Shown here: in pieces, positions 1 to 64,000 of the stretch
Numbering within the stretch: the stretch's first letter is position 1
How the letters are laid out: each line of letters opens with the position of its first letter
NCBI GenBank assembly: GCA_963664405.1
Contig: OY761158.1
Location: 4,576,001-4,640,000, forward strand
Direction: 5' to 3'
From: Thermoanaerobaculia bacterium
Lineage (GTDB): Bacteria > Acidobacteriota > Thermoanaerobaculia > Multivoradales > Multivoraceae
Length of the DNA: 64,000 nucleotides
Notes under the pieces: model-generated
What the model saw: only the letters and a program-made list of their open reading frames with translations
The model's database searches: none
What the model was told of the DNA's origin: nothing
Program-made: the position numbers and the translations under genes

Positions 1-134
1 TGCGCATAGAAGTGAATGGCCAACCCTTCGAGGTCGCTGGGGGCGAAAAGGTGGTTCGAGACCTGATCATCACGCTCGACTCGATCGACGGCGTCGGAAG
101 TGTCGTCGACTCAGTCCGAGGTCCAGGCCTCTGA
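1..134 (+). CDS. 3' end of a gene cut by the window edge, possibly a RodZ C-terminal (DUF4115-like) domain
   Basis: Frame 3 reads RIEVNGQPFEVAGGEKVVRDLIITLDS...GL-TGA (132-134), resembling RodZ C-termini. Confidence 0.45.
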   Translation, partial: RIEVNGQPFEVAGGEKVVRDLIITLDSIDGVGSVVDSVRGPGL

Positions 135-1177
135 GCGAAGAGCACCCGTTCGGGGAGGCATCGGGCGAGGGCCAGCAAGCTCTCCTGGCTCAAGTTCGAG
201 CGGGAGACAGTCGCGAGCTCCTGCTGCTGGCTGCCCAGGGAGTGCTTCCGCTGGAGCGCGGGCCCCTCGTCGGCCTGCAGGCTTGGCTGTGTAGCTCCGC
301 CGACGGAGAGGTTGCGAAGGTGGCGTTGGCGTCACTCGAGGCGACCGACCCCGAGATACTCGCTGGAGTCGTAGCCGAAGCCGAAGAAGAGACGATCGAG
401 GTCCTCGCCGACAAGATCCCACACCCCGAGGTACTCACCGCGGTGTTGCAGCATCGGGGGCTGTCGAGCGATGCCCTGTGTGGGTTGGCGAGATGGATCC
501 CGCCCGAGCTACAGGAAGTCCTGTTGCTTCGTCAAGATGACATCCGAGCTCACCACGAGATCCTGGATGAGCTCGAGAAGAACCCGCATCTGAGCGCCTA
601 CTCTGAGCGGCTGGTTCACGAGTATCGGATCTATCTGCTTCCCCAGCGGGGGCAGACGCGTGCAGCGAGCGACGGAGAACTAGACGAGCTTAGTGATGAG
701 ATGGTCGAGGAGGCCATCGCCGTCGTGGCTCGTCACGTCCCCAGAGTTGGCGACTTTGACGAAAGCACAGGGCTTACCGAGGCTCAGGTTCGAGCGCTGC
801 CGCTGCCGATCCGAATCAAACTCGGCTTTGGCGCCTCGAGGACGCTGCGCAACATTCTTCTTCGGGACCCGAGCTCTCAGGTCGCTCTGACCGCGCTGAA
901 TCGAAGTTCGATCTCGGAACGTGAGGTAGAGCAGCTATGCCGCAGTCGCAACGTCTCTGAAGAGGTGCTCTCGGACGTAGCTCGGCACCGCTCTTGGATT
1001 AGCAAGTATCGTATTGTACTGACCCTGTTGAAGAATCCTCGCACTCCCGTCAACGTATCGATGAAGCATCTCGCCCGGCTCGCTGCGCGAGATCTGAGGC
1101 TGCTGGGAGCCGATCGAAACGTCCCGGATCCGGTCAGGCGTCGCGCTCGAGTGCTCCATCAGCACAAAGTCAGGTAG
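131..1177 (+). CDS. Conserved hypothetical helical-repeat protein; probable CTG start
   Basis: ORF 242..1177 is open upstream to CTG at 131, which overlaps the previous stop (CTGA). GAGGT lies 8 nt before it, and the extension reads naturally (LLAQVRAGDSRELLLLAAQGVLP). Confidence 0.7.
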   Translation: MSEEHPFGEASGEGQQALLAQVRAGDSRELLLLAAQGVLPLERGPLVGLQAWLCSSADGEVAKVALASLEATDPEILAGVVAEAEEETIEVLADKIPHPEVLTAVLQHRGLSSDALCGLARWIPPELQEVLLLRQDDIRAHHEILDELEKNPHLSAYSERLVHEYRIYLLPQRGQTRAASDGELDELSDEMVEEAIAVVARHVPRVGDFDESTGLTEAQVRALPLPIRIKLGFGASRTLRNILLRDPSSQVALTALNRSSISEREVEQLCRSRNVSEEVLSDVARHRSWISKYRIVLTLLKNPRTPVNVSMKHLARLAARDLRLLGADRNVPDPVRRRARVLHQHKVR

Positions 1178-1182
1178 CGAGA

Positions 1183-1800
1183 ATGAAGCCGGAAAAGAAT
1201 CACTATGCGACGCTCGGGTTGCTTCCCGATGCAACTGCGGCCAAGATCAAGGCTCGGTTCAGGGAGCTCGCGCGTCGCCTTCATCCGGATCACCATCCTG
1301 GTGACGCGAAGAAACAGGCAGAACAAGAGTTTCAGGCCATCACCGAGGCTTTCAACGTGCTCCGTAAGCCCGATCGCCGCCGTGAGCACGATGCCGAGCT
1401 GGCTCGGCCGCGGCGAGAGAGCCGGGGGCAGGACTCCGACAGAGTGGCCCGTGTCTACGTGCAACGCGGCATCAAATCGTTTCGAGAAAAGAACTGGGCG
1501 CAGGCGGCCGAGAGCTTCCAAAGAGCGACCAACGTGAAACCCGAAAACGCCCAGGCCTGGTACTACCTCGCCCTCTCGTGTTCCGAGGGGCGGAGGTGGC
1601 AGGAACATGCGGTCCAGGCCATCGGTCGGGCCTGCGATCTGGAGCCGATGAACGTGGACTACCTCAAGCTGGCAGGGCGGATTATGGGCAGAGCCGGATT
1701 AACAAGCAGGGCCCAGAAGTTCTATACTGAGGCTCTACGTTGGGGGGGCACAGACCGTGCTCTGGAGCACGAATTGGCTCAGCTCAAGAAGGTTCGGTAG
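1183..1800 (+). CDS. DnaJ-domain protein with C-terminal TPR repeats
   Basis: N-terminal J-domain with HPD motif (RLHPDHH, FQAITEAFNVL) followed by TPR-like helices. Confidence 0.9.
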   Translation: MKPEKNHYATLGLLPDATAAKIKARFRELARRLHPDHHPGDAKKQAEQEFQAITEAFNVLRKPDRRREHDAELARPRRESRGQDSDRVARVYVQRGIKSFREKNWAQAAESFQRATNVKPENAQAWYYLALSCSEGRRWQEHAVQAIGRACDLEPMNVDYLKLAGRIMGRAGLTSRAQKFYTEALRWGGTDRALEHELAQLKKVR

Positions 1801-1824
1801 ACAAGAACTGCGGCACGATTTCGT

Positions 1825-2598
1825 ATGACTCTGATGCTTTCCCATGGCCTCAGCGATACGGGTGTGGCGCGTTTGCACAACGAGGATGCGTTTCGCATCG
1901 ACGGCGAGCGTGGCTTGTATGTGGTCGCTGACGGGATGGGGGGCCACACCCATGGAGAGGTGGCCTCGCAGATCGCGGTGAAGACGATCGGTGATTTTTT
2001 CAGCAATCGTGCCGACCGCGCGGTGGTGAGCGGCAGCGACGGCTCCGATCTCCAGCCTCACTCAGTCGACTTCAAGACCGCAATAGAGCTGGCTCACCAA
2101 GCTATGCTCCAGGCCATAAACGAGGATCTCCGACTCCAGGGCATGGGTACTACGGTGGCCGGCATCGTGGTTCAGGATGGCATAGTGGCAGTAGGCCATG
2201 TTGGAGATAGTCGGGTCTATCGACTTCGTGACGGTGAGATGGAGTTGCTGACCGAGGACCACACCTGGGTAAACGAGCAGGTGGTCGCCGGGTACCTCAC
2301 CGAGGAACAGGCCCGCACCCACCCGCTGCGGAATGTCGTGACCCGTGCCCTCGGCGGTGAGGCGGCAGTGGTCGTCGATCTTCGAGAGACTCCGGTGTGC
2401 AAGGGAGACCTTTACCTGATCTGCTCGGATGGTTTGACGGCGATGCTCAGCGATCTCGACATTCAGGCGCGTTTGACCAGAGGGCTGCCGCTCACCGAGA
2501 TCTGCAAGAAACTCATCGACGACTCCAATGCTCGCGGCGGGGTAGATAACGTCACCGCGATCCTGGCTCGAATCGAAGAAGACTCATCTTCGGCATGA
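1825..2598 (+). CDS. PP2C-family Ser/Thr protein phosphatase (Stp1/PrpC type)
   Basis: Motifs [33 protein letters not shown]. Confidence 0.95.
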
Positions 2599-5504
2599 GA
2601 GGGACTGACGGCACTGGCGCCGTCGATACCGGACTGGACACCCGGAGCTTCCCCGGAGCGTCGGGATCGGATCTTTCCGACTTCGTAGGGCGCCACATCG
2701 GCCCTGACCGGAGCGAGTTGGATGAAATGCTTTCAGAGCTGGGCCTCGACTCGCTCGAGGCCCTGGTCGACCAGACGATACCCTCGTCGATTCGGTCGAG
2801 TCGCGATCCGCATCTCGGTGACGGGGCGGGTGAAGAAGAGACACTCTCTCGCCTGCGCGGCATTGCAGAGCAGAATCGTGTGCTGAAGTCGCTCATGGGT
2901 ATGGGGTACCACGGCTGTCTTCCCCCCCTGGTCATCCAGCGAAACATCCTCGAGAACCCAGCCTGGTACACGGCATATACGCCCTACCAGGCGGAAATCT
3001 CGCAGGGACGGCTGGAGGCTCTGGTCAACTTCCAGACCATGATCTGCGACTTCACCGCGCTCGACATCGCGAACTCATCACTGCTGGACGAGGGGACCGC
3101 GGCGGCAGAAGCGCTCGCCTTGTCACTGGCCGCAGCGGGCTCTTCTCGAAGGCGTTTTTTTGTCGACACCGGTTGCCATCCGCAGACGATCGAGGTCATC
3201 GAAACGAGAGCTTGGGCTCTTGGCGTCGAAGTGATCTGCGGCGATCATCGCTCTTTCGAGCCCGACGAAACTCTCGCCGGAGCGATTGTGCAGTATCCGG
3301 ATACGAGCGGGGCGGTCTTCGACTACAGCGACCTGATCTCTCGCCTCCATGATGTCGGTGCGTTGGCCATCGTCGCTGCCGATTTGCTGAGCCTCGCATT
3401 GTTGCGCCCGCCTGGTGAGATGGCAGCGGACATCGCCGTGGGGTCGACGCAGCGCTTCGGCGTTCCGATGGGCTTCGGCGGACCTCATGCCGGCTACATG
3501 GCTACCAGGGAGTCTCTGCGCCGGAGGATCCCTGGTCGCGTCGTGGGTGTGTCGCAAGACTCTCGAGGTCGCAGGGCCTATCGCCTAGCACTCCAGACTC
3601 GCGAGCAGCACATTCGTCGCGAGAAGGCGACGAGCAACATCTGTACCGCCCAGGTTCTTCCGGCGGTGCTGGCCTCGATGTATGCCGTTTACCACGGTCC
3701 CGAGGGCCTTACCCGTATTGCGGAGACCGTGCATCGTCGGGCCGTGGCTTTGGCGGCGGCGATTTGCGCCCAGGGCCACCGGCTTCAGCAGGAGCCCTTC
3801 TTCGACACCCTGCGAATTGAGCTGGAGGGCGATGACGCAGAGGAGATTCGTCGACGAGCCGAAGAGCGTGGCTACAACCTTCGCGTCGTCGATCCCAAGA
3901 CGGTGTCTCTGGCTCTCGACGAGACTACGACCGACGAAGATCTCGATCAGCTCTCCGCGGTGTTCTCTGGGAAGGGAGCCGGCGGCACCGAGGCGCCGCC
4001 GGGAATTCCTGCGTGGGCGAGGCGAAGCTCTCCATTCCTGACCCATCCGGTTTTTCATCGTTACCGATCAGAGACCGAGATGCTGCGCTATATCCATCGT
4101 TTGGCCGGTAAGGATGTGTCCCTTAGCTCTTCGATGATTCCGCTGGGCTCGTGCACCATGAAGCTCAATGCGACGGTCGAGTTGGTGCCGGTGACGTGGC
4201 CTGAATTTGCGTCTCTCCACCCTTTCGTGCCGGCGGAGCAGAGCCAGGGGTACCGTCGCCTTTGTCGGGAGCTCGAAGCCATGCTGTCAGAGCTCACCGG
4301 CTTCCCGGCGGTCTCGCTGCAACCCAACGCGGGATCCCAGGGTGAGCTTGCGGGGTTGCTGGTGATTCGTCGCTACCACGAAGCGCGGGGAGACGAAGAG
4401 CGGCGCATCTGCCTCATACCCCAGTCGGCACACGGCACGAATCCTGCCAGCGCGGTGATGGCGGGGCTTCGAGTGGTGGTGGTGAAGTGCGATGAGGACG
4501 GCAACATCGACCTCGACGATCTCGAGCGAAGGGTGTCTGCCCACGGTGACGAGCTAGCGGCGCTGATGGTGACCTACCCCTCCACTCATGGAGTTTTCGA
4601 GGAGTCGATAGGACCCATTTGCGAGCTGGTTCACTCTCGAGGCGGTCAGGTCTACATGGATGGAGCCAACTTCAACGCGATGGTGGGCTTGTGCCGGCCT
4701 GCGGATATCGGCGCCGATGTCTGTCACCTCAACCTGCACAAGACTTTCTGCATCCCTCATGGGGGCGGTGGTCCTGGCATGGGTCCGATCGCGGCCGCCG
4801 CTCACCTCGGCCCCTATCTACCTGGCCACCGCGTAGGCGGTGTCGGCGGCGCCGAGAGTGTCGGCGCCATTTCTGCCACGCCGTGGGGCAGCGCGAGCAT
4901 TCTGCCGATCTCGTGGATGTATATCGAGCTCATGGGCGCCGCTGGGCTCCGTCGCGCTTCGCAGGTGGCCATTCTCAATGCCAACTACATTGCGCATAGA
5001 TTGGAGCCCTTCTACCCTGTGCTCTACCGAGGCCGGCGTGGTCGCGTAGCGCACGAATGCATCCTCGACCTCCGGCCGCTCAAGAAGGTGGCCGGCGTCG
5101 AGGTCGAAGACGTTGCGAAGCGGTTGATGGACTACGGCTTCCACGCGCCGACCGTGTCGTGGCCGGTGCCGGGAACAGTGATGGTCGAGCCGACCGAGAG
5201 TGAGTCGAAAGGGGAGCTCGATCGCTTCTGTGACGCCATGATCTCCATTCACAAGGAGGCGCTCTTGATCGAGACCGGCGAGATGCCGCTGGAGAACAGT
5301 CCCCTTCGCAATGCCCCACACCCTGCGGAGGACCTCCTGGTGGACGACTGGAGTCGACCTTACTCGAGGGCCGCGGCGGCATACCCAGCTCCCTGGACGC
5401 GAGGGCACAAATACTGGCCGCCGGTGTCACGCATCGATAATGCGTGGGGTGATCGCAACCTGTTCTGTACCTGCCCGCCGGTTGGCGACTTCGAAGAGGA
5501 GTAG
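2595..5504 (+). CDS. gcvP: Glycine dehydrogenase (decarboxylating), glycine cleavage P protein
   Basis: [43 protein letters not shown]-lysine motif; 969 aa. Confidence 0.97.
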
Positions 5505-5554
5505 ACGAGCGCTGTCCCGACGTCTTCTGCGGACTGCGGGGAGTGTGGGCCAAT

Positions 5555-6813
5555 CTAGGCCGCGTTGGTAGAGAGCTTCTGAAGAGAGGCCGAGCCCAGC
5601 GCGAGTAGCACAGCTACCACGGTCAGGCTTGCCAGCGCTAGGTGAAAGTGACCGCTGAAGTCGTAGATCAGTCCAAGACTGATCGGGCCCAATACACCGC
5701 CGATTTCTGCGGCCGAGAAGAACATTCCGCTGGCGGCGCCCGCTCGCCTGTCTCCGATACCGGGCAGCTCTACCAGAGAAAGAACCAGGACGGTGGTCAG
5801 GGACGAACGAGCGATGCCCTGCAGAAGGAGTCCCGCACTCAGGGGAACCGGGTCGGCAGACTGAAGCAGAATACTCGCGGTGGCGGCAAGCAGGCACAAG
5901 ACGATGAGAATGTGAAAGCGACGACTTGGCGTGGCCAGGCGAGGGATCAGTAGCGACCCGGCAATGCCGATCACCGTAGGGAGGGCCGCCCAGTAGCCGG
6001 CTTCAAGGGTCGTCATACCACCGCTGCGTAGAAGCTCCGGGAGCCAGTTGTTCAGACTATGGTTGAAGAGGAACACGCCGACGCTCATCATCAGGACCAC
6101 CCGCACCGCGGGCGCAGCGGCCAATTCCCGCATGATCTGAAGCTGGGGGACGTAAGGTTCCGTTGCCGCTTGCTGCTGTTTGTCCACCCGGTTCAGAGTT
6201 GCGACCAGGAGCCAGAACAGAGCTCCGCCGCAGGACACCAGAGGCCATAGAGCCATTACCCGCCGCCAGCTGCCGTCGAATGCCGGCAGTAGCAATGAAT
6301 GGGTCAGAGTAAGCGACACCACTCCTCCCACGGCTGGGCCGGTCATGTAGATGCCCATCGCCAAGCCGCGCTGAGCGCCAGTAAAGAGCTGTGCCACGAC
6401 CTTCGGCGCGCCGGCCGAGATGATCGGGCCGCCAAGGCCAAACACCATGACCGCAAGAAGGAACGACCAATAGTCATCCGCGAAGGCACGTCCCGCGGCG
6501 GACAAGGCGATCAGAAGGGCGCCAATGAACAGCGCCCACTGCCCCCGAGTCGATCCAAAAGCAGGCGGCAAGGCATTGCAGAGAAGATGTAGACCAACTG
6601 CCACGCACCCATGAGACTTCCCATGGCCGTATGCGAGATTTGCAGCTCTTCTTCGACCGGCACTACCAGCGGAGCAAGGCTTGTTGCCGTCAGGCCGAAT
6701 GTGCAGTACAGCAGCCAGAGCCCGGACAGCACCCACCACCTTCTGCCGCCAAGGAGTCCGTGCGGCAGGACTCCTGATGCGCTGTTCTCGGCGCCTTCCC
6801 TCGCGTCAGTCAC
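5555..6813 (-). pseudogene. MFS transporter (CynX/NimT-like) with a frameshift near 6545
   Basis: N-terminus lies in ORF 6511..6813 (SLAPLVVPVEEELQISHTAMGSL...LLLDRLG) and the remainder in ORF 5555..6739 (QWALFIGALL...). The shift falls in a C5/G5 run, so it may be a sequencing error. Confidence 0.8.
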
Positions 6814-6830
6814 GGCTCCGTTGAGTAGCT

Positions 6831-7619
6831 TCAGTCTCTCAATCTGGACCGCAATCGATGGATGTGGTCGTCTTCCAAGCCGGCCTCGCGGGCGTAGCTC
6901 TCGATGCCGCCGAAGCTATCGTCCAGAAAGGCGAGAGTCCGAGACATAGTCTCGGGCAGGCAGCTACGAAAATAGATCGGTAGTGGCTCAGCTTCGGGAT
7001 CTCGGTCTTCGTCGTCCACATCGGGGACGGTCATGGCGGGGGCGGAGTGATCCCTGTAGGGGTCGTCCAGATAGACGTCGCTGAGGGCATAGTCCGCTGC
7101 GATGGCTTCATCGGTGACTCCGGCGATGCCAAGCAACAAGGCGGCAATCAGCCCGGTCCGGTCCTTCCCGGCGGAGCAGTGGAAGATCGATGCGTGGTCG
7201 CCGGTGCTCGCCAGTGTGCGCAGGATCTCGCCGATGATCTCTCTGCAGCTGGCGAGACCCACACAGTAGAGCTCTGACAACTTTTCCGCTTGACCGATCG
7301 AGGAGGGGTTAGATTTGAAGCCTTCCAGCCTGTCTCCCCACAGATCGAGGTGGTGATAGACGACATCCTGCGACTGAGCGAAGACGTTGGGAGCCAGCTC
7401 GAGCTCCCGAGGCAGTCTCAGGTCGACGACGGTCCCGATACCCCGATCAGTGAGCTCCTTTTGGTCGGCGTAGGTCAGTGTGCTCATGCCGGCGGAACGG
7501 AAGAAGCGCCGCCATCGAGTGGTGCCGCCATCCGACGTCGGATAGCCCCCCAGATCGCGTACGTTCGCTGCGCCTTCCATGGGGAGGTGGCGTCTGGGAT
7601 GTCGCAAAACGTGCTCCAC
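6831..7619 (-). CDS. Tyrosine/dual-specificity protein phosphatase (Y_phosphatase3 type)
   Basis: NVRDLGG, DLR, and P-loop HCSAGKDRTG. Confidence 0.93.
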   Translation of the reverse strand: MEHVLRHPRRHLPMEGAANVRDLGGYPTSDGGTTRWRRFFRSAGMSTLTYADQKELTDRGIGTVVDLRLPRELELAPNVFAQSQDVVYHHLDLWGDRLEGFKSNPSSIGQAEKLSELYCVGLASCREIIGEILRTLASTGDHASIFHCSAGKDRTGLIAALLLGIAGVTDEAIAADYALSDVYLDDPYRDHSAPAMTVPDVDDEDRDPEAEPLPIYFRSCLPETMSRTLAFLDDSFGGIESYAREAGLEDDHIHRLRSRLRD

Positions 7620-7658
7620 GGCAGTCGTGTGCGGCTCGGCTCTGTCTACGGCGTGGAG

Positions 7659-9254
7659 TCACACGCCGGCAACCGCCGGGTCGCGACCCTCGCTCTCCTT
7701 GAAGATCGCGTATTCCATGCTGTCGTAGAGGGCCTTCCAGCTGGCCTCGATGATATTGGTCGAGGCCCCCACCGTCGTCCAGGTGTTCGCGCCCTTCTTG
7801 AAGTCGATGAGCACTCGTGTCGTCGCCGCGGTTCCTTGATCCGAGTCCAGAATACGCACCTTGTAGTCGCTGAGGTGGATCTCCTCGACCTGGGGATAGG
7901 TGTCGCGGAGAGCCTTGTGAAGGGCCTGATTGAGGGCGTTTACTGGGCCGTTCCCGTCGGCGGCGGTGTGGGCGACCTTGCCGTCGATATCGACCTTCAC
8001 GGTGGCTTCGGAGAAGAGGCCTCGTCCTTCGCGATGCTCGACCACCACCATGAAGTCGACGAGATGGAAGGCCGGGCGGTAGTCGTCCGATGCGCGGTAG
8101 AGCATCATCTCCACCGAGGCTTCCGCTCCTTCGAAAGTGTACCCCTTGCTCTCGAGGTCCTTGACCTGGTCGAGGACTTCCCGCGCTCGGCTGCGATCCG
8201 CTTCCACGCCCTGCTTTTCGGCGAGATGAAGAATGTTGCCGCGACCCGAGAGCTCCGACACCACGGTTCGCATCTCGTTGCCGACCAGCTCGGGCTCGAT
8301 GTGCTGATAGCTCTCCGGGCACTTGAGTATGGCGGCGACGTGGATGCCTCCCTTGTGGGCGAAGGCGCTGCGGCCGACGTAGGGGGCGTGGTCGTCCTGA
8401 GGGATGTTGGCGATGGTGGAGACCAGTCGTGAGAGCTCGGTGAGCTGAACCAGGCGGTCAGGCGCCACACAGTCATGCCCCATCTTGAGCTGGAGGGCGG
8501 GAATGATGGTCACCAGATTGGCGTTCGACACCCTCTCGCCGTAGCCGTTGATCGTGCCCTGAACCATCGACGCTCCGACCCGGACCGCCGCCAGAGTGTT
8601 GGCGACACTGCAGCCACCGTCTTCGTGGGTGTGGATTCCGAGGGCGACTTCGGTGAGGCTCGCCACCTCGGCGACGATCGCTTCGATCTCCCAGGGAAGA
8701 GAGCCGCCGTTGGTGTCGCACAGCACCAGAAAGTCGGCTCCCCCGCGCTCGGCGGCCTCGAGGGTCTCGAGGGCGTAGCGGGGGTTCGCCTTGTAGCCAT
8801 CGAAGAAGTGCTCGGCGTCGTAGACGACTTCCTTCTCCGCTTCGCGCATATAGCGGACGCTGTCCTCGATCATCGCCAGATTCTCTTCCAGCGTGGTCTC
8901 GATGACAGCTTCCACATGGAGGTCCCAGCTCTTGCCGACCAGGGTCACGACGGGAGTCTCAGCGGCCAAGAGCGCGATGATGTTGCCGTCTTGCTCGCAG
9001 GTGGTGTTCTTGTATCGCGTACTACCGAAGGCGCAGATCTTTGCCTGTTTCAGGGGATCCTGGCGGATTTGGCTGAAGAATTCCGCGTCCTTCGGATTCG
9101 AGCCCGGCCAGCCCCCCTCGATATAGGGAATGCCGAAGGCGTCCAGACGCCGGGCGATCTTGACTTTGTCGTGCAGCGAGAGGGAAAGGTTCTCGCGCTG
9201 AGTGCCGTCCCTCAATGTGGTGTCGTACAGAATGACCTTGCTCATCTTCTTCAC
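7659..9254 (-). CDS. cimA: Citramalate synthase
   Basis: YDTTLRDGTQ, EGGWPGSNPKD, YDAEHFFDG, AHKGGIH; a separate canonical LeuA is present in the operon. Confidence 0.92.
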   Translation of the reverse strand: MKKMSKVILYDTTLRDGTQRENLSLSLHDKVKIARRLDAFGIPYIEGGWPGSNPKDAEFFSQIRQDPLKQAKICAFGSTRYKNTTCEQDGNIIALLAAETPVVTLVGKSWDLHVEAVIETTLEENLAMIEDSVRYMREAEKEVVYDAEHFFDGYKANPRYALETLEAAERGGADFLVLCDTNGGSLPWEIEAIVAEVASLTEVALGIHTHEDGGCSVANTLAAVRVGASMVQGTINGYGERVSNANLVTIIPALQLKMGHDCVAPDRLVQLTELSRLVSTIANIPQDDHAPYVGRSAFAHKGGIHVAAILKCPESYQHIEPELVGNEMRTVVSELSGRGNILHLAEKQGVEADRSRAREVLDQVKDLESKGYTFEGAEASVEMMLYRASDDYRPAFHLVDFMVVVEHREGRGLFSEATVKVDIDGKVAHTAADGNGPVNALNQALHKALRDTYPQVEEIHLSDYKVRILDSDQGTAATTRVLIDFKKGANTWTTVGASTNIIEASWKALYDSMEYAIFKESEGRDPAVAGV

Positions 9255-9265
9255 TCTCCGTCCCT

Positions 9266-9403
9266 GGGCTTCGGCGGAAGCCCCGATTCTTGTTGGGAAA
9301 CGAGGTGCCTGGTAAAGCTCTAGTGAACACTAAAGAGCTTCGCGATGGAGCAGGTGACAGTGGGCACTGTCACCATGGTTCTCTCTGTTCGGCGGGTTGG
9401 CAT
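9266..9403 (-). promoter_or_regulatory. Structured cimA 5' leader with three hairpins and a short Thr/Val-rich uORF
   Basis: Inverted repeats at 9266-9283, 9314-9340 and 9353-9374; uORF 9403..9320 MPTRRTERTMVTVPTVTCSIAKLFSVH. Confidence 0.45.
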
Positions 9404-9458
9404 CAGAAGTTCGGCAGCGAGAATACCACGGGGGTAATCTTGGCAGCCCGCCCGTGTA

Positions 9459-12350
<2,892 letters not shown>

Positions 12351-12477
12351 CGGATTGGGCGTGGAGCCCTAGCTACCCCCCTGAGACGCCTCAGACAGTG
12401 ATCTGAGGCAAACCGCGAGTGTAGCAGGGAGATGGAATCGGTAGTAGCCCTTTTCGGATCAGAGTTTGGAGTCCGAT

Positions 12478-12506
12478 TTGACTTATGGGCCCTTGTTCCA
12501 TACAGT
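12478..12506 (+). promoter_or_regulatory. Sigma70 promoter of the ilv-leu operon
   Basis: TTGACT (12478-83), 17-bp spacer, TACAGT (12501-06). Confidence 0.75.
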
Positions 12507-12518
12507 TTCGCGCCAGTT

Positions 12519-12632
12519 ATGACAAGTCGCGTGAGCTCGAACGCCTACCGTGCCCGTCGGGGCATTGGCGAAGGTGTGCTTGGAGAGTTGCTCGTACTCG
12601 TACTTATTGCCCACAGCCCGGGGGCGAAGTAA
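12519..12632 (+). CDS. Branched-chain amino acid attenuator leader peptide
   Basis: MTSRVSSNAYRARRGIGEGVLGELLVLVLIAHSPGAK, with seven consecutive Leu/Val/Ile codons just before the antiterminator. Confidence 0.85.
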   Translation: MTSRVSSNAYRARRGIGEGVLGELLVLVLIAHSPGAK

Positions 12633-12662
12633 GCGTAGCAACAGAGAAGACGCGAAACTTGG

Positions 12663-12692
12663 CCCCCAGCAGAGCGCTGGGGGTTTTGTTTT
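12663..12692 (+). terminator. Intrinsic attenuator terminator
   Basis: CCCCCAGC-agagc-GCTGGGGG-TTTTGTTTT. GGGGGCGAAGT (12620-30) can alternatively pair with ACTTGGCCCCC (12657-67) as an antiterminator. Confidence 0.9.
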
Positions 12693-12734
12693 ATGGGGCT
12701 ATTGAGTCGATCGGGCCCAGGAGATATCAAGGCG

Positions 12735-13688
12735 ATGCCAATCGAGACCTCGGAGTGGATTTGGTACAACAGTAGGTGGGTGAAGTGGGAGGAGGCCACC
12801 GTCCATGTCACCGCCCATGCTCTTCACTATGGCTCGAGCGTCTTCGAGGGGGTTCGAGCGTACGAGGGAGACGAGGGCCCGCGCATCTTCCGCCTCGATC
12901 GCCATCTCGAGCGCTTTCTCGACTCCAGCAAGTTGTTGAGGTTCGACATGGGTGAGCACACGATGGAGAGGCTCACTCAGCTTTGTATCGATTTGGTAGC
13001 TCGCAATCGTCACAAGTCCTGCTACATCCGCCCAATCGCCTTCCGCGGAGAGGAGAGCATGGGCCTCTACCCTCTCGACTGTCCGGTCGAGGTCGTCCTC
13101 TTCAGTTTTCCGTGGGGTCCCTATCTCGGAGACGAGGCGATCGAGGATGGAGTCGACGTACAGGTCAGCTCCTGGCGTCGTTTCGCTCCCGGTACCGGCG
13201 CGCCACTTGGGAAGATCGGCGGTCAGTATGTGACCAACCAGTTCGTCTCCATAGAGGCGCGGCAAAACGGCTATGCCGAGGGCATCATGCTGGACAGTTT
13301 CGGATTTGTCAGCGAAGGTGCCGGTGAGAACGTGTTCGTCGTCAAGCGAGGTGAGATCACGACGCCGCCGATCAGTGCCTCGATCTTGTCTGGAGTGACT
13401 CGAGACAGTGTCATCATCCTGGCGCGGGATCTAGGAATCCCAGTCCACTTCGAGAATGTGACTCGAGAGATGCTCTATCTCAGCGACGAGCTCTTCATGA
13501 CCGGCACCGCGGCCGAGGTGAGTCCGGTGCGCTCCGTCGACCAGATTCCGATTGGCGAGGGTACGCGAGGGCCGATCACGAAGCGCTTGCAGGAGGAATT
13601 CTTCAACATCGTCGAGGGAACGATACCCGACCGGCACGGTTGGTTGACCTGCGTGCCACAAATCCAGTCTGTTGCGGTTCAGGACTGA
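12735..13688 (+). CDS. ilvE: Branched-chain amino acid aminotransferase
   Basis: ALHYGSSVFEG, YIRP, KIGGQY, EGAGEN, ILSGVTR, GTAAEV; start chosen at the ATG after AGGAGA. Confidence 0.95.
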   Translation: MPIETSEWIWYNSRWVKWEEATVHVTAHALHYGSSVFEGVRAYEGDEGPRIFRLDRHLERFLDSSKLLRFDMGEHTMERLTQLCIDLVARNRHKSCYIRPIAFRGEESMGLYPLDCPVEVVLFSFPWGPYLGDEAIEDGVDVQVSSWRRFAPGTGAPLGKIGGQYVTNQFVSIEARQNGYAEGIMLDSFGFVSEGAGENVFVVKRGEITTPPISASILSGVTRDSVIILARDLGIPVHFENVTREMLYLSDELFMTGTAAEVSPVRSVDQIPIGEGTRGPITKRLQEEFFNIVEGTIPDRHGWLTCVPQIQSVAVQD

Positions 13689-13719
13689 AGCCACCGGGCT
13701 CTTTGACTAGGAGAATCAG

Positions 13720-15426
13720 ATGAAGCTCACAGGCGCAGAGATCGTTTGGGAGTCACTCCTTCAGGAAGGCTCCGACCTCGTCTTCGGCTATCCGGGAGGG
13801 GCCATCCTCCCGACCTACGATGCTCTCAGCAAGTATCCGCAGATCCATCATGTGCTTACCCGCCACGAGCAGGGAGCCACCCATATGGCCGACGGGTTCG
13901 CGCGTGCGACAGGCAAAGTCGGCGTGGTGATCGCCACCAGCGGCCCGGGGGCGACCAATTTGGTCACCGGCATCGCGACCGCGATGATGGATTCCTCACC
14001 CATCGTGTGCATCACCGGACAGGTGCCGACGGGAGCAATCGGCACTGACGCGTTCCAGGAGACGGATGTGACGGGAATCACCCTGCCGATCACCAAGCAC
14101 AACTATCTGGTCACTGATGTTCGGGATCTGGCGGGAACCATTCGCGAAGCCTTTCATATCGCTCGCACGGGTCGTCCGGGGCCTGTCCTCGTCGACATTC
14201 CCAAGGATGTTCAGATCGCCGAGACTGTTTTCGAGTATCCGAGCGAGCCCATTCGCTTAGCCGGCTACCGGCTTCTCGACGCGCCACCCCCGGAGCAGGT
14301 CGAGGCCGCGATCGGGCTCATCCAGGCCGCTCGGCGGCCGCTGATCCTGGCCGGCCACGGCGTGCTCATGTCGGGTGCTGTTCGAGAGCTCAGAGAGTTT
14401 GCAGAGAAGACCCAGATACCCATTGCCCTGACGCTGTTGGGCAAGGGTGCAATCGCAGAGGGTCACCCGCTTTGCCTCGGAATGATGGGTATGCACGGAG
14501 AGGCCTGCGTGAACAATGCCATTCAAGATGCCGACTTGCTGTTGGCTTTCGGCATGCGCTTCGACGATCGGGTCACCGGCAACCTCGCCACCTACGCGAA
14601 GATCTCGAAGAAGATCCACGTCGACATCGACCCCTCGGAGATCAACAAGAACGTGCCGGTCGATGTAGGCATAGTGGGCGATTTGCGGGCGGTGCTGGCG
14701 CAGCTCATACCGCTGGCGGATCGAGAGGCAGAGGGCGAGTGGATGGACAAGATAAAGGGATGGCAGGGTGAGACCGAAGATCGAGACATCGCCGGCGAGG
14801 AGGGCTCGGACAAGCTTTACGCGGCGCATGTGATCCGAGACCTCTGGCGCTTCACGGACGGTGACGCCGTTACCGTCACCGATGTGGGTCAGCATCAGAT
14901 GTGGGAGGCCCAGTACTACCCCCATGAGCGACCGAACACACTGATCACGAGTGGCGGGCTGGGTACGATGGGTTTCGGGCTTCCTGCGGCGATCGGCGCC
15001 AAGATGGCCAAACCGAGTGAAGAGGTATGGGCGATAGTCGGTGATGGCGGCTTCCAGATGACCATGGCTGAGCTGGCGACGGCGGTTCAAGAGAAGGTCA
15101 ATGTGAAGGTGGCGATCATCAACAACGGCTATCTCGGGATGGTGCGTCAGTGGCAGGAGTTCTTCTACGAAGAGCGCTACAACGCCACTCCGATGATGAA
15201 CCCCGATTTCTGCAAGCTTGCTGAGGCTTATGGAATCCCGGCGATGAAGGTGACGAAGAGATCGGAAATGGAGTCGAGCGTGGCATGGGCCCGCGAGTAC
15301 CAGGACGGGCCGATTCTTGTCGAGTTCGTCGTCGAGAAGCATGACGTGGTCTACCCGATGGTGCCCACGGGTGCGACTCTCAACGAGATGATCCGTCGCC
15401 CCTCTGTCACGCCAGAGATGGTTTGA
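13720..15426 (+). CDS. ilvB: Acetolactate synthase large subunit
   Basis: GYPGGA, RHEQGA, TSGPGATN, RFDDRVTG, GDGGFQM...NNGYLGMVRQWQ. Confidence 0.97.
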   Translation: MKLTGAEIVWESLLQEGSDLVFGYPGGAILPTYDALSKYPQIHHVLTRHEQGATHMADGFARATGKVGVVIATSGPGATNLVTGIATAMMDSSPIVCITGQVPTGAIGTDAFQETDVTGITLPITKHNYLVTDVRDLAGTIREAFHIARTGRPGPVLVDIPKDVQIAETVFEYPSEPIRLAGYRLLDAPPPEQVEAAIGLIQAARRPLILAGHGVLMSGAVRELREFAEKTQIPIALTLLGKGAIAEGHPLCLGMMGMHGEACVNNAIQDADLLLAFGMRFDDRVTGNLATYAKISKKIHVDIDPSEINKNVPVDVGIVGDLRAVLAQLIPLADREAEGEWMDKIKGWQGETEDRDIAGEEGSDKLYAAHVIRDLWRFTDGDAVTVTDVGQHQMWEAQYYPHERPNTLITSGGLGTMGFGLPAAIGAKMAKPSEEVWAIVGDGGFQMTMAELATAVQEKVNVKVAIINNGYLGMVRQWQEFFYEERYNATPMMNPDFCKLAEAYGIPAMKVTKRSEMESSVAWAREYQDGPILVEFVVEKHDVVYPMVPTGATLNEMIRRPSVTPEMV

Positions 15427-15451
15427 ATCGTTCGGGATCATAGAGGTAGAT

Positions 15452-15997
15452 ATGGGTAGACACATCCTTGCCGCATTGGTCGAGAATCGACCCGGCGTGT
15501 TGAGCCGGGTGGCGAACCTCTTTCGTCGACGTAGCTTCAACATCGATAGCCTGACCGTCGGGAGGACCCAGGACGACGACCACTCGCGGATCACTCTGGT
15601 CATGGAGGGCTCGCGCAAAGAAGCGGAGCGCCTAGAGCTGAACCTCTACAAGCTGATCAATGTGCTCGAGGTGGAGCATATGAGCGAGTCGCCTTCACTG
15701 GTGCGCGATCTTGCCCTGATCAAAGTGGCAGTCGACCGCGAGTCGAGGCGAGAAGTGCACCAGCTCACCCAGATTTTCCGCGCCCGAGTCATCGACGTCT
15801 CAGCAGAATCGATGATCATCGAGCTCACCGGTGAGGAGCGAAAGATAGAGAGCTTTGCCGAGCTCCTCAGACCCTTCGGCATTGTCGAGATGGTGCGTAC
15901 CGGGGTCGTCGCCATGGGTCGCGGAGAGCACACCTTGGAGCACGACGGCTATCAGCCCAGGGCCGGCGCCCTCGGCAGTCGTCGTTCAGTGTTGTAA
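15452..15997 (+). CDS. ilvN: Acetolactate synthase small (regulatory) subunit
   Basis: VENRPGVLSRV, FNIDSLTVG, EMVRTG. Confidence 0.95.
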   Translation: MGRHILAALVENRPGVLSRVANLFRRRSFNIDSLTVGRTQDDDHSRITLVMEGSRKEAERLELNLYKLINVLEVEHMSESPSLVRDLALIKVAVDRESRREVHQLTQIFRARVIDVSAESMIIELTGEERKIESFAELLRPFGIVEMVRTGVVAMGRGEHTLEHDGYQPRAGALGSRRSVL

Positions 15998-16030
15998 CTA
16001 GAAAGAGAAGAAAAAAGGGAGAAAGCCTGG

Positions 16031-17041
16031 ATGGCTAAATTGTATTACGACGGCGATGCCGACCTTTCACTGCTCGACGGCAAGACCGTAGCGATTCTGG
16101 GTTACGGGAGTCAGGGTCATGCTCATGCACTCAATCTACGTGACAGCGGCGTCGAGGTCCTCGTAGGTCTTCAGGAGGAGTCGAAGAGTCGCGCGAAGGC
16201 GGAAGCCGAGGGTTTGCGAGTTCTGAGTCCGGCCGAGGCCGTTGCGGCCTCCAGTGTGGTCATGGTTCTGGTCCCCGATACGGCGCAGCACGACCTCTAT
16301 GAGAGCGACATCGCCCCCAATCTGGAAGCCGGAGACACTCTCATGTTCGCTCACGGCTTCAACATCCGCTTCGATGAGATCAAGCCGCCAGCCGAGGTGG
16401 ACGTGAGCATGGTCGCACCCAAGGCTCCGGGTCATCGTGTGCGCGAGGTCTTTCAGGAAGGCGCCGGTACCCCGGGGCTGGTTGCAGTCGAGCAGGACGC
16501 GAGCGGAGGTGCTTTGGCTTTGGCTCTGGCCTATGCCAAGGGCATCGGTTGTACGCGTGCCGGAGTCATCGAGACCACCTTCGCCGAGGAGACCGAGACC
16601 GATCTCTTCGGCGAGCAGGTGGTTCTGTGTGGCGGGGTCTCGGCGCTGGTGCGGGGAGCCTTCGAAACTCTCGTGGACGCCGGCTACCAGCCGGAGATCG
16701 CGTACTTCGAGTGTCTTCACGAGCTCAAGCTGATCGTCGACCTCATGTATGAGGGCGGTCTCAGCTATATGTGGTATTCGGTCTCCGATACTGCCGAGCA
16801 TGGCGGCTACGACGCCGGCGACAAAGTCGTTACAGCCGAGACCCGGGCGGCGATGAAGAAGATTCTCGAAGATATTCAACAGGGCGAGTACGCGAGGGGT
16901 TGGATCGATGAGAATCGGCGCGGCCGCCCTTGGTTCAACGAGAGGCGAGAGCAGGAGCGCTCCCATTCAGTCGAGGCGGTGGGCAAGAAGCTTCGCGCGA
17001 TGATGCCCTTCCTCGATGCCAAGGATCTGGCCAACGTTTGA
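16031..17041 (+). CDS. ilvC: Ketol-acid reductoisomerase
   Basis: [39 protein letters not shown]. Confidence 0.97.
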
Positions 17042-17069
17042 TTGCGTCTCGAGGAAAGGAGGTGGTTCT

Positions 17070-17171
17070 GTGTCAGCAGGTGGCCTTAGTGACGGAGAGC
17101 TTGTGAAGCACACATTTACGGTGCCGAGAGGCCTCGTGACGGAACACACCGCCTTGGCGATCGGCCCATAG
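17070..17171 (+). CDS. Possible 33-aa small ORF between ilvC and leuA
   Basis: Perfect SD AAAGGAGGTG 5 nt before GTG; [33 protein letters not shown]. Confidence 0.35.
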
Positions 17172-17185
17172 CAGAGGTATCGAGT

Positions 17186-18784
17186 ATGACCCAGACTCCG
17201 GATCCCGACGTAGTTCGCATCTTTGACACTACTCTACGCGACGGGGAGCAATCCCCTGGCGCGACCCTGACCAGCGTGGAGAAGCTGGAGATCGCTAGAC
17301 AGCTGTCGATTCTCGGGGTCGACGTCATGGAGGCGGGATTCCCCGCCGCCAGCCCCGACGAGCTGCTCGGGACCAAGAGAATCGCCGAAGAGGTGGGCCG
17401 GCCGGATGGGCCGATCATCGCCGGCCTTGCCCGCACCAGCCGTGGCGACATCGACAAGGCCTGGGAAGCAGTGCAACCGGCAGCCAAGCCTCGTATTCAC
17501 ACCTTCATTGCCACCTCCGAGCTTCATATGGAACGCAAGCTCGAGATGACTCGCGAGCAGGTGGTAGCCCAGGTGCGAGACATGGTGACTTACGCACGAG
17601 GCCTGTGCGAGGATGTCGAGTTCAGCCCGGAGGACGGAAGCCGCTCCGATCGAGACTTCCTGGTCGAGGTGCTCGCGATCGCCATCGAGGCCGGTGCCAC
17701 GACCATCAATGTGCCCGACACGGTCGGGTACGCCACGCCGGAAGAGTATGCGGAGTTGTTTCGATTTCTGATCGCGTCGACTCCCGGCGCGGATGGAGTC
17801 ATCTGGTCAGTTCACTGTCACGACGATCTCGGCATGGCCACCGCCAACAGCATCGCCGGTCTCGCCGCCGGTGCCCGCCAAGCCGAAGTGACAATCAACG
17901 GCATCGGAGAGCGCGCCGGGAACACCAGTCTCGAGGAAGTGGTCATGGCCTTGCGGACACGCCATGGTCAGTACGGCCTGCGCACCGGCATCGAAAGCAC
18001 GCAGCTCACTCGCACCAGCCGAATGGTGAGCAATTACACCGGCATCGCAGTGCCTCCAAACAAGGCTATCGTCGGAGCCAATGCCTTCGCTCATGAAGCC
18101 GGTATCCATCAGGACGGCATGCTCAAAGACGAGCGCACCTACGAGATCATGACGCCGTCGACCGTCGGCCTCGCTGAGAGCAAGCTCGTGCTGGGCAAGC
18201 ACAGCGGTCGCCACGCCTTCCGGCTCCGCATGGCCGAGCTCGGCTTCGAGCTGTCTTCGGGCGATCTCTATCCCGCGTTCCAGCGCTTCAAGCTTCTCGC
18301 GGAGAAGAAGAAAGTGGTCACCGACGCGGATCTCCAGGCACTCGCCACCTCAGAGGTTACGTCGTTGGAGGAGCTCTTCTCGCTGGTCGATCTGCAGGTT
18401 GCGTGTGGCAAATCCGGTATGCCGACAGCAACAGTACGTTTGCGAGGGCCCGAGGGGGTCGAGGAGGTGGCGCCGGCCGTGGGCACCGGTCCGGTGGATG
18501 CTTCGTTTCAGGCCATCAACGCGATTGTTCGACAGGCCACTACTTTGGTTGAATACAGCGTCCACAGCGTTACCGAGGGTATCGATGCCCTCGGGGAGGT
18601 GAGCGTACGAATCAGGTCCGCCGACGGCGACCCCCGTACATTCGGGGGTTACAGTGCCGACACCGACGTCATCATGGCGAGCGCGCAGGCCTATCTGAGC
18701 GCGTTGAATCGGCTCCTCGTGGCGCAGGGGCAGGGAAGTACGGGCCGAGAAACAGGATCCGCGACGGTAAGCGTCGCGCGGTAG
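17186..18784 (+). CDS. leuA: 2-isopropylmalate synthase
   Basis: [47 protein letters not shown]. Confidence 0.97.
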
Positions 18785-18801
18785 GGAGGTTAGAGGCACG
18801 A

Positions 18802-20196
18802 ATGCAGAAGACGCTTCTTGAGAAGGTTTGGGATGGTCACGTCATTCCGGGAACGGGTGAAGACGGCTTACCGGCCGTTCTCTACATCGACCTCCATCTG
18901 ATTCATGAGGTCACCTCACCGCAGGCGTTCGCCGAGCTCGCCGAACGTGGGCTGGAAGTGCGCCGTCCGGATCAGACTCTCGCCACCATGGACCACTCGA
19001 CGCCGACCGATCCTACGATCGATGCAGCGAGATTGAAGGTGCTGGATCCGCAGGGGTTCGCGCAGTTGGAGCGCTTGGCGGAGAACTGCCGCAGGCACGG
19101 CATTCCCGTCTTCGACATGGCTAGCGAGCAGCGCGGCATCGTCCACGTGATCGGTCCGGAGCTGGGGGTCACTCAACCGGGCATGACAATTGTGTGTGGA
19201 GACAGTCACACCAGCACCCATGGCGCTTTCGGAGCACTTGCCTTCGGAATAGGCACCAGTGAGGTGGGGCACGTTCTGGCCACCCAGTGTCTGTTGCAGA
19301 ACCGGCCAAAGACCTTCGAGATTCGTCCAGACGGAGAGCTCCAGCCGGGGGTGACCGCCAAGGACTTGATCCTACATGTCATTTCGACCCTTGGCATTCA
19401 CGGCGGCACCGGACATGTCTTCGAATACCGCGGCGAGGCGATCAGCGCGCTGGGTATGGAAGAGAGGATGACCGTGTGCAATATGTCGATCGAAGGGGGC
19501 GCTCGCGCCGGCATGATCGCACCTGACGAGACTACGATCGAGTATCTTCGCGGTCGAGCTCACGCGCCTCGAGGCGACGCGTGGGAGAGGGCTGAGGAGG
19601 ATTGGCTCGATCTCGCCACCGACGCTGGAGCGGTGTTCGACAGGAGCCTCGCCGTAGACGCAGCCTCATTGGAGCCGATGGTCACATTCGGCACCAACCC
19701 GGGAATGGCGATTCCGGTGAGTGGCGAGATCCCTAGCGATGAAGAGACCTTTGGTAAAGCCCTCGCCTACATGGATCTCGAGGCGGGAGCTCCGATTCTA
19801 GGTCACAAGATCGAAGTGGTCTTTCTCGGCAGCTGCACGAACTCGCGGCTCTCGGACCTGCGTGCGGCGGCTTCCGTGCTCGAGGGGCGACAGGTTGCCA
19901 GGGGTGTCACGATGTTGGTGGTGCCGGGCTCTCAAGACGTCAAGCGTAAAGCGGAGGAGGAGCGCCTCGACGAAGTGTTTCGCGCGGCCGGGGCCCAGTG
20001 GCGGGAGGCGGGTTGCTCGATGTGTCTGGCGATGAACGGGGATCAGCTCGAGCCCGGCCAATACGCCGTCAGCACAAGCAATCGCAATTTCGAGGGACGC
20101 CAGGGGCCGGGTGGTCGCACCTTTCTCGCCAGCCCTCTCACCGCGGCCGCCTCGGCCATTCGCGGGGAAATCGCCGACGTGCGGGAGCTGCTTTGA
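18802..20196 (+). CDS. leuC: 3-isopropylmalate dehydratase large subunit
   Basis: [40 protein letters not shown]. Confidence 0.97.
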
Positions 20197-20807
20197 TGGC
20201 ACGCTTCGATACCCTGACAAGTCGCCTCGCCCCGCTGCCGCTAGACAATGTCGATACCGACCAGATCATTCCGGCCCGGTATCTCAAAGTGATCGACAAG
20301 GAGGGCCTCGGCGAGGGCCTCTTCTCGGCGTGGCGAACACTTCCGGATGGAAGTCGCGACCCCGCTTTCGTGCTCAACCAGAAGAAGTACGAAGGTGCGA
20401 AGATCCTCCTCGCGGGAGACAACTTCGGCTGTGGCAGCTCGAGAGAGCACGCCCCCTGGGCCCTACTGGGAGGAGGCTTCCGAGCCGTCATAAGCCCTCG
20501 CTTTGCGGATATCTTTCGCAATAACTCACTCAAGAACGGGCTCTTGATCGTTGAGGTCAGTCAGTCTGTCTACCGCCGCCTGCTAGCGCAGGTGGAAGCG
20601 GACCCTGTGGTAGAGGTCACCCTCGACCTGTCGCAAGAGCTCCTCTTCTTACCCGACGGCGAAGAGGTGTCTTTTCCTATCGACAGCTTCTCGCGACGTT
20701 GTTTGCTCGACGGCGTCGACCAACTCGGCTATCTCTTCGACCAGCTCGGCGCCATCGAGAGCTTCGAGCAGAGTCACGAGCCCCGAGTTAGGACCACTGA
20801 CTCCTAG
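20196..20807 (+). CDS. leuD: 3-isopropylmalate dehydratase small subunit
   Basis: NVDTDQIIPA, NFGCGSSREHA, FADIFRNN; ATG overlaps the leuC stop (TGATG). Confidence 0.96.
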   Translation: MARFDTLTSRLAPLPLDNVDTDQIIPARYLKVIDKEGLGEGLFSAWRTLPDGSRDPAFVLNQKKYEGAKILLAGDNFGCGSSREHAPWALLGGGFRAVISPRFADIFRNNSLKNGLLIVEVSQSVYRRLLAQVEADPVVEVTLDLSQELLFLPDGEEVSFPIDSFSRRCLLDGVDQLGYLFDQLGAIESFEQSHEPRVRTTDS

Positions 20808-20816
20808 GGGAGCGCG

Positions 20817-21944
20817 ATGGGCGAAACGAATCAGCGAGCCAGGATTGTCCGTTTGCCGGGAGACGGCGTGGGCCCCGAGGTTCTCGGCGAAGGATGCCGG
20901 GTCCTGTCACTGGTGGCGGAGAGACGCGGCCTAATGCTGGATTTCGACGAGGCTCCGATCGGTGGCTGTGCTATCGACGCTTCGGGTAGTGCATTGCCGG
21001 ACGAGAGCGTCGCCATTTGTGAGAAGGCTGATGCGCTCTTCTTAGGAGCTGTCGGAGGGCCGAAGTGGTCGGATCCGACAGCGCCGGTTCGTCCTGAGCA
21101 GGGCCTTCTGGAGCTGCGTCGGCATTTCGGTCTTTTCGCCAACCTGCGACCCGTGCCGGTTTATGAGGGATTGCTCGACCTGACGCCGATCAAGGCCGAG
21201 CTCGCTCGAGGTGTCGACATCTTATTTGTTCGCGAGTTGACCGGCGGCATCTATTTCGGTCCACGGCTCGAACAGGGTGAAGGCACGACGGCGTCGGACA
21301 CCCTGGTTTATAGCTCGGACGAGGTGGAGCGGGTCGCTCGGGTCGCGTTTGAGGCCGCGAAGGATCGCCGCGGCAAAGTGACCTCGGTGGACAAGGCCAA
21401 TGTCCTGGCCTCGATGCGACTGTGGCGGCGGACCGTCGAGGTCGTCGCCAGAGACTATCCGGAGGTGGAGCTGGAGCACGTTCTGGTGGATGCCTGCGCC
21501 ATGCATCTGATCAGGACGCCGGCGACCTTCGACGTGATTCTGGCGGGGAACCTGTTTGGCGACATTCTCAGCGACGAAGCCTCGGTCCTTTCCGGCTCGC
21601 TTGGGATGTTGCCGTCAGCTTCTCTCGGCGACGGCCCAATGGGTCTCTACGAGCCGGTTCACGGGTCCGCTCCCGACATCGCAGGGCAAGGCATTGCCAA
21701 CCCTGTCGGCGCGATCCTGTCGGCGGCGATGTTGCTGCGCTTCAGTCTCGGTCGCGAGCAAGAGGCCTTGGCAGTCGAGGCCGCCGTAGCACGCACTTTG
21801 GACGACGGCATACGCACCTCGGATCTTGGATTGTCGGGCGCTAGCGGAGCCTCGACCCGAGAGATGGGTGACGCGATCTTGCAGCGCCTCGACGCCATCC
21901 TCACCGACCACTCATCGAGAGGTTGTCCCGGCGTCAGAGGATGA
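20817..21944 (+). CDS. leuB: 3-isopropylmalate dehydrogenase
   Basis: [49 protein letters not shown]. Confidence 0.97.
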
Positions 21945-23985
21945 CCGCTTCGGCTCCCAGATCTGCTATGAGATCGTCGAAGCGTTGCAGGATGGCGTCC
22001 CAGCGATCGAAGAGGCTCTTGAGCTCAGCGGGTCTCAGATAGGGCTCGAGTCGCTCCTCGACAGCGCCGCGATCCGCTGTCCGCAGCTTCTCCCAGAGCT
22101 CGCGCTCGCAGCGACTGAGCTTGGCGATCGCTTCCTCGCTGTGCTCGCTGAAGAAGGATCGACCGTGGTCGATGAGCCAGACCTTCCACTCGGAGTCGAT
22201 GAGATAGTTGCCTGGGTTGCGATCGTGATTGTTGATCAGGGCGTCGAAGACATCAACTTCTCCCATCTGGCGCGACCAGTCCCTGATATCGGGTGGCCGA
22301 AGCCCTTCTGAGCGCCTCCGCCCTTCGGTCATTGCATTCTCCAGCCAAGCCTGGATCGACCCCTTGGCGCCTTTGTAGGATCTTGGCGCGGTTGGCGGAA
22401 CGCGGTCGAGGCTGAGGATACGATCGAGCTCGTAGGCCGCGGTATCGAAGGCGTAGCTATCGCGGAAGTGCCGGTAGAACTTGCCGTCCCCGATCTTCTT
22501 GTTGCGGTGCTCCAGGTCTACATCACGGAAGATGGCGCGGGCTCGGATGCCGTCGCGCTCCAGCTCTACACGAATCGGCTGATTGATCCCTTCCTTGCTC
22601 CGCTTTCCGGACTTGACAGCGGCGGTACTGAGAAACTCCAGCAGCTGCTCGGCACTGCCAAAGGGTAGGGGCGCGCCATCGGCACCGGCCCATGACCAGG
22701 GCTGCGTCGTGGTCGCGACAGCAGCAGCGGGTGCCCCGCTCGCCGACAGGCTCAGGCGTTGACGGGGCGGCTCTTCGCTCTCCTTCCACAGCGGCACTCT
22801 GTTGTTCTTGTAGATCGCGGTGAAGGCACCATCCTGGATCTCGAGAGCGGAGGCCTGCCCACGATAGGTCGAGGTCAGCATGCCGGTGTCGATCAGGAAG
22901 ATTCGGCCGTCGAAACGCACACCGATTTCGCGATCGGTCTGCACATTGTGGCCCACGACGATGTGCTTCGTTCCTTGGGCCGCCAGGACCGCGTCAGTTA
23001 GCGCCGGTCCCTCCTCGTCACTCCAACCCGCCTCTCCTCCGGGCTCGGGAACGGAGTCTCGGTAGCCGCGGAACCAGAGCGGTCCCTCCGGAGCAAACAG
23101 ATACCACTCTTCGTAGTTGCTGCATTGGCTGAGCGTTTCGAGCTGTGAGACTTCGATCTCGCTGAGCCCCTTGTTCTGCTGTTTGACCTGGAGGCCGTTC
23201 AGCGTCGCGAAGCCCGACTGGATGAGGTCGGCAGTTGTCGATGTCAGGGTGAGATAACCCTCTCCGCGTAGCAGTGCGCGGCAGGCGTCTAGGTTCGCCA
23301 CTTCTTCGTGCACCTGCCGGTTGATGTCTTCGATCGGGCGAGCGCCGACCTCAGGGGTGAGACCGGCGTGGAGAAAGAGGGCGTTATCGACGCGAACGAT
23401 TGCGGGCAGGCCTCTGAGCCAGCTCCCGTACTTCCCTTCGGGCAGGAGTTGCTGGAGGTAGGCGATGGTTCCTTCAGGGTTCGCCTTCGACCACAGCTCG
23501 CGCTCGCTGGTGCCGAAGGCCGGACGCGGCAACGACAGCAATTTGGCTCGGTTGCGTGCGGCGCGGACCATGCTCTTGTACTCTTCGTCGCGCTTCGCCG
23601 TCGTGCTCTCGTCTGCGAAGTGACCGAGCGCTTCGGCGCTGACGTCTCTGAGCTCACCGACCAGATTCAGGGCTTCGTGGTTCCCCATCAGAACCTCGAC
23701 CCGACCTCCGGCGGCCGCCGCCTCTCGCTGGAGTCGCATCAGCAGGTCCATGACCTCGCGCACGCCCGGCCCCCGATCGGTGAAGTCGCCGGTTTGGACG
23801 AGGGTGCTATCGCCCCCCGACCACGTGAGCTTCTCGTCGATGAGGCCGCTGGCGATGAGAATCTCCACCAGCTCGTCGTAGGCGCCATGAATATCGCCAA
23901 TGGCGACGGTGCGGGCCCCAAGAACCGCGGCCGGCAACGAAAAGAGGAGGAGTACAAGTGCGGCGACGCGAGCGCCTGAGATCAT
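21934..23985 (-). CDS. Exported fusion of a calcineurin-like metallophosphoesterase and a PI3/4-kinase-like (atypical kinase) domain
   Basis: Signal peptide; phosphatase motifs GDIHG, GDFTDRG, GNHE, HAG, GH, IDTGM; C-terminal AAYELDRIL...[34 protein letters not shown]. Confidence 0.85.
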
Positions 23986-25025
23986 GGCGCCACCTGCTGG
24001 AGCATCGTTCCTTCGCGAGCGATCTGTGCCGCGGCCTCGACCCAGTGGTCATCGCTGTTCAGAGAAGGAACCAGGCGGAGCTCTTGGCCCCCATGATCGA
24101 TGAAGTCCTGCCTGGCGCGGATGGCGATCTCTTCGAGGGTCTCGAGACAGTCGGCAACGAAGGCCGGAGAGAGAACGGCCAGCCGCTTCACGCCTTTCCT
24201 GGCGAGAGCCGGAACCCTGAGATCTGTGTAGGGCTTGATCCAAGGGTCGCGGCCGAGCCGAGATTGGAATGTCACCTCGTATTGACTCTCGTCGAGGCCG
24301 ACGAGCCTGGCGATGCCGCGGGCGGTCGCAAAGCACTGGGCCCGGTAGCAATTCCGGTTGGCGGCGACGATCGTGTCGCAACACCCATCGCCGAGACAGT
24401 GAGCGCCGTCGGACTCGTCGCTCTTGGTGACATGCCGCTCCGGCAGACCGTGGAAGCTCATGAGCGTAAAGTCTGGGGCGAAATGCTCGTGCACCCGCTT
24501 GGTCTGCTCCGCGAAGGATGCAAGGAATGCGGGATGATCGTAGAAGGGCGGCACGACTTGAATCGACGGTATGTTCCAGAATACCGACGCTTCTTCCATC
24601 ACCTTTTCAACGGCCGATCCCCAAGCCGCCGAGGAGTACTGGGGGAAGAGGGGGAAGACCACAAGCTTGTCGAGCGCCAGCTCGCGTAGGCGAATGAGAG
24701 CTTGGCGGATCGATGGGTTCTTGTAACGCATGGCGAGCTCGATTGCGACCTCGGGGCCGAGCTTCTTCTGGAGCTTTTTGGCCAGATCCTGCCCATGGAA
24801 AAGGAGAGGTGATCCGCGGTCGGTCCAGATCTGGCCGTATGCTTCGGCGGACTTGCGAGGCCGAAACGGAAGAATGAACAGATTGAGCACCAGCGCTCGC
24901 TGGATCGGGTGCACATCGAGCACGCGAGGGTCGGAGAGGAACTCTCGGAGGTAGCTGCGCACCTCGGCGGTACTGGGGCTGTCGGGAGTCCCGAGGTTGA
25001 CAAGGAGTAGGCCGTAGCGTGGCAC
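23982..25025 (-). CDS. hemH: Ferrochelatase
   Basis: LLVNLGTP, YLREFLSD, SFHGLP, FQSRLG, FVADCLETLEEI. Confidence 0.95.
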   Translation of the reverse strand: MPRYGLLLVNLGTPDSPSTAEVRSYLREFLSDPRVLDVHPIQRALVLNLFILPFRPRKSAEAYGQIWTDRGSPLLFHGQDLAKKLQKKLGPEVAIELAMRYKNPSIRQALIRLRELALDKLVVFPLFPQYSSAAWGSAVEKVMEEASVFWNIPSIQVVPPFYDHPAFLASFAEQTKRVHEHFAPDFTLMSFHGLPERHVTKSDESDGAHCLGDGCCDTIVAANRNCYRAQCFATARGIARLVGLDESQYEVTFQSRLGRDPWIKPYTDLRVPALARKGVKRLAVLSPAFVADCLETLEEIAIRARQDFIDHGGQELRLVPSLNSDDHWVEAAAQIAREGTMLQQVAP

Positions 25026-25086
25026 GGGGCGATCAAGTCTAGCAGTCAGTTGCCGGCCGCGCTTCGAGAAAAACTTGCTTCAAGCG

Positions 25087-27969
25087 TCACGCATGTGAGG
25101 TATTAGAGATACTTAGAACCCACCGAGCGGTTTCTTCGAGAAGAGGATCCGCGGGTCCTCGGGCGACCGATTCGACGAGCGGAGTGAGTCCTCTGATTTC
25201 CTCCTCGTGGACGAAGCTCAGTGCGGCCGCTCCCAGCCAGAGGCCGACGGCGTCGGAGTCTCTGGCTCCCTGGATGAGGTTGCGGACGATGTCCTGCTTC
25301 TCGCCGTGACTGATGTGGAATAACCGCTGAGCCTCGGCCAGACGCTCGTCGGAGGGTATGTCGTCGACCACGGCCAGCGTGTGCCGGCGGATGGACGGAG
25401 GGAGACTGTTATCGAGATACTCGAGAGCATGACCTCTCATCCTGGTGTCGGAGCTCTTGAGCTGTTCGAAAGCGGTGAGCCTTTCGTGTCGACTCTCCAC
25501 CATCGAGAGTAGAGCGAAGAGATTCGCCGAGTGGTCGGAGAGACGATCCATCAGCAGTTCCTGAAGCAGGGTTGGTGGCCGCTGGGAGCGCCAGCGGAGG
25601 CGGATTCCCCGAACGGAAAGCTCCCCGGGTCTCGAGATCGGGATCAGACGGGAGAAGGCACGGAGATAGAGTCTGGTCTCTTCTATGGCGTGCCTCTCGA
25701 CCACATGGCGATCGAAGCGGAGGCTCGGATCCTGGTCATGCAGTGAGGCCAGCGATGCGATGATCTTTCCGTTGAGGAAGGCGTCGTCGGTCGGGAGGCT
25801 GTCGATCAGGGCGTTCTTTGCGGCCTCTCCGCCGATGCGCGCGATGGTCTTGGGGAGGGCGCGCCGGATCCAGTAGAACTCTCTGGGGTCGGTCATGAAG
25901 TGGGCGAGTGCAGGGATCACCGCTTCGCCGCTGGCGACGAGGGCGTTGCGCACCTCGTGCTTCAGGCGCCGCTTCCTGAGCAGAGAGGTCAGAACCGGAA
26001 CGAATAGGTAGTTCACGCCGTCGCGCTCAATCTGTTGCAGCGCGCTGGCGATGGCTGCGCGAAGCACCTCGAGATCGGAGTCCGACAGCAGATGAAGAAG
26101 GCCAGCATGGGAGTCGGCGCCGCCGATAGAGCCCAGAGCTTGCGCCGCCGCCTCCCGGGTCTTGGGGTCGGCATCTCTGAGCATCCCGGCGAGCGCTCCC
26201 TGCGCTCGCTCGCCGATCTCTGGCTCGTTCTCGATCTGGAGGAGGCAGACGATGGCGGCGGCTCGCACCCGCTTGTCGGGGTCGCGCAGGCGGGGAACCA
26301 TCAGCGCAGAGATGTCTGTATCGGTGAGCGTTGCAAGCGTGCGCACCGCATCCACGCGCACGTCCGGATCGTTGTCGGCGACCAGGCGCTCGACCAGTGA
26401 CCGGGCGTCTCGACGTCCCAGATCGCTCAACAGGGCCAGGGTGCGGCGCCGGACCAGGGGGTCGTCGTGAAGAAGGAGCAGCGGCGGGACCAGGCGTCCG
26501 CGTCCCTGCGACGTCAACAGGTCGAGGCTGTGGAGCACTTCCCCCGAGTCCGCGCTTCCCAGTGAGCTGACAAGGACTTCCAGCGTGGTCACGTCAGAGG
26601 GATCGAGGCGCTCGTCGGGATCGATCCTTCTGGCCAACAGGCCCTCGCGAAAGATGGCGACGTAGTTCTTCCGCACGATGATGGTCAAAGCGAGCCAGGC
26701 AGCGACCAGAACCAGCACGGCCCAGCCCGTCTGGACCGGCGACACCCAGCCGAAGGTCACGCTCAACAGGAGCACCCCTGCTCCCGCCTTGGCGAATCGT
26801 TGCACCAGCACGTCGATGTAGGCCTTGATTCTGGGGCGGATGTTCAGGGGGACAGGAACGTAGAGAAGCTCTCTCGTGCCCTGGTCCAAGGAGTAGCGGA
26901 GCGCGCCCTCGCTGACTTTGAGCCCCGCCACCGCGGCGACGAGGAGGGAGGGCAACACAGCCGCGGAAAACAGCACGAGCATGGTGCCCAGGCCCATACA
27001 GACCGGCAGCACGCGGAGCGCGAAGCCCACGCCAAGCACCCGATGGACTCTCGAAGTCACCACCAGCTGCAACACCAGGGCGACCAAAGCGCTCAAACTG
27101 AAGAGGTTCCCGAACAGGCGGGTTCTTTGGTCCAGGAGGTCGGTGGACTGCTGGACGACCCAATTGAACTGCAGGTCGATGAACTGCGCCACGATGATGC
27201 TCACGAACATCAGCCCGGCAACCGCGAGGAGGTGTGGGGATTGGCGGATGGTGGCGAAGTCGCCGCGAGTGGCCTCCACCTTCGGCTCGGGTCGAGGCAT
27301 GGTGGTGGTTGCGTACGCGACCGTCTTGTTACCGTCGTGGATGCGGCGCACGAACGCCAGTGTTCCGAGTAACAGCAGGGTGGAGGCCAGGAGGGTGGCC
27401 CGGGTCTCCAGGAAGACGGAGCTCCAGCGGGCAACCTGACCGCCGATGACGCCGCCGAGGAGTCCCCCGGAGAGTACGAGGCCGAAGAGGCGGCGGGCTT
27501 GTCGTGGGTGGAGTAGTTGGCCGGCCCAGCTCCAGAACTGGCTGAAGAGAAGCAGGGTGACGATCGAGATCCAGATGTAGAAGACGAAGCTGACCCAGGG
27601 CCACGGGTAGGCGTAGAGAGACCAGAAGACCAACAGGGTCGCGACGACGACCAGGGTTGTCCACGAGATCAGCCGCTCGAGCGGGGCTCGTGCCGCTGCG
27701 CGGCTGTACCCTCGAAGAACCGGATAGGCGAAGAGAGCGACTACCACATAGACGATCGGTAGGCGCTCAAAGCCGAGGCTGTCCACGAAGGAGGATTGAC
27801 GGACGCTCTTGGCGGCGAATTGGAAGGCGCCGAGAAGAACGCAGTAGCCGAAGAGGGAGCCTACGAGGCCGGCTTCCTCCTGCCGAACGTCGAAGCCGAT
27901 TCGCGCGAGAGCCCGCCAAGGCCATCCAGTGGCTCTATGGGCCCCAGCCGGTTTTAGACTTCGGTCCAC
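25087..27969 (-). CDS. Npt1/Npt2 (TLC ATP/ADP translocase-like) MFS transporter fused to HEAT repeats
   Basis: About 12 TM N-terminal half with KSVRQSSF, QFWS...RQARRLFG, IDLQF, LRYSLDQGTRELLYVPVP, KAYIDV; C-terminal DPxVR HEAT-like repeats. Confidence 0.88.
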   Translation of the reverse strand: MDRSLKPAGAHRATGWPWRALARIGFDVRQEEAGLVGSLFGYCVLLGAFQFAAKSVRQSSFVDSLGFERLPIVYVVVALFAYPVLRGYSRAAARAPLERLISWTTLVVVATLLVFWSLYAYPWPWVSFVFYIWISIVTLLLFSQFWSWAGQLLHPRQARRLFGLVLSGGLLGGVIGGQVARWSSVFLETRATLLASTLLLLGTLAFVRRIHDGNKTVAYATTTMPRPEPKVEATRGDFATIRQSPHLLAVAGLMFVSIIVAQFIDLQFNWVVQQSTDLLDQRTRLFGNLFSLSALVALVLQLVVTSRVHRVLGVGFALRVLPVCMGLGTMLVLFSAAVLPSLLVAAVAGLKVSEGALRYSLDQGTRELLYVPVPLNIRPRIKAYIDVLVQRFAKAGAGVLLLSVTFGWVSPVQTGWAVLVLVAAWLALTIIVRKNYVAIFREGLLARRIDPDERLDPSDVTTLEVLVSSLGSADSGEVLHSLDLLTSQGRGRLVPPLLLLHDDPLVRRRTLALLSDLGRRDARSLVERLVADNDPDVRVDAVRTLATLTDTDISALMVPRLRDPDKRVRAAAIVCLLQIENEPEIGERAQGALAGMLRDADPKTREAAAQALGSIGGADSHAGLLHLLSDSDLEVLRAAIASALQQIERDGVNYLFVPVLTSLLRKRRLKHEVRNALVASGEAVIPALAHFMTDPREFYWIRRALPKTIARIGGEAAKNALIDSLPTDDAFLNGKIIASLASLHDQDPSLRFDRHVVERHAIEETRLYLRAFSRLIPISRPGELSVRGIRLRWRSQRPPTLLQELLMDRLSDHSANLFALLSMVESRHERLTAFEQLKSSDTRMRGHALEYLDNSLPPSIRRHTLAVVDDIPSDERLAEAQRLFHISHGEKQDIVRNLIQGARDSDAVGLWLGAAALSFVHEEEIRGLTPLVESVARGPADPLLEETARWVLSISNTSHA

Positions 27970-27976
27970 TAGCCGA

Positions 27977-28801
27977 CTAGTCTGCAGGTAGCATCAACAC
28001 CGCCGGATCGATCCGTGCTCCACGCCAACGAAGACCGAAGTGTAGATGAGGGCCCGTCACCCTTCCGGTGCTACCGACCCTGCCGATAGCTTTGCCGCCT
28101 TCGACTTTTTCGCCGGCCTCGACATCGATCCGGCTGAGATGCATATACATACTGATCAGTCCGTCTCCGTGGTCGATGAAGACGCTGTTGCCGCCGAAGA
28201 AGTGCTCCTCCGCAAGCACTACCTCGCCGGCCGCGGCGGCCAGTACCGTAGTGCCTGTCGAGGCCTTGTAGTCTTCGCCGCTGTGAGGGCTGCGCGGCTG
28301 GCCGTTGAAGACCCTTTTGGAGCCGAAGCTGGTGCCGGGTCGCGGATCTTTGATCGGGTGTGCAAGCGGAATCTCGAACTGTCTACCGGTGTCGCGATCC
28401 CACAGGGCATCGATCTGAGCTCTCTCCTCACCGGCGCGAGTGAGATTGGCCTCTGACAAGTTGACCTGGCCGTCGTCGCTCACCCGCAGATGCTGCACGC
28501 GATAGGGATAATCACCCAGCTTTACCGTGGCCGACTCTTGCGCTCCATTGCGACGGCGATGGATGGCAAGCTCGCCGCTGCGGTCGAGGTCGATCGGGAA
28601 GTAACAAGTGTCTCCGTGAGGGAGCCAGGAGCGGTCGTCCGCCGAGCAGCTTTCGGTGTCGGCTGCGACCCAACGAACGACGGTGCCGGCAACAGCGGAG
28701 ATGGGCTCGTCCTCGGCCACGAGGCCGGGTGCGAGAAGCGCGATTCCGAGAGCCGAGAGTACGAGGCTCGCCGCGAGTGGGCATCTGTTGCGGGTTGTCA
28801 T
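27977..28801 (-). CDS. Exported M23-family metallopeptidase
   Basis: Signal peptide; HSGED, IDHGDG, YMHL, GSTGRVTGPHLHF. Confidence 0.93.
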   Translation of the reverse strand: MTTRNRCPLAASLVLSALGIALLAPGLVAEDEPISAVAGTVVRWVAADTESCSADDRSWLPHGDTCYFPIDLDRSGELAIHRRRNGAQESATVKLGDYPYRVQHLRVSDDGQVNLSEANLTRAGEERAQIDALWDRDTGRQFEIPLAHPIKDPRPGTSFGSKRVFNGQPRSPHSGEDYKASTGTTVLAAAAGEVVLAEEHFFGGNSVFIDHGDGLISMYMHLSRIDVEAGEKVEGGKAIGRVGSTGRVTGPHLHFGLRWRGARIDPAVLMLPAD

Positions 28802-28840
28802 GGTGGGGTCGGCTTGCTCTGCCGGATCGTAGCACCGGCC

Positions 28841-29128
28841 CTAAGGATCCAGCATGACAGTCGCTCTTCCCTGCTCGGCGATAAGCGCGCGGAAGTGGAC
28901 GAGGATTCGCTACCGGTCGGTGAGATCGCCGGTCTGCACCAAGGTCGTGTCGTCGCCGGACCAGGTGAGCTTGTCGTCGACCAGACCGGTGGTGCGAAGG
29001 ATCTCCACCAGCTCGCCGTAGGCACCGTGGATGTCACCGATGGCGACGGTACGCCCCGCGGACGCCGTGGCCGGCAGCGACGAGAGAATGAGTGCCGCCG
29101 CTGCGATCCGACCCAACGCCGAGCTCAT
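28841..29128 (-). pseudogene. Internally deleted paralog of the phosphatase-kinase fusion
   Basis: Signal peptide plus [12 protein letters not shown]...TLVQTGDLTDR, then TAG, then in-frame RILVHFRALIAEQGRATVMLDP, which matches the intact copy's C-terminus [20 protein letters not shown]. Confidence 0.85.
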
Positions 29129-29547
29129 CAGGAATCCCGGTCGACTTCGGGCTCTGAGAGAAATTCGCGAAATAGTGCCTTGACGATCTCGATGTTGTGA
29201 GAGAGCAGGTCGAAGAAGTCGTCGGCCTCGACAGCCAGGGTCACGGTAGAGCACTGGGCGGTAGCTCTGGAGGAGTGCAGGCGTCCGCTGAGGATCTCCC
29301 TCGCTCCGAATGTCTGGCGAGAGAGGGCACGCCGTGCCCCATCACTCGTGCCCACGAGCTCCACCTCACCCTCGACGACGCAGTAGAAGGCGTCCGCCGG
29401 CTCGTTGATGCCATAGACCTCCTCCCCTTCTTCGAAGTGTCGCTCACTGGAGATGCCGGCGATGCGCACAACCTCCTCGGCGCTGCAGTGGCTGAAGATG
29501 TCGACATTGCGCAGCATCATCACCTTTTCGATCTGGGCGAGCTTCAC
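29128..29547 (-). CDS. Stand-alone cyclic nucleotide-binding domain protein
   Basis: IEKVMMLRNVDIFS, FYCVVEGEV, TFGAREIL; no HTH. Confidence 0.85.
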   Translation of the reverse strand: MKLAQIEKVMMLRNVDIFSHCSAEEVVRIAGISSERHFEEGEEVYGINEPADAFYCVVEGEVELVGTSDGARRALSRQTFGAREILSGRLHSSRATAQCSTVTLAVEADDFFDLLSHNIEIVKALFREFLSEPEVDRDS

Positions 29548-29578
29548 GAGGCCGCCCAGTCTACCAGCCGGCCGAGTC

Positions 29579-30334
29579 TCAGATTCCTAACAAGCGGCGC
29601 TGGTTGTCTTCTATCGCCTCGAACACTTCTTCCTCCGAGGTCTCCTTGAGACGGGCGATCTCGGACAGGCTTATGCGCACATTCGCCGGCTCGTTACGCT
29701 CGCCCGGAGTCGGACCCAGTACCGGACTGTCGGTCTCGACCAGGAGGCAGGATAGCGGCAGACGCCGCACCAACTTCTGCTTCTGGGGAGAGCGCACCAC
29801 CGACGGCGGCACCGAGAAGTAGAAGCCGGCTTCGACTCCAGGGAGTGCCTTGGCGGCGCGGCCGTCGAAGGCATGAAGGAGAGCTTTCCTCGCTCCGGCT
29901 TCGAGTAAGAGGGCGATGGCGGCGCCGCCGGCAGAGCGTGAGTGAATGTTGAGGGGCAGGTCGGTCTCCGTCGATAGGCGGATGAAGCGAAGGAAGATCT
30001 CGCTTTGTAGCTCCCTTTGGGCAGGCTCTTTGACCTTCCAGTGGTCGAGACCGACCTCACCGATCGCCACCAGACGATCACGCTCGCGTCGAATGAGCTC
30101 TAGCATCTGCTCGGCCTCGCCCAGGTCCAGGATCGTCGGGTAGAGGCCGGCGGTAGGGCGGATGATGTCGGGGTGCGCCTCGGCCAGGTCGAGGTTCTTC
30201 TGTGCATCGTCGAGCGTTTCGCCGACACAGACGACTGCCCCTACCCCGGAGGCGCGGGCGCGCTCGAGAACCGCGGAGCGATCCTCGTCGAAGACCGGGT
30301 CGCAGAGATGGGCATGTACGTCGACGAGGGGCAT
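29579..30334 (-). CDS. TatD-family DNase/hydrolase
   Basis: DVHAH, IGEVGLD, IHSR, LLHAF, VETDSP; start moved to MPLVD. Confidence 0.92.
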   Translation of the reverse strand: MPLVDVHAHLCDPVFDEDRSAVLERARASGVGAVVCVGETLDDAQKNLDLAEAHPDIIRPTAGLYPTILDLGEAEQMLELIRRERDRLVAIGEVGLDHWKVKEPAQRELQSEIFLRFIRLSTETDLPLNIHSRSAGGAAIALLLEAGARKALLHAFDGRAAKALPGVEAGFYFSVPPSVVRSPQKQKLVRRLPLSCLLVETDSPVLGPTPGERNEPANVRISLSEIARLKETSEEEVFEAIEDNQRRLLGI

Positions 30335-30350
30335 CGGCTCGGGTCGATGG

Positions 30351-31259
30351 CTAGGCGTCTCGGGACCGGGCTCTGTCCTCGAGCTCTTCGAGAGTGCGGG
30401 GCCAGTCCTTCTTGAGAAGACGGGAGAGGGCGCGATCGGCCAGAAGGCGCCCACGGTTCTGGCAGCGAGCGCAGTAATTGCACTCGTTCTCGGCATAGAC
30501 GATGCGCTGAACCGGCGAGCCGCAGTCAGGGCAGGGCTCGCGAAAGCGCCCGTGAACGGCCATTCCCGCGCGAAAGGCGGTTACCTTTTTGGGAAAGGTA
30601 ACGCCGGTCTCCTGCTCCAGTCGACTCTTCCACTCTTCCAGAACATCACGGGTGGCGACGTAGAGGCGCTCCAATTCTTCCTCGGAGAGCCGGGAGCTCA
30701 GCTTCATCGGTGAGAGTCTGGCGCGGTGCAGAATCTCGTCGGAATAAGCGTTGCCGATCCCCGACAGGATCCGGGGGTCGGTGAGGGCTCGCTTGAGAGT
30801 GTGGTTCTCTCGCGTCAATGCGGCGCCGAAGTGCGCCGCGTCTGTCGCCAATACCTCGAGCCCTCCACGGTCGAAGGCAGCGAGAGATTCTCTGCCGCGG
30901 ACGACGTGAAGGGATGCCCTCTTCTTGGAGCCCGCCTCTCGTAGGAGGAGGGTGCCCGGGGCAAAGTCGAAAGCGGCGAGCCCGACTTTCATCGGCAGTC
31001 GCGCACCGCTCGCGAGCCAGAGGAATCGCCCAGCGATCATCAGATGGATCACCAGAAAGAGGTCGCCTTCGAGCTCGACGATGATGCGCTTGCCGAGGCG
31101 ACTGACACCGGTGACGGTCAACCCCTCGGCGTCGGAGAGCGGTGGGTCTACTGAGCGCAGGACGAACGGGCTACCGAGCCGCGTCCGCTCCAGGATCTCG
31201 CCGACGATACGAGCTCGGAGCGCTCCGAGGTAGACCTCGATATCCGGCAGCTCGGGCAC
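30351..31259 (-). CDS. Fpg/Nei-family DNA glycosylase
   Basis: MPELPDIE, HLMIAG, SGIGNAYSDEIL, C-terminal CPDC...CARCQ zinc finger. Confidence 0.92.
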   Translation of the reverse strand: MPELPDIEVYLGALRARIVGEILERTRLGSPFVLRSVDPPLSDAEGLTVTGVSRLGKRIIVELEGDLFLVIHLMIAGRFLWLASGARLPMKVGLAAFDFAPGTLLLREAGSKKRASLHVVRGRESLAAFDRGGLEVLATDAAHFGAALTRENHTLKRALTDPRILSGIGNAYSDEILHRARLSPMKLSSRLSEEELERLYVATRDVLEEWKSRLEQETGVTFPKKVTAFRAGMAVHGRFREPCPDCGSPVQRIVYAENECNYCARCQNRGRLLADRALSRLLKKDWPRTLEELEDRARSRDA

Positions 31260-31879
31260 TAGCGCAGAGTCAGGCCCAAGACGCCCTCGAGCTCGTTTAC
31301 GGCCTGCTCCCCATCGACCACTTTGATGGTGGTCACCCCCATAGCCCTGGCCGGTTTCAGATTACCGCCGATGTCGTCGAGAAAAATCGCCTCCGGCGGC
31401 TCGACTCCGAGCTGCGCGAAGGTGAGCTCGTAGATGGCGGGCTCAGGCTTGCGCATACCGACAACGCTCGACTCGATGAAGTGGTCGAAGAGGGGGCGAA
31501 GCTGATGGCGATCGCGTCCGTCATGAGCCCAGTTGTTGGTCAGGGCCGCGGTAATGACGCCGTTTCGGCGGAGCTGGCGGAGGGCTTGAATCATCTCCGG
31601 CCTCGGTGAGCCTCCCTGAGCGATGTGGGCCATGACCTCGGCAGTGGGAAGCAGATGGCCGCGCTCTGTACAAGCCTCGTCGAAGAGGGTGCAGAAGCTG
31701 TCGAGATCGAGGTCTCCTCGCTCCAGTCTCGCCCATGGCCCTTCGCTTCCTGTCTCTCTGACCACACGGTTGAGAAAGCCCTCGGGGATCCCCTTCTCGC
31801 GCTCGAAACCGGCGATGGAGTGGAGGGGAGATCCGAGCACGACCCCTCCAAGATCGAAGATAACGGCTTTGTGCGGCAT
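31259..31879 (-). CDS. HAD-family phosphatase (epoxide hydrolase N-terminal-like)
   Basis: FDLGGV, LTNN, RKPEPAIY, FLDD. Confidence 0.9.
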   Translation of the reverse strand: MPHKAVIFDLGGVVLGSPLHSIAGFEREKGIPEGFLNRVVRETGSEGPWARLERGDLDLDSFCTLFDEACTERGHLLPTAEVMAHIAQGGSPRPEMIQALRQLRRNGVITAALTNNWAHDGRDRHQLRPLFDHFIESSVVGMRKPEPAIYELTFAQLGVEPPEAIFLDDIGGNLKPARAMGVTTIKVVDGEQAVNELEGVLGLTLR

Positions 31880-32060
31880 AGACGTCTGCTCCCAGAGCGC
31901 GGATTGTATCCCGGGCTACGCAAATGATCGCTATCATGATCGCTGTCATGAAGGTCAGACAATTGGCCGCTTCGCGAGGTGTGAAAGCGGCACGCAGCCT
32001 CATGTGGGAGCATCGTCGGGGACTCAGGCTGGTTCAATAACAGCAGGGACGGAGGGATAG

Positions 32061-34163
32061 ATGAAGAGTCGGTGGTCCGAGCGCGACGCGCAAGAATTCC
32101 GCGACCGCTACCGGGAGTGGGGAGAAGACGTCGCACTCCGGGTCTACAGCTCACGCCTTATTGGCGGCGATCCCGCCCTGGTGATGCATGGCGGCGGCAA
32201 CACTTCGGTGAAGAGCACGTGGCGAAACCTCTTCGGCGAGCCGGTCGAGGCCATCTTCGTAAAGGGAAGCGGATGGGATCTCGACTCGATCGAGCCGGCG
32301 GGCCTACCGGGTCTCGAGCTCGCCTATCTGCGGCGCCTCCAGGCGGTGGAGCACCTGTCCGATGAGGAGATGGTGAATCAGCTTCGCACGCACCTCTTCG
32401 ACGCGGCGGCGCCGAACCCTTCGGTCGAGACCCTTCTCCACGCTTTTCTGCCCCACAAGTTCGTCGACCACTCTCACGCCGATGTCATCCTCGCCCTGAC
32501 CAACCAGGCTGAAGGCGCAGATCTGATCGCCGAAGCGCTGGGCCCCAAGGTGGCGCTGGTGCCCTACGTGATGCCGGGTTTTGCCCTGTCTGGAGCGGCC
32601 GCGCGAGTCGCCGAGGCTCATCCGGGCTGTGAAGGAATGGTGCTGATGCATCACGGTCTCTTCACTTGGGGAGAAACGGCCAGGGAGAGCTACGAGCGTC
32701 ACCTCGATCAGGTGACCCGCGCCGAGGACTTCCTCCACGCTCGCACCGGGCGGCGACTGTCGGTAGGCCGGCCGGCAAGCGCTGTGGAGGATCGAGCCGA
32801 GGTCGCGGCGGAAGTCGCTCCGCTGGTTCGTGGGGCTCTGACCCGGGCCGACGATCGTGACCGGCGTTGGATTCTCGATTTCCGAGTGACCGGCGGCATC
32901 GAAGAGTTGGTCGATGGGGAAGACACCTCGACCGTGCTCGCCACCGGTCCGCTCACCCCCGACCATGTCATTCGCACCAAAGAGCTACCCCTGGTCCTCC
33001 CTCCATACGACGGCACCGCTGCCGAGGCGTGGGCGGCGGAGCTCGAGGAGCGTCTTCGCCTCTACATGTCTGCCTACGACCGCTATTTCCGGGAAGCGTC
33101 GGAAGCGAGAGAGAGAACCGACCTCGAGCGTCTCGACCCGTTGCCTCGGATCGTGGTGATCGAGCGGCTGGGAGTGTTGGCAGTTGGCGAATCGAAGCGA
33201 GCGGCGGCGGTGGCCGGCGATATCTATGAGCATACAGCCGAAGTGAAGGCGGTCGCACGATCTCTGGCGCCTTATCGAGCTCTCGACCCGCTGGATCTCT
33301 TCGATGTCGAATACTGGAGTCTGGAGCAGGCGAAGCTCGGAAAGAAGGCGGCACCGGCGCTGCAGGGCCGAGTGGCCCTGGTTACCGGCGCCGGTGGAGT
33401 GATCGGTGCGGCAATCAGCGTTGCGCTGGCTCGTGAGGGTGCCGCGGTCGTCGCCACCGATATCGACAGCGACGCTCTTGTTGCAACCGTGGATCGCGCT
33501 CGAGCGGAAAACACTGCCGGCGAGGTGACGAGCCTAGTGTGTGACGTCTGTGACGAAGTTTCGGTCGCGGCTGCCTTCCGGCAGACCCGCCTCAGTCTTG
33601 GTGGCGTTGACATCGTTGTGCTCAACGCCGGTATCGCAAAGAGCGCTCCGATCGATGAGCTGAGTCTGGACGACTGGAATCGGGTTCTCGAGATCAATCT
33701 GACCGGTTATTTCATCACTCTTCGCGAGGCGGCGCGCCTGTTCAAAGTCCAAGGGACAGGTGGAAACGTAGTGGTGAACGCATCGAAGAACGTTTTTGCA
33801 CCGGGCGCCGATTTTGCGGCGTATTCTGTCTCCAAGGGGGGAGGTCACCAACTCGGCCGCTTGGCCGCGATTGAGCTGGCGCCCCATGGTGTTCGGGTAA
33901 ACATGATCAATCCCGATGCAGTGTTCAGCTATGGCGATCTCACTTCGGGGCTGTGGGAAGAGGTCGGTCGGGAGCGCGCCCGCTCTCGAGGCTTGGATCT
34001 CGAGCAGCTGGAGGACTACTACCGAGATCGCAACTTGCTCAAGACGCGCATAACCGCCGAGGATGTCGCCAGGGCCGTGCTCTTCTTCGCCAGGGAGGAA
34101 ACGCCAACTACCGGCGCTACTCTACCGGTGGACGGAGGATTGCCAGGCGCCTTCCCGAGATAG
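32061..34163 (+). CDS. Bifunctional class II aldolase / short-chain dehydrogenase (rhamnulose-1-phosphate aldolase-like)
   Basis: HGGGNTSVK, PSVETLLH, HSHAD, TPDHVIRTK, EYWSLEQAKL; SDR TGAGGVIG and YSVSK. Confidence 0.92.
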   Translation: MKSRWSERDAQEFRDRYREWGEDVALRVYSSRLIGGDPALVMHGGGNTSVKSTWRNLFGEPVEAIFVKGSGWDLDSIEPAGLPGLELAYLRRLQAVEHLSDEEMVNQLRTHLFDAAAPNPSVETLLHAFLPHKFVDHSHADVILALTNQAEGADLIAEALGPKVALVPYVMPGFALSGAAARVAEAHPGCEGMVLMHHGLFTWGETARESYERHLDQVTRAEDFLHARTGRRLSVGRPASAVEDRAEVAAEVAPLVRGALTRADDRDRRWILDFRVTGGIEELVDGEDTSTVLATGPLTPDHVIRTKELPLVLPPYDGTAAEAWAAELEERLRLYMSAYDRYFREASEARERTDLERLDPLPRIVVIERLGVLAVGESKRAAAVAGDIYEHTAEVKAVARSLAPYRALDPLDLFDVEYWSLEQAKLGKKAAPALQGRVALVTGAGGVIGAAISVALAREGAAVVATDIDSDALVATVDRARAENTAGEVTSLVCDVCDEVSVAAAFRQTRLSLGGVDIVVLNAGIAKSAPIDELSLDDWNRVLEINLTGYFITLREAARLFKVQGTGGNVVVNASKNVFAPGADFAAYSVSKGGGHQLGRLAAIELAPHGVRVNMINPDAVFSYGDLTSGLWEEVGRERARSRGLDLEQLEDYYRDRNLLKTRITAEDVARAVLFFAREETPTTGATLPVDGGLPGAFPR

Positions 34164-34179
34164 CGATCCCCGTCCCCGC

Positions 34180-35745
34180 CTACCACTTTCGCGAGATTAC
34201 ACACGCATTCACGCCGCCGACGCCCATCGAGATCTTCCCTGCAGCCCCGCTCGGAGCCTCGCAAGCTTGATCGAAGACGAAGCGCCGGTGTAGGCCGGCG
34301 ATTTCCGCATTGAGGTCTCCCTCGGGTAGCGGTGTGGGGAGGAGACGGTCTCGCGCCAGCCCGAGATACTGCGCGGTCAGCTCCCAACCGCCGCTCACTC
34401 CCATGCCGTGTCCGAAGATCCCTTTGCGGGCGGTCACGATCACGTCCTCCGAGATCACTCGACGCAGATTCTCTACCTCTTGATAGTCGCCGGGGGTGGC
34501 GGTGGCGTGTAGATCCCAAGTGGCCAGGTCCCCGGCTGCGGTGCCCGCAGCCTTCAGAGCATCGCCAATAGCCTGGAGAGGGCCTTCCTTCGACGGCGTG
34601 ATGATGTGGTCGGCATCAGAGCTCACTCCGACCCCGAGTGGCTCGACCCCCAAAGGGCGGTACCCCTTCTCGGTCATGTAGTCGAGGTCGCCGACGATCC
34701 AGATTGCCGCTCCTCCGGATATGTGAGTGCCACGCAGCCCGGTCAAGGGCCTCGATACTTCCTTGTCCGCTGAGATCACGCGAGCGTTGTAAAACGCCCC
34801 GACGGTCAGCGGGTGGGGAGCGGGGTCGGCAGCTCCGACGACGACGGCTCTTGCCTCGCCCTGCTGTATGGCGTCCATTGCCAATTTCAGGCAGACCCCG
34901 AAGGTGGCACAGGCGCCCACCGGCGCGAAGCTGAGGCCGGTGATCTTGCCGACCATCGAGATGTTGGCCGCGGGAGTGTTGTGGAGGTTCCAGATCGTTT
35001 GCGCGAGGCGTTTGTCATCCCAGGGTGGTGTTGGTGCCCCCCACTTCTCCTGCAGCCGCGCATTGCCGGTTCGTTTCTGACGGATGACGCTTCTCTTGCC
35101 CGCTTCGGTCTCTCCTTGGACGTCGACAGCCTCGATCACGCGTAACTCTTCCAAGTACTCTCGCAGCTCGGGTGACTTGGCGGCCCAGTACCGGTTCCAC
35201 TGCCGCTCCGCCTCGGAGCGCTCGTCGGTCTCCACGGTTGCGGGGTCGGGCGGTCTGGTGCCTTCGTCATCGGTACTCCCAGCGCGCCTCGCGGAGTTGT
35301 GCTCCGATGCGGCCCAGAACCGATCCCAGCGCTCCTGGGCGCGATCGAGCCGGATGCTGGTGTCGTAGATCGTGGGCAGATCACCGAGGCCTGTGCCAAC
35401 GTAGACGTGCGCCAGCCCCCCGAGGTCTTGCAGTTCCTTTTCCAGCCCGGGATTCTGGTCCAGGGCCTGGATAAAGGAACCCATCGCGTACTGGGTCGGG
35501 GCTCCCATCTTCTCTCGGATCTGGGCGAAGCGTGACGGACGGAAGCGCGCGGCGAGCCACTCCCGATAGGTCTCCAGATCGAAGCTGGGATTGCCGACGA
35601 GGAAGTTGTCGGGACCGAAGCCGTCAAAAGGCTCGAGCCAGGACTCCGCCGACTCGAGATTCTTCTCGAAGGCAGAGATGTCGGCCGAGCGAGGGGCTAC
35701 CAGCCCCCAGCCGAAGACACCTACTCGTTTCTTGTTATCGCCCAA
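34180..35745 (-). CDS. Atypical beta-ketoacyl synthase (FabF-like) with a large insertion
   Basis: GACATF (Cys), DLHATATPGD (His), KGIFGHGMG (His), SMGVGGVN; start uncertain (TTG 35745). Confidence 0.8.
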   Translation of the reverse strand: MGDNKKRVGVFGWGLVAPRSADISAFEKNLESAESWLEPFDGFGPDNFLVGNPSFDLETYREWLAARFRPSRFAQIREKMGAPTQYAMGSFIQALDQNPGLEKELQDLGGLAHVYVGTGLGDLPTIYDTSIRLDRAQERWDRFWAASEHNSARRAGSTDDEGTRPPDPATVETDERSEAERQWNRYWAAKSPELREYLEELRVIEAVDVQGETEAGKRSVIRQKRTGNARLQEKWGAPTPPWDDKRLAQTIWNLHNTPAANISMVGKITGLSFAPVGACATFGVCLKLAMDAIQQGEARAVVVGAADPAPHPLTVGAFYNARVISADKEVSRPLTGLRGTHISGGAAIWIVGDLDYMTEKGYRPLGVEPLGVGVSSDADHIITPSKEGPLQAIGDALKAAGTAAGDLATWDLHATATPGDYQEVENLRRVISEDVIVTARKGIFGHGMGVSGGWELTAQYLGLARDRLLPTPLPEGDLNAEIAGLHRRFVFDQACEAPSGAAGKISMGVGGVNACVISRKW

Positions 35746-35813
35746 GAGCGCCTGCCGCCGCCCCTTCCGCGGCACCTGATGCGCGCCGCTCGAGAAAGTA
35801 CTCGAGCGCCGCT

Positions 35814-36314
35814 TTACTCGGCCTCGACGACCTCGACATCCATCATTGCGCACAAGCCTTCGTCGGCGAGAGTGCGATGATCGCCGTCACCGACCTGGAT
35901 CGAAAGGTGATGGGTGCCGGGAGTGAGTTGCACGTCGATACTGGACGAGCCATCGCCGAAATGAACCCAGGGCTCGGCGGCGGGGATGATCTCACCAGGA
36001 GGTAGGCAGTGGCCGTCGATCGCGATGTGATGATGCCCGGCTCCAGGGTTGACCTCACCCTCGACCCGCGGCTCGATGGTGAAATTCTCGGCTCCGAACT
36101 CGAAGTGAACCGGACTCGTCACGCTCGCGTTTTCCGCCGGCTCGACAAAGAAAATTCGCGGGCTGGTATCTACTTCCGCAGCCTCGGCGGGCGGTGGCGG
36201 TGCGGCTTCCTCGACATGCTCGGCGTGCTCAGCTCCACCGCCGCAACCCATTGCGGTCAGGGCGAGAACAAGAGCCAGAAAGATAAGGACTGGGTGAACG
36301 CGGGTTTGAATCAT
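35814..36314 (-). CDS. DUF4399-like lipoprotein
   Basis: Lipobox LTAMG-C; GHHHIAID, HFGDG, LTPGTH, GDGDH. Confidence 0.8.
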   Translation of the reverse strand: MIQTRVHPVLIFLALVLALTAMGCGGGAEHAEHVEEAAPPPPAEAAEVDTSPRIFFVEPAENASVTSPVHFEFGAENFTIEPRVEGEVNPGAGHHHIAIDGHCLPPGEIIPAAEPWVHFGDGSSSIDVQLTPGTHHLSIQVGDGDHRTLADEGLCAMMDVEVVEAE

Positions 36315-36443
36315 GATCTCAGTTCTCCCTCGGTTTTGGACGCCCATCGCGCCCCTATTCTCTGTTGGGCGGTGGCCAAACACGCTTTGGGCCGAACCCG
36401 GATCATAGTCGACGCGGTGCGTGATCAGCAAGCAGTACAGCGG

Positions 36444-37028
36444 CTACGGATTGAGACGGTGAGCGGTCCATCCCTCTGCGCTGCGTTCGTAGACGAAGCG
36501 ATCGTGGAGACGGAAGCGCCTTTCGGTCCAGAACTCGATAGCCTCCGGCACCACTCGGAAGCCCCCCCAGTACGGGGGCCGCGGCACTTTCCTGCCGAGA
36601 TTGCGCGACTCGACCTTAGCCACTTCGGCTACCAGTCGCGCTCGGCTCTCCAATGGACGGCTCTGTTGCGAAGCCCAAGCTCCCAATTGGCTGCCACGAT
36701 CCCTGGAGGAGAAGTAGGCGTCAGCCTGCTCGTCGGAGACGGCCTCGGCGCGACCCCGAATGTTGATCTGCTCGCCAAGCTCGCGCCAGTAGAAGTTGAG
36801 GCTTACGTGTGGATTGTCGCGGAGCTCACGTCCCTTGCGGCTCTCGAAGTTCGTATAGAAAACGAACCCTTCGCGATCGAAGTGCTTTAGTAACACTTGG
36901 CGGGAAGACGGCTGCCCACTCTTGTCGACAGTGCAGAGCACCATCGCGTCAGGGTTCTTGATGCCGAGAGCGAGTGCTTGCGCGTGAATCTCGCCGAAAC
37001 GCGAGAATGGGTCGGTCATCGTGGCCAT
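36444..37028 (-). CDS. pdxH: Pyridoxamine 5'-phosphate oxidase
   Basis: SRQVLLK, FYTNFESRKG, AWASQQS, PPYWGG, EFW...RLHDR. Confidence 0.95.
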   Translation of the reverse strand: MATMTDPFSRFGEIHAQALALGIKNPDAMVLCTVDKSGQPSSRQVLLKHFDREGFVFYTNFESRKGRELRDNPHVSLNFYWRELGEQINIRGRAEAVSDEQADAYFSSRDRGSQLGAWASQQSRPLESRARLVAEVAKVESRNLGRKVPRPPYWGGFRVVPEAIEFWTERRFRLHDRFVYERSAEGWTAHRLNP

Positions 37029-37065
37029 GGGCCTGGTGCTCCCAATCGAGCCGACGGATATTACC

Positions 37066-37232
37066 CTAGACCAGCGTTTCCAAAGTCGCGCTACAATAGC
37101 TCGCGGTCATTCTGTTCGCTGGCAAGGCGCGCCGACGCAGGCATATTGGGGAATATGTCGAGGAGGCGCAACGCCGCCAGCGGGGCAGAACGGGCCGAGA
37201 TATGTAGCGCTACTTTGGAAACGCTGGTCTAG
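37066..37232 (+). mobile_element. MITE-like hairpin element, subfamily A copy 1
   Basis: Ends CTAGACCAGCGTTTCCAAAGT / ACTTTGGAAACGCTGGTCTAG; near-identical copies at 38883 and 41302. Confidence 0.9.
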
Positions 37233-37287
37233 TCTTCGAGACCGAAGGAAACAACAACGATCGTTTCCTTCGGTGCGCCGTCCTCGG

Positions 37288-37584
37288 CTAGGCGACCTTC
37301 TGATTGACAAGCCCAGATGCCGACGTTGCTGGGATCTTGCCCCGGCTCAGTAGTTGCTCGAGATCTCCTGTCCTGAAAACACGGCGGGTCTCCGAGGCCG
37401 CTACTCGGGCGTTGTCGCTGACGAAAAGGACGGTCTCGTCGAGTAGGCGAGAGTGGACGGTAACGATGAGGCCGGCGCGCGCGAAGTTCTCGAGGCCCAT
37501 CTGAGCCACTTCGGAGGTAGTACGCCTCGGTGACGTTTCACGGTTGCGGAGAGAGAGTGCGGCCATCTTTGACTCCTTGGTCAT
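37288..37584 (-). CDS. Hypothetical protein (98 aa)
   Basis: ORF with plausible composition; no recognised motif. Confidence 0.4.
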   Translation of the reverse strand: MTKESKMAALSLRNRETSPRRTTSEVAQMGLENFARAGLIVTVHSRLLDETVLFVSDNARVAASETRRVFRTGDLEQLLSRGKIPATSASGLVNQKVA

Positions 37585-37670
37585 TATTCATGGAAGAAGC
37601 CTATCACGAAGTTACGCCTTATTTACGCCTTCAGGGAGGAAAGTATCGGCTATCTTGCCGCGCAGTGACT

Positions 37671-37997
37671 TCAGAACACGAAGAGCTCGGGATAGTCCAA
37701 GGAGGGCGTCTCGAGCTCTGTCCCCTCCGCCCCCTCTGCTGCTTCTAGCGTCACCCAGGCGTGGCCGAATCGGTCGGCGTCCTCGATGCGGAAGCCCAGA
37801 TGAAGCTTTGGCTGCAGACCGCAGCGTGATCACATGAGAATCAGGCTTCCCTGGCGGAGTGTGGCGACGGTGTCGTCGAACGGCAGGCTCTTCGTCAGCA
37901 GCGCGACCCGCTGGGCGGCGCTCGAGGTCGCGGCGACGGCTCGAAGGTAGAGCAGAGGATGACGGCCGGCCTTGGCGAGAGCGCGCAGAATAGACAC
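37671..37997 (-). pseudogene. Decayed lasso-peptide B2 / transglutaminase-like gene
   Basis: One frame reads ...LPFDDTVATLRQGSLILM-TGA-SRCGLQPKLHLGFRIEDADRFGHAWVT...; HAW motif present, segment with the catalytic Cys absent. Confidence 0.65.
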
Positions 37998-38162
37998 CGC
38001 AGCTGCTATACCCCCGATCCTATGGAGCTCGCCGCGATGACTCTCGCAACCGCTGCTGAAAGGTCTAGCGTGCGAATTCCGTCGAGAGGGCCCGGCATGG
38101 GATCGCGAGGCTATCGTATCGGCGCCAATCTCGTTGTTTGCGGGAGGTTGTAGAGTGGACGC

Positions 38163-38879
38163 ATGAGCGCTTGTGAACCGTTGTGGAGAAAGAGGCGGAC
38201 ACCCACGGTTGTGATGGCTCTCGGCGTCTGTCTGCTGGGTGTAGCTTCTTCGGCTCAAGAAGAGAGTGTTCGCCCTGGCGTGAACGATGGTTATCGAGAT
38301 CCTGACGTCGAGGTTTGGAGATCTCGCCTCGAGGCCGAGGATCGAGCGATCTTCAAGTATCGCCACGCAATTGTTGCGATCCTGGGCCTCGAGCCCGGCA
38401 TGAGTGTTGCGGATGTGGGTGCGGGTACCGGCTTCCTGACCCAGATGATCGCGCGAGAGGTCGGCGCGGAGGGGAAGGTCTACGCAGTAGATGTTGTCGA
38501 GGAGTTTCTCGATCTGATTGCCGCCGACGCCGAAAGGGCCGGCATCGAGAACCTGGTCACGGTGCTCGGCGACCAGAAGACGACGAAGCTGGAGAGTGGG
38601 GTCGCGGATCTGATCCTGGTCTGCGACGCTTACCACCACTTCGAATTCCCCCAGCACACGCTGGCCTCTCTTCACCAGGCCCTGCGTCTCTCCGGTACGC
38701 TCGTTGTTATCGACTTCGAGCGAATCGAGGGTAAGAGCGCGCCTTTCGCTCTCGGCCACATCCGAGCCGGTAAGGGCACCTTCACCGACGAGATCAAGAA
38801 CGCCGGCTTCGAGCTCGAGCGAGAGATCCCGCTGATGGAAGACGAGGGCCAGTACGTACTGGTCTTCGCTAAGCGCTAG
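38163..38879 (+). CDS. Class I SAM-dependent methyltransferase with signal peptide
   Basis: VADVGAGTG, YAVDV, DAYHHF, GTLVVIDF; hydrophobic leader ending ASSA-Q. Confidence 0.88.
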   Translation: MSACEPLWRKRRTPTVVMALGVCLLGVASSAQEESVRPGVNDGYRDPDVEVWRSRLEAEDRAIFKYRHAIVAILGLEPGMSVADVGAGTGFLTQMIAREVGAEGKVYAVDVVEEFLDLIAADAERAGIENLVTVLGDQKTTKLESGVADLILVCDAYHHFEFPQHTLASLHQALRLSGTLVVIDFERIEGKSAPFALGHIRAGKGTFTDEIKNAGFELEREIPLMEDEGQYVLVFAKR

Positions 38880-38882
38880 GTA

Positions 38883-39048
38883 CTAGACCAGCGTTTCCAA
38901 AGTTCGCGCACAATATCTCGGCCCCTTCTGTCCGCTGACGGCGTTTCGCCTCCTCGACATATTGCCCAATATGCCTGCGTCGGCGCGCCTGGCCAGCGAA
39001 CAGAATGACCTCGAGCTATTGCACACGAACTTTGGAAACGCTGGTCTA
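38883..39048 (-). mobile_element. MITE-like hairpin element, subfamily A copy 2 (inverted)
   Basis: TAGACCAGCGTTTCCAAAGTTCG ... CGAACTTTGGAAACGCTGGTCTA. Confidence 0.9.
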
Positions 39049-39049
39049 C

Positions 39050-39209
39050 TGGACCGTAACACCCAAACGTTTAGCGCCTGAGCGGCCCTCGCGGCCGATC
39101 TCTGCGTTACGCTTCCTCGACATAGTCCCCGCTATGCCTGCGTCAGCGCGCCTTGATCTCGACCACGAATGACTCACTCAGCCACTAAACGTTCGAGTGT
39201 TACGGCCCA
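39050..39209 (-). mobile_element. Related hairpin element, subfamily B
   Basis: Arms GGACCGTAACACCCAAACGTTTAG / CTAAACGTTCGAGTGTTACGGCCC; shares the core CCTCGACATA..TATGCCTGCGTC.GCGCGCCT with subfamily A. Confidence 0.8.
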
Positions 39210-40030
39210 CCGATCGTTACCCGCTCGGCAAGCTCGCGGCCGAGGATGTCGGCGGTCGTGGTCACGATTTCGTCGAGGATCTCACCCGCCGGCCGAATGC
39301 TCCGCAACCCGCCTGAGGTCTGGCCGGCGGCATTCATCATCAGCTCGTCTTTGCCCGCCTGACGCACCGAGTAGATGAGGTCGCGAGTCAGCAGCCCTTG
39401 TAGCCCCATCGGCAGGGCACGCAGGCCGCTGTCTTCCCAGGCCTTGATCAGCGGATTGGTGATGTTGCGCATGGTCTTGCCGCTGTAGAGCCTGGTTACG
39501 GTCGTATCTTCGGCAAGCGGCTTCGAGGATCCCCTGCTTTTGCAGCTTCGGCTGGTTGGCTTCCTCGGACACCAGGAAAGCCGTACCGCACCAGGCGCCA
39601 ATCGCGCCCATGGCGAGAACCGCCGCCAGACTCCGTCCATCGGCGATACCGCCGGCGGCTCCCACCGGGATCGGATGAACCGCGTCGATAACCTGGGGCA
39701 GGAGGGCCAGTGTGGCGATGCGCCCGGTATGTCCCCCGGCTTCGGTGCCCTGCGCGACGATGAGGTCGACGCCGTCCTGAGCCACTTGGTGTGCGGCTCG
39801 AACGTTCCCGACCAACGAGATCACTTTGGTGTCGTTGGCGTGCAGCTCGTCGACCCAAGGTCCGGGGCTTCCTAGCCCGGAGGCGAGGACCGGCACCTTT
39901 TCTTCGAGTACGACTTCGACCTGGGAACCGACCCAGCTCTTGCCGACTGGAGCGAGTCGCGGCTCCAAAGGGGTGGGATCTTCCTTCCATTCGACGTCGA
40001 GGCTCTCGGCGATCTCTCGAAGTCTCCCGG
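39200..40030 (-). pseudogene. Nitronate monooxygenase/FabK-family flavoprotein, C-terminal part with a frameshift near 39516
   Basis: AQGTEAGGHTG, AAGGIADGR, GAWCGTAFL, TRLYSGKTMR, AAGQTSG spread across two frames. Confidence 0.85.
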
Positions 40031-40031
40031 C

Positions 40032-40340
40032 GTCTTCCCGACCGCAAGGCTCGAGGGGCGGCTTGATGCGGCCGCGATCGAATCGATGGATGTGGGTGCA
40101 TCCCGTGTCGTCAACGCGGACTTGGTTTTGCAGCTGCACGGCGAAGCGCTTGCGGTTCGGGCGGAACTTCTGGTTGCGCGCTTGACGGACGACAAGGTGC
40201 TGGTGGCGAGCCAACCGGTGATCGTCAATGCGGGCAGCGTCGGGTTGGTCGAAGGGATCGAGAAACTTCGCGAGGTGGCAAGCCTGCCGAGCATTAGCAA
40301 CGCCGTTTCGGTGACCGCGACACTGACGTTCAATCGAGTT
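40032..40340 (+). pseudogene. YceI-family protein, C-terminal fragment
   Basis: FPTARLEGRLD...LQLHGE...PVIVNAGSVGLVEGIEKLREVASLPSISNAVSVTATLTF; no start or native stop. Confidence 0.7.
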
Positions 40341-40344
40341 GCGA

Positions 40345-40648
40345 TGCCGCGGGGCGCTGGACATCCTGCGCGAGCGAGACGTCGAGTTCGATGTCGTCGA
40401 ATACCTCAAAACCCCGTTGTCGCGGGCCGATCTAGAACGTTTTCTTGCGCTCTTGCCAGACGAGCCGTCGGCGCTGGTTCGCAAGGACAAAAACTTCAAG
40501 GACCTCGGATTGGCCGCGGCTGACTATACGACGGCCGAAGCAGTCGTCGAGTTGCTTCTAGAGCATCCAAAGCTGATGCAACGCCCGGTCGTCGTGCGAG
40601 GCGATCAAGCGGTCATTGCGCGGCCCTCAGAAAAGGTCGAGGCGCATT
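40345..40648 (+). pseudogene. ArsC/Spx-family arsenate reductase fragment, both ends clipped
   Basis: CRGALDIL, VEYLKTP, LVRK, HPKLMQRP, IARP; N-terminal HNPxC missing. Confidence 0.8.
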
Positions 40649-41478
40649 CACGATTGCGCGCACCTCGTTCCAGTCGGCGATGCGACTGGCGACGGGTTTG
40701 TGGTCCGAGGTTTGGTGGTTTTTCGTTCGTGACGTCGAAAACCCCATCGCGCCGGCCTGCACCGCTTCCTTGGCGATTTGTGCCATACGCTTCAAGTCGT
40801 CGTCGGTTGCGGTGTCTGAAAACGCGCGTTCGCCCATGACGTACGTTCTGAGGGCAGAGGGCCCATGTAACCGGCGTAGTTGATGCCCTTGGGTAGAGCG
40901 TCCAGCACGTCCAGGTACTCGGGATATGTCTCCCAATTCCAATTGATGCCGGCGAGCATCGCGTCGCGGGAGATATCCTCGGCCCGTTCGAGGTTCCTGA
41001 ACACAAGATCCGCCTCGGCTTCGCGGCACGGCGCCAGCGTGAAGCCGCAGTTCCCCATGACGACGGATGTCACCCCGTGGTAACACGAGCAAGAACCGAT
41101 CGGACCCCAAAAAACTTGGGCGTCCAATGTGTGTGTGACCGTCCACGAAACCGGGCGCGACGACGTGACCCTCGGCGTCGATCGTTTCCGCCGCAGATTC
41201 ACGAATACGGCCGATGGATTCAATTCTGCTGTTGTTGATGCCGACGTCGGCCTGCACGCGGGCGCCGCCAGAACCGTCGATGACGGTACCGTTTTTGATC
41301 ACTAGACCAGCGTTTCCAAAGTTCGTGTACATAGCTCGAGGTCATTCTGTTTGCTGGCAAGGCGCACCGACGCAGGCATATTGGGCAATATGTCGAGGAG
41401 GCGGAACGCCGCCAGCGAGCAGAAGGGGCCGAGATCTGTGCGCGAACTTTGGAAACGCTGGTCTAGGTCGTAAGGCAT
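40646..41478 (-). pseudogene. N-acyl-D-amino-acid deacylase, MITE-interrupted, frameshifted and 3'-truncated
   Basis: MPYDL|VIKNGTVIDGSG, APGFVDGHTH, GNCGFTLAP, SALRTYVMG; frameshifts near 41128 and 40860. Confidence 0.85.
41302..41466 (+). mobile_element. MITE-like hairpin element, subfamily A copy 3, inserted in a CDS with target duplication
   Basis: Removing it restores ATG CCT TAC GAC CTA GTG ATC AAA AAC on the minus strand. Confidence 0.92.
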
Positions 41479-41563
41479 GGGTCATCCCCTCCCAGGGATT
41501 GGTGAGACGTACAGGCTAACAACTGCGGTATTGCGACGCAAAAGCCTCCCGCGGGGGTTCGAA

Positions 41564-42884
41564 TCAGAGTCCGGGGCCCGGCCGCATAGGCGTGCCGTCG
41601 CTAAATCTCGCGAAGCGAAATCGATCGAGGTTGTGCATTGCCAGACGGCCTTGGATCATGTCGGCCATGACACGTCCGGCGCCTGGGCCAAAGCCAAACC
41701 CGTGGCCGCTGAATCCGGTCGCGGTGAACAAACCCGGGGCAACTTCGTCCATCACCGGGCCGACATCGGGCATCACGTCGATCATGCCCGCCCAAGCTTC
41801 TTCGATTCTGACGTTTGCCATGGCCGGAAAGCGGCTTTTGAATGCGGTCAGCATTTGGTCGACCGCTTGGTGGGCAGGCTCCGGGTTCAAGACGCGGACC
41901 TGCTCAAACGGAGTGGTCTGGTCGGGCTGCCACCGGCGCCTCGGCAGCATGCGGTCTTTCAGTCCGGGTGAAAATCTGAGTTTGAGCGATCGTGCGCTGG
42001 TGCGCAGGACGGGGAAAAATTTTCGCATATGGCGGAAGCTGTCGGCGCCGACAAAATGTTCGGTGATGCCGCCCGGCGCCAGCGTGTAACCGCCATCTTC
42101 GCGGCGCCGAAAAGCAAACTCGCCAGCCGAGGCGGCGCCGGCATAAATGTCGGGAGCCACAGTCGTGCGGGCGACGGTGGAGCGCACCGTCAACTGCGGC
42201 AGATTGAGCCCAAAGTTGCCAAGGAAAAGTGACGACCACGCGCAACAGCACGGCGTTGGTCTTGATTCGGCCGGACTCTGTGATCACGCCCGTGACTCGG
42301 CCGGCTTCGACGTCGATCGCGCGAACCGCACAGGCTTCGCGAACCGTGGCGCCACGTTTCTGCAAGCCGCGCGCGAGCGCGGGCACCGCGACAAATGGCT
42401 CGGCCCTGCCGTCGCTGGGGGTGAAGAGCGCGCCATGCCACTGACCGGAATTGTCGGTGATCAACTCGTCGACCTGAGTTCCGGTCAACATTTGACTGTC
42501 CAATTGGTGTTGGCGGGCGATGTCCAACCAAGATTCCAGACGCGCGAGTTCGTCGTCATTCTTCGCCAGGTACATGACCCCGCGACGGGTGAAGCCGATG
42601 TCGTCGTCGAGTTCGCTCGCGATGGATTCCCAGGCGTTGATACTATCGATTGCGATGGGCAACTCATCTGCGTCGCGACCTTGTTGGCGGATCCACCCCC
42701 AGTTGCGGCTCGACTGTTCGCCGGCGACGCGGCCTTTGTCGCAGACGACGACGGTTAACCCAGCTTTGAGCAAAAACCAAGCTGTGGAAACTCCAATCAC
42801 GCCGGCGCCGACGATGACGACGTCGGCAGCATCTGGCAGCGCATCCTGAAACGTGACCGGACTTTGGTCGTTGGCGACGGGCAT
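41564..42884 (-). pseudogene. FAD-dependent D-amino acid oxidase-family oxidoreductase with a frameshift/small deletion near 42243
   Basis: GAGVIG, EQSSRNWGWIRQQGRD in one frame; WAGMIDVMPD and GFSGHGFG in another. Confidence 0.85.
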
Positions 42885-42975
42885 GGGGTTCCGTAAGCTC
42901 CTTGAATCGGGTACGCGGCGAGTTTACGCCCGCCTGAACGTCAAAGGGAAAAGAAGAGATAAGGAGAAGCAACCC

Positions 42976-43836
42976 ATGAGATTTGGAATCAGCCTGCCGA
43001 ACAATCACGGCGCGTCCATACAAGACATCGTGGCGCTCGCGGCCGCTGCCGAGTCGATGGGTTTTCGGTCCGTCTGGGTCAGCGAACACTTGTTTCACGC
43101 CAGTTACGTTGCGGAACGCCTAGGCACGCGTCCGTATCACGAAGCGTTGACCGTATTGACGGCTGTCGCCGCCGCGACGTCGGACGTGCGTCTGGGCACC
43201 TCCGTGTTGGTGCTGCCGTGGCACCATCCCGTGCGGCTGGCCAAGCAGATCGCCAGTTTGGATGTCATGTCGAACGGCCGGGTGACGCTGGGCGTCGGCG
43301 TCGCGCAGACCGAGGATGAGTACGCCAACTTGAACGTGCCGTTCAAAAAACGTGGCCGGATCGCCGATGAAATCTTGGATGCGATGCAGTGTCTGTGGAG
43401 CGAAGACCTACCGGAATTTGAGGGCGAATTTTTCCAGTTCAGCGGGCTCGCGTTCGAGCCGAAACCACTACAGACGCCGTTGCCGTTGCTGGTGGGCGGA
43501 AACTCCGATCGCGCGATACGACGTGTGGACGAAAAAGGCACCGGCTGGCACGGTCTGAGCCAGTCCCCCGCCGACACCCGCTTGGTGATCGACAAGATTG
43601 CGGACAGCGGCAAGGAGATCTCCATTCGTTCGATGGTGGATCTCGTTGACGAGCCTTGGGATAGACCCGTCGATCAGCGTCGAACGATGAAAGGCACCCC
43701 GGAAGAACTTCGTGAAATGGTCGGTCGCTATGCCGACGCTGGAGTGCACGAAATTGTGATCGACGCGAATACGCACGACTGCGCCGCGGCGCGACAAACT
43801 TTCGAACGTTTCGTGACCGAAGTCGTGAACGCCTAG
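42976..43836 (+). CDS. LLM-class (probably F420-dependent) oxidoreductase
   Basis: VWVSEH, RLGTSVLVLPWHHP, SLDVMSNGR, PKPLQ, VGGNS; SD AAGGAG. Confidence 0.9.
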   Translation: MRFGISLPNNHGASIQDIVALAAAAESMGFRSVWVSEHLFHASYVAERLGTRPYHEALTVLTAVAAATSDVRLGTSVLVLPWHHPVRLAKQIASLDVMSNGRVTLGVGVAQTEDEYANLNVPFKKRGRIADEILDAMQCLWSEDLPEFEGEFFQFSGLAFEPKPLQTPLPLLVGGNSDRAIRRVDEKGTGWHGLSQSPADTRLVIDKIADSGKEISIRSMVDLVDEPWDRPVDQRRTMKGTPEELREMVGRYADAGVHEIVIDANTHDCAAARQTFERFVTEVVNA

Positions 43837-43918
43837 CCGCTGCCCGGGGGTCGAGCAGGGTCCTGCCGTGGTGCACAATGATACGTCGCAGGGCGACCAC
43901 TTGGTGCCGTTGGACCTG

Positions 43919-45214
43919 ATGCAAACGACGGGACGAGAACGAATCACCGTCATTGTGTGCATGTACATCGGCTACTTGATGCTGATGTTTTGCAGGACGG
44001 CTTTTACGACGGTGAGTCCGGCGCTCGTCGAAGACCCGGGACTGTTTTTGACGAACACGCATATTGGGGACATTCTCGGCTACGCGGCCCTCGGCAGTCT
44101 GGCGGGTAAGCTGCTCACCGGCTTCGTCGCGGACCGCTTTGGAGGGCGACTGACACTCCTGCTGTCGTTGGCAGTGGTGGCTTCGTTGACCCTGGCCATG
44201 GGCTACTTGGCTAGCTTCTTCGCCTTCGCGCTCTTCGTTTTTTGTCTCCAATTGGTGCGCGCTGGCGGCTGGCCGGCCCTCACCAAGCTGATCGGCCAGT
44301 GGATCCCTCCGGCTAGCTACGGGCGCGCCTGGGGGATTCTCTCGACCGCTTCGCGTGCCGGTGTCGTGATCTCCTCGCTGGTACTCGGACTACTCCTCAT
44401 CTACGCCCTCGGCGATGTCAATCAGGACACGCTCGTTGCCGAATATCCAGGCGGCTGGCGCTGGGTGCCGATTACAGCGGGGTGCGTGGGCTTGCTGGCG
44501 GTGCTTGGTCTGTGGGCGGTGTTCCCGAAGCGGCCCACGTCAGCCCTACCCAAAGCTGAGGAGCGCAAGCCGTTGAACCTTCTCGCCACGCTACGCTTCT
44601 TCGCCGGAGCCGACCGCTTCTGGCTCGTCTGCGCGAGCCTCATGTGCACCACGATGCTCATGGCGCTGGTCAGTTTCACCGGGCTCTACCTGGCGCAAAC
44701 CTTCGAGGTTTCAGCCGGCAAGGCTGCGACTGCAGCCACGGTGTTTCCGTTCGGTTGCCTGATCGCCGTGTTGCTCGTGGGCCTCATCTACGACCGCCTG
44801 ACCCGCAAGCAGCGCACTTATTTTGTGGGAGCGAGCCTGGTCGTGGGGTGTCTATGTATTGCAGGGTTGATCTGGATCACTGACGCGCCCTACGACTCGA
44901 CTCTCCGATTCAGGGTGGCGCTAGCGTTGATCCTTTTCTTCGGGGTCTGTGTCGCCCCTGCTTATTACTTGCCGATGAGCGTGTTCTCCGTTGAGTTTGG
45001 TGGCGTTCGCTCCGGGGTCCTCGTCGGGTTTATCGACGCGACAGGCTACGCTGCGGAGGCTGTCTTCATGCCTTACGCAGGGCGTCTTGCGGATCAGCCG
45101 GGAGGGTGGAGTCACTTCATGTGGCTCTTGTTCGTGATTGCGTGCGTCGGGCTCGTCTCCACAATCATGTTCCTCCATCGGGACCACCGCGCTCACCAGC
45201 GTCCTGGCGATTAG
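43919..45214 (+). CDS. MFS transporter (OPA/GlpT-like)
   Basis: About 12 TM; GFVADRFGGR, GWPALTKLIGQW, GRAWGILSTASR. Confidence 0.85.
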   Translation: MQTTGRERITVIVCMYIGYLMLMFCRTAFTTVSPALVEDPGLFLTNTHIGDILGYAALGSLAGKLLTGFVADRFGGRLTLLLSLAVVASLTLAMGYLASFFAFALFVFCLQLVRAGGWPALTKLIGQWIPPASYGRAWGILSTASRAGVVISSLVLGLLLIYALGDVNQDTLVAEYPGGWRWVPITAGCVGLLAVLGLWAVFPKRPTSALPKAEERKPLNLLATLRFFAGADRFWLVCASLMCTTMLMALVSFTGLYLAQTFEVSAGKAATAATVFPFGCLIAVLLVGLIYDRLTRKQRTYFVGASLVVGCLCIAGLIWITDAPYDSTLRFRVALALILFFGVCVAPAYYLPMSVFSVEFGGVRSGVLVGFIDATGYAAEAVFMPYAGRLADQPGGWSHFMWLLFVIACVGLVSTIMFLHRDHRAHQRPGD

Positions 45215-46043
45215 CGACGCAAAGGAACGTCGTTTTCCGTCGCAAACCTCCCCTGCTGAACACCGAAGTCTTCCTGCAATTGGATCGACAGACCACCGTC
45301 CACCACCAGGGCGTGCCCAGTGATGAACGAGGCTTCCGCCGACGCCAGGAATGCGACGGCGGCGGCGATGTCTGCGGGCGCGCCGAGCCGGCGTACCGGG
45401 TACTGGTTCTCGTAGAAAGGTACAGCGGCGGGCGAAGCCTCCCAGCGTTGAGCCGCGCGTTCGGTGACGACGTGGCCGGGACAGATCGCGTTGACTCGTA
45501 CGCCTTCGGCACCAAAATCGATGGCCATCTGTTTGGTCATTCCGATGACCGCTGACTTGGCTGTTTCGTAGACCAGATTTCTGGCTGCCATCAAGAGCCC
45601 TTGCACGGACGCCATGTTGACTATGGCGCCGCCGCCGGAGTCGACCATCAGCGGGACCGCGAACTTTTGCACCTAGAAACAATGCTTTGGTCATGACCGC
45701 CATGCCTTCGTCCCAGCCGGCTTCTGCGACTTCCACGGCCGTGCCGCGCACGGAATTTCTGGGCACGCCCCAAGCGTTCTGTACCAGGATATCGAGGCGG
45801 CCGAATTCGCGGCGCGCAACCTCCACCATCTGCTTGATGTCATCGGCGTTGATCATGTCGGCGTGCACGGCGATGGCCGCGCCGCCCGCGCGCTCGATGC
45901 GTTGAACGTTTTCGCGGGCGGCGTCGATGGCGAGGTCGGCAATGATGACCGCGGCGCCGTCCGCGGCGAGTCGGCGCGAGGTCTCACCGCCGATACCGAG
46001 TGCGCCGCCGGTGACGATGGCAACCTGATTTTCGAAACTCGAC
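45211..46043 (-). pseudogene. SDR oxidoreductase with start lost and a frameshift near 45667
   Basis: TGGALGIG and LDILVQNA, then YETAK and VRVNAICPG in a second frame; the shift lies in an A4 run. Confidence 0.85.
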
Positions 46044-46144
46044 GGTCCTGCGCCCCCGGCAACCGGGCCCATTCCGGCCAGGATGATCGGGTACTCGATA
46101 TTGAACATGTCGCATAAGGCGGTGCGAAGAACGGTCTTGTCCCT
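46044..46144 (-). pseudogene. Nitronate monooxygenase-family N-terminal fragment
   Basis: (R)DKTVLRTALCDMFNIEYPIILAGMG; GGAGG SD followed by AGG where ATG is expected. Confidence 0.75.
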
Positions 46145-46194
46145 GATCCCCTCCGTAGGTCTCTTGGAGTTATGTGCGGAGCCGAAAATCGACT

Positions 46195-47814
46195 TTATCT
46201 CAGGCGGATGCGCGAGCGATCCTGGGTGTCGCCAAGCAACGCCGTGGCGGCTTCGAGCGGCAACTCCCAGGCAGCTGCTTCGCGATCATTGCGCACCAGC
46301 AGGACTCGCCCGGCGATCGCAAAAGGGTTCCAGGCTTTCCCTCTCAGGGCGGTGAACCTGCCGAGCTCCTCGTGCTCCTCAGGGTTGGGGGAGATCATCA
46401 CCATGTCCCCCTTCTCGGTCTGCACCAGGAGCAGATCCCCCACCAGGAGGATGTTGCCGTGTCCGTAGCGACCGCGCTTCCACCGTCGTTCCCCGGTCTC
46501 GGGATCGAGGCAGATCAGCACTCCGTCATCCAGACCGTAGATCGAGCCCTGGTGGATCACCAGGTTGGTGAACTTGGCTTTGAGGCGCGGGCTCTCCCAG
46601 AGAAGCGTGACCTCGAAGTCGCCGCCGCCGGTACTCGTGACTCGCAGCATCTTGCTGCCGATTCCATAGCCGGTCGAGAAAAGAACTCGCTCGTCGTCGA
46701 CCACAACAGGGGACGAAACGTTGGGAAAATCCTTCGGCCACGGATGCTGCCAGAGGACTCGGCCGTCCTCGGGGGCATGCGCTGCAACCGTGGCCTGGTT
46801 GAAGCTCAGGATCTGGCGGCGTCCGGCGAGGGTGGCGAGTGTCGGTGAGCCGTAACCGGATTGGTCGCTGCCGCCGTGCCACTCGAGTCCCCCGGTCTCT
46901 TGGTCGAAGGCGACGAGGGAGTGCCCGTTGGGGCCGCCGGCGCTGACCACGACAAGATCGCCTACGAGAAGTGGAGAGCTCGTTTTTCCGTGCTCGGGGA
47001 TGTCGACCGCGTGCTCACGCACGACATCATGCTGCCAGAGCAGCGCTCCCGAGCGGGGATCGAGCGCTTTCAGAAACCCGGAGGCTCCGTAACTAAAAAC
47101 GCGGGTTGGCGAAAGAGTCGGCGTAGCCCGGGGTCCCGGACCGGCCATCGGGTTGGAGAAGTAGGCCGTGTCGGCATGGGTCCAAAGCTCTGTACCGGTC
47201 GCCAATTCATAGGCGACAACTACCTCCTCTTCGCCTCTCTGCTCCATCGTGATAGCAATCTCGTCGGCGATGCTGAAACCGGACCATCCTGCTCCTACCT
47301 TTCGCTTCCACATCAGGCGCGGAGGGTGAGCCTCCCAGTTCGGTTCCAGACGAGCTCCGCGGATGATCGAGTCTCCGTTGGCGCCGAGAAAGCGGGGAAA
47401 GGAGTCGGTAGTCTCGATAACAAGTGGCTCTCCTGTCGACCCAGGGGGAGCCGCTTCGGTGGAGCCTGTACCCCAGTCATCTCGGCTGGCAAAGCGCCAC
47501 TCCATGACCAGGTACCAATCGCCGGTGAGACCGCGCACGCGTACCAGAGTGAAGAACAGGAAGGCGATGGCCGCGAGAACCATAACGGGAAACCATCTCT
47601 TCCGGCCTTTCCGGCCCGAGAAGAAGACCCACCAGCCGAGAGCCGCAGAGGAGAAGAGCAGGACACAAGCGTAGGTCAGCATGACCTGCCACTGGCGAAT
47701 ATGGCCACTCCAGAGCCACAGCCAGGCGAGAAATACTAGGGCCGGAGTCGCGAGCCACGCGAGAGGCCGGAGATTCGTTGGGCGGTCCCTTCCCCCGCTG
47801 GACGCAGATACCAT
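46195..47814 (-). CDS. Membrane-anchored PQQ-binding-like beta-propeller protein
   Basis: Three N-terminal TM helices; GPRATP, repeated xTGxxxW motifs, SSP, YGSP. Confidence 0.88.
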   Translation of the reverse strand: MVSASSGGRDRPTNLRPLAWLATPALVFLAWLWLWSGHIRQWQVMLTYACVLLFSSAALGWWVFFSGRKGRKRWFPVMVLAAIAFLFFTLVRVRGLTGDWYLVMEWRFASRDDWGTGSTEAAPPGSTGEPLVIETTDSFPRFLGANGDSIIRGARLEPNWEAHPPRLMWKRKVGAGWSGFSIADEIAITMEQRGEEEVVVAYELATGTELWTHADTAYFSNPMAGPGPRATPTLSPTRVFSYGASGFLKALDPRSGALLWQHDVVREHAVDIPEHGKTSSPLLVGDLVVVSAGGPNGHSLVAFDQETGGLEWHGGSDQSGYGSPTLATLAGRRQILSFNQATVAAHAPEDGRVLWQHPWPKDFPNVSSPVVVDDERVLFSTGYGIGSKMLRVTSTGGGDFEVTLLWESPRLKAKFTNLVIHQGSIYGLDDGVLICLDPETGERRWKRGRYGHGNILLVGDLLLVQTEKGDMVMISPNPEEHEELGRFTALRGKAWNPFAIAGRVLLVRNDREAAAWELPLEAATALLGDTQDRSRIRLR

Positions 47815-47822
47815 GGCAGAGC

Positions 47823-48653
47823 TCAGCGCTCTGTTATGACGGCTTCGAGTACCGCGTCCAGTTCAGGCTCGGTGATGTTTTTGAACGATGAGAGTCGTCG
47901 ATAAACCTCCGCGGCGGCTAGATGAAAGCCTGCCGGGAGGCTCGCGGCGTCGAACGTCGCCGCGATCTCTTCCATCTCTCCTGCAAAGCGCCATGCCTTG
48001 GGTGCGTTGTTTACGGCACTGGACTTGGAGCGCTGCTCGAGCCCCGGAATAGAGAGGCCCCACTCGTCGAGAAGGGGCCCCTCGACCCCTCGCCCGCGGG
48101 CGAGAGCGCGGATTGCGATCAGTAGAGCCGAGCTCCCTTTGGTGTAGGCGGCGTAGCACATCTTGAGGGTCGAGGCCGCCGGTGAGTCGGCGGAGAGCGC
48201 AACGGCAGCTAGGGTCGAGCCGGCGAAAATCTCCGCTACGCGAGGTGACGAATCGCCTGCCAGATAGAGTCGCGTGGTGCCGTGGCTGCGGGCGGGAGGA
48301 CCGATGATCCCGCCATCGACGAAACTTGCTCCTCCGTCCTCCACTGTGCTGCGGATCTGTTCGGCGGTGCTGGGAGAGATCGCGTTCGCGTCGACGAAGA
48401 TCCCGGTGAAGCTCTGCGCGGCGATGCTCTGAGCCAGCGCTAGCGAGGCGTCAGGAGGGCATACGGAAATCACGATCTCGCACTGCTCGCAGAGGGTCAC
48501 AAGATCTCCTGCGTCGGTTAGCCCTGCGAGCTCTGCCCGCTCCCGCGTCGCCGCACTGCGCCCGTCCGAGGCCCAGAGCACCTCGGTTCGGTTGCTGGCG
48601 GCGTTGCCGAGGCTGGCGCCCATCTGACCTGGATGAAGGAGTCCGATTGGCAT
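47823..48653 (-). CDS. NAD(P)-dependent oxidoreductase (6-phosphogluconate/HIBADH-like, DUF1932)
   Basis: GLLHPGQMG, DANAISP, VDGGIIGPP, LKMCYAAYTKG, KAWRFAGEMEEIA. Confidence 0.88.
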   Translation of the reverse strand: MPIGLLHPGQMGASLGNAASNRTEVLWASDGRSAATRERAELAGLTDAGDLVTLCEQCEIVISVCPPDASLALAQSIAAQSFTGIFVDANAISPSTAEQIRSTVEDGGASFVDGGIIGPPARSHGTTRLYLAGDSSPRVAEIFAGSTLAAVALSADSPAASTLKMCYAAYTKGSSALLIAIRALARGRGVEGPLLDEWGLSIPGLEQRSKSSAVNNAPKAWRFAGEMEEIAATFDAASLPAGFHLAAAEVYRRLSSFKNITEPELDAVLEAVITER

Positions 48654-48699
48654 GTCGGGTAGTCTAGCGGGTCTTGGAGCTTGAGAACCGGAGACGAAA

Positions 48700-49479
48700 A
48701 TGACCAGACTCAGCAAACTCAGTAGATCTGTCGAGGGAAAGATCGTGATCGTGACCGGCGCCGCCAGCGGCATGGGAAGGGCGACGGCTCATCTTTTTGC
48801 CGACGAAGGTGCCAGGGTCGCCGTGACCGACCTCAATGCTGAAGGCGTCGAAGAAGTGACCCAAGAGATCGAGGCGTCGGGCGGTTCTGCACGCGGTTGG
48901 GCGCTTGACGTTGCCGACGGCGACGCGATTCGGGCGGTGGTAGCCGAGGTAGTCCAGGCCTTCGGAGGCCTCGACATCGTCATAAACAATGCCGGTATCT
49001 CGCTCGGCACCACGATTGACGGCGACGACTACGAAGAGCGGTGGGATCGCGTGTTCCGGGTTCTTTTGAGGGCTCATCCGATGCTCATTCGCGCGGCCTT
49101 GCCCCATTTGCGTCAGTCCGAGTCTCCTCGCATCATCAACATTGCGTCTACCGAAGGGCTTGGCGCTACCGCGCGCAACAGCTCCTACGCCGCCGCGAAG
49201 CACGGGGTAGTCGGACTGACCCGGGCGCTGGCAGTCGAGCTCGGCAAGGAAGGGATTACGGTCAATTGCATCTGTCCGGGACCTATCCGTACCGGTATGA
49301 CCGAGAGAGTGCCGGAGGAGGCGAAGCTGGAGTATGCACGAAGGCGTACGGCGCTACGTCGCTACGGCGATCCCGAGGAGGTTGCACAGATGACACTGAG
49401 CCTGGCGTTGCCGGCGGCGTCCTTTGTAACCGGCGTTGCATTGCCGGTGGATGGAGGTCTTACGGTACGTCGGTCCTAG
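48700..49479 (+). CDS. SDR oxidoreductase
   Basis: TGAASGMG, NNAG, YAAAK, VNCICPG. Confidence 0.93.
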   Translation: MTRLSKLSRSVEGKIVIVTGAASGMGRATAHLFADEGARVAVTDLNAEGVEEVTQEIEASGGSARGWALDVADGDAIRAVVAEVVQAFGGLDIVINNAGISLGTTIDGDDYEERWDRVFRVLLRAHPMLIRAALPHLRQSESPRIINIASTEGLGATARNSSYAAAKHGVVGLTRALAVELGKEGITVNCICPGPIRTGMTERVPEEAKLEYARRRTALRRYGDPEEVAQMTLSLALPAASFVTGVALPVDGGLTVRRS

Positions 49480-49500
49480 CCGGCCGTTCCGAGAGACTCT

Positions 49501-49914
49501 CTAGCGGCCGGCGGGGGCGATACTGAGAACGCTGCCGTCGAGCTCGGCGCCCAGCTGGTGGGTCTTGAGGATCACTGCCAGGGCTTGATCGAGAGCAACG
49601 TCGTGCAGCTCGGCCGTAACGGTGCCCTTCACGCGAGGGTCGATCACGAGGTTGATCTCGGTCAGCTTGGCGAAAGAGCGAAGGACTTCGACGAGATCGG
49701 CGTCCTTGAGGCTGAGGCTGATCTTTTCGCCCTGCCAAAGGCGCTGCTGCGGCGGAGAAATGTAGAGCAGAGGGGCTCGGGCCCTGATTGTCGTTGGGCT
49801 CGTCTTTTGCTCTTCGCTGGTGCCGGGCTGCCGGGCCAGGGGGGCCTGGGCGATTGTGCCGGCCGACATAGCCGTCAGCGAAAGAACTGCCAACAGTGAC
49901 ACTCGCGGCTTCAC
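49501..49914 (-). CDS. Exported stand-alone secretin N-terminal (PilQ N0/STN-like) domain protein
   Basis: Signal peptide; GEKISLSLKDADL, NLVIDPRVKGTVT, DVALDQALAVIL. Confidence 0.75.
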   Translation of the reverse strand: MKPRVSLLAVLSLTAMSAGTIAQAPLARQPGTSEEQKTSPTTIRARAPLLYISPPQQRLWQGEKISLSLKDADLVEVLRSFAKLTEINLVIDPRVKGTVTAELHDVALDQALAVILKTHQLGAELDGSVLSIAPAGR

Positions 49915-49925
49915 GACGATAGATT

Positions 49926-50240
49926 CTAGCCGATCGCCAGAGTGCCGAGAGCGTTGCGCTGAACGCCTGCTTCATCGAAGTTCCCCGGATCGAGCCACTT
50001 CTTCATGGCGGCTTTGAGCGCCGGCCACTCCGCGTCGGTGATCGAGTACCAGGCGGTGTCCCGGTTGCGACCCTTGTACACACTGGCCTGACGGAAGATC
50101 CCTTCGAAGCGGAAACCGAGCCGTTCAGCGGCTCGACGGGAGCGGGCGTTCAACGCATCGCACTTCCACTCGTAGCGCCGATAGCCGAGCTCGTCGAAGA
50201 CTCGCCTCATCATCAGGTACATGGCCTCTGTCGCTCCGGG
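49926..50240 (-). pseudogene. GNAT (RimJ/RimL-like) acetyltransferase, C-terminal fragment
   Basis: ATEAMYL, GYRRYEWKC, RLGFRFEGIFRQ, RNRDTAWYS; N-terminal half absent. Confidence 0.85.
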
Positions 50241-50273
50241 GAGTCCGTAGCGGGCTATGCGTTCGTATCATTC

Positions 50274-50465
50274 ATGGAAATGAAGGGTTTCCCGCATCTT
50301 TTCATGGGAGCGATCGCGGTTGCGGTTGCAGGAGTGGCGATAGCGGGTGACCCGCCGGTTTTTAGCCATGAAGACTGGACGGCCGTCCTCGAGCGCTTCG
50401 TCGACGACAAGGGATTCGTGGACTATCGTGCCCTGTTGAGTGACCGCGTTACTTTTGACCGTTAG
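50274..50465 (+). pseudogene. DUF547-like exported protein, N-terminal fragment
   Basis: Signal peptide then FSHEDWTAVLERFVDDKGFVDYRAL and a premature stop. Confidence 0.7.
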
Positions 50466-50474
50466 CATGCACTA

Positions 50475-52187
50475 GTGATTGCTCCACGCGCGCGGCCGCT
50501 CCTGTTCGGAGTGGCCTTGCTCCCCTGGGTCGCCGCCCTCATCTCCTGCTGGCCGCTTCTCGTCAGCGGGTTTCCTCGAGGTCATGACTGGCCGTTCGAG
50601 CTGGTGCGGGTGGCGGAGTACCAGGCGGCGCTGTTGTCCGGGCAGCTTCCACCCGCGTGGGCCGAAAACCTCTATGGGGGCTATGGCTCGCCGGTATTCC
50701 TTTTTTACGCGCCGCTCTTCGCCGCCGGCGCATCGCTCTGCGGTTGGTTGCTTGGGTCGGTGGCGGGCGGCGCGAGTGCCTGCCTGATTTTGCTGACTGC
50801 CATCTCTGTTTGGACCGCCAGGGGGATGTTGAGCGCTGCAGCCAGTGCCGGGGCACCGGGGCGAGAGGCGGCACCTGGGGCGGTCTCTGCGGCGCGCATG
50901 GGGGTTTGTGTGCTCGTATTGCACCCCTATCTTCTCGGCGACAAGCTGTTGCGCAATGCCAACTCGGAGTTCGCGGCTCTGTGCCTGATCCCTCTGGTGC
51001 TGTGGGGAGTTCTGTGCGCCGACTCACGACCCCGCAGGGCCTTCGCCCTGCTCTCCGGGGGGCTCGCTCTTTCGATCCTGGCTCACAACCTGATGGCGCT
51101 GGTGGCCCTCGGCCTTGCTCTTGCAGCCGCTCTCATCGTTTACCTCTCGCCCCGTCGGCCCGGCGTCGTTTGGATCGTCGCCGGCGGCATTGGTTTTGGG
51201 CTGGCGCTCGCGGGCTTCTTCTGGATCCCGGCGCTCGCTCTTCTGTCCGAGGTCCGGAGCGAAGAGCTGCTGCAGGGGCAGTTCGACTTCCATCGCCAGT
51301 TCAAACCGCTGGTGTCGATGTTCGGCTATGGGGAGTTCTTCGCCTCGGGCTGGTTGACTCCAGCTGCCCTTCTTTTCGCCGTCTTTGCCGCTCTTCGGCG
51401 CCGTCGACCGTCGGCTCGCGCCGCGCGTCTCCTCGCCGGCTGTCTGATCGCGGCTTTTCTCTTCATGTTCTTGCTCAGCCCAGCGAGCTCGTGGCTTTGG
51501 GAGACCGCTCCCTTTCTCCCACTCTTCCAGTTTCCTTGGCGGATGGCGGGGCCACTTGCGCTGGTGGCAGCCCTCGCTTCGACCCTCGGAGCGACAAGCT
51601 TGCTGTTCGGTGCCAGCGATTGGAGGCGCGCACTCGCGGAGGTTGTCGTCTTCGCCCTTTGCGTGGTGAATGCGTGGCCGCAGCTGAGTCGATACGCGGC
51701 GTTGAGCCCGGAGTACAGGGCTCGCCCCGAAACCTGGCTGGCGCCGGAAACGATCCGCCGCGGTAGACAGTCGGTCACTGTCGGTGATGAATACCTGCCA
51801 CGCGGCGCGAGCCCCCGGGTGTGGTTGGAGGAGCGACCGCAGCAGGGTCCCATCGTCGCGATATCGGGCGCCGCCGATGCGCGCATCGAGGAGGATCGCG
51901 GAACACGAATGGTTTTTTTCGTGCGCAGCGAGGCCGGATCCCGTTTGCGGTTGGCTCGATGGTCTTTCCCCGGCTGGAGGATGCGACTCGATGGCGTGCC
52001 GGCCGAGATCTCCTCCGGCACTCTCGGCTCGATCGAGTTGGAGGTGCCGGCCGGCGAGACGCGGGTCGAGTTGGTCTACCGGCCGCCGCGAGTACGTACG
52101 ATTGCACTGGCCTCGAGTGGTCTCGCCTTCCTGCTCTGGATCGCGCTGCTGCGTTTCTGGCCGACCAAGCTACCTTCGCCTCGCTAG
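50475..52187 (+). CDS. Polytopic membrane protein, PTPS-related/YfhO-like GT-C glycosyltransferase
   Basis: GHD, GYGSPVFLFYAP, FFWIPA, QFPWR, FPGW. Confidence 0.8.
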   Translation: MIAPRARPLLFGVALLPWVAALISCWPLLVSGFPRGHDWPFELVRVAEYQAALLSGQLPPAWAENLYGGYGSPVFLFYAPLFAAGASLCGWLLGSVAGGASACLILLTAISVWTARGMLSAAASAGAPGREAAPGAVSAARMGVCVLVLHPYLLGDKLLRNANSEFAALCLIPLVLWGVLCADSRPRRAFALLSGGLALSILAHNLMALVALGLALAAALIVYLSPRRPGVVWIVAGGIGFGLALAGFFWIPALALLSEVRSEELLQGQFDFHRQFKPLVSMFGYGEFFASGWLTPAALLFAVFAALRRRRPSARAARLLAGCLIAAFLFMFLLSPASSWLWETAPFLPLFQFPWRMAGPLALVAALASTLGATSLLFGASDWRRALAEVVVFALCVVNAWPQLSRYAALSPEYRARPETWLAPETIRRGRQSVTVGDEYLPRGASPRVWLEERPQQGPIVAISGAADARIEEDRGTRMVFFVRSEAGSRLRLARWSFPGWRMRLDGVPAEISSGTLGSIELEVPAGETRVELVYRPPRVRTIALASSGLAFLLWIALLRFWPTKLPSPR

Positions 52188-52205
52188 AGCGCGACTTCGA
52201 TCTTC

Positions 52206-53108
52206 CTAGAGCGCGACCTCGATCGCCTTCGGCAGGACTTCCACGCGCTCGAGCTGGAGGCTTAGGGACTCTCCATCGACCATCACGTCGACCGGCGCTT
52301 CGAAGACGAAGTCGACCGCTGCAACCCGGTGCATCTCGATTGCCGGATGGTCTATGTGCGTACCCTTGAAGATTTTGGGAAAAGTGCGAAGCAGCTCGAG
52401 GCGCCCGACCCTTCCGGCAATCAGCAGGTCCGCGACTCCGTCGTCGATGCGAGCGTCGGGCGTAATCAACATATTGCCGCCGACATAGCGATTGTTGCCG
52501 AGGGTCAGCAAACTCATGGGTCTTGGTGCCGGAGCTTGGCCATCCCAGCCGAGAGTGATGTCGTCGGTGCGCAGGGTGATCAGCTTGGTGAGCACTCCGA
52601 GGCTATAGCCGAGTTTTCCGAGAGGTTTGAGGTGGCGATTGGTAACGGCGGCAACAGCGGCGCCGAAACCGAGGCTCACTCCACCCATGGCAAAGAGGCT
52701 TTGGCCGTCGTGCGCCACCCGGAGGATGTCGCAGGGGCGGTGGCGGCGCGAGGAAAGTGCTTCGACGCAGTAGGCGGTACCTTCTGTAGAGAAATCGCGT
52801 ACAAAGGAGTTGCCGGTGCCCAGAGGGAGCAAGCCGAGTGTGGTCCGGTCATCCGTTGAGAGGGCGGCGGGGAGAAGGCCGTTGAGCACCTCGAAGACCG
52901 TACCGTCGCCACCGGCAGCGACGACCGTCCTTATTCCCCGCCGTTGCGCCTCCGCGGCGATGGCGGAGGCTTCACCGGCGGCGGAGGTCTCCTTGATTTC
53001 GAGCTGGAGCCCTGCATCCCGGAGCGCTGCAATGGCCGCCGGCGCTCGCCGTGCACCCCGCCCCCCTCCGGCTGCCGGGTTGACAATGACGACAGTAGTC
53101 TCGGACAT
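52206..53108 (-). CDS. Diacylglycerol kinase-family lipid kinase
   Basis: NPAAGGG, GGDGT, PLGTGN, VDGE. Confidence 0.92.
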   Translation of the reverse strand: MSETTVVIVNPAAGGGRGARRAPAAIAALRDAGLQLEIKETSAAGEASAIAAEAQRRGIRTVVAAGGDGTVFEVLNGLLPAALSTDDRTTLGLLPLGTGNSFVRDFSTEGTAYCVEALSSRRHRPCDILRVAHDGQSLFAMGGVSLGFGAAVAAVTNRHLKPLGKLGYSLGVLTKLITLRTDDITLGWDGQAPAPRPMSLLTLGNNRYVGGNMLITPDARIDDGVADLLIAGRVGRLELLRTFPKIFKGTHIDHPAIEMHRVAAVDFVFEAPVDVMVDGESLSLQLERVEVLPKAIEVAL

Positions 53109-53114
53109 AAGGCG

Positions 53115-54683
53115 CTACTCGCTGCTCTCGAGGCCCTTCCCTCGGACCACCTGCCCTGGCAGAGCCCCCGTCCAGCGCTTACCGTCCCAGACCAGGATTC
53201 CGTTCACCCACACCCCTCGAATGCCCCTCGCGGTCCGATTGGGCTGCTCCGGGGTGGCGCGGTCCTCGATCTCAGTCGGGTCGAAGAGCACCAGGTCCGC
53301 GGCCGCGCCGGGTCGAATGACGCCGCGGCCCTCTATTCCCATGTGCAGAGCGGCGAGCCCGCTCATCTTGTGCACTGCCAGCTCGAGGCTCATGCCGTCG
53401 CCGCGCGGTCCGAATCGGGCGACAAAGCGCGGGAAGGTGCCGAAGCCGCGGGGATGGCGGCCGCCGAGGGCGCCGTCCGAGCCGAGGTTGGTGTGATCCC
53501 AGCCAAGCAGACTGCCGACGTCGCCCTCGCTCATGCTGCTCACCAGGACGCTCTCGCCGTCGTGCCCGGTGTCGCGCTCCCAGGCTCTGGCTTCGGCGAA
53601 GATGTCGATGAGGGTCTGCGCCGGCTCGCTGTCGCGAATCGTTGCGATCTGGGAGAGTGTCTTGCCGACATACTCGGGCTCGGGTCCGAAGCGAGCCACG
53701 GTGATTCCTTCGGGAGACGCCAATTCTTCGAGGGCGTATCGAGCAGCCTCGAGGCTGCGAAAATCGCGGTTCGGGAAGAGGAGGGTCATGGTCGATTGCC
53801 AGTAGAAGTAAGGGTAGACGTCGGCACTGAGGTCGACACCCTCTGCTCTCGCGGCGTCGAGTTGGTCAAGCAGCTGCCCCGCCTTGCCCCACAGACTTCG
53901 CATGCCGAGTTTGAGGTGGGATAGGTGGACCGCGACTCCGGCCTCGCGACCGATGCGGATGGCCTCAGCCAGCGCGGTCCAGATCTCGCGGTCCTCGCTA
54001 CGCATATGGGTGATGTAGCGCCCGCCGTCAACACCGGCGGCGCGAGCCAGCTCGATGAGCTCCTCTGTGGGGGCGTAGAGACCGGGGTCATATCCGAGAC
54101 CCGAAGAGAGCCCGAGAGAGCCTGCCTTCATCTCACGATCGAGAAGATAGAGCATGCGCTCGAGCTCTTCGGGGGTGCTCGAGCGTTGATAGCTCGCACC
54201 CATTGAGGTGTTCCGCAGTGTTCCGTGACCAGTGAACGAGGCCACATTGATCGCTGTCGGCGACTCTTCGAGGGTACGAAATGACTCTGCGAGCGGTGAG
54301 TTCGAGCTCCCGTCCTGACCGACGACGATGGTGGTCACTCCCTGGCTGATAGCGGCGATCGCTTGCGGATGGTTGGCGAGGCCCACATCGTGGTGACTGT
54401 GCGTGTCGATGAAGCCTGGCGTCAGGACCAGGCCTTCAGCCTCGACGATGGCTTCGCCTTCATGTGGCTCGAGATCCCCGACAGCAGCGATGCGTCCAGC
54501 TTGGATTCGCAGATCTCGCAGGTGGCCGGAAGTACCTGTTCCGTCGATGATCCGGGCGCCGCGAATGAGCTGCGAGTCGTTACTCTCCGTAGGAAGCGGT
54601 TGGGCTCCGGAGTGCACAGCGGGCTGCAGGATGACAGCCGCGACGGCGATCGCGGCAAGCCTGCTCAAAGCCGACACAGTCAT
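53115..54683 (-). CDS. Exported N-acyl-D-amino-acid deacylase
   Basis: Signal peptide; PGFIDTHSH, THMRSE, HLSHLK, GSDG, HPRGFGTFPR. Confidence 0.9.
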   Translation of the reverse strand: MTVSALSRLAAIAVAAVILQPAVHSGAQPLPTESNDSQLIRGARIIDGTGTSGHLRDLRIQAGRIAAVGDLEPHEGEAIVEAEGLVLTPGFIDTHSHHDVGLANHPQAIAAISQGVTTIVVGQDGSSNSPLAESFRTLEESPTAINVASFTGHGTLRNTSMGASYQRSSTPEELERMLYLLDREMKAGSLGLSSGLGYDPGLYAPTEELIELARAAGVDGGRYITHMRSEDREIWTALAEAIRIGREAGVAVHLSHLKLGMRSLWGKAGQLLDQLDAARAEGVDLSADVYPYFYWQSTMTLLFPNRDFRSLEAARYALEELASPEGITVARFGPEPEYVGKTLSQIATIRDSEPAQTLIDIFAEARAWERDTGHDGESVLVSSMSEGDVGSLLGWDHTNLGSDGALGGRHPRGFGTFPRFVARFGPRGDGMSLELAVHKMSGLAALHMGIEGRGVIRPGAAADLVLFDPTEIEDRATPEQPNRTARGIRGVWVNGILVWDGKRWTGALPGQVVRGKGLESSE

Positions 54684-55474
54684 CTCCGGGCTGCCACTTT
54701 GATGACCGAGGTCTTCCAGACTTCAATCGCGGGCTCCTCGTCGACCAGGTAGAGCTGGTAGAACTTCACCCACTCGTTCGCCCCCTTTCGCCACTTCTCA
54801 TAAGGCACACAGCGCGTCTGGACGTTGTCGCCGACGCGGATCGCGCGGCGGTGGATCAGTGTGCTCGAAGCATGGATCCAGAAGGGCATTACGAATTGGT
54901 TGGCTACCATGTGGCTTCCCTGTGCCATCACCAACCCCGGGTGGGCAGGAGGGGTGGAGGTGTTGCGGTAGATCGGGAGCCGGTCGTCGGTCGCGTCGCA
55001 ATAGGCGATCTGTTCGTCGAGGGTGAGGGGCCAGTGGAAGGTCCGAAAGGGTTGGTCGAGGACGAAGCGTTCCCAGGTACTTTCAACGCGCTCCCCCTGC
55101 CAATCGATGGGCTCCCAGGAGGCACGGGGGTCGAGTGGAGGAGCCTCGGCGACCAGGTGGGTTGTCATCTCGAGCAGCTCGGTTCCCTCTTCGTTGAAGG
55201 TGCGCAACCGCAGCGAAGAATCCTGCTCTTCGATACTGACCTCGAGCAGGTCGTCGTCGTAGGCCGGGCTCTTGAAGCGGATGTCGAGGCGGCTCCTGGT
55301 GAGCCATTTGAGGCCGAGCCGCTCGATCACGGGTTGGATCATGCGGCCGTAGACCATGGCACCGCCGACGATCGAGCCTCCGAATCCTCTCTCCCGAGCC
55401 TCTTCGCGGCTGTGGGCCTTGTTCTCCGACTCCTTGAGGTTGCGGAGACGAAAACGATGCGGCTCCCAGATCAC
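54680..55474 (-). CDS. Double hotdog-fold (MaoC-like) hypothetical protein
   Basis: ENKAHS...ARERGFGGSIVGG, IRFKSPAY, PWIH-like FWIH; GTG overlaps the upstream TGA, with GGAGG SD. Confidence 0.7.
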   Translation of the reverse strand: MIWEPHRFRLRNLKESENKAHSREEARERGFGGSIVGGAMVYGRMIQPVIERLGLKWLTRSRLDIRFKSPAYDDDLLEVSIEEQDSSLRLRTFNEEGTELLEMTTHLVAEAPPLDPRASWEPIDWQGERVESTWERFVLDQPFRTFHWPLTLDEQIAYCDATDDRLPIYRNTSTPPAHPGLVMAQGSHMVANQFVMPFWIHASSTLIHRRAIRVGDNVQTRCVPYEKWRKGANEWVKFYQLYLVDEEPAIEVWKTSVIKVAARR

Positions 55475-56100
55475 GCGAAGGTACCTCCGTCGGTCTTCGA
55501 AGAGGGATCCTGCCCCTCGAAGATCTGGTCCAGAAGCTTGCACATCCGGTCGACATGAGAGCCATGCCAATAGACCCGATCGCAGCTCTCGCATCGCACA
55601 AAGCGGCGATGGGCCAGCAGCACCCGAGGCGGAACCGAGGGTGCAGCTTCGTCACGGTCCATATCTACGAGCTCGGTGTTGCAGCGACTGCAGCGGGTGA
55701 AAGTGCGGGTGGGTCGATCCAGACGGTAGGCCCGTATTACCTGATTCATCTGCCTACGAAGCGAGTCGCTCTCGAGGACGAGGATCCGGGGCACGCTCCA
55801 CTCTTCGGCGAGGGCGCGGTCGCGAGTGAGCAGGACCCGGTCCTCTTCCAGGGCTCGCCGGACGAGCTCTCTGTCGGCGATATCTGCCTCGTAGGTAGCG
55901 TCGAGACCGAGAAAGCGAAGCCAACGCACCAATCGACCGAGCATCGCATCGACGATGAATCGAGGCTCAGTGCCGGAATCGGATTGCCTGACCTTCGGCG
56001 CCAGGCCAACTCTCTGCCCACAGGTGCAATCAAGAGTACGCCCGAACTGAAAGAGACTCACGTCGTACTCCCGTTCGCACGATGGGCAGAGCACAGACAT
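55471..56100 (-). CDS. Mut7-C RNase (PIN-like) domain protein with an N-terminal zinc ribbon
   Basis: CPSC...CTCG; FIVDAMLGRLVRWLRFLG, LLTRD, RCSRCN, CESCDRVYWHGSH. Confidence 0.88.
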   Translation of the reverse strand: MSVLCPSCEREYDVSLFQFGRTLDCTCGQRVGLAPKVRQSDSGTEPRFIVDAMLGRLVRWLRFLGLDATYEADIADRELVRRALEEDRVLLTRDRALAEEWSVPRILVLESDSLRRQMNQVIRAYRLDRPTRTFTRCSRCNTELVDMDRDEAAPSVPPRVLLAHRRFVRCESCDRVYWHGSHVDRMCKLLDQIFEGQDPSSKTDGGTFA

Positions 56101-56172
56101 ACCTCGCACCGAGAAGGATGACATCTTTCCGCGGTTGCCGTCGGGAGGGCGAAGGAGTGACATCCTTGCGGC

Positions 56173-56955
56173 ATGGAGCTGTACTGGAAGGTGCACGAGG
56201 GATCGGGTCCCTATCTGCTGTTGGTTCACGGCATGCTCTCGAGCACTGCTCAATGGCGGTCCAACCTGCCTGCGCTGGCGAAGGTCACTCGGCCGGTGGT
56301 CGTCGACCTCTGGGGCCATGGCTCTTCGCCGTCGCCTGAGGATCCCGCTCGTTACCATCCGCAGGCCTACGTCGAGATGTTCGAAGATCTTCGGGTGCGC
56401 CTGGGCGCCGACAGGTGGTTGGTGTGCGGGCAGTCCCTGGGGGCGGGGCTCACGCTCCGGTACGCGTTGGACCACCCGGATCGAGTAATTGCGCAAGTCT
56501 TCACCAACTCGAGGTCGGCATTGGCCGATGACGAATGGGCCGCCGGCATGCGTCGCGGCGTCGCTGCTCAGGCAGAGGCGATCGAAAGTGGCGGTCTCGC
56601 GGCCATCGAAAAGCTGCCTGTGCACCCGCGCCACGCTCGCCGGATTCCGCCTTCCGAGCGCGATGCGCTGGTCGAGGCTGCGAAGCTGCTCGATCCGCCC
56701 GGTGTCGCTCGCACGCTGCGCTACACCACTCCCGAATGCCCGGTGACGGCACGCATCTCCGAGAACCGAGTACCGACGCTGCTAGTCCACGGAGAGCACG
56801 AGACCCGATTTGCACCGTATCGCGAGTTCGCGGAACGCCACATGCCCCATCTCGAGGTCGTATCGGCGCAGGCCGGTCACGCCGTAAACATCGCGGCCTC
56901 GGAGGTCTTCAATGCCGCCGTTGTAGACTTCGTCGGTCGCCACTACACGCAGTGA
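56173..56955 (+). CDS. Alpha/beta hydrolase
   Basis: LVHG, DLWGHG, GQSLG nucleophile elbow, AGH. Confidence 0.9.
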   Translation: MELYWKVHEGSGPYLLLVHGMLSSTAQWRSNLPALAKVTRPVVVDLWGHGSSPSPEDPARYHPQAYVEMFEDLRVRLGADRWLVCGQSLGAGLTLRYALDHPDRVIAQVFTNSRSALADDEWAAGMRRGVAAQAEAIESGGLAAIEKLPVHPRHARRIPPSERDALVEAAKLLDPPGVARTLRYTTPECPVTARISENRVPTLLVHGEHETRFAPYREFAERHMPHLEVVSAQAGHAVNIAASEVFNAAVVDFVGRHYTQ

Positions 56956-57036
56956 GGGCGGCTACCTTGCGCCCGATAGTGCCTCGGCGCCCGCGGCCGC
57001 CGATAGGCGATCTCAGACCGGCTGCAGCATTGCAAT

Positions 57037-57444
57037 ATGAATGACTTTTCCGAATACAAAATCGACTTTGATGCCAATCCCTACCACAAATGGTTAGGAA
57101 TCACAGTCCTTGATCAACAGCCGGACTACGGAAAAATTGCGCTGAAGAAAGACGAAAGTACACCGACTGGAATCGGCGGAAGTGTTCATGGTGGTCTGCT
57201 CGCAGCCATGGTTGACATTGTGATGCTGGTTGCCATATTCGCCGAAATGCGACCCGGTGAAAAACCTGCCGGTACCGCAGAACTGAGCATTACCTATCTA
57301 CGCCAGACGCACGGCGATCACGTCTATGCCGAGGCCAATGTGATCAAGCGCGGTCGGCAGCTCTCGTTAGTCGAAGTCGATATCACTGACGATAGCGGCA
57401 AGTTGTGCGCCCGAGGGCGCACGCTGTATGCATTCCGCGCCTGA
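57037..57444 (+). CDS. PaaI-family thioesterase
   Basis: VHGGLLAAMVD, LSITYLR; visibly more AT-rich than its neighbours. Confidence 0.88.
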   Translation: MNDFSEYKIDFDANPYHKWLGITVLDQQPDYGKIALKKDESTPTGIGGSVHGGLLAAMVDIVMLVAIFAEMRPGEKPAGTAELSITYLRQTHGDHVYAEANVIKRGRQLSLVEVDITDDSGKLCARGRTLYAFRA

Positions 57445-57503
57445 ATGGGACGGTGGCCCCAGCCACGAACCCAGCTACCGACGCGCGACCCAGCTTCAGG
57501 TAG

Positions 57504-59720
57504 TCAAGTAGTCAGTCCTCGGTAGACCTTGGGCAGCTCCTTCGGCAGAGCGGCGATGTCGTCGATGACCAGGTAGCTGCGCTCGGAGCACATTTGGCGG
57601 AGGTAGTCGTGGCCGGCGGGGTCGACGGTGATGCAGAAGGTGTGGACGCCGCGGAGCTCGGCTTCGCGCAGCGCCATCATGGTGTCGTTGATGCCGTACT
57701 CGCGGCTGGTTCGGTCACGGCCGTAGTCGAAGTCTTGGGGGTAGCCGTCGCTCAGGATCAGGAGGACCTTGATGCGAGCGTCTTGTTTGTCGAGCTTTGT
57801 GGCTGCGTGGCGGATCGCTGGACCCATGCGGGTGCTGCGCTTGGGCTCTATGGCGGCCATCCGACCGAGGGTGCGGCGGTCGTAGGTTTCGTTGAAGTCT
57901 TTGGCGACGAAGAAGTCGACGTTCTCGCGGCCGTAGCCTGAAAAGCCGTAGATGGCGTAGGCGTCGCCCAGGGTGTCGAGGGCCTCGGCCATGAGCAGCA
58001 ATGCTTCTTTCTCGACGTCGATCACGCGACGTCGTTTGGCCGTCGGCGTCAGGTCTGAGCGGGTCCAGAAGGGGTCGTCGTCGTAGACTCCGACGTAGTC
58101 GTACTTCGGAAGCTCGTCCGCGCTCTGCTCCTCTTCCGGATCGGGGATCTCCGAGTCGGTGGAGGCGCTCATGTCTAACAGGAAGGCCGCGGCGACGTTG
58201 CGCTCGCGTCGATCGCGATGGGTGTATAGCTTGTCGGAGGGAGCCAGGCCGGCGCGAAGATCACTCCAAGCTTCCACCGCCGCGTCGAGATCTACGTCTT
58301 CGCCGTCGGTGAGGCCCTTGATCTTGCGCAAGGTGTCGGGGCGAAGCAACTCGAACTGGCGACGCACTTCGGCGAAGAGGCGAGCCTGGCTGCGACGGGC
58401 ATCCTCTAGCTCGGTGACGTCCGCCTCTTCCAGCGTGGTCTCGCCGAGGCGGCACCAAGCTCGGCGATAAGCGTTGAGCTCATGATCCCACTCGTCGTAG
58501 TAGTACTCGTTGCGCAGAGGCCGTAGCTCCCCGAGCTCTTCTTCGAGCTCGCGGCCGAGGCTACGGACGCGATCTTCGAGCTCGGCGCGTTTGTCTGACA
58601 CTGCCGCCGCTTTGGCTCCATCCGGAAGGTCGCTGAGAGTGAGCCCGGAGGTGCTGTCGAGGTCAGCTTCCTCGACGCCGGTGATTTCGATCAGGCCTTT
58701 CTCGAGAAGCTCGCGCAAGATCTCGGGGGGCAGCGGTATTCCTCCCTCCCGGAGCTTCTCGAGGTCCTTGGTGAGCTCGGCGAGGCGAAGCTCTTTCTGG
58801 ATGAGCTCCGGCTTGAGCTCTCCTCGATAGGGCACAGGCTCCGTTCCTTCTGGCTCGTCTCCGCTGATCGGCGGGCTCCCGGCTCCCTCTGCATCCCCCT
58901 CTCCGCCGTCCACCGCGACCGAAATCGTCTCCGAATCCTCGAGGTCCGTCGCCCCTTGCAGGGTGACTCGTAGATCCTTCGCCACGCTCGGATCCTGCCA
59001 GACCGAGTTGAGGCGCACGGTCGCAGTGGCGGTCGTGTAGACGTCGGCACCCGGCCGGCGCATTTCGCTGAGAGCCTCGCCGAGGTGTTGCAACTGGCCT
59101 GGCTCGAGCCGGGCTACGAAGACCTCGGGCTCGGCGCCGAGACTGAGTTGGAGCAGGATCTCGAGAAGTCTCTGGATCGGGCCCAAGGTGGCGATGTCCG
59201 GCCGAAGGGCCCTGGATGCGCTCTGCAGGCGCGCAAGATCCTTGCGGACGCCACGATAGCGCCTCCCGAGCGCCGCATCGATTCGGGTGTCCTCGAGGAT
59301 CGAAAAGATCTTCCGCGCCAGTTCCGGCCGATCGAAAGCGGCGAAGAACAGGGCCAGATCGGACTCGGAAAGCTCTTCTGGAGAGGCCGAGGACCCACCC
59401 TCCCCGGCCTGCGATTCGTGCTTCCGGTGCCACCTCTCGAGCTCGAAGTGGAAGGTGCCGCACTCCCAGAATCCGAGTTGATGAAGGATGGAAATCTTGT
59501 AGACAATGAAGTTGTCTCGAGCGCTGTCGAAGTCGCTGACCTCCGCCGGCAGAAAGACGCACGAAGCAGACGATGTCGGCAGGTCGCGGCGAAGGGCACT
59601 GCTGACGTCCGGCAGTTCTTCGGTCGAGCGGAGCTCCATTCGCCGGCCGGCGATGGCCTCGGTATAGAGCTGAAGGACGCGGAGATGCTCTCTGAGCGAG
59701 GCCGTCGACGGGGCGCTCAC
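57504..59720 (-). CDS. NorD/CbbO-like vWA-domain adaptor
   Basis: YYYDEWD, DGEDVDLDAAV, MIDAS DMSAST, TRMGPAIRHA, LILSDGYP. Confidence 0.88.
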   Translation of the reverse strand: MSAPSTASLREHLRVLQLYTEAIAGRRMELRSTEELPDVSSALRRDLPTSSASCVFLPAEVSDFDSARDNFIVYKISILHQLGFWECGTFHFELERWHRKHESQAGEGGSSASPEELSESDLALFFAAFDRPELARKIFSILEDTRIDAALGRRYRGVRKDLARLQSASRALRPDIATLGPIQRLLEILLQLSLGAEPEVFVARLEPGQLQHLGEALSEMRRPGADVYTTATATVRLNSVWQDPSVAKDLRVTLQGATDLEDSETISVAVDGGEGDAEGAGSPPISGDEPEGTEPVPYRGELKPELIQKELRLAELTKDLEKLREGGIPLPPEILRELLEKGLIEITGVEEADLDSTSGLTLSDLPDGAKAAAVSDKRAELEDRVRSLGRELEEELGELRPLRNEYYYDEWDHELNAYRRAWCRLGETTLEEADVTELEDARRSQARLFAEVRRQFELLRPDTLRKIKGLTDGEDVDLDAAVEAWSDLRAGLAPSDKLYTHRDRRERNVAAAFLLDMSASTDSEIPDPEEEQSADELPKYDYVGVYDDDPFWTRSDLTPTAKRRRVIDVEKEALLLMAEALDTLGDAYAIYGFSGYGRENVDFFVAKDFNETYDRRTLGRMAAIEPKRSTRMGPAIRHAATKLDKQDARIKVLLILSDGYPQDFDYGRDRTSREYGINDTMMALREAELRGVHTFCITVDPAGHDYLRQMCSERSYLVIDDIAALPKELPKVYRGLTT

Positions 59721-59736
59721 CGAGGATGCCCCCGAA

Positions 59737-60618
59737 TCAGGGGAAGACAGTGGTTACCAGCTCCGAGACCACGCGCTGGATCTCTACGTCGTCGGTCACC
59801 GCTCGGCTGACCGCCACTTCGCAGGCGCGGCGAATGTCGATGCCGCGTGCTACCAGTTGCGCGGCGTAGATCAGAAGGCGAGTGCTCACTCCCTCCTCGA
59901 AGCCGTGCTCCCTCAGATTGCGCACTTTTGCGCCGAGAGTCGCAAGCTCGGCAGCGGTTGCTCCGTCGACTCCGCCCTCATGAGCGATGATCTTGGTCTC
60001 GAGGGCGTGGGGTGGGTAGTCGAAGTCGAGCGCCACGAAGCGCTGCCGGGTACTCGGTTTGAGATCCTTCAGCACGCTCTGGTAACCAGGGTTGTAGGAG
60101 ATGACCAGCAGAAAGTCGCGATGGGCTTCGGCCACCGTAGAACGCTTCTCGATCGGAAGCATGCGGCGGTGGTCGGTGAGCGCGTGAATGAGCACTGTCG
60201 TGTCTTTGCGGGCCTCGACGATCTCATCGAGATAGCAGATCGAGCCGCTGCGCACAGCTCGCGTCAGCGGCCCGTCGATCCACACGGTTTCATCGCCGGT
60301 GAGTAGATAGCGGCCAACGAGGTCGGTGGCGCTCAAGTCTTCATGACAAGCGACGGTGGTGAGAGGAGCTTCGATCTTCGTTCGTCGCTCGCTCGCCTCC
60401 TCCCCTCGGTAGAGGAGGTGGGCCATGTGTTCGACGAATCGTGTCTTGCCGCAGCCGGTGGGACCCTTGAGTAGGACCGGGAGTCGGGACTCGTAGGCGG
60501 CGAGAAAGACCTCGACCTCGTCCCCGATCGGGAGGTAGAAAGGAGCCGTCTCGGTCGCCGAATCCGCGGACTCTGAAGCCGCTGCTGGCACGAGCTCTGG
60601 TGCTTGGGGTCGACTCAA
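59737..60618 (-). CDS. CbbQ/NirQ/NorQ-family MoxR AAA+ ATPase
   Basis: [48 protein letters not shown]. Confidence 0.93.
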
Positions 60619-60647
60619 GGGGGACTCGTGTTTTGCCGGGAACGGGG

Positions 60648-61424
60648 CTACTTGAGGTTCTTCGATGCGGCGATGTCGGCGGACATGTCACGCAGTCGGG
60701 TCGGCATCATCGTCATTTCCTCGATCACGGTGCGCTGAGGGAGGCAGGCGACGAGAAGAATGGCGTCGGCAATGTCCTCGGGCATCATCATGCCGGCCCG
60801 TTCCTCCTCTGTCGGAGGACGCGGCCGCTTGTCGAGAATCGGTGTCGCCACCTCGCCGGGAAGGATGGTGGTGGCGCGAATCCCCTTCTGTCGCAACTCG
60901 GCGAGGAGCCCCGTAGTGTAGGCGCGAGCCGCGGCCTTGGCGGTGCTGTAGGCGGTGCCTGCCATCGGTCCCGGGCGTAGCGCGGCCATCGAAGAGATCA
61001 TGATCACCGTGCCGGCGCCGGCATCGAGCATCGCCGGCAGCAACGCCTTGGTGAGCATCGCGGGACCCGTGGCATTGACGGCGATTACGCTGTCCCACTC
61101 TTCCTGGCTGATGTAACGAGTGCTCCTGACCCGAGAGCTGTGACCGGCGTTGTGCACCAGGATGTCGACTCGGCCGAAGCGCTCCAGAACCTGCTTGGCG
61201 AGACTCTCGACCCCTGCCGGGTCTTCCATGTCGGCCTGTACGGGCAGGATCGTCCCTCCGGCCGCCTCGACCTCGCCTGCGACCTCTACCAGCGGGTCCA
61301 GCCGACGGCCCGAGATGGCCACAGCAGCCCCGTCGGCAACGAAAGCCAGGGCCGCGCATCGGCCGATGCCGGTGCCGCCGCCGGTTACCAGCGCAATTTT
61401 GCCTTCGAGTCTTTTCTCGCCCAT
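60648..61424 (-). CDS. SDR oxidoreductase
   Basis: [26 protein letters not shown]. Confidence 0.92.
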
Positions 61425-61436
61425 TGTCGCTTCAGT

Positions 61437-61832
61437 TCAAGAGGTTGAAGGAGCAGGATTGTACTCTTTCGGCTCCCACAGCTCTACTTTGTTGCCCTCG
61501 GGATCCACGAACCAGCCGAAGCGGCCGAAGTCGAGCTCCTCGATCTCACCGGGGGTTGAGGCCCCGCCCTCTCGAACCTGATCGAGTGCGCCGTCGAGAT
61601 CGTCCACCATCAGGTTGATCATGAAGTCCTTTTCTGACGGCTCGAAATAGGTCGTAGAGCTCTTGAAGGGTGCCCACACCGTGTAGCCGCCCGCCGGGAT
61701 GGTTGCGGGCTGGAAGCCGACGCAGAAACTGGGCTCTACCGGTATACCGAGCCAGCGTTCGTACCAGCCGCAAAGCGCTTCCGGACCGCTCGATTTGAAA
61801 AAGACCCCACCGACACCTAGTGCTTTGGCCAT
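61437..61832 (-). CDS. VOC/glyoxalase-family protein
   Basis: GVGGVFFK, MINLMVDDLD, DPEGNKVELW. Confidence 0.9.
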   Translation of the reverse strand: MAKALGVGGVFFKSSGPEALCGWYERWLGIPVEPSFCVGFQPATIPAGGYTVWAPFKSSTTYFEPSEKDFMINLMVDDLDGALDQVREGGASTPGEIEELDFGRFGWFVDPEGNKVELWEPKEYNPAPSTS

Positions 61833-61915
61833 GCTTCCCCCTTGTTCCGATCCCCCAATGGTAACGGCTTTTGGAATCCGCCACATGCTAAAGTCGAGCT
61901 CCCGGAGGAGGTTCC

Positions 61916-63278
61916 ATGCACAACTCGATGCCGGTTCTTGCAGTGCTTGCTTTGTTGTTGCCCGCGGCGTCGATGACGGCGGAAGCCGAGGACGGCGAGG
62001 TCACTTTCAGCAGGGATGTCGCGCCTGTTTTCTTCCAGCACTGCGTCGGCTGTCATCGCCCGGGCGAAGTGGCTCCGATGTCGCTGCTCTCCTACCAGGA
62101 GGCACGTCCCTGGGCGAAGTCAATCCGGAAGATGGTGCAGCAGCGGCTGATGCCGCCATGGGGCACAGACCCCCATATCGGCTCTTGGGCCAACGATATG
62201 TCCCTTTCGGACGATCAGATCTCGACCGTCGTCGCCTGGGTCGAGCAGGGCGCGGCGGAGGGCGAAGCCGTAGATCTGCCGGAGGCTCCTGTGTTCACTG
62301 AGGGCTGGCAGCTCGGTGAGCCGGATCTGGTGATCGAGCTCGACCCGGTCGAGGTTTGGGCCGACGGAGAAGATCTCTTTCCCGAGCAATGGGTGGATGT
62401 CGGTCTCGAAGAGACGAAGTGGGTGCGCGCCATGGAGTTCCTGCCCGGAGACAGGCGGGTGACCCATCACTTTCTTTCCACTTACAGCACCGGTAGAGCC
62501 TCGGCGACCGGCAGTGGCAAGGAATTCGACAGTGGCGCCGGCCGCGGTGGCAGCGGCATTTTCGGAGTGTGGACCGCGGGCATGCAGCCCTACGTCTTCC
62601 CGGCCGGGATGGGTCGCCTGATCGGCCCAGGCACTCGGATTCTGATGAACAGTCACTACCATCCCATTGGCGAGGACACTGTCGATCGCACTCGGATCGG
62701 GCTCCACTTCGGCAAGGGAGAGCTACAGAAAGAAGTGTCGACCCTGGCGGTGGTGAATACCGGCCTTCGCATTCCGCCAGGCGACCCGGATTACGGTGTC
62801 ATCGGCTTCCACGTCTTCGACAACGACAGTCGTCTGATCGCCTTCAGCCCCCATCTTCACGTGCGCGGCAAAGCGATGAAGTACGAGCTGATCGAGCCTG
62901 ACGGAGAGCGCCGGACCCTTCTCGACGTTCCTCGCTACAACTACAACTATCAGTGGCTCTACTACCCGACCGAGCCCATCGCGGTTCCGGCGGGCTCCAA
63001 GCTCGAGGTCACCGCGCGGTGGGACAACTCCGCGGAGAATGCGTCAAACCCGGATCCGAGCGCCGAGATCGTCTATCGCGGCGACACTTTCAACGAGATG
63101 TTTGTCGGATTTTTCGAGGCCTACGAAGACGAGGGTGTGTACGCTAATCCGCTGCCGGCGGTGCGCAAGCTCACTCAGCTGCTCGCCGAGCATCCGGCGA
63201 CAGACTCGTACCTGGTCCCAGGCATGCTTCCACTCGGTCTCTATATCCCGCGCCAGGGACAGGGATGGGTGTACACGG
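61916..63278 (+). CDS. Exported c-type cytochrome plus copper type II (PHM/DBH-like) monooxygenase, interrupted by IS30
   Basis: Absent from the ORF track because no stop occurs before the window end. Manual translation gives a signal peptide, CVGCH, MPPW, THHF, SHYH, PHLHVRG, NEMF; SD GGAGG. Confidence 0.85.
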
Positions 63279-64000
63279 GGCGGATTCAACTGGTCGTCGC
63301 AACATCTCGTGATGGAGGTGTTTCGATGGGAGTTGGCAAGTGTCAGGGTGCGATTCGAGCGATGCGTGGCCAGATGCGGTCACCTGGCCGGCCCTCGACA
63401 GCGCGGCGCGAGGACCGGATCCGGTTCTGGGAGACGATCGCTCGTGGGGCGTCCAGCGAGGACGCCGCAACAGAGGCTGGGGTGTCGCCGGCTGTCGGGT
63501 CGAGATGGTTCAGGCAAGCTGGTGGAATGCGACCTATCTCGTTGGCTCCGGTGTCGGGGCGTTATCTGTCGTTCGCCGAGCGTGAAGAGATCGCCATCCT
63601 TCACGCTCAGCATGTTGGGGTACGTGAGATCGCTCGCCGCCTGGGTCGTTCACCGTCGACGATTTCGCGGGAGCTGCGCCGCAACGCGGCGACTCGCAGC
63701 CGTGCCGTAACTTATCGGGCCACGACTGCGCAGTGGCACGCGGAGCGGCGCGCCAGCCGTCCGAAGGTCTCCAAGCTTGCCGCGAACGATGCCTTGCGTG
63801 AGTACGTGCAGAACCGCCTCGCCGGCGTGATCGCAAGGCCTGACGGGGAGCTGGTGCCGGGTCCGGATGTGCGTTGGATCGGCCGTCGGCACGGCCGTCG
63901 CCAGGATCGGCGTTGGGCGAAATCCTGGAGTCCGGAGCAGATCTCGAACCGGCTTCGGATTGATTTCCCCCATAATGAGTCGATGCGGATCTCTCACGAG
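63279..64000 (+). mobile_element. IS30-family insertion sequence (left end and transposase N-terminus)
   Basis: Left end approx. GGCGGATTCAACTGGTCGTCGCAACA; MRSPGRP...RYLSFAEREEI...IARRLGRSPSTISRELRRN...WSPEQISNRL...MRISHE. Confidence 0.92.

Follow-up and report, generated by a model that had tools for sequence, protein, structure and literature searches.

A TLC-HEAT carrier linked to exported Shewanella-type phosphatases and Fam20-like kinases in Acidobacteriota: a candidate module for periplasmic phosphorylation

Described relatives of the carrier and of the exported enzymes

NTTs of plastids and bacteria swap ATP for ADP and phosphate, and the mitochondrial ADP/ATP carrier, a functional analogue, exports ATP from an energised compartment. 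The carrier encoded at the locus described here (P0002) has a domain homologous to that of the canonical NTT antiporters, AtNTT1 and the chlamydial and rickettsial Npt1/Tlc proteins, and its cavity residues retain their charges. Unlike these antiporters, it is weakly similar in sequence (28 bits), has extra HEAT and cNMP modules, belongs to a genome of free-living size and is proposed to run outward; the exchange mechanism of the canonical proteins would permit flux either way. In one endosymbiont, ATP reportedly flows outward to the host. That organism, 'Candidatus Azoamicus ciliaticola', has an NTT-type protein, TlcA, for which the authors speculate in the part of their paper used here on nucleotide exchange between the energy-generating endosymbiont and its host (Graf et al. 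2021, PMC7969357). In contrast to the carrier studied here, TlcA is a canonical single-domain NTT of an endosymbiont, the recipient is the host cytosol and no periplasmic enzymes are involved.

Closer in architecture are the NTT-HEAT(-cNBD) proteins of Major, Embley and Williams (2017, Genome Biol Evol, PMC5381601), which have the same N-terminal TLC/NTT and C-terminal HEAT domains and, as in the present case, an adjacent or fused cNMP-binding domain. Acidobacteria are among the taxa listed for them. The portions of that article drawn on here give no function, discuss ATP uptake and do not mention an exported kinase or phosphatase as a neighbour. Transport data for any NTT-HEAT protein were not found in the literature searched, these portions included, nor was a description of a carrier paired with an exported kinase and phosphatase. 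The tie of the present carrier to Sec-exported enzymes points to outward supply.

Eukaryotic Fam20 enzymes rely on the transport of ATP into the lumen of the ER and Golgi. This group (the Golgi casein kinase Fam20C, the xylosylkinase Fam20B and the pseudokinase FAM20A) shows profile-level homology to the kinase of the phosphatase-kinase (PK) over both lobes and the C-terminal helices, and shares with it the catalytic loop xDR, a D-x-x-R-x-F metal-binding segment and paired acidic residues. Fam20 kinases act outside the cytosol behind a signal sequence, as the PK kinase is predicted to do. Unlike them, PK kinases are bacterial, comprise about 250 residues, mostly have Arg where Fam20 kinases have the ATP-binding lysine and are often fused to a phosphatase. 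The phosphatase, in turn, shares with the Shelph enzymes (1v73, 2z72) the GDxHG, GDxxDRG and GNHE motifs and downstream histidines, all invariant in PK homologues, and differs from them in its partners: a kinase, on the same chain or from an adjacent gene, and a linked carrier.

The gene run and its conserved core

The window, a 64,000-nucleotide stretch of a Thermoanaerobaculia genome, contains a tightly packed run of six genes in one orientation, in which every item named in the preliminary description was found (Table 1). The PK start overlaps the hemH stop, and the ATG of the PK remnant overlaps the TGA of the cNMP gene.

Table 1. Features of the gene run, with positions in the window
Feature	Positions	Strand	Size or residues; profile match
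cNMP-binding gene	29128..29547	-	139 aa; PF00027 46.7 bits, cut-off 27.5
Phosphatase-kinase remnant	28910..29128	-	72-codon ORF: signal-peptide-like N-terminus and first two phosphatase motifs, then TAG
M23 peptidoglycan metallopeptidase	27977..28801	-	274 aa; PF01551 111 bits
P0002, TLC + HEAT protein	25087..27969	-	960 aa
P0002 NTT/TLC-type carrier domain	26635..27969	-	residues ~1-445; PF03219 28.2 bits, cut-off 21
P0002 HEAT-repeat domain	25087..26634	-	residues ~446-960; HEAT_2 83 bits, HEAT 49.6 bits
Ferrochelatase hemH	23982..25025	-	PF00762 310 bits
Phosphatase-kinase (PK, P0001; Metallophos + kinase-like)	21934..23985	-	683 aa
PK signal-peptide-like N-terminus	23917..23985	-	residues 1-23
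PK Shewanella-like (Shelph) PPP-family phosphatase domain	22771..23916	-	residues 24 to ~405; PF00149
PK Fam20-like kinase domain	21937..22713	-	residues 425-683

A second PK copy, previously read as collapsed, is indeed present, but as a truncated remnant of a paralogous gene, since its short ORF halts at the TAG just past the GDxxDR motif. The remnant has 69% amino acid identity to P0001 residues 5-72, and the 5' regions of the two genes align with ~78% column identity at the DNA level. Its overlap with the cNMP gene preserves the ancestral cNMP-PK junction found in relatives, where cNMP orthologues lie between carrier and PK. The usual operon runs carrier, cNMP protein, PK, rather than in the order first taken as the module, and the window is a rearranged derivative of this conserved Acidobacteriota module. 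Two members of the run are not conserved parts of it. The M23 gene, previously taken as a hint of envelope remodelling, is a neighbour or passenger, being present at 2 of 77 kinase loci (tblastn) and on varying strands among relatives. hemH (1/77) is a passenger that only the closest relatives have between carrier and PK; it occupies this spot in just L012/L019 and L018, with a similarly sized gap in L017. Another window neighbour, Acs, is found at 2/77 loci.

The carrier domain of P0002, the sole TLC-type gene of the genome, matches solved AtNTT1 structures (9j3j, E 1.7e-8; 9j3n, E 1e-6), and hydropathy gives ~12 transmembrane segments with both termini inside. When aligned to solved ATP/ADP carriers, it keeps the charge at 11 positions (R159, R160, D265, R358, R366, E367, R378, R380, K382, D386, and K394), five of which are at least 90% conserved across the NTT-HEAT family, while the acidic residue of the canonical AELWG stretch has no counterpart. 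The TLC model match is weak (28 bits), which counts against a reading as an ATP exporter. From the hydropathy topology, the HEAT domain would be cytoplasmic, in agreement with fusions to cNMP domains. Such natural fusions of carrier, HEAT and cNMP domain, found in many homologues from other lineages and recorded before (Major et al. 2017, PMC5381601), favor the earlier proposal that a cNMP module acts on the carrier. The cNMP-binding protein, on which no signal peptide is seen, is small and cytoplasmic and is the likely regulatory subunit of the carrier. As its phosphate-binding cassette departs from the canonical FGE...R[ST]A, its ligand is uncertain, a point against the mechanism proposed below; in favor of regulation, the genome encodes two class III nucleotide cyclases.

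The exported enzymes and a possible supply of ATP

The N-termini of PK and its remnant, as judged by eye and a hydropathy rule, both have a basic n-region followed by a hydrophobic stretch, and a site of small residues immediately precedes the first phosphatase motif. By a crude hydropathy and motif rule, N-termini of this kind occur in 97 of 120 fused PK homologues and 80 of 84 stand-alone kinases, and at locus L028 a separate phosphatase and kinase both have one; N-termini resembling the signal peptides proposed from the window alone recur across the family. Among solved structures, the phosphatase is most closely related to the cold-active protein-tyrosine phosphatases of Shewanella, 2z72 and 1v73 (E 2.6e-24, residues 17-115), and D31, H33, D67, D70, R71, N102, H103, E104, H206, and H346 are invariant in 118/118 homologues.

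A profile of 72 kinase family members matches FAM20A (1.1e-16), Fam20C (3.3e-13 and 2.4e-12), Fam20B (7.1e-11), and ceFam20 (2.7e-8). The PI3/4-kinase-like assignment made at first sight holds at the level of fold only (E 5e-3) and yields to the better Fam20 match (E 1e-16). The window domain falls below the curated cut-off of every Pfam kinase family, including Fam20C (14.4 bits against a cut-off of 26.8, which the relative P0242 passes with 29.4), and its TIGR03843 match (1.5e-12) is also below cut-off. D509, D588 and D606 are invariant, and N586, R589 and N593 nearly so. D509 aligns with a Gln of the pseudokinase FAM20A, at a position described, in the part of the source used, as required for activity (PMC5865150). 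That the catalytic Asp, the metal-binding residues (Asp and Asn) and this acidic residue are invariant or nearly so argues for an active metal-nucleotide enzyme.

We propose a module of four parts: a nucleotide carrier of the NTT type in the inner membrane, whose large HEAT domain lies in the cytoplasm; a small protein with a cNMP-binding domain, also cytoplasmic and in some lineages joined to the carrier in one chain; and two kinds of enzyme exported by the Sec route, a PPP phosphatase of Shewanella type and at least one Fam20-like kinase, which in the window is fused to the phosphatase. With belief and doubt in about equal measure, we suggest that the carrier exchanges cytoplasmic ATP for periplasmic ADP and so feeds the exported kinases. 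Running outward, it would release ATP and take back ADP, possibly with phosphate, giving the kinases a phosphoryl donor in a compartment otherwise devoid of any. The kinase would then phosphorylate envelope or secreted targets, whether proteins or glycans, and the phosphatase would take the mark off again; an exchange of ATP for ADP plus phosphate would exactly balance such a pair. Export would be costly because ATP would leak from the porin-bounded periplasm, and a protein with kinase and phosphatase on a single chain runs the risk of a futile cycle; both points speak against the mechanism. The HEAT domain and cNMP-type protein may gate the costly efflux from inside the cell.

The alternative that survives best, though we regard it as unlikely, is that the carrier takes up periplasmic nucleotides, the exported enzymes processing extracellular nucleotides or, once secreted further (e.g., through a type II system), working on other cells or lysed prey, where they would find ATP. 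Characterised NTTs all import or exchange inward, according to the portions of Major et al. (2017, PMC5381601) used here, the phosphatase domain is distantly related to the dinucleoside-tetraphosphatases ApaH and PrpE, and 56 of the 72 kinase family members have weak HipA-like kinase matches. However, a 6.78-Mb genome, with leucine and haem biosynthesis genes in the window, gives no sign of dependence on host nucleotides, the exported phosphatase would destroy the importer's substrate, and the exported kinase would be left without a phosphoryl donor. Uptake also leaves unexplained why the carrier accompanies the kinase in every kinase-bearing genome (see below), and secretion-system genes are absent from the conserved neighbourhood.

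Slightly less probable still is a coupled system of different chemistry, in which the carrier moves another nucleotide, a nucleotide sugar, NAD, SAM or a phosphorylated compound, and the kinase-like domain is a glycan or small-molecule kinase, a nucleotidyl transferase or a pseudokinase. NTT members carrying NAD and SAM appear in titles cited by Major et al. (2017, PMC5381601), and within the Fam20 group, Fam20B phosphorylates a sugar and FAM20A is a pseudokinase, as stated in the part of PMC5865150 used. Where Fam20 kinases have the ATP-binding lysine, the window has Arg, and the 72 family members have Arg in 58 cases, His in 7 and Lys in 5, which could mean another donor, other chemistry or weak activity; the weak similarity to ATP/ADP carriers points the same way. 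Against this stand the conserved catalytic and metal-binding residues and the match of the carrier-lining basic residues to those of ATP/ADP carriers.

Linkage of carrier and kinase across genomes

Among 41 related genomes, PK and carrier occur in exactly the same 19, lying within 3 kb of each other on one contig in 15. Across 151 sampled genomes of the phylum, single-protein queries find both in 34 genomes (within ~3 kb in 14), the carrier only in 8, the kinase only in 4 and neither in 105; with a carrier profile, an NTT-type carrier is detected in 38/38 kinase-bearing as opposed to 27/113 kinase-free genomes. At the family level, all 20 kinase-bearing families are among the 32 carrier-bearing families, of ~62 (hypergeometric P of 2.5e-8, families treated as independent). 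With flanks of up to 8 kb each side, the carrier is present at 41 of 77 kinase loci (22/33 of those with full 8-kb flanks) and is not seen within the flanks covered at the other 36, whereas the window's other neighbours are each found at 1 to 3 of 77. The gap between carrier and kinase is 355 bp or less in 27 of the 41. Because the sampled genomes are related, these counts overstate independence; the association is nonetheless far beyond chance. Conserved linkage across genomes, set beforehand as a test, is therefore observed. The preliminary description stands as to linkage and signal-peptide-like N-termini, and gives way on the class of kinase, the membership of M23 and hemH, and gene order.

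Could a shared operon or regulon in cNMP-dependent signalling account for this pattern, with no metabolite passed to the exported enzymes? Signalling genes abound around the carrier, encoding histidine kinases, response regulators, a STAS protein, a SpoIIE phosphatase and Ser/Thr kinases. Yet no fewer than four gene orders show the pairing, among them divergent and convergent ones that cannot form a single operon, with linked carriers only 28-57% identical to that of the window. Moreover, the kinase is never found without the carrier, which often occurs without the kinase, and this one-sided dependence fits a supplier and its client better than shared regulation; we consider co-regulation alone improbable. 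A chance or inherited neighbourhood, to which gene order shared by descent in related genomes and the presence of the non-conserved hemH and M23 in the same run might point, is very improbable given the varied arrangements, the family-level statistics and the rarity of other neighbours at kinase loci.

NTT-type carriers are widespread in other phyla (Major et al. 2017, PMC5381601, in the portions used). Next to the carrier in six carrier-only genomes, annotation identifies, among others, cytoplasmic histidine kinases, a response regulator and a PPDK-like protein. Together with the kinase-free genomes that encode a carrier, this indicates a role for the carrier broader than feeding the kinase. 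Delivery of ATP across the cell membrane for the phosphorylation of envelope targets is not known in bacteria. If the proposed outward exchange is correct, these bacteria would supply ATP there for that purpose.

Conserved linkage of carrier and kinase genes

Among 41 related genomes, the carrier (P0002, a 960-aa TLC and HEAT protein) and the phosphatase-kinase fusion (PK; P0001, 683 aa) are present in exactly the same 19, including 14 of 24 genomes in family f1 and both genomes in each of families f5 and f7; one ten-species genus has neither. In 15 of the 19, the two genes are neighbors on one contig. The kinase loci were located by a scan with a 9-row alignment, and the best 77 of 599 confirmed loci were examined. 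By record title, nearly all of these 77 are from Acidobacteriota, including Thermoanaerobaculia, Holophagae, and Terriglobales. A Shelph phosphatase is found in 49/77, and the gap between carrier and kinase is no more than 355 bp in 27 of the loci that contain both. The preliminary description had proposed a neighborhood survey of the carrier with exported kinase or phosphatase genes, and linkage proves to be conserved, both in the 15/19 genomes and at 41 of these best 77 loci (22/33 of those with full 8-kb flanks).

The analysis was extended to a phylum sample of 151 genomes with completeness of 90% or more. With P0002 as a single-protein query, 34 genomes have both carrier and kinase, 8 the carrier only, 4 the kinase only, and 105 neither. 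The NTT-HEAT profile (A4) gives 38, 27, 0, and 86, respectively, or 38, 26, 0, and 86 of 150 without the unpublished genome G087, which is carrier positive and kinase negative and on which no further result depends. As the profile reveals NTT-type carriers in the four seemingly kinase-only genomes, none of the 151 genomes has the kinase without a carrier, while carriers without a kinase are common (27 genomes by profile). The 38 kinase-bearing genomes represent 20 families, every one of which belongs to the 32 (of ~62) families with a carrier (hypergeometric probability, 2.5e-8, with families taken as independent, which is only roughly so). Because the sampled genomes are related, these counts overstate independence. 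Chance is a very improbable explanation of the association.

Four arrangements recur at the kinase loci: carrier > cNMP > phosphatase-kinase; phosphatase(-kinase) > carrier with a convergent stand-alone kinase; phosphatase-kinase > carrier; and divergent pairs. Carriers of the second arrangement share about 28 to 31% identity with that of the window, and its separate phosphatase and kinase both have signal-peptide-like N termini. A fifth arrangement, at locus L105, consists of a carrier-HEAT-cNMP fusion followed by kinase and phosphatase genes. At locus L106, one phosphatase gene precedes five tandem kinase genes of ~273 aa each, a run that is divergent from the adjoining carrier gene. The L106 carrier is flanked by genes for a STAS protein and an FHA-GAF-SpoIIE phosphatase.

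Gene order in the window and its ancestry

All long open reading frames (ORFs) with family matches between 21934 and 29547 are on the minus strand, and the gene list of the preliminary description is correct. Genes for HAD, Fpg/Nei, and TatD proteins are found upstream of the run on the same strand, while leuB of a leuCDB cluster lies downstream and is convergent. The second phosphatase-kinase copy, described earlier as collapsed, is indeed a truncated remnant. Its ATG overlaps the stop codon of the cNMP gene, and its 72 codons, terminated by TAG, encode a signal-peptide-like N terminus followed by GDIHG and GDLTDR, with 69% identity to PK residues 5 to 72. At the DNA level, the 5' regions of the two share about 78% column identity. 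A promoter/terminator scan of 21500 to 30600 yielded no promoter-like sites and three terminator-like sites versus 5.0 expected, none of them intergenic.

Coordinates of the features discussed (window positions unless another genome or locus is named)
Feature	Coordinates	Strand	Order in transcription
cNMP-binding protein, 139 aa	29547-29128	-	1
72-codon ORF	29128-28910	-	2
M23 peptidase	28801-27977	-	3
TLC and HEAT protein P0002	27969-25087	-	4
Ferrochelatase (hemH)	25025-23982	-	5
PK (P0001)	23985-21934	-	6
Fpg/Nei ORF	31259-30351	-	
TatD ORF	30496-29579	-	
Aldolase-dehydrogenase fusion, 700 aa	32061-34163	+	
AT skew of -0.22	44001-46000		
AT skew of -0.32	50001-52000		
L003, Shelph-type phosphatase paralogue	G000:C1:27125-27751		
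L096/L097, HerA-like remnant	G000:C1:5734228-5734854		
L002, stand-alone kinase	G000:C1:6683258-6684064		
L106, phosphatase and five kinase genes	8365-13881 of G084:C23:35000-53000		
L098, cNMP-domain gene and 990-aa protein	9643-13067 of G043:C9:43000-59500		

As listed, the Fpg/Nei and TatD ORFs overlap by 146 bases (30351 to 30496); the TatD family match extends only from residue 58 onward, so the true TatD start is probably further downstream. Divergent from the HAD-Fpg-TatD run is a gene for a fusion of class II aldolase and short-chain dehydrogenase domains. AT skew is strongly negative in two intervals relative to the remainder of the window.

In relatives, the usual order is carrier > cNMP protein > PK (loci L006, L008, L011, L016, L026, L036, L057, and L085), often with a divergent acetyl-CoA synthetase (Acs) gene before and a HerA-like ATPase gene after. 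Only in the closest relatives of the window does hemH lie between carrier and PK, and locus L019, from a close relative, retains carrier > hemH > cNMP > PK. These orders imply that the window is a rearranged descendant, in which the cNMP gene, together with the initial 216 bases of a PK gene, is now upstream of the M23 gene and an intact PK gene directly follows hemH. Locus L057, titled Polyangiaceae, was considered as a case of cross-phylum transfer, which was dropped as its genome sits in the same Acidobacteriota sample.

Several neighbors were rejected as parts of the module based on their rarity at the best 77 of 599 kinase loci: M23 (2/77), hemH (1/77), Acs (2/77), and the HerA-like ATPase (3/77). 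The M23 gene had been taken as a hint of envelope remodeling, which, given this rarity, is without comparative support. The HerA/DUF87-like ATPase (~840 aa) follows PK in several close relatives. In the genome of the window (G000), the only survivor of the HerA-like gene is a 244-codon ORF 1.1 Mb from the window, which fuses residues 22 to 113 to residues 730 to 845 of a relative's protein, indicating an internal deletion.

Domain features of the carrier and the exported enzymes

The TLC family model PF03219 (TC 2.A.12) matches P0002 at 28.2 bits (27.2 bits in a genome scan; cut-off, 21); the score with the NCBIfam "AAA" superfamily model is only 26 (cut-off, 387). The TLC domain comprises residues 124 to 436, with HEAT_2 (a strong match) and HEAT from about residue 500. 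In phmmer searches, the solved structures 9j3j, a plastidic ATP/ADP carrier (E = 1.7e-8), and 9j3n (E = 1e-6) are matched by the N-terminal 490 residues. Relative to AtNTT1, charge is kept at 11 positions (R159, R160, D265, R358, R366, E367, R378, R380, K382, D386, and K394), with nothing matching the acidic position in the "AELWG" stretch; among 24 aligned NTT-HEAT members, with identities as low as 24%, R160, D265, R358, K382, and D386 show conservation of at least 90%. A hydropathy scan, a crude method, reveals 11 clear membrane segments with basic loops inward, and on our own reading, which goes beyond the calls of the scan, a twelfth may lie within residues 305 to 329. With both ends of the carrier domain inside, the ~500-residue HEAT domain would be cytoplasmic. 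P0002 is the sole TLC-type gene product of the 6.78-Mb genome. Like the NTT-HEAT clade of Major et al. 2017, it has an NTT domain followed by HEAT repeats, with a cNMP domain adjacent or fused, and by sequence it is a member of that clade. In the portions of that paper (PMC5381601) drawn on here, a carrier-HEAT-cNMP fusion is described without an assigned function, and NTT-HEAT proteins are widespread, occurring also in cyanobacteria and chlamydiae. A role in defense was considered and dropped, as PADLOC had no hits for PK or the cNMP protein and matched the carrier through HEAT repeats only.

The cNMP protein matches PF00027 at 46.7 bits (cut-off, 27.5) and has no signal peptide. Its gene is in the same run as the carrier gene in the window and directly after it in relatives, and many carrier homologues have the cNMP domain in the same chain (e.g., L105). 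The putative binding cassette, FG-x-x-E-I-L-S-G-R-L-[RH]-x-x-x-A-x-A, differs from FGE...R[ST]A, the canonical phosphate-binding cassette, and at the near-invariant Arg position the window protein has His. The genome carries two genes for class III cyclases.

In PK, the first phosphatase strand begins directly after a 24-residue N terminus. Residues 24 to ~405 contain the PPP signature GDIHG, GDFTDRG, and GNHE, whose residues, together with downstream metal-binding histidines, are invariant in 118/118 full-length homologues. Among solved structures, 2z72 and 1v73, which are cold-active protein-tyrosine phosphatases of Shewanella, are the closest (E = 2.6e-24), and ApaH-type enzymes are far weaker matches. 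By these sequence features, the PK phosphatase is a PPP enzyme of the Shelph subgroup. Signal peptides and membrane topology were judged by simple hydropathy rules. Together with a motif regular expression, such a rule finds signal-peptide-like N termini in 97/120 fused phosphatase-kinases, most of the others simply lacking the exact motif of the expression, and by hydropathy rule 80/84 stand-alone kinases have one. The genome also encodes a Shelph-type paralogue without a signal peptide (L003), flanked by genes for a Hanks-type Ser/Thr kinase and a TPR protein, which is apparently a cytoplasmic counterpart.

On its own, the kinase domain (PK residues 425 to 683) gives only sub-threshold matches: TIGR03843 at 1.5e-12, PF00454 (PI3_PI4_kinase) at 18.2 bits (cut-off, 27.1), and PF06702 (Fam20C) at 14.4 bits (cut-off, 26.8). 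A profile of this domain and 71 relatives (A2) was searched against PDB sequences and matched FAM20A (E = 1.1e-16), Fam20C (3.3e-13 and 2.4e-12), the Fam20B xylosylkinase (7.1e-11), Caenorhabditis elegans Fam20 (ceFam20; 2.7e-8), and PI4K type II (4.8e-3). The likeness to PI3/4-kinases noted in the preliminary description is thus retained at the level of fold and motif only, Fam20 being far closer by profile. The Pfam Fam20 model in turn matches 45/72 family members at E ≤ 1 (best, 4.3e-8), and one relative, P0242, reaches 29.4 bits, above the cut-off. As the window domain is below that cut-off, we regard it as belonging to a sister family of Fam20 rather than as a member by the curated criterion.

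The Fam20 alignments span the beta-3 "A-x-F-K" strand, the helix "E-x-A-A-[FY]-x-L-x-R-x-L...V-P-P", the catalytic loop "F-D-x-L-I-x-N-x-D-R", the "D-x-x-R-x-F" metal segment, and the C-terminal helices. Residues D588, D606, and D509, invariant in 72/72 kinase-domain members and 118/118 homologues, align to the Fam20 catalytic Asp, the metal-binding Asp, and the acidic partner of the ATP-binding Lys, respectively; N586, R589, N593, and R609 are nearly invariant. At the D509 column, active Fam20 kinases have Asp or Glu and the pseudokinase FAM20A has Gln (our alignment; PMC5865150). The families thus appear to share these catalytic and acidic residues as well as signal-sequence-like targeting out of the cytosol. 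In contrast, the Fam20 ATP-binding Lys of strand beta-3 aligns to R487 in the window, and this column is Arg in 58, His in 7, and Lys in 5 of the 72 members. The exported PK kinase is apparently catalytically competent. Its domain family comprises 2709 representative clusters at E ≤ 1e-3 and 392 at ≤ 1e-30, and the majority of members are stand-alone proteins of about 280 to 330 aa. A second, divergent stand-alone kinase of this family is encoded in the genome (L002; 31% identity), with a signal-peptide-like stretch after an internal Met and a catalytic loop of D-A-N versus D-R-N; it adjoins methylmalonyl-CoA mutase and pantothenate kinase genes.

A possible nucleotide supply for exported kinases

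By textbook accounts, the periplasm contains no ATP. An exported kinase would require a nucleotide donor in a compartment not known to hold one, and the sole gene that always accompanies it encodes a homologue of ATP/ADP exchangers, a candidate supplier. Carriers of the NTT type swap ATP for ADP and phosphate. A high ratio of ATP to ADP in the cytoplasm, along with ADP made outside, would drive such an exchanger to move ATP outward, and exchange for ADP plus phosphate would exactly balance an external kinase and phosphatase. That the carrier supplies the nucleotide donor to the exported kinase is the best-supported reading, to which we give even chances; in it, the substrate, transport direction, kinase activity, and targets are all inferred.

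Several observations count against such supply. P0002 is weakly similar to characterized carriers, Arg or His occupies the ATP-binding lysine position, and exported ATP would leak through porins. In addition, 36/77 kinase loci (best 77 of 599) have no carrier in the flanks searched, and the carrier is found without the kinase in many genomes and phyla, so its role must be wider than feeding the kinase. In six carrier-only genomes, annotated neighbors include cytoplasmic histidine kinases, a response regulator, and a PPDK-like protein. At one such locus (L098), a cNMP-domain gene follows the carrier gene and is followed by that of a 990-aa protein combining PPDK_N (ATP-binding) and PEP-utilizer domains, a possible different partner.

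Among alternatives, we consider import or scavenging by the carrier, with the enzymes secreted further, unlikely. Coupling through another substrate or another chemistry, to which the weak carrier similarity and the substituted lysine would be congenial and the conserved catalytic and metal-binding Asp residues less so, comes next and is likewise unlikely. Co-regulation only, which fits the one-sided dependence of kinase on carrier less well, is less likely still.

Donor supply by the carrier can be set against what is published. According to a 2020 review (PMC7432876), it is not known how ATP gets to the periplasm, and no ATP-ADP translocase homologue is known from Gram-negative bacteria. Our literature search, which covered main texts largely from open-access sources, found no paper tying an NTT carrier to exported kinases, describing bacterial Fam20 relatives, or reporting a periplasmic kinase fed by an ATP exporter. 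Term searches of a Fam20 review (PMC7948968) and an evolution paper (PMC5865150) gave no relevant mention of bacteria.

More tentatively, Acidobacteriota might practice reversible periplasmic phosphorylation, with the regulated NTT-HEAT carrier as the long-sought ATP route across the inner membrane, exported Fam20-like kinases, a radiating family of up to about a dozen per genome, as writers, and exported Shelph phosphatases as erasers. Such a system would parallel, in prokaryotes, the secretory-pathway kinases of eukaryotes and their supply of ATP in the lumen, and might even be what that eukaryotic system evolved from. The module offers a named candidate carrier and named client enzymes for periplasmic ATP, which makes the question directly testable. 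If true, ATP-dependent phosphorylation would be a regulatory layer of the bacterial envelope, the widespread NTT-HEAT proteins would have a function, and the Fam20 kinases that phosphorylate animal secreted proteins would have identified bacterial relatives.

Follow-up and report, generated by a model that had tools for sequence, protein, structure and literature searches.

PNKP, AceK and HPrK/P are bifunctional kinase/phosphatases that hold opposing activities in one chain. They differ from the protein described here (P0001) in being cytoplasmic and in relying on different kinase folds or on a single site for both activities; bacterial Pnkp likewise has a metallophosphoesterase domain, to which P0001 is a weak match. 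The phosphatase half of P0001 resembles the Shewanella cold-active tyrosine phosphatase and the Shelphs (PDB 1v73, 2z72), with which it has in common four signature motifs and an insert between GNHE and HAG. These features were defined in PMC535813, passages of which describe bacterial PPPs as broad in specificity and as including ApaH, and the substrate of the Shelph group as not predictable from sequence. On the kinase side, the secretory-pathway kinases Fam20A/B/C (PF06702; PDB 5yh0, 5xom, 4kqa), by which animals modify secreted proteins, share with P0001 an additional acidic metal ligand that precedes alphaC by five residues, the catalytic and metal Asp, similar C-terminal helices and, probably, export. 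Type II PI4 kinases (PF00454; PDB 4pla, 4hnd) are alike in fold, but are cytosolic where P0001 is predicted to be exported. CtkA, HipA, CotH and SCO1664 belong to the same broad kinase-fold clade, all below family cut-offs or well under the Fam20 match, and we know of none that is a phosphatase fusion or a carrier neighbour. CotH is a bacterial extracytoplasmic kinase that has been likened to Fam20C (PMC12189002). Finally, NTT-HEAT(-cNBD) proteins are widespread and uncharacterised, with roles proposed in ATP uptake or exchange (Major, Embley and Williams 2017, PMC5381601); the sections of that paper available to us mention no kinase or phosphatase neighbour.

The stretch of DNA analysed here, 64,000 nucleotides in all (the window), holds genes for the fusion, a carrier and a cNMP-fold protein, with hemH and an M23 peptidase gene interspersed. 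The features are as follows.

21934..23985, minus strand: phosphatase-kinase fusion gene (P0001), 683 aa, whose ATG overlaps the hemH stop (ATGA)
23917..23985, minus strand, residues 1-23: signal-peptide-like segment, Sec-type, without a lipobox Cys (hydrophobicity heuristic)
22777..23916, minus strand, residues 24-403: PPP metallophosphoesterase of Shelph type (Shewanella-like), containing long helical inserts and a Cys235/Cys288 pair that co-varies
22699..22776, minus strand, residues 404-429: variable Ala/Thr/Pro linker, disordered (pLDDT <50) in the full-length model
21934..22698, minus strand, residues 430-683: Fam20/PI4KII-like kinase domain, by fold and profile matches; key residues R472 (beta2), R487 (beta3), D509 (Fam20C E306 position), D514 (alphaC), D588 (catalytic), N593 and D606 (metal)
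23982..25025, minus strand: ferrochelatase hemH, between carrier and fusion; a passenger, in 1/79 related loci
25087..27969, minus strand: 960-aa protein joining an NTT (TLC family) nucleotide-carrier domain to HEAT repeats; the fusion's conserved partner gene
27977..28801, minus strand: M23 peptidase, outside the conserved core, in 3/79 related loci
28910..29128, minus strand: paralog of the fusion gene, cut short by a stop after 72 codons, with the signal segment and first two phosphatase motifs; coupled to the cNMP-domain gene
29128..29547, minus strand: stand-alone cyclic-nucleotide-binding-fold protein, 139 aa; third module gene in 11/21 loci with fusion and NTT

The fusion gene had been proposed in a sequence-only reading of the window, and the ORF proved real: it encodes a single polypeptide with every claimed motif in place. 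The phosphatase motifs are D31-x-H33, GDFTDRG (66-72), GNHE (101-104), FLHAG (204-208), GH (345-346) and IDTG (365-368); those of the kinase are AIFR (484-487), YAFD (511-514), DRNPGN (588-593) and IDHG (605-608). By sequence, such a set is far above chance expectation. Over the 48 codons compared between the truncated paralog and the fusion gene, 18 are identical, 20 synonymous and 10 non-synonymous.

The complete Shewanella-like metal-binding set attributed to the phosphatase half was borne out. All four bacterial-type PPP signatures are present (GDxHG, GDxxDRG, GNH(E/D) and (I/L/V)D(S/T)G), as is the Shelph insert between GNHE and H(A/G)G, with about 100 residues between the motifs. The Shewanella cold-active phosphatase was the top PDB match of residues 24-403 by sequence (E 1.3e-24) and the top Foldseek match of the phosphatase domain (E 1.4e-17), and Metallophos (PF00149), at 44.1 bits against a cut-off of 21.5, was the sole Pfam family above cut-off on P0001. 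Matches to ApaH were weak. Metal and catalytic ligands are kept in 45-46 of the 46 full-length fusions. P0001 departs from the Shelphs in adding a second long helical insert after HAG and the C-terminal kinase domain. Cysteines 235 and 288 are both found in 9 of the 46 fusions, are both absent from 36 and occur singly in 1, a pattern such as a disulfide would give, among kin that share states. As had been expected, automated annotation reports the phosphatase only, under the names "metallophosphoesterase" or "hypothetical"; all 47 matches of 605-2000 aa carry PF00149, and for 5 of these long relatives a PF00454 match is precomputed as well, so both domains are sometimes visible to automated pipelines.

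The C-terminal half had been read as an atypical kinase related to HipA and CtkA; the kinase fold stood, and the kinship gave way to Fam20 and PI4KII. In the suggested modelling and fold-search check, residues 430-683 modelled as a kinase fold (92 sequences, pLDDT 96.3, pTM 0.92). A search against 48,161 representative chains placed DrFam20C1 first (Z 20.0, rmsd 2.9 A, 231 aligned), with further matches to hydra Fam20 (Z 19.7) and C. elegans Fam20 (Z 18.6). PI4KII-alpha lay 1.6 Z below Fam20 (Z 18.4, rmsd 3.5 A, 218 aligned), and CtkA (Z 15.8), HipA (Z 11.7) and CotH (Z 11.0) were lower. Foldseek ranks 1-11 were all Fam20. Consistent with these matches, a family profile run against the PDB retrieved Fam20 sequences at E 5e-16 to 1e-7 (Fam20A 4.9e-16) and PI4KII at E 0.004. 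The profile was needed for this detection because a single-sequence search with the kinase domain gave weak Fam20 matches (E 0.012), beneath spurious designed-protein matches. P0001 scored below the gathering scores of PF06702 (Fam20C; 14.4 vs 26.8 bits), PF00454 (PI3_PI4_kinase; 18.2 vs 27.1 bits) and PF20613 (HipA_2; 13.9 vs 27 bits). HipA/CtkA membership was ruled out by the sub-threshold score and by Z values below those of Fam20 and PI4KII, and membership of the SCO1664 family (NCBIfam TIGR03843) by a score under the curated cut-off (52.2 vs 172.4 bits, E 5e-14).

The profile set R487 in register with Fam20C K285, D514 with E311, D509 with E306, D588 with D458 and D606 with D478 (numbering of PMC4421793), so that the Arg of AIFR and the Asp of YAFD occupy the places of the beta3 Lys and the alphaC Glu, as had been claimed. 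D509 aligns without gaps to human Fam20C E306, where hydra Fam20 also has Asp, an assignment that rests on sequence register and not on model coordinates. Loss of this acid is what makes Fam20A a pseudokinase, according to passages of PMC4421793. The N-lobe insertion domain, a named Fam20 feature (PMC5865150), is absent: profile positions 148-169 (about 20) stand against residues 201-295 of the Fam20A chain (about 93). Fam20 membership therefore fails on the beta3 Lys, the insertion domain and the Pfam score. Because fold and residue register match while these three fail, we regard the domain as Fam20/PI4KII-like but a non-member, and predict from model and alignment that it works like a minimal kinase of this type. 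It differs from Fam20 kinases further in having the canonical Asn in its catalytic loop, in being bacterial and in being fused to a phosphatase.

A search with the kinase domain returned 2706 clusters at 50% identity, 1206 of them at E 1e-10, with the best 150 of the 2706 listed. We examined 158 proteins: 58 phosphatase fusions (some partial), 95 standalone kinases and 5 others. All are top matches to a query that itself has the Arg, which probably leaves Lys forms under-sampled. Position 487 is Arg in 122, His in 25, Lys in 8 and another residue in 3. Its strongest coupling is to position 514 (0.41, the next being 0.13, with kinship uncorrected), and the pairs found are R-E (116), H-Q (20), H-N (4), R-D (6), K-E (6), K-D (2) and others (4). 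The ion pair of P0001, R487-D514, differs from the K285-E311 of Fam20C and had been suggested to be a compensated salt bridge. Compensation of Arg by Asp was ruled out as a family trait, since Arg is paired with Glu in 116/158 and with Asp in just 6/158; the Asp at 514 is a local variant. The alignment instead suggests that the beta3 Arg or His pairs structurally with an alphaC Glu or Gln, and that a basic residue in beta2 (Lys or Arg in 143/158) may share the phosphate-binding role.

Substitution of the beta3 Lys by Arg cripples canonical kinases, and here the Lys is replaced in 150 of the 158 proteins. In P0001 the Lys is absent and the acidic triad and the Asn are intact, and D509, D588 and D606 are each present in 158/158 (N593 in 154/158); the earlier suggestion of a pseudokinase is accordingly disfavoured in the close clade. 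More distant fusions have lost the catalytic Asp, namely 4 of 41 new long matches (P0196-P0199) and the fusions of loci L026 and L047, and yet have kept the domain. Such retention, the replaced Lys and the precedent of Fam20A, described as ATP-binding but non-catalytic (PMC4421793), would suit a kinase-like domain that is a non- or barely catalytic nucleotide sensor, binding periplasmic nucleotide and regulating the phosphatase or signalling inward through a receptor-like NTT-HEAT protein. We think this unlikely: the invariant triad includes the very acid that Fam20A has lost, and the 95 standalone relatives have no phosphatase to regulate in cis. That the domain of P0001 is an active kinase seems to us reasonably probable, judging from its residues.

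Export was judged by an 11-residue Kyte-Doolittle window with a threshold of 2.0, a heuristic. The window mean is 3.0 over residues 7-17 of P0001, which shows no further membrane segment, in agreement with the export proposed earlier. Among relatives with a scorable N-terminus, 43/44 fused and 70/75 standalone proteins have a signal-like segment, compared to 1/11 presumed cytoplasmic proteins of the window. By this measure P0001 is very probably exported.

We then considered the carrier. The window protein passes PF03219 (28.2 and 33.1 vs 21 bits), as do 21 of the 22 aligned carrier domains, and the carrier profile matched solved chlamydial and plastid ATP/ADP carriers (PDB 9j3n, 9j3j) at E 1.8e-34 and 7.3e-30. 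Its architecture is that of the NTT-HEAT(-cNBD) proteins of PMC5381601, except that the cNBD is a separate gene in the window. The residues crucial in AtNTT1 are K155, E245, E385 and K527 (PMC10654386). At these positions the window carrier has Y74, S135, D265 and K394, counted from a profile alignment at constant offset in which the K155 stretch aligns weakly; K527 is kept, Asp stands for E385 and the other two are missing. The 22 carriers are evenly split at the K527 position between Lys (11) and Asp (11). The canonical residue set of an ATP/ADP exchanger is thus incomplete in the window carrier: its homology to NTTs is firm, and ATP/ADP exchange, as predicted from these residues, is not. 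The missing K155 and E245 equivalents would also fit a receptor-like carrier working with a nucleotide sensor. A predicted complex of the carrier and kinase domains scored 0.00 and was counted neither way.

The cNMP-fold protein scores 46.7 vs 27.5 bits with PF00027. We take the phosphate-binding cassette of cNMP-binding proteins to be marked by Glu and Arg; by eye, the Glu is absent in 13/13 of these proteins and the Arg is present in 11/13, with His in the window protein. No Rfam match was found in 20000-43000 and no sigma-70-like promoter in 21000-33000, where terminator-like sites were fewer than in shuffles. A phage collection gave no match and a plasmid collection a single one, at 24%, in an 11.9-Mb Nonomuraea record.

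Searching GTDB genomes for the pattern WLIDHTR[SAT]F produced 222 matches, and from the best 80 of them we obtained 79 loci: 68 in Acidobacteriota, 4 in deltaproteobacterial lineages and 7 without an assigned lineage. Family taxonomy rests on these loci and on the Atlas, where look-alikes are mostly Acidobacteriota and one Myxococcota cluster has PF06702 on 22% of its members. The neighbourhood counts cover the 79 loci, with the distant degenerate fusions P0196-P0199 left out. Among them, 27 contain the fusion, and 21 of these 27 have an NTT-HEAT gene, on the same strand in 21/21 and no more than 1.6 kb away in 19; fusion and carrier are separated in L026 and L047 by phosphatase and kinase genes on the opposite strand. 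Four of the 6 fusion loci without a carrier have <2.5 kb on one side, and L025 and L042 are real exceptions. The nearest syntenic relative, L001 (Acidobacteriota, Thermoanaerobaculia), has about 63-73% DNA identity to the window, pointing to Thermoanaerobaculia as the probable host class. Core-gene status was ruled out for hemH and the M23 peptidase gene, and likewise for TatD (2/79) and Fpg (3/79). The sequence-only reading had missed this conserved link to the neighbouring NTT-HEAT carrier.

Standalone-only loci have a carrier in 7/52 and none nearby in 45/52. When loci were restricted to those flanked on each side by 2.5 kb or more, a carrier was present in 16/18 fusion and 3/26 standalone loci (Fisher p 3e-7). 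This tie to the phosphatase-bearing form would be expected if the exported phosphoesterase, possibly with the kinase, converted outside nucleotides or phosphorylated compounds into the form taken up by the NTT, the flux being inward; characterised NTTs import nucleotides (PMC5381601), and PPPs are broad and include ApaH (PMC535813), although the ApaH matches to P0001 are weak. We hold such nucleotide scavenging to be improbable. It leaves the conserved kinase active site without a clear role, kinase genes lie beside a carrier in L045, L065 and L071 with no phosphatase match in the DNA retrieved there, and no nucleotide-salvage gene recurs among the readable top shared neighbour clusters.

The Fisher value overstates the case, because a tree-aware independent-pairs test of fusion against carrier adjacency, with 4 pairs only, was not significant (median p 1). 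This result, the concentration of the best 80 of 222 matches in one phylum and the exceptions L025 and L042 (well-covered flanks) are what one would see if P0001 were a real exported kinase-phosphatase beside a carrier through functionless inherited gene order, with ATP coming from elsewhere. Two opposite gene orders argue against this: carrier, cNMP-fold gene, fusion in 11 loci and fusion, carrier without a cNMP gene in 10. Carriers are about 27-31% identical between the two subgroups, the pair occurs in at least two classes, and the other flanking genes change, making mere inheritance of the order very improbable. After relatedness is counted, the remaining support is this conservation of the pair in two gene orders with changing flanks. 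Because it is kept through both orders, two divergent carrier subgroups and changing flanks, the pair counts for coupling, and a functional link of fusion to carrier is likely. At least one kinase with the acidic triad is encoded in each of the 28 loci that contain a carrier, the third Asp being preselected by the search pattern. Genomes of the standalone loci L048, L036, L049 and L054 have a carrier-linked locus elsewhere (by accession), as might be expected if a single carrier served several kinases.

The simplest reading with a use for every part is a periplasmic writer/eraser pair fed with ATP by the NTT-HEAT carrier, to which, from sequence and models, we give a probability of about 0.4. 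Sec would export P0001 to the periplasm of a diderm bacterium, where the Fam20-like domain would use ATP to phosphorylate an envelope substrate (a protein, a glycan or a lipid head group) and the tethered dimetal PPP domain would remove the same phosphate, making writer and eraser one chain. The inner-membrane NTT-HEAT carrier would supply the nucleotide, most simply ATP out for ADP, and its cytoplasmic HEAT and cNMP-fold parts would act as a gate. The two folds, the complete set of phosphatase ligands, the conservation of the kinase triad and the linkage between the genes come directly from the computation; ATP export as the coupling between carrier and kinase falls somewhat short of an even chance. 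Against this account stand the beta3 Lys in 8/158 only, together with the catalytically dead distant fusions; two of four canonical NTT residues missing and 45/52 standalone loci without a carrier nearby; and a fused-versus-standalone contrast that is not significant once relatedness is counted.

P0001 is a conserved and apparently undescribed architecture built of known folds, with a conserved partner gene. We found no description of the kinase family, the fusion or the module in the open-access literature, most subscription papers being outside the scope of the search. The word "bacteria" does not occur in the portion of PMC5865150 consulted, and among the 72 families of the KINtaro list (PMC10870513), as far as the accessible text names them, no entry is recognisable by name as this family.

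The periplasm is generally held to be ATP-free. In an engineered periplasmic kinase selection, the plates contained 2.5 mM ATP (PMC5038940). With a conserved, predicted exported kinase and a nucleotide carrier of its own, two or three genes are enough to test ATP chemistry in the periplasm directly; export of ATP to a periplasmic kinase, if confirmed, would make this a system of a kind new to bacteria. NTT-HEAT proteins, called uncharacterised in PMC5381601, thereby gain a first concrete candidate role. As a natural experiment on a kinase active site, the family-wide switch from Lys to Arg or His, with its co-varying partner, is unusual. Because the FAM20 cluster has been called eukaryote- or metazoan-specific, with some Legionella families put near FAM20/CotH (passages of PMC9758233), compact Fam20-like domains in bacteria, numbering in the thousands, are relevant to how that cluster arose. 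Tentatively, Acidobacteriota and some other diderms may carry out ATP-dependent reversible phosphorylation in the periplasm, with NTT-HEAT proteins exporting ATP, a large family of exported Fam20-like kinases, in which Arg or His replaces the catalytic Lys, consuming it and the fusion as core writer/eraser. If true, bacteria would have their own counterpart of the secretory-pathway kinase system of eukaryotes, the orphan NTT-HEAT family would acquire a function, and a bacterial relative of the Fam20 lineage would be indicated.

The fusion gene meets a complete branched-chain amino acid run, ilvE-ilvB-ilvN-ilvC-leuA-leuC-leuD-leuB (named by eye except leuB), whose 3' end converges on it with an overlap of 11 bp; the syntenic locus L001 has the same convergent arrangement. 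Elsewhere in the window lie a truncated paralog of the fusion gene and a repeated element.

12693-21944 (+), ilv-leu run
28910-29128 (-), truncated paralog, 72 codons
37065-37233, 38882-39051 and 41300-41466, intergenic element copies, ~168 bp each
39104-39173, shorter related piece

The three element copies share 90-93% identity, and each carries terminal inverted repeats of ~21 bp; the element looks like a MITE. A search of window positions 20000-43000 returned no Rfam match to it.

Variant gene arrangements were also seen at related loci.

L065:8715-9794 and L071:8716-9795, 359-aa proteins
L026:5885-13722 and L047:5898-16405, clusters with a degenerate-kinase fusion

In the 359-aa proteins the kinase domain comes after a signal-like segment and a first phosphatase-like motif. 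They are apparently fusions from which the phosphatase was deleted; their clusters hold two carrier genes and three kinases. In the L026 and L047 clusters, a carrier and a standalone phosphatase occur together with 2-4 standalone kinases, and the fusion present there has a degenerate kinase site. The distant fusions P0197-P0199, one of them named as coming from Steroidobacteraceae, retained the architecture and had lost both kinase aspartates. The kinase domain was also joined to a Laminin G-like domain (P0009), present as a tandem kinase-kinase pair (P0010) and, by eye, preceded by a prolyl oligopeptidase-like stretch (L030:9514-11973), an ORF that may read through two genes.

The truncated paralog begins where the cNMP-fold gene stops; in L001, a full fusion and the cNMP gene still adjoin. 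By codon comparison, third positions account for 23 of the 34 differences between paralog and fusion gene. Purifying selection thus acted during the divergence, so the paralog is the stump of a formerly functional duplicate.
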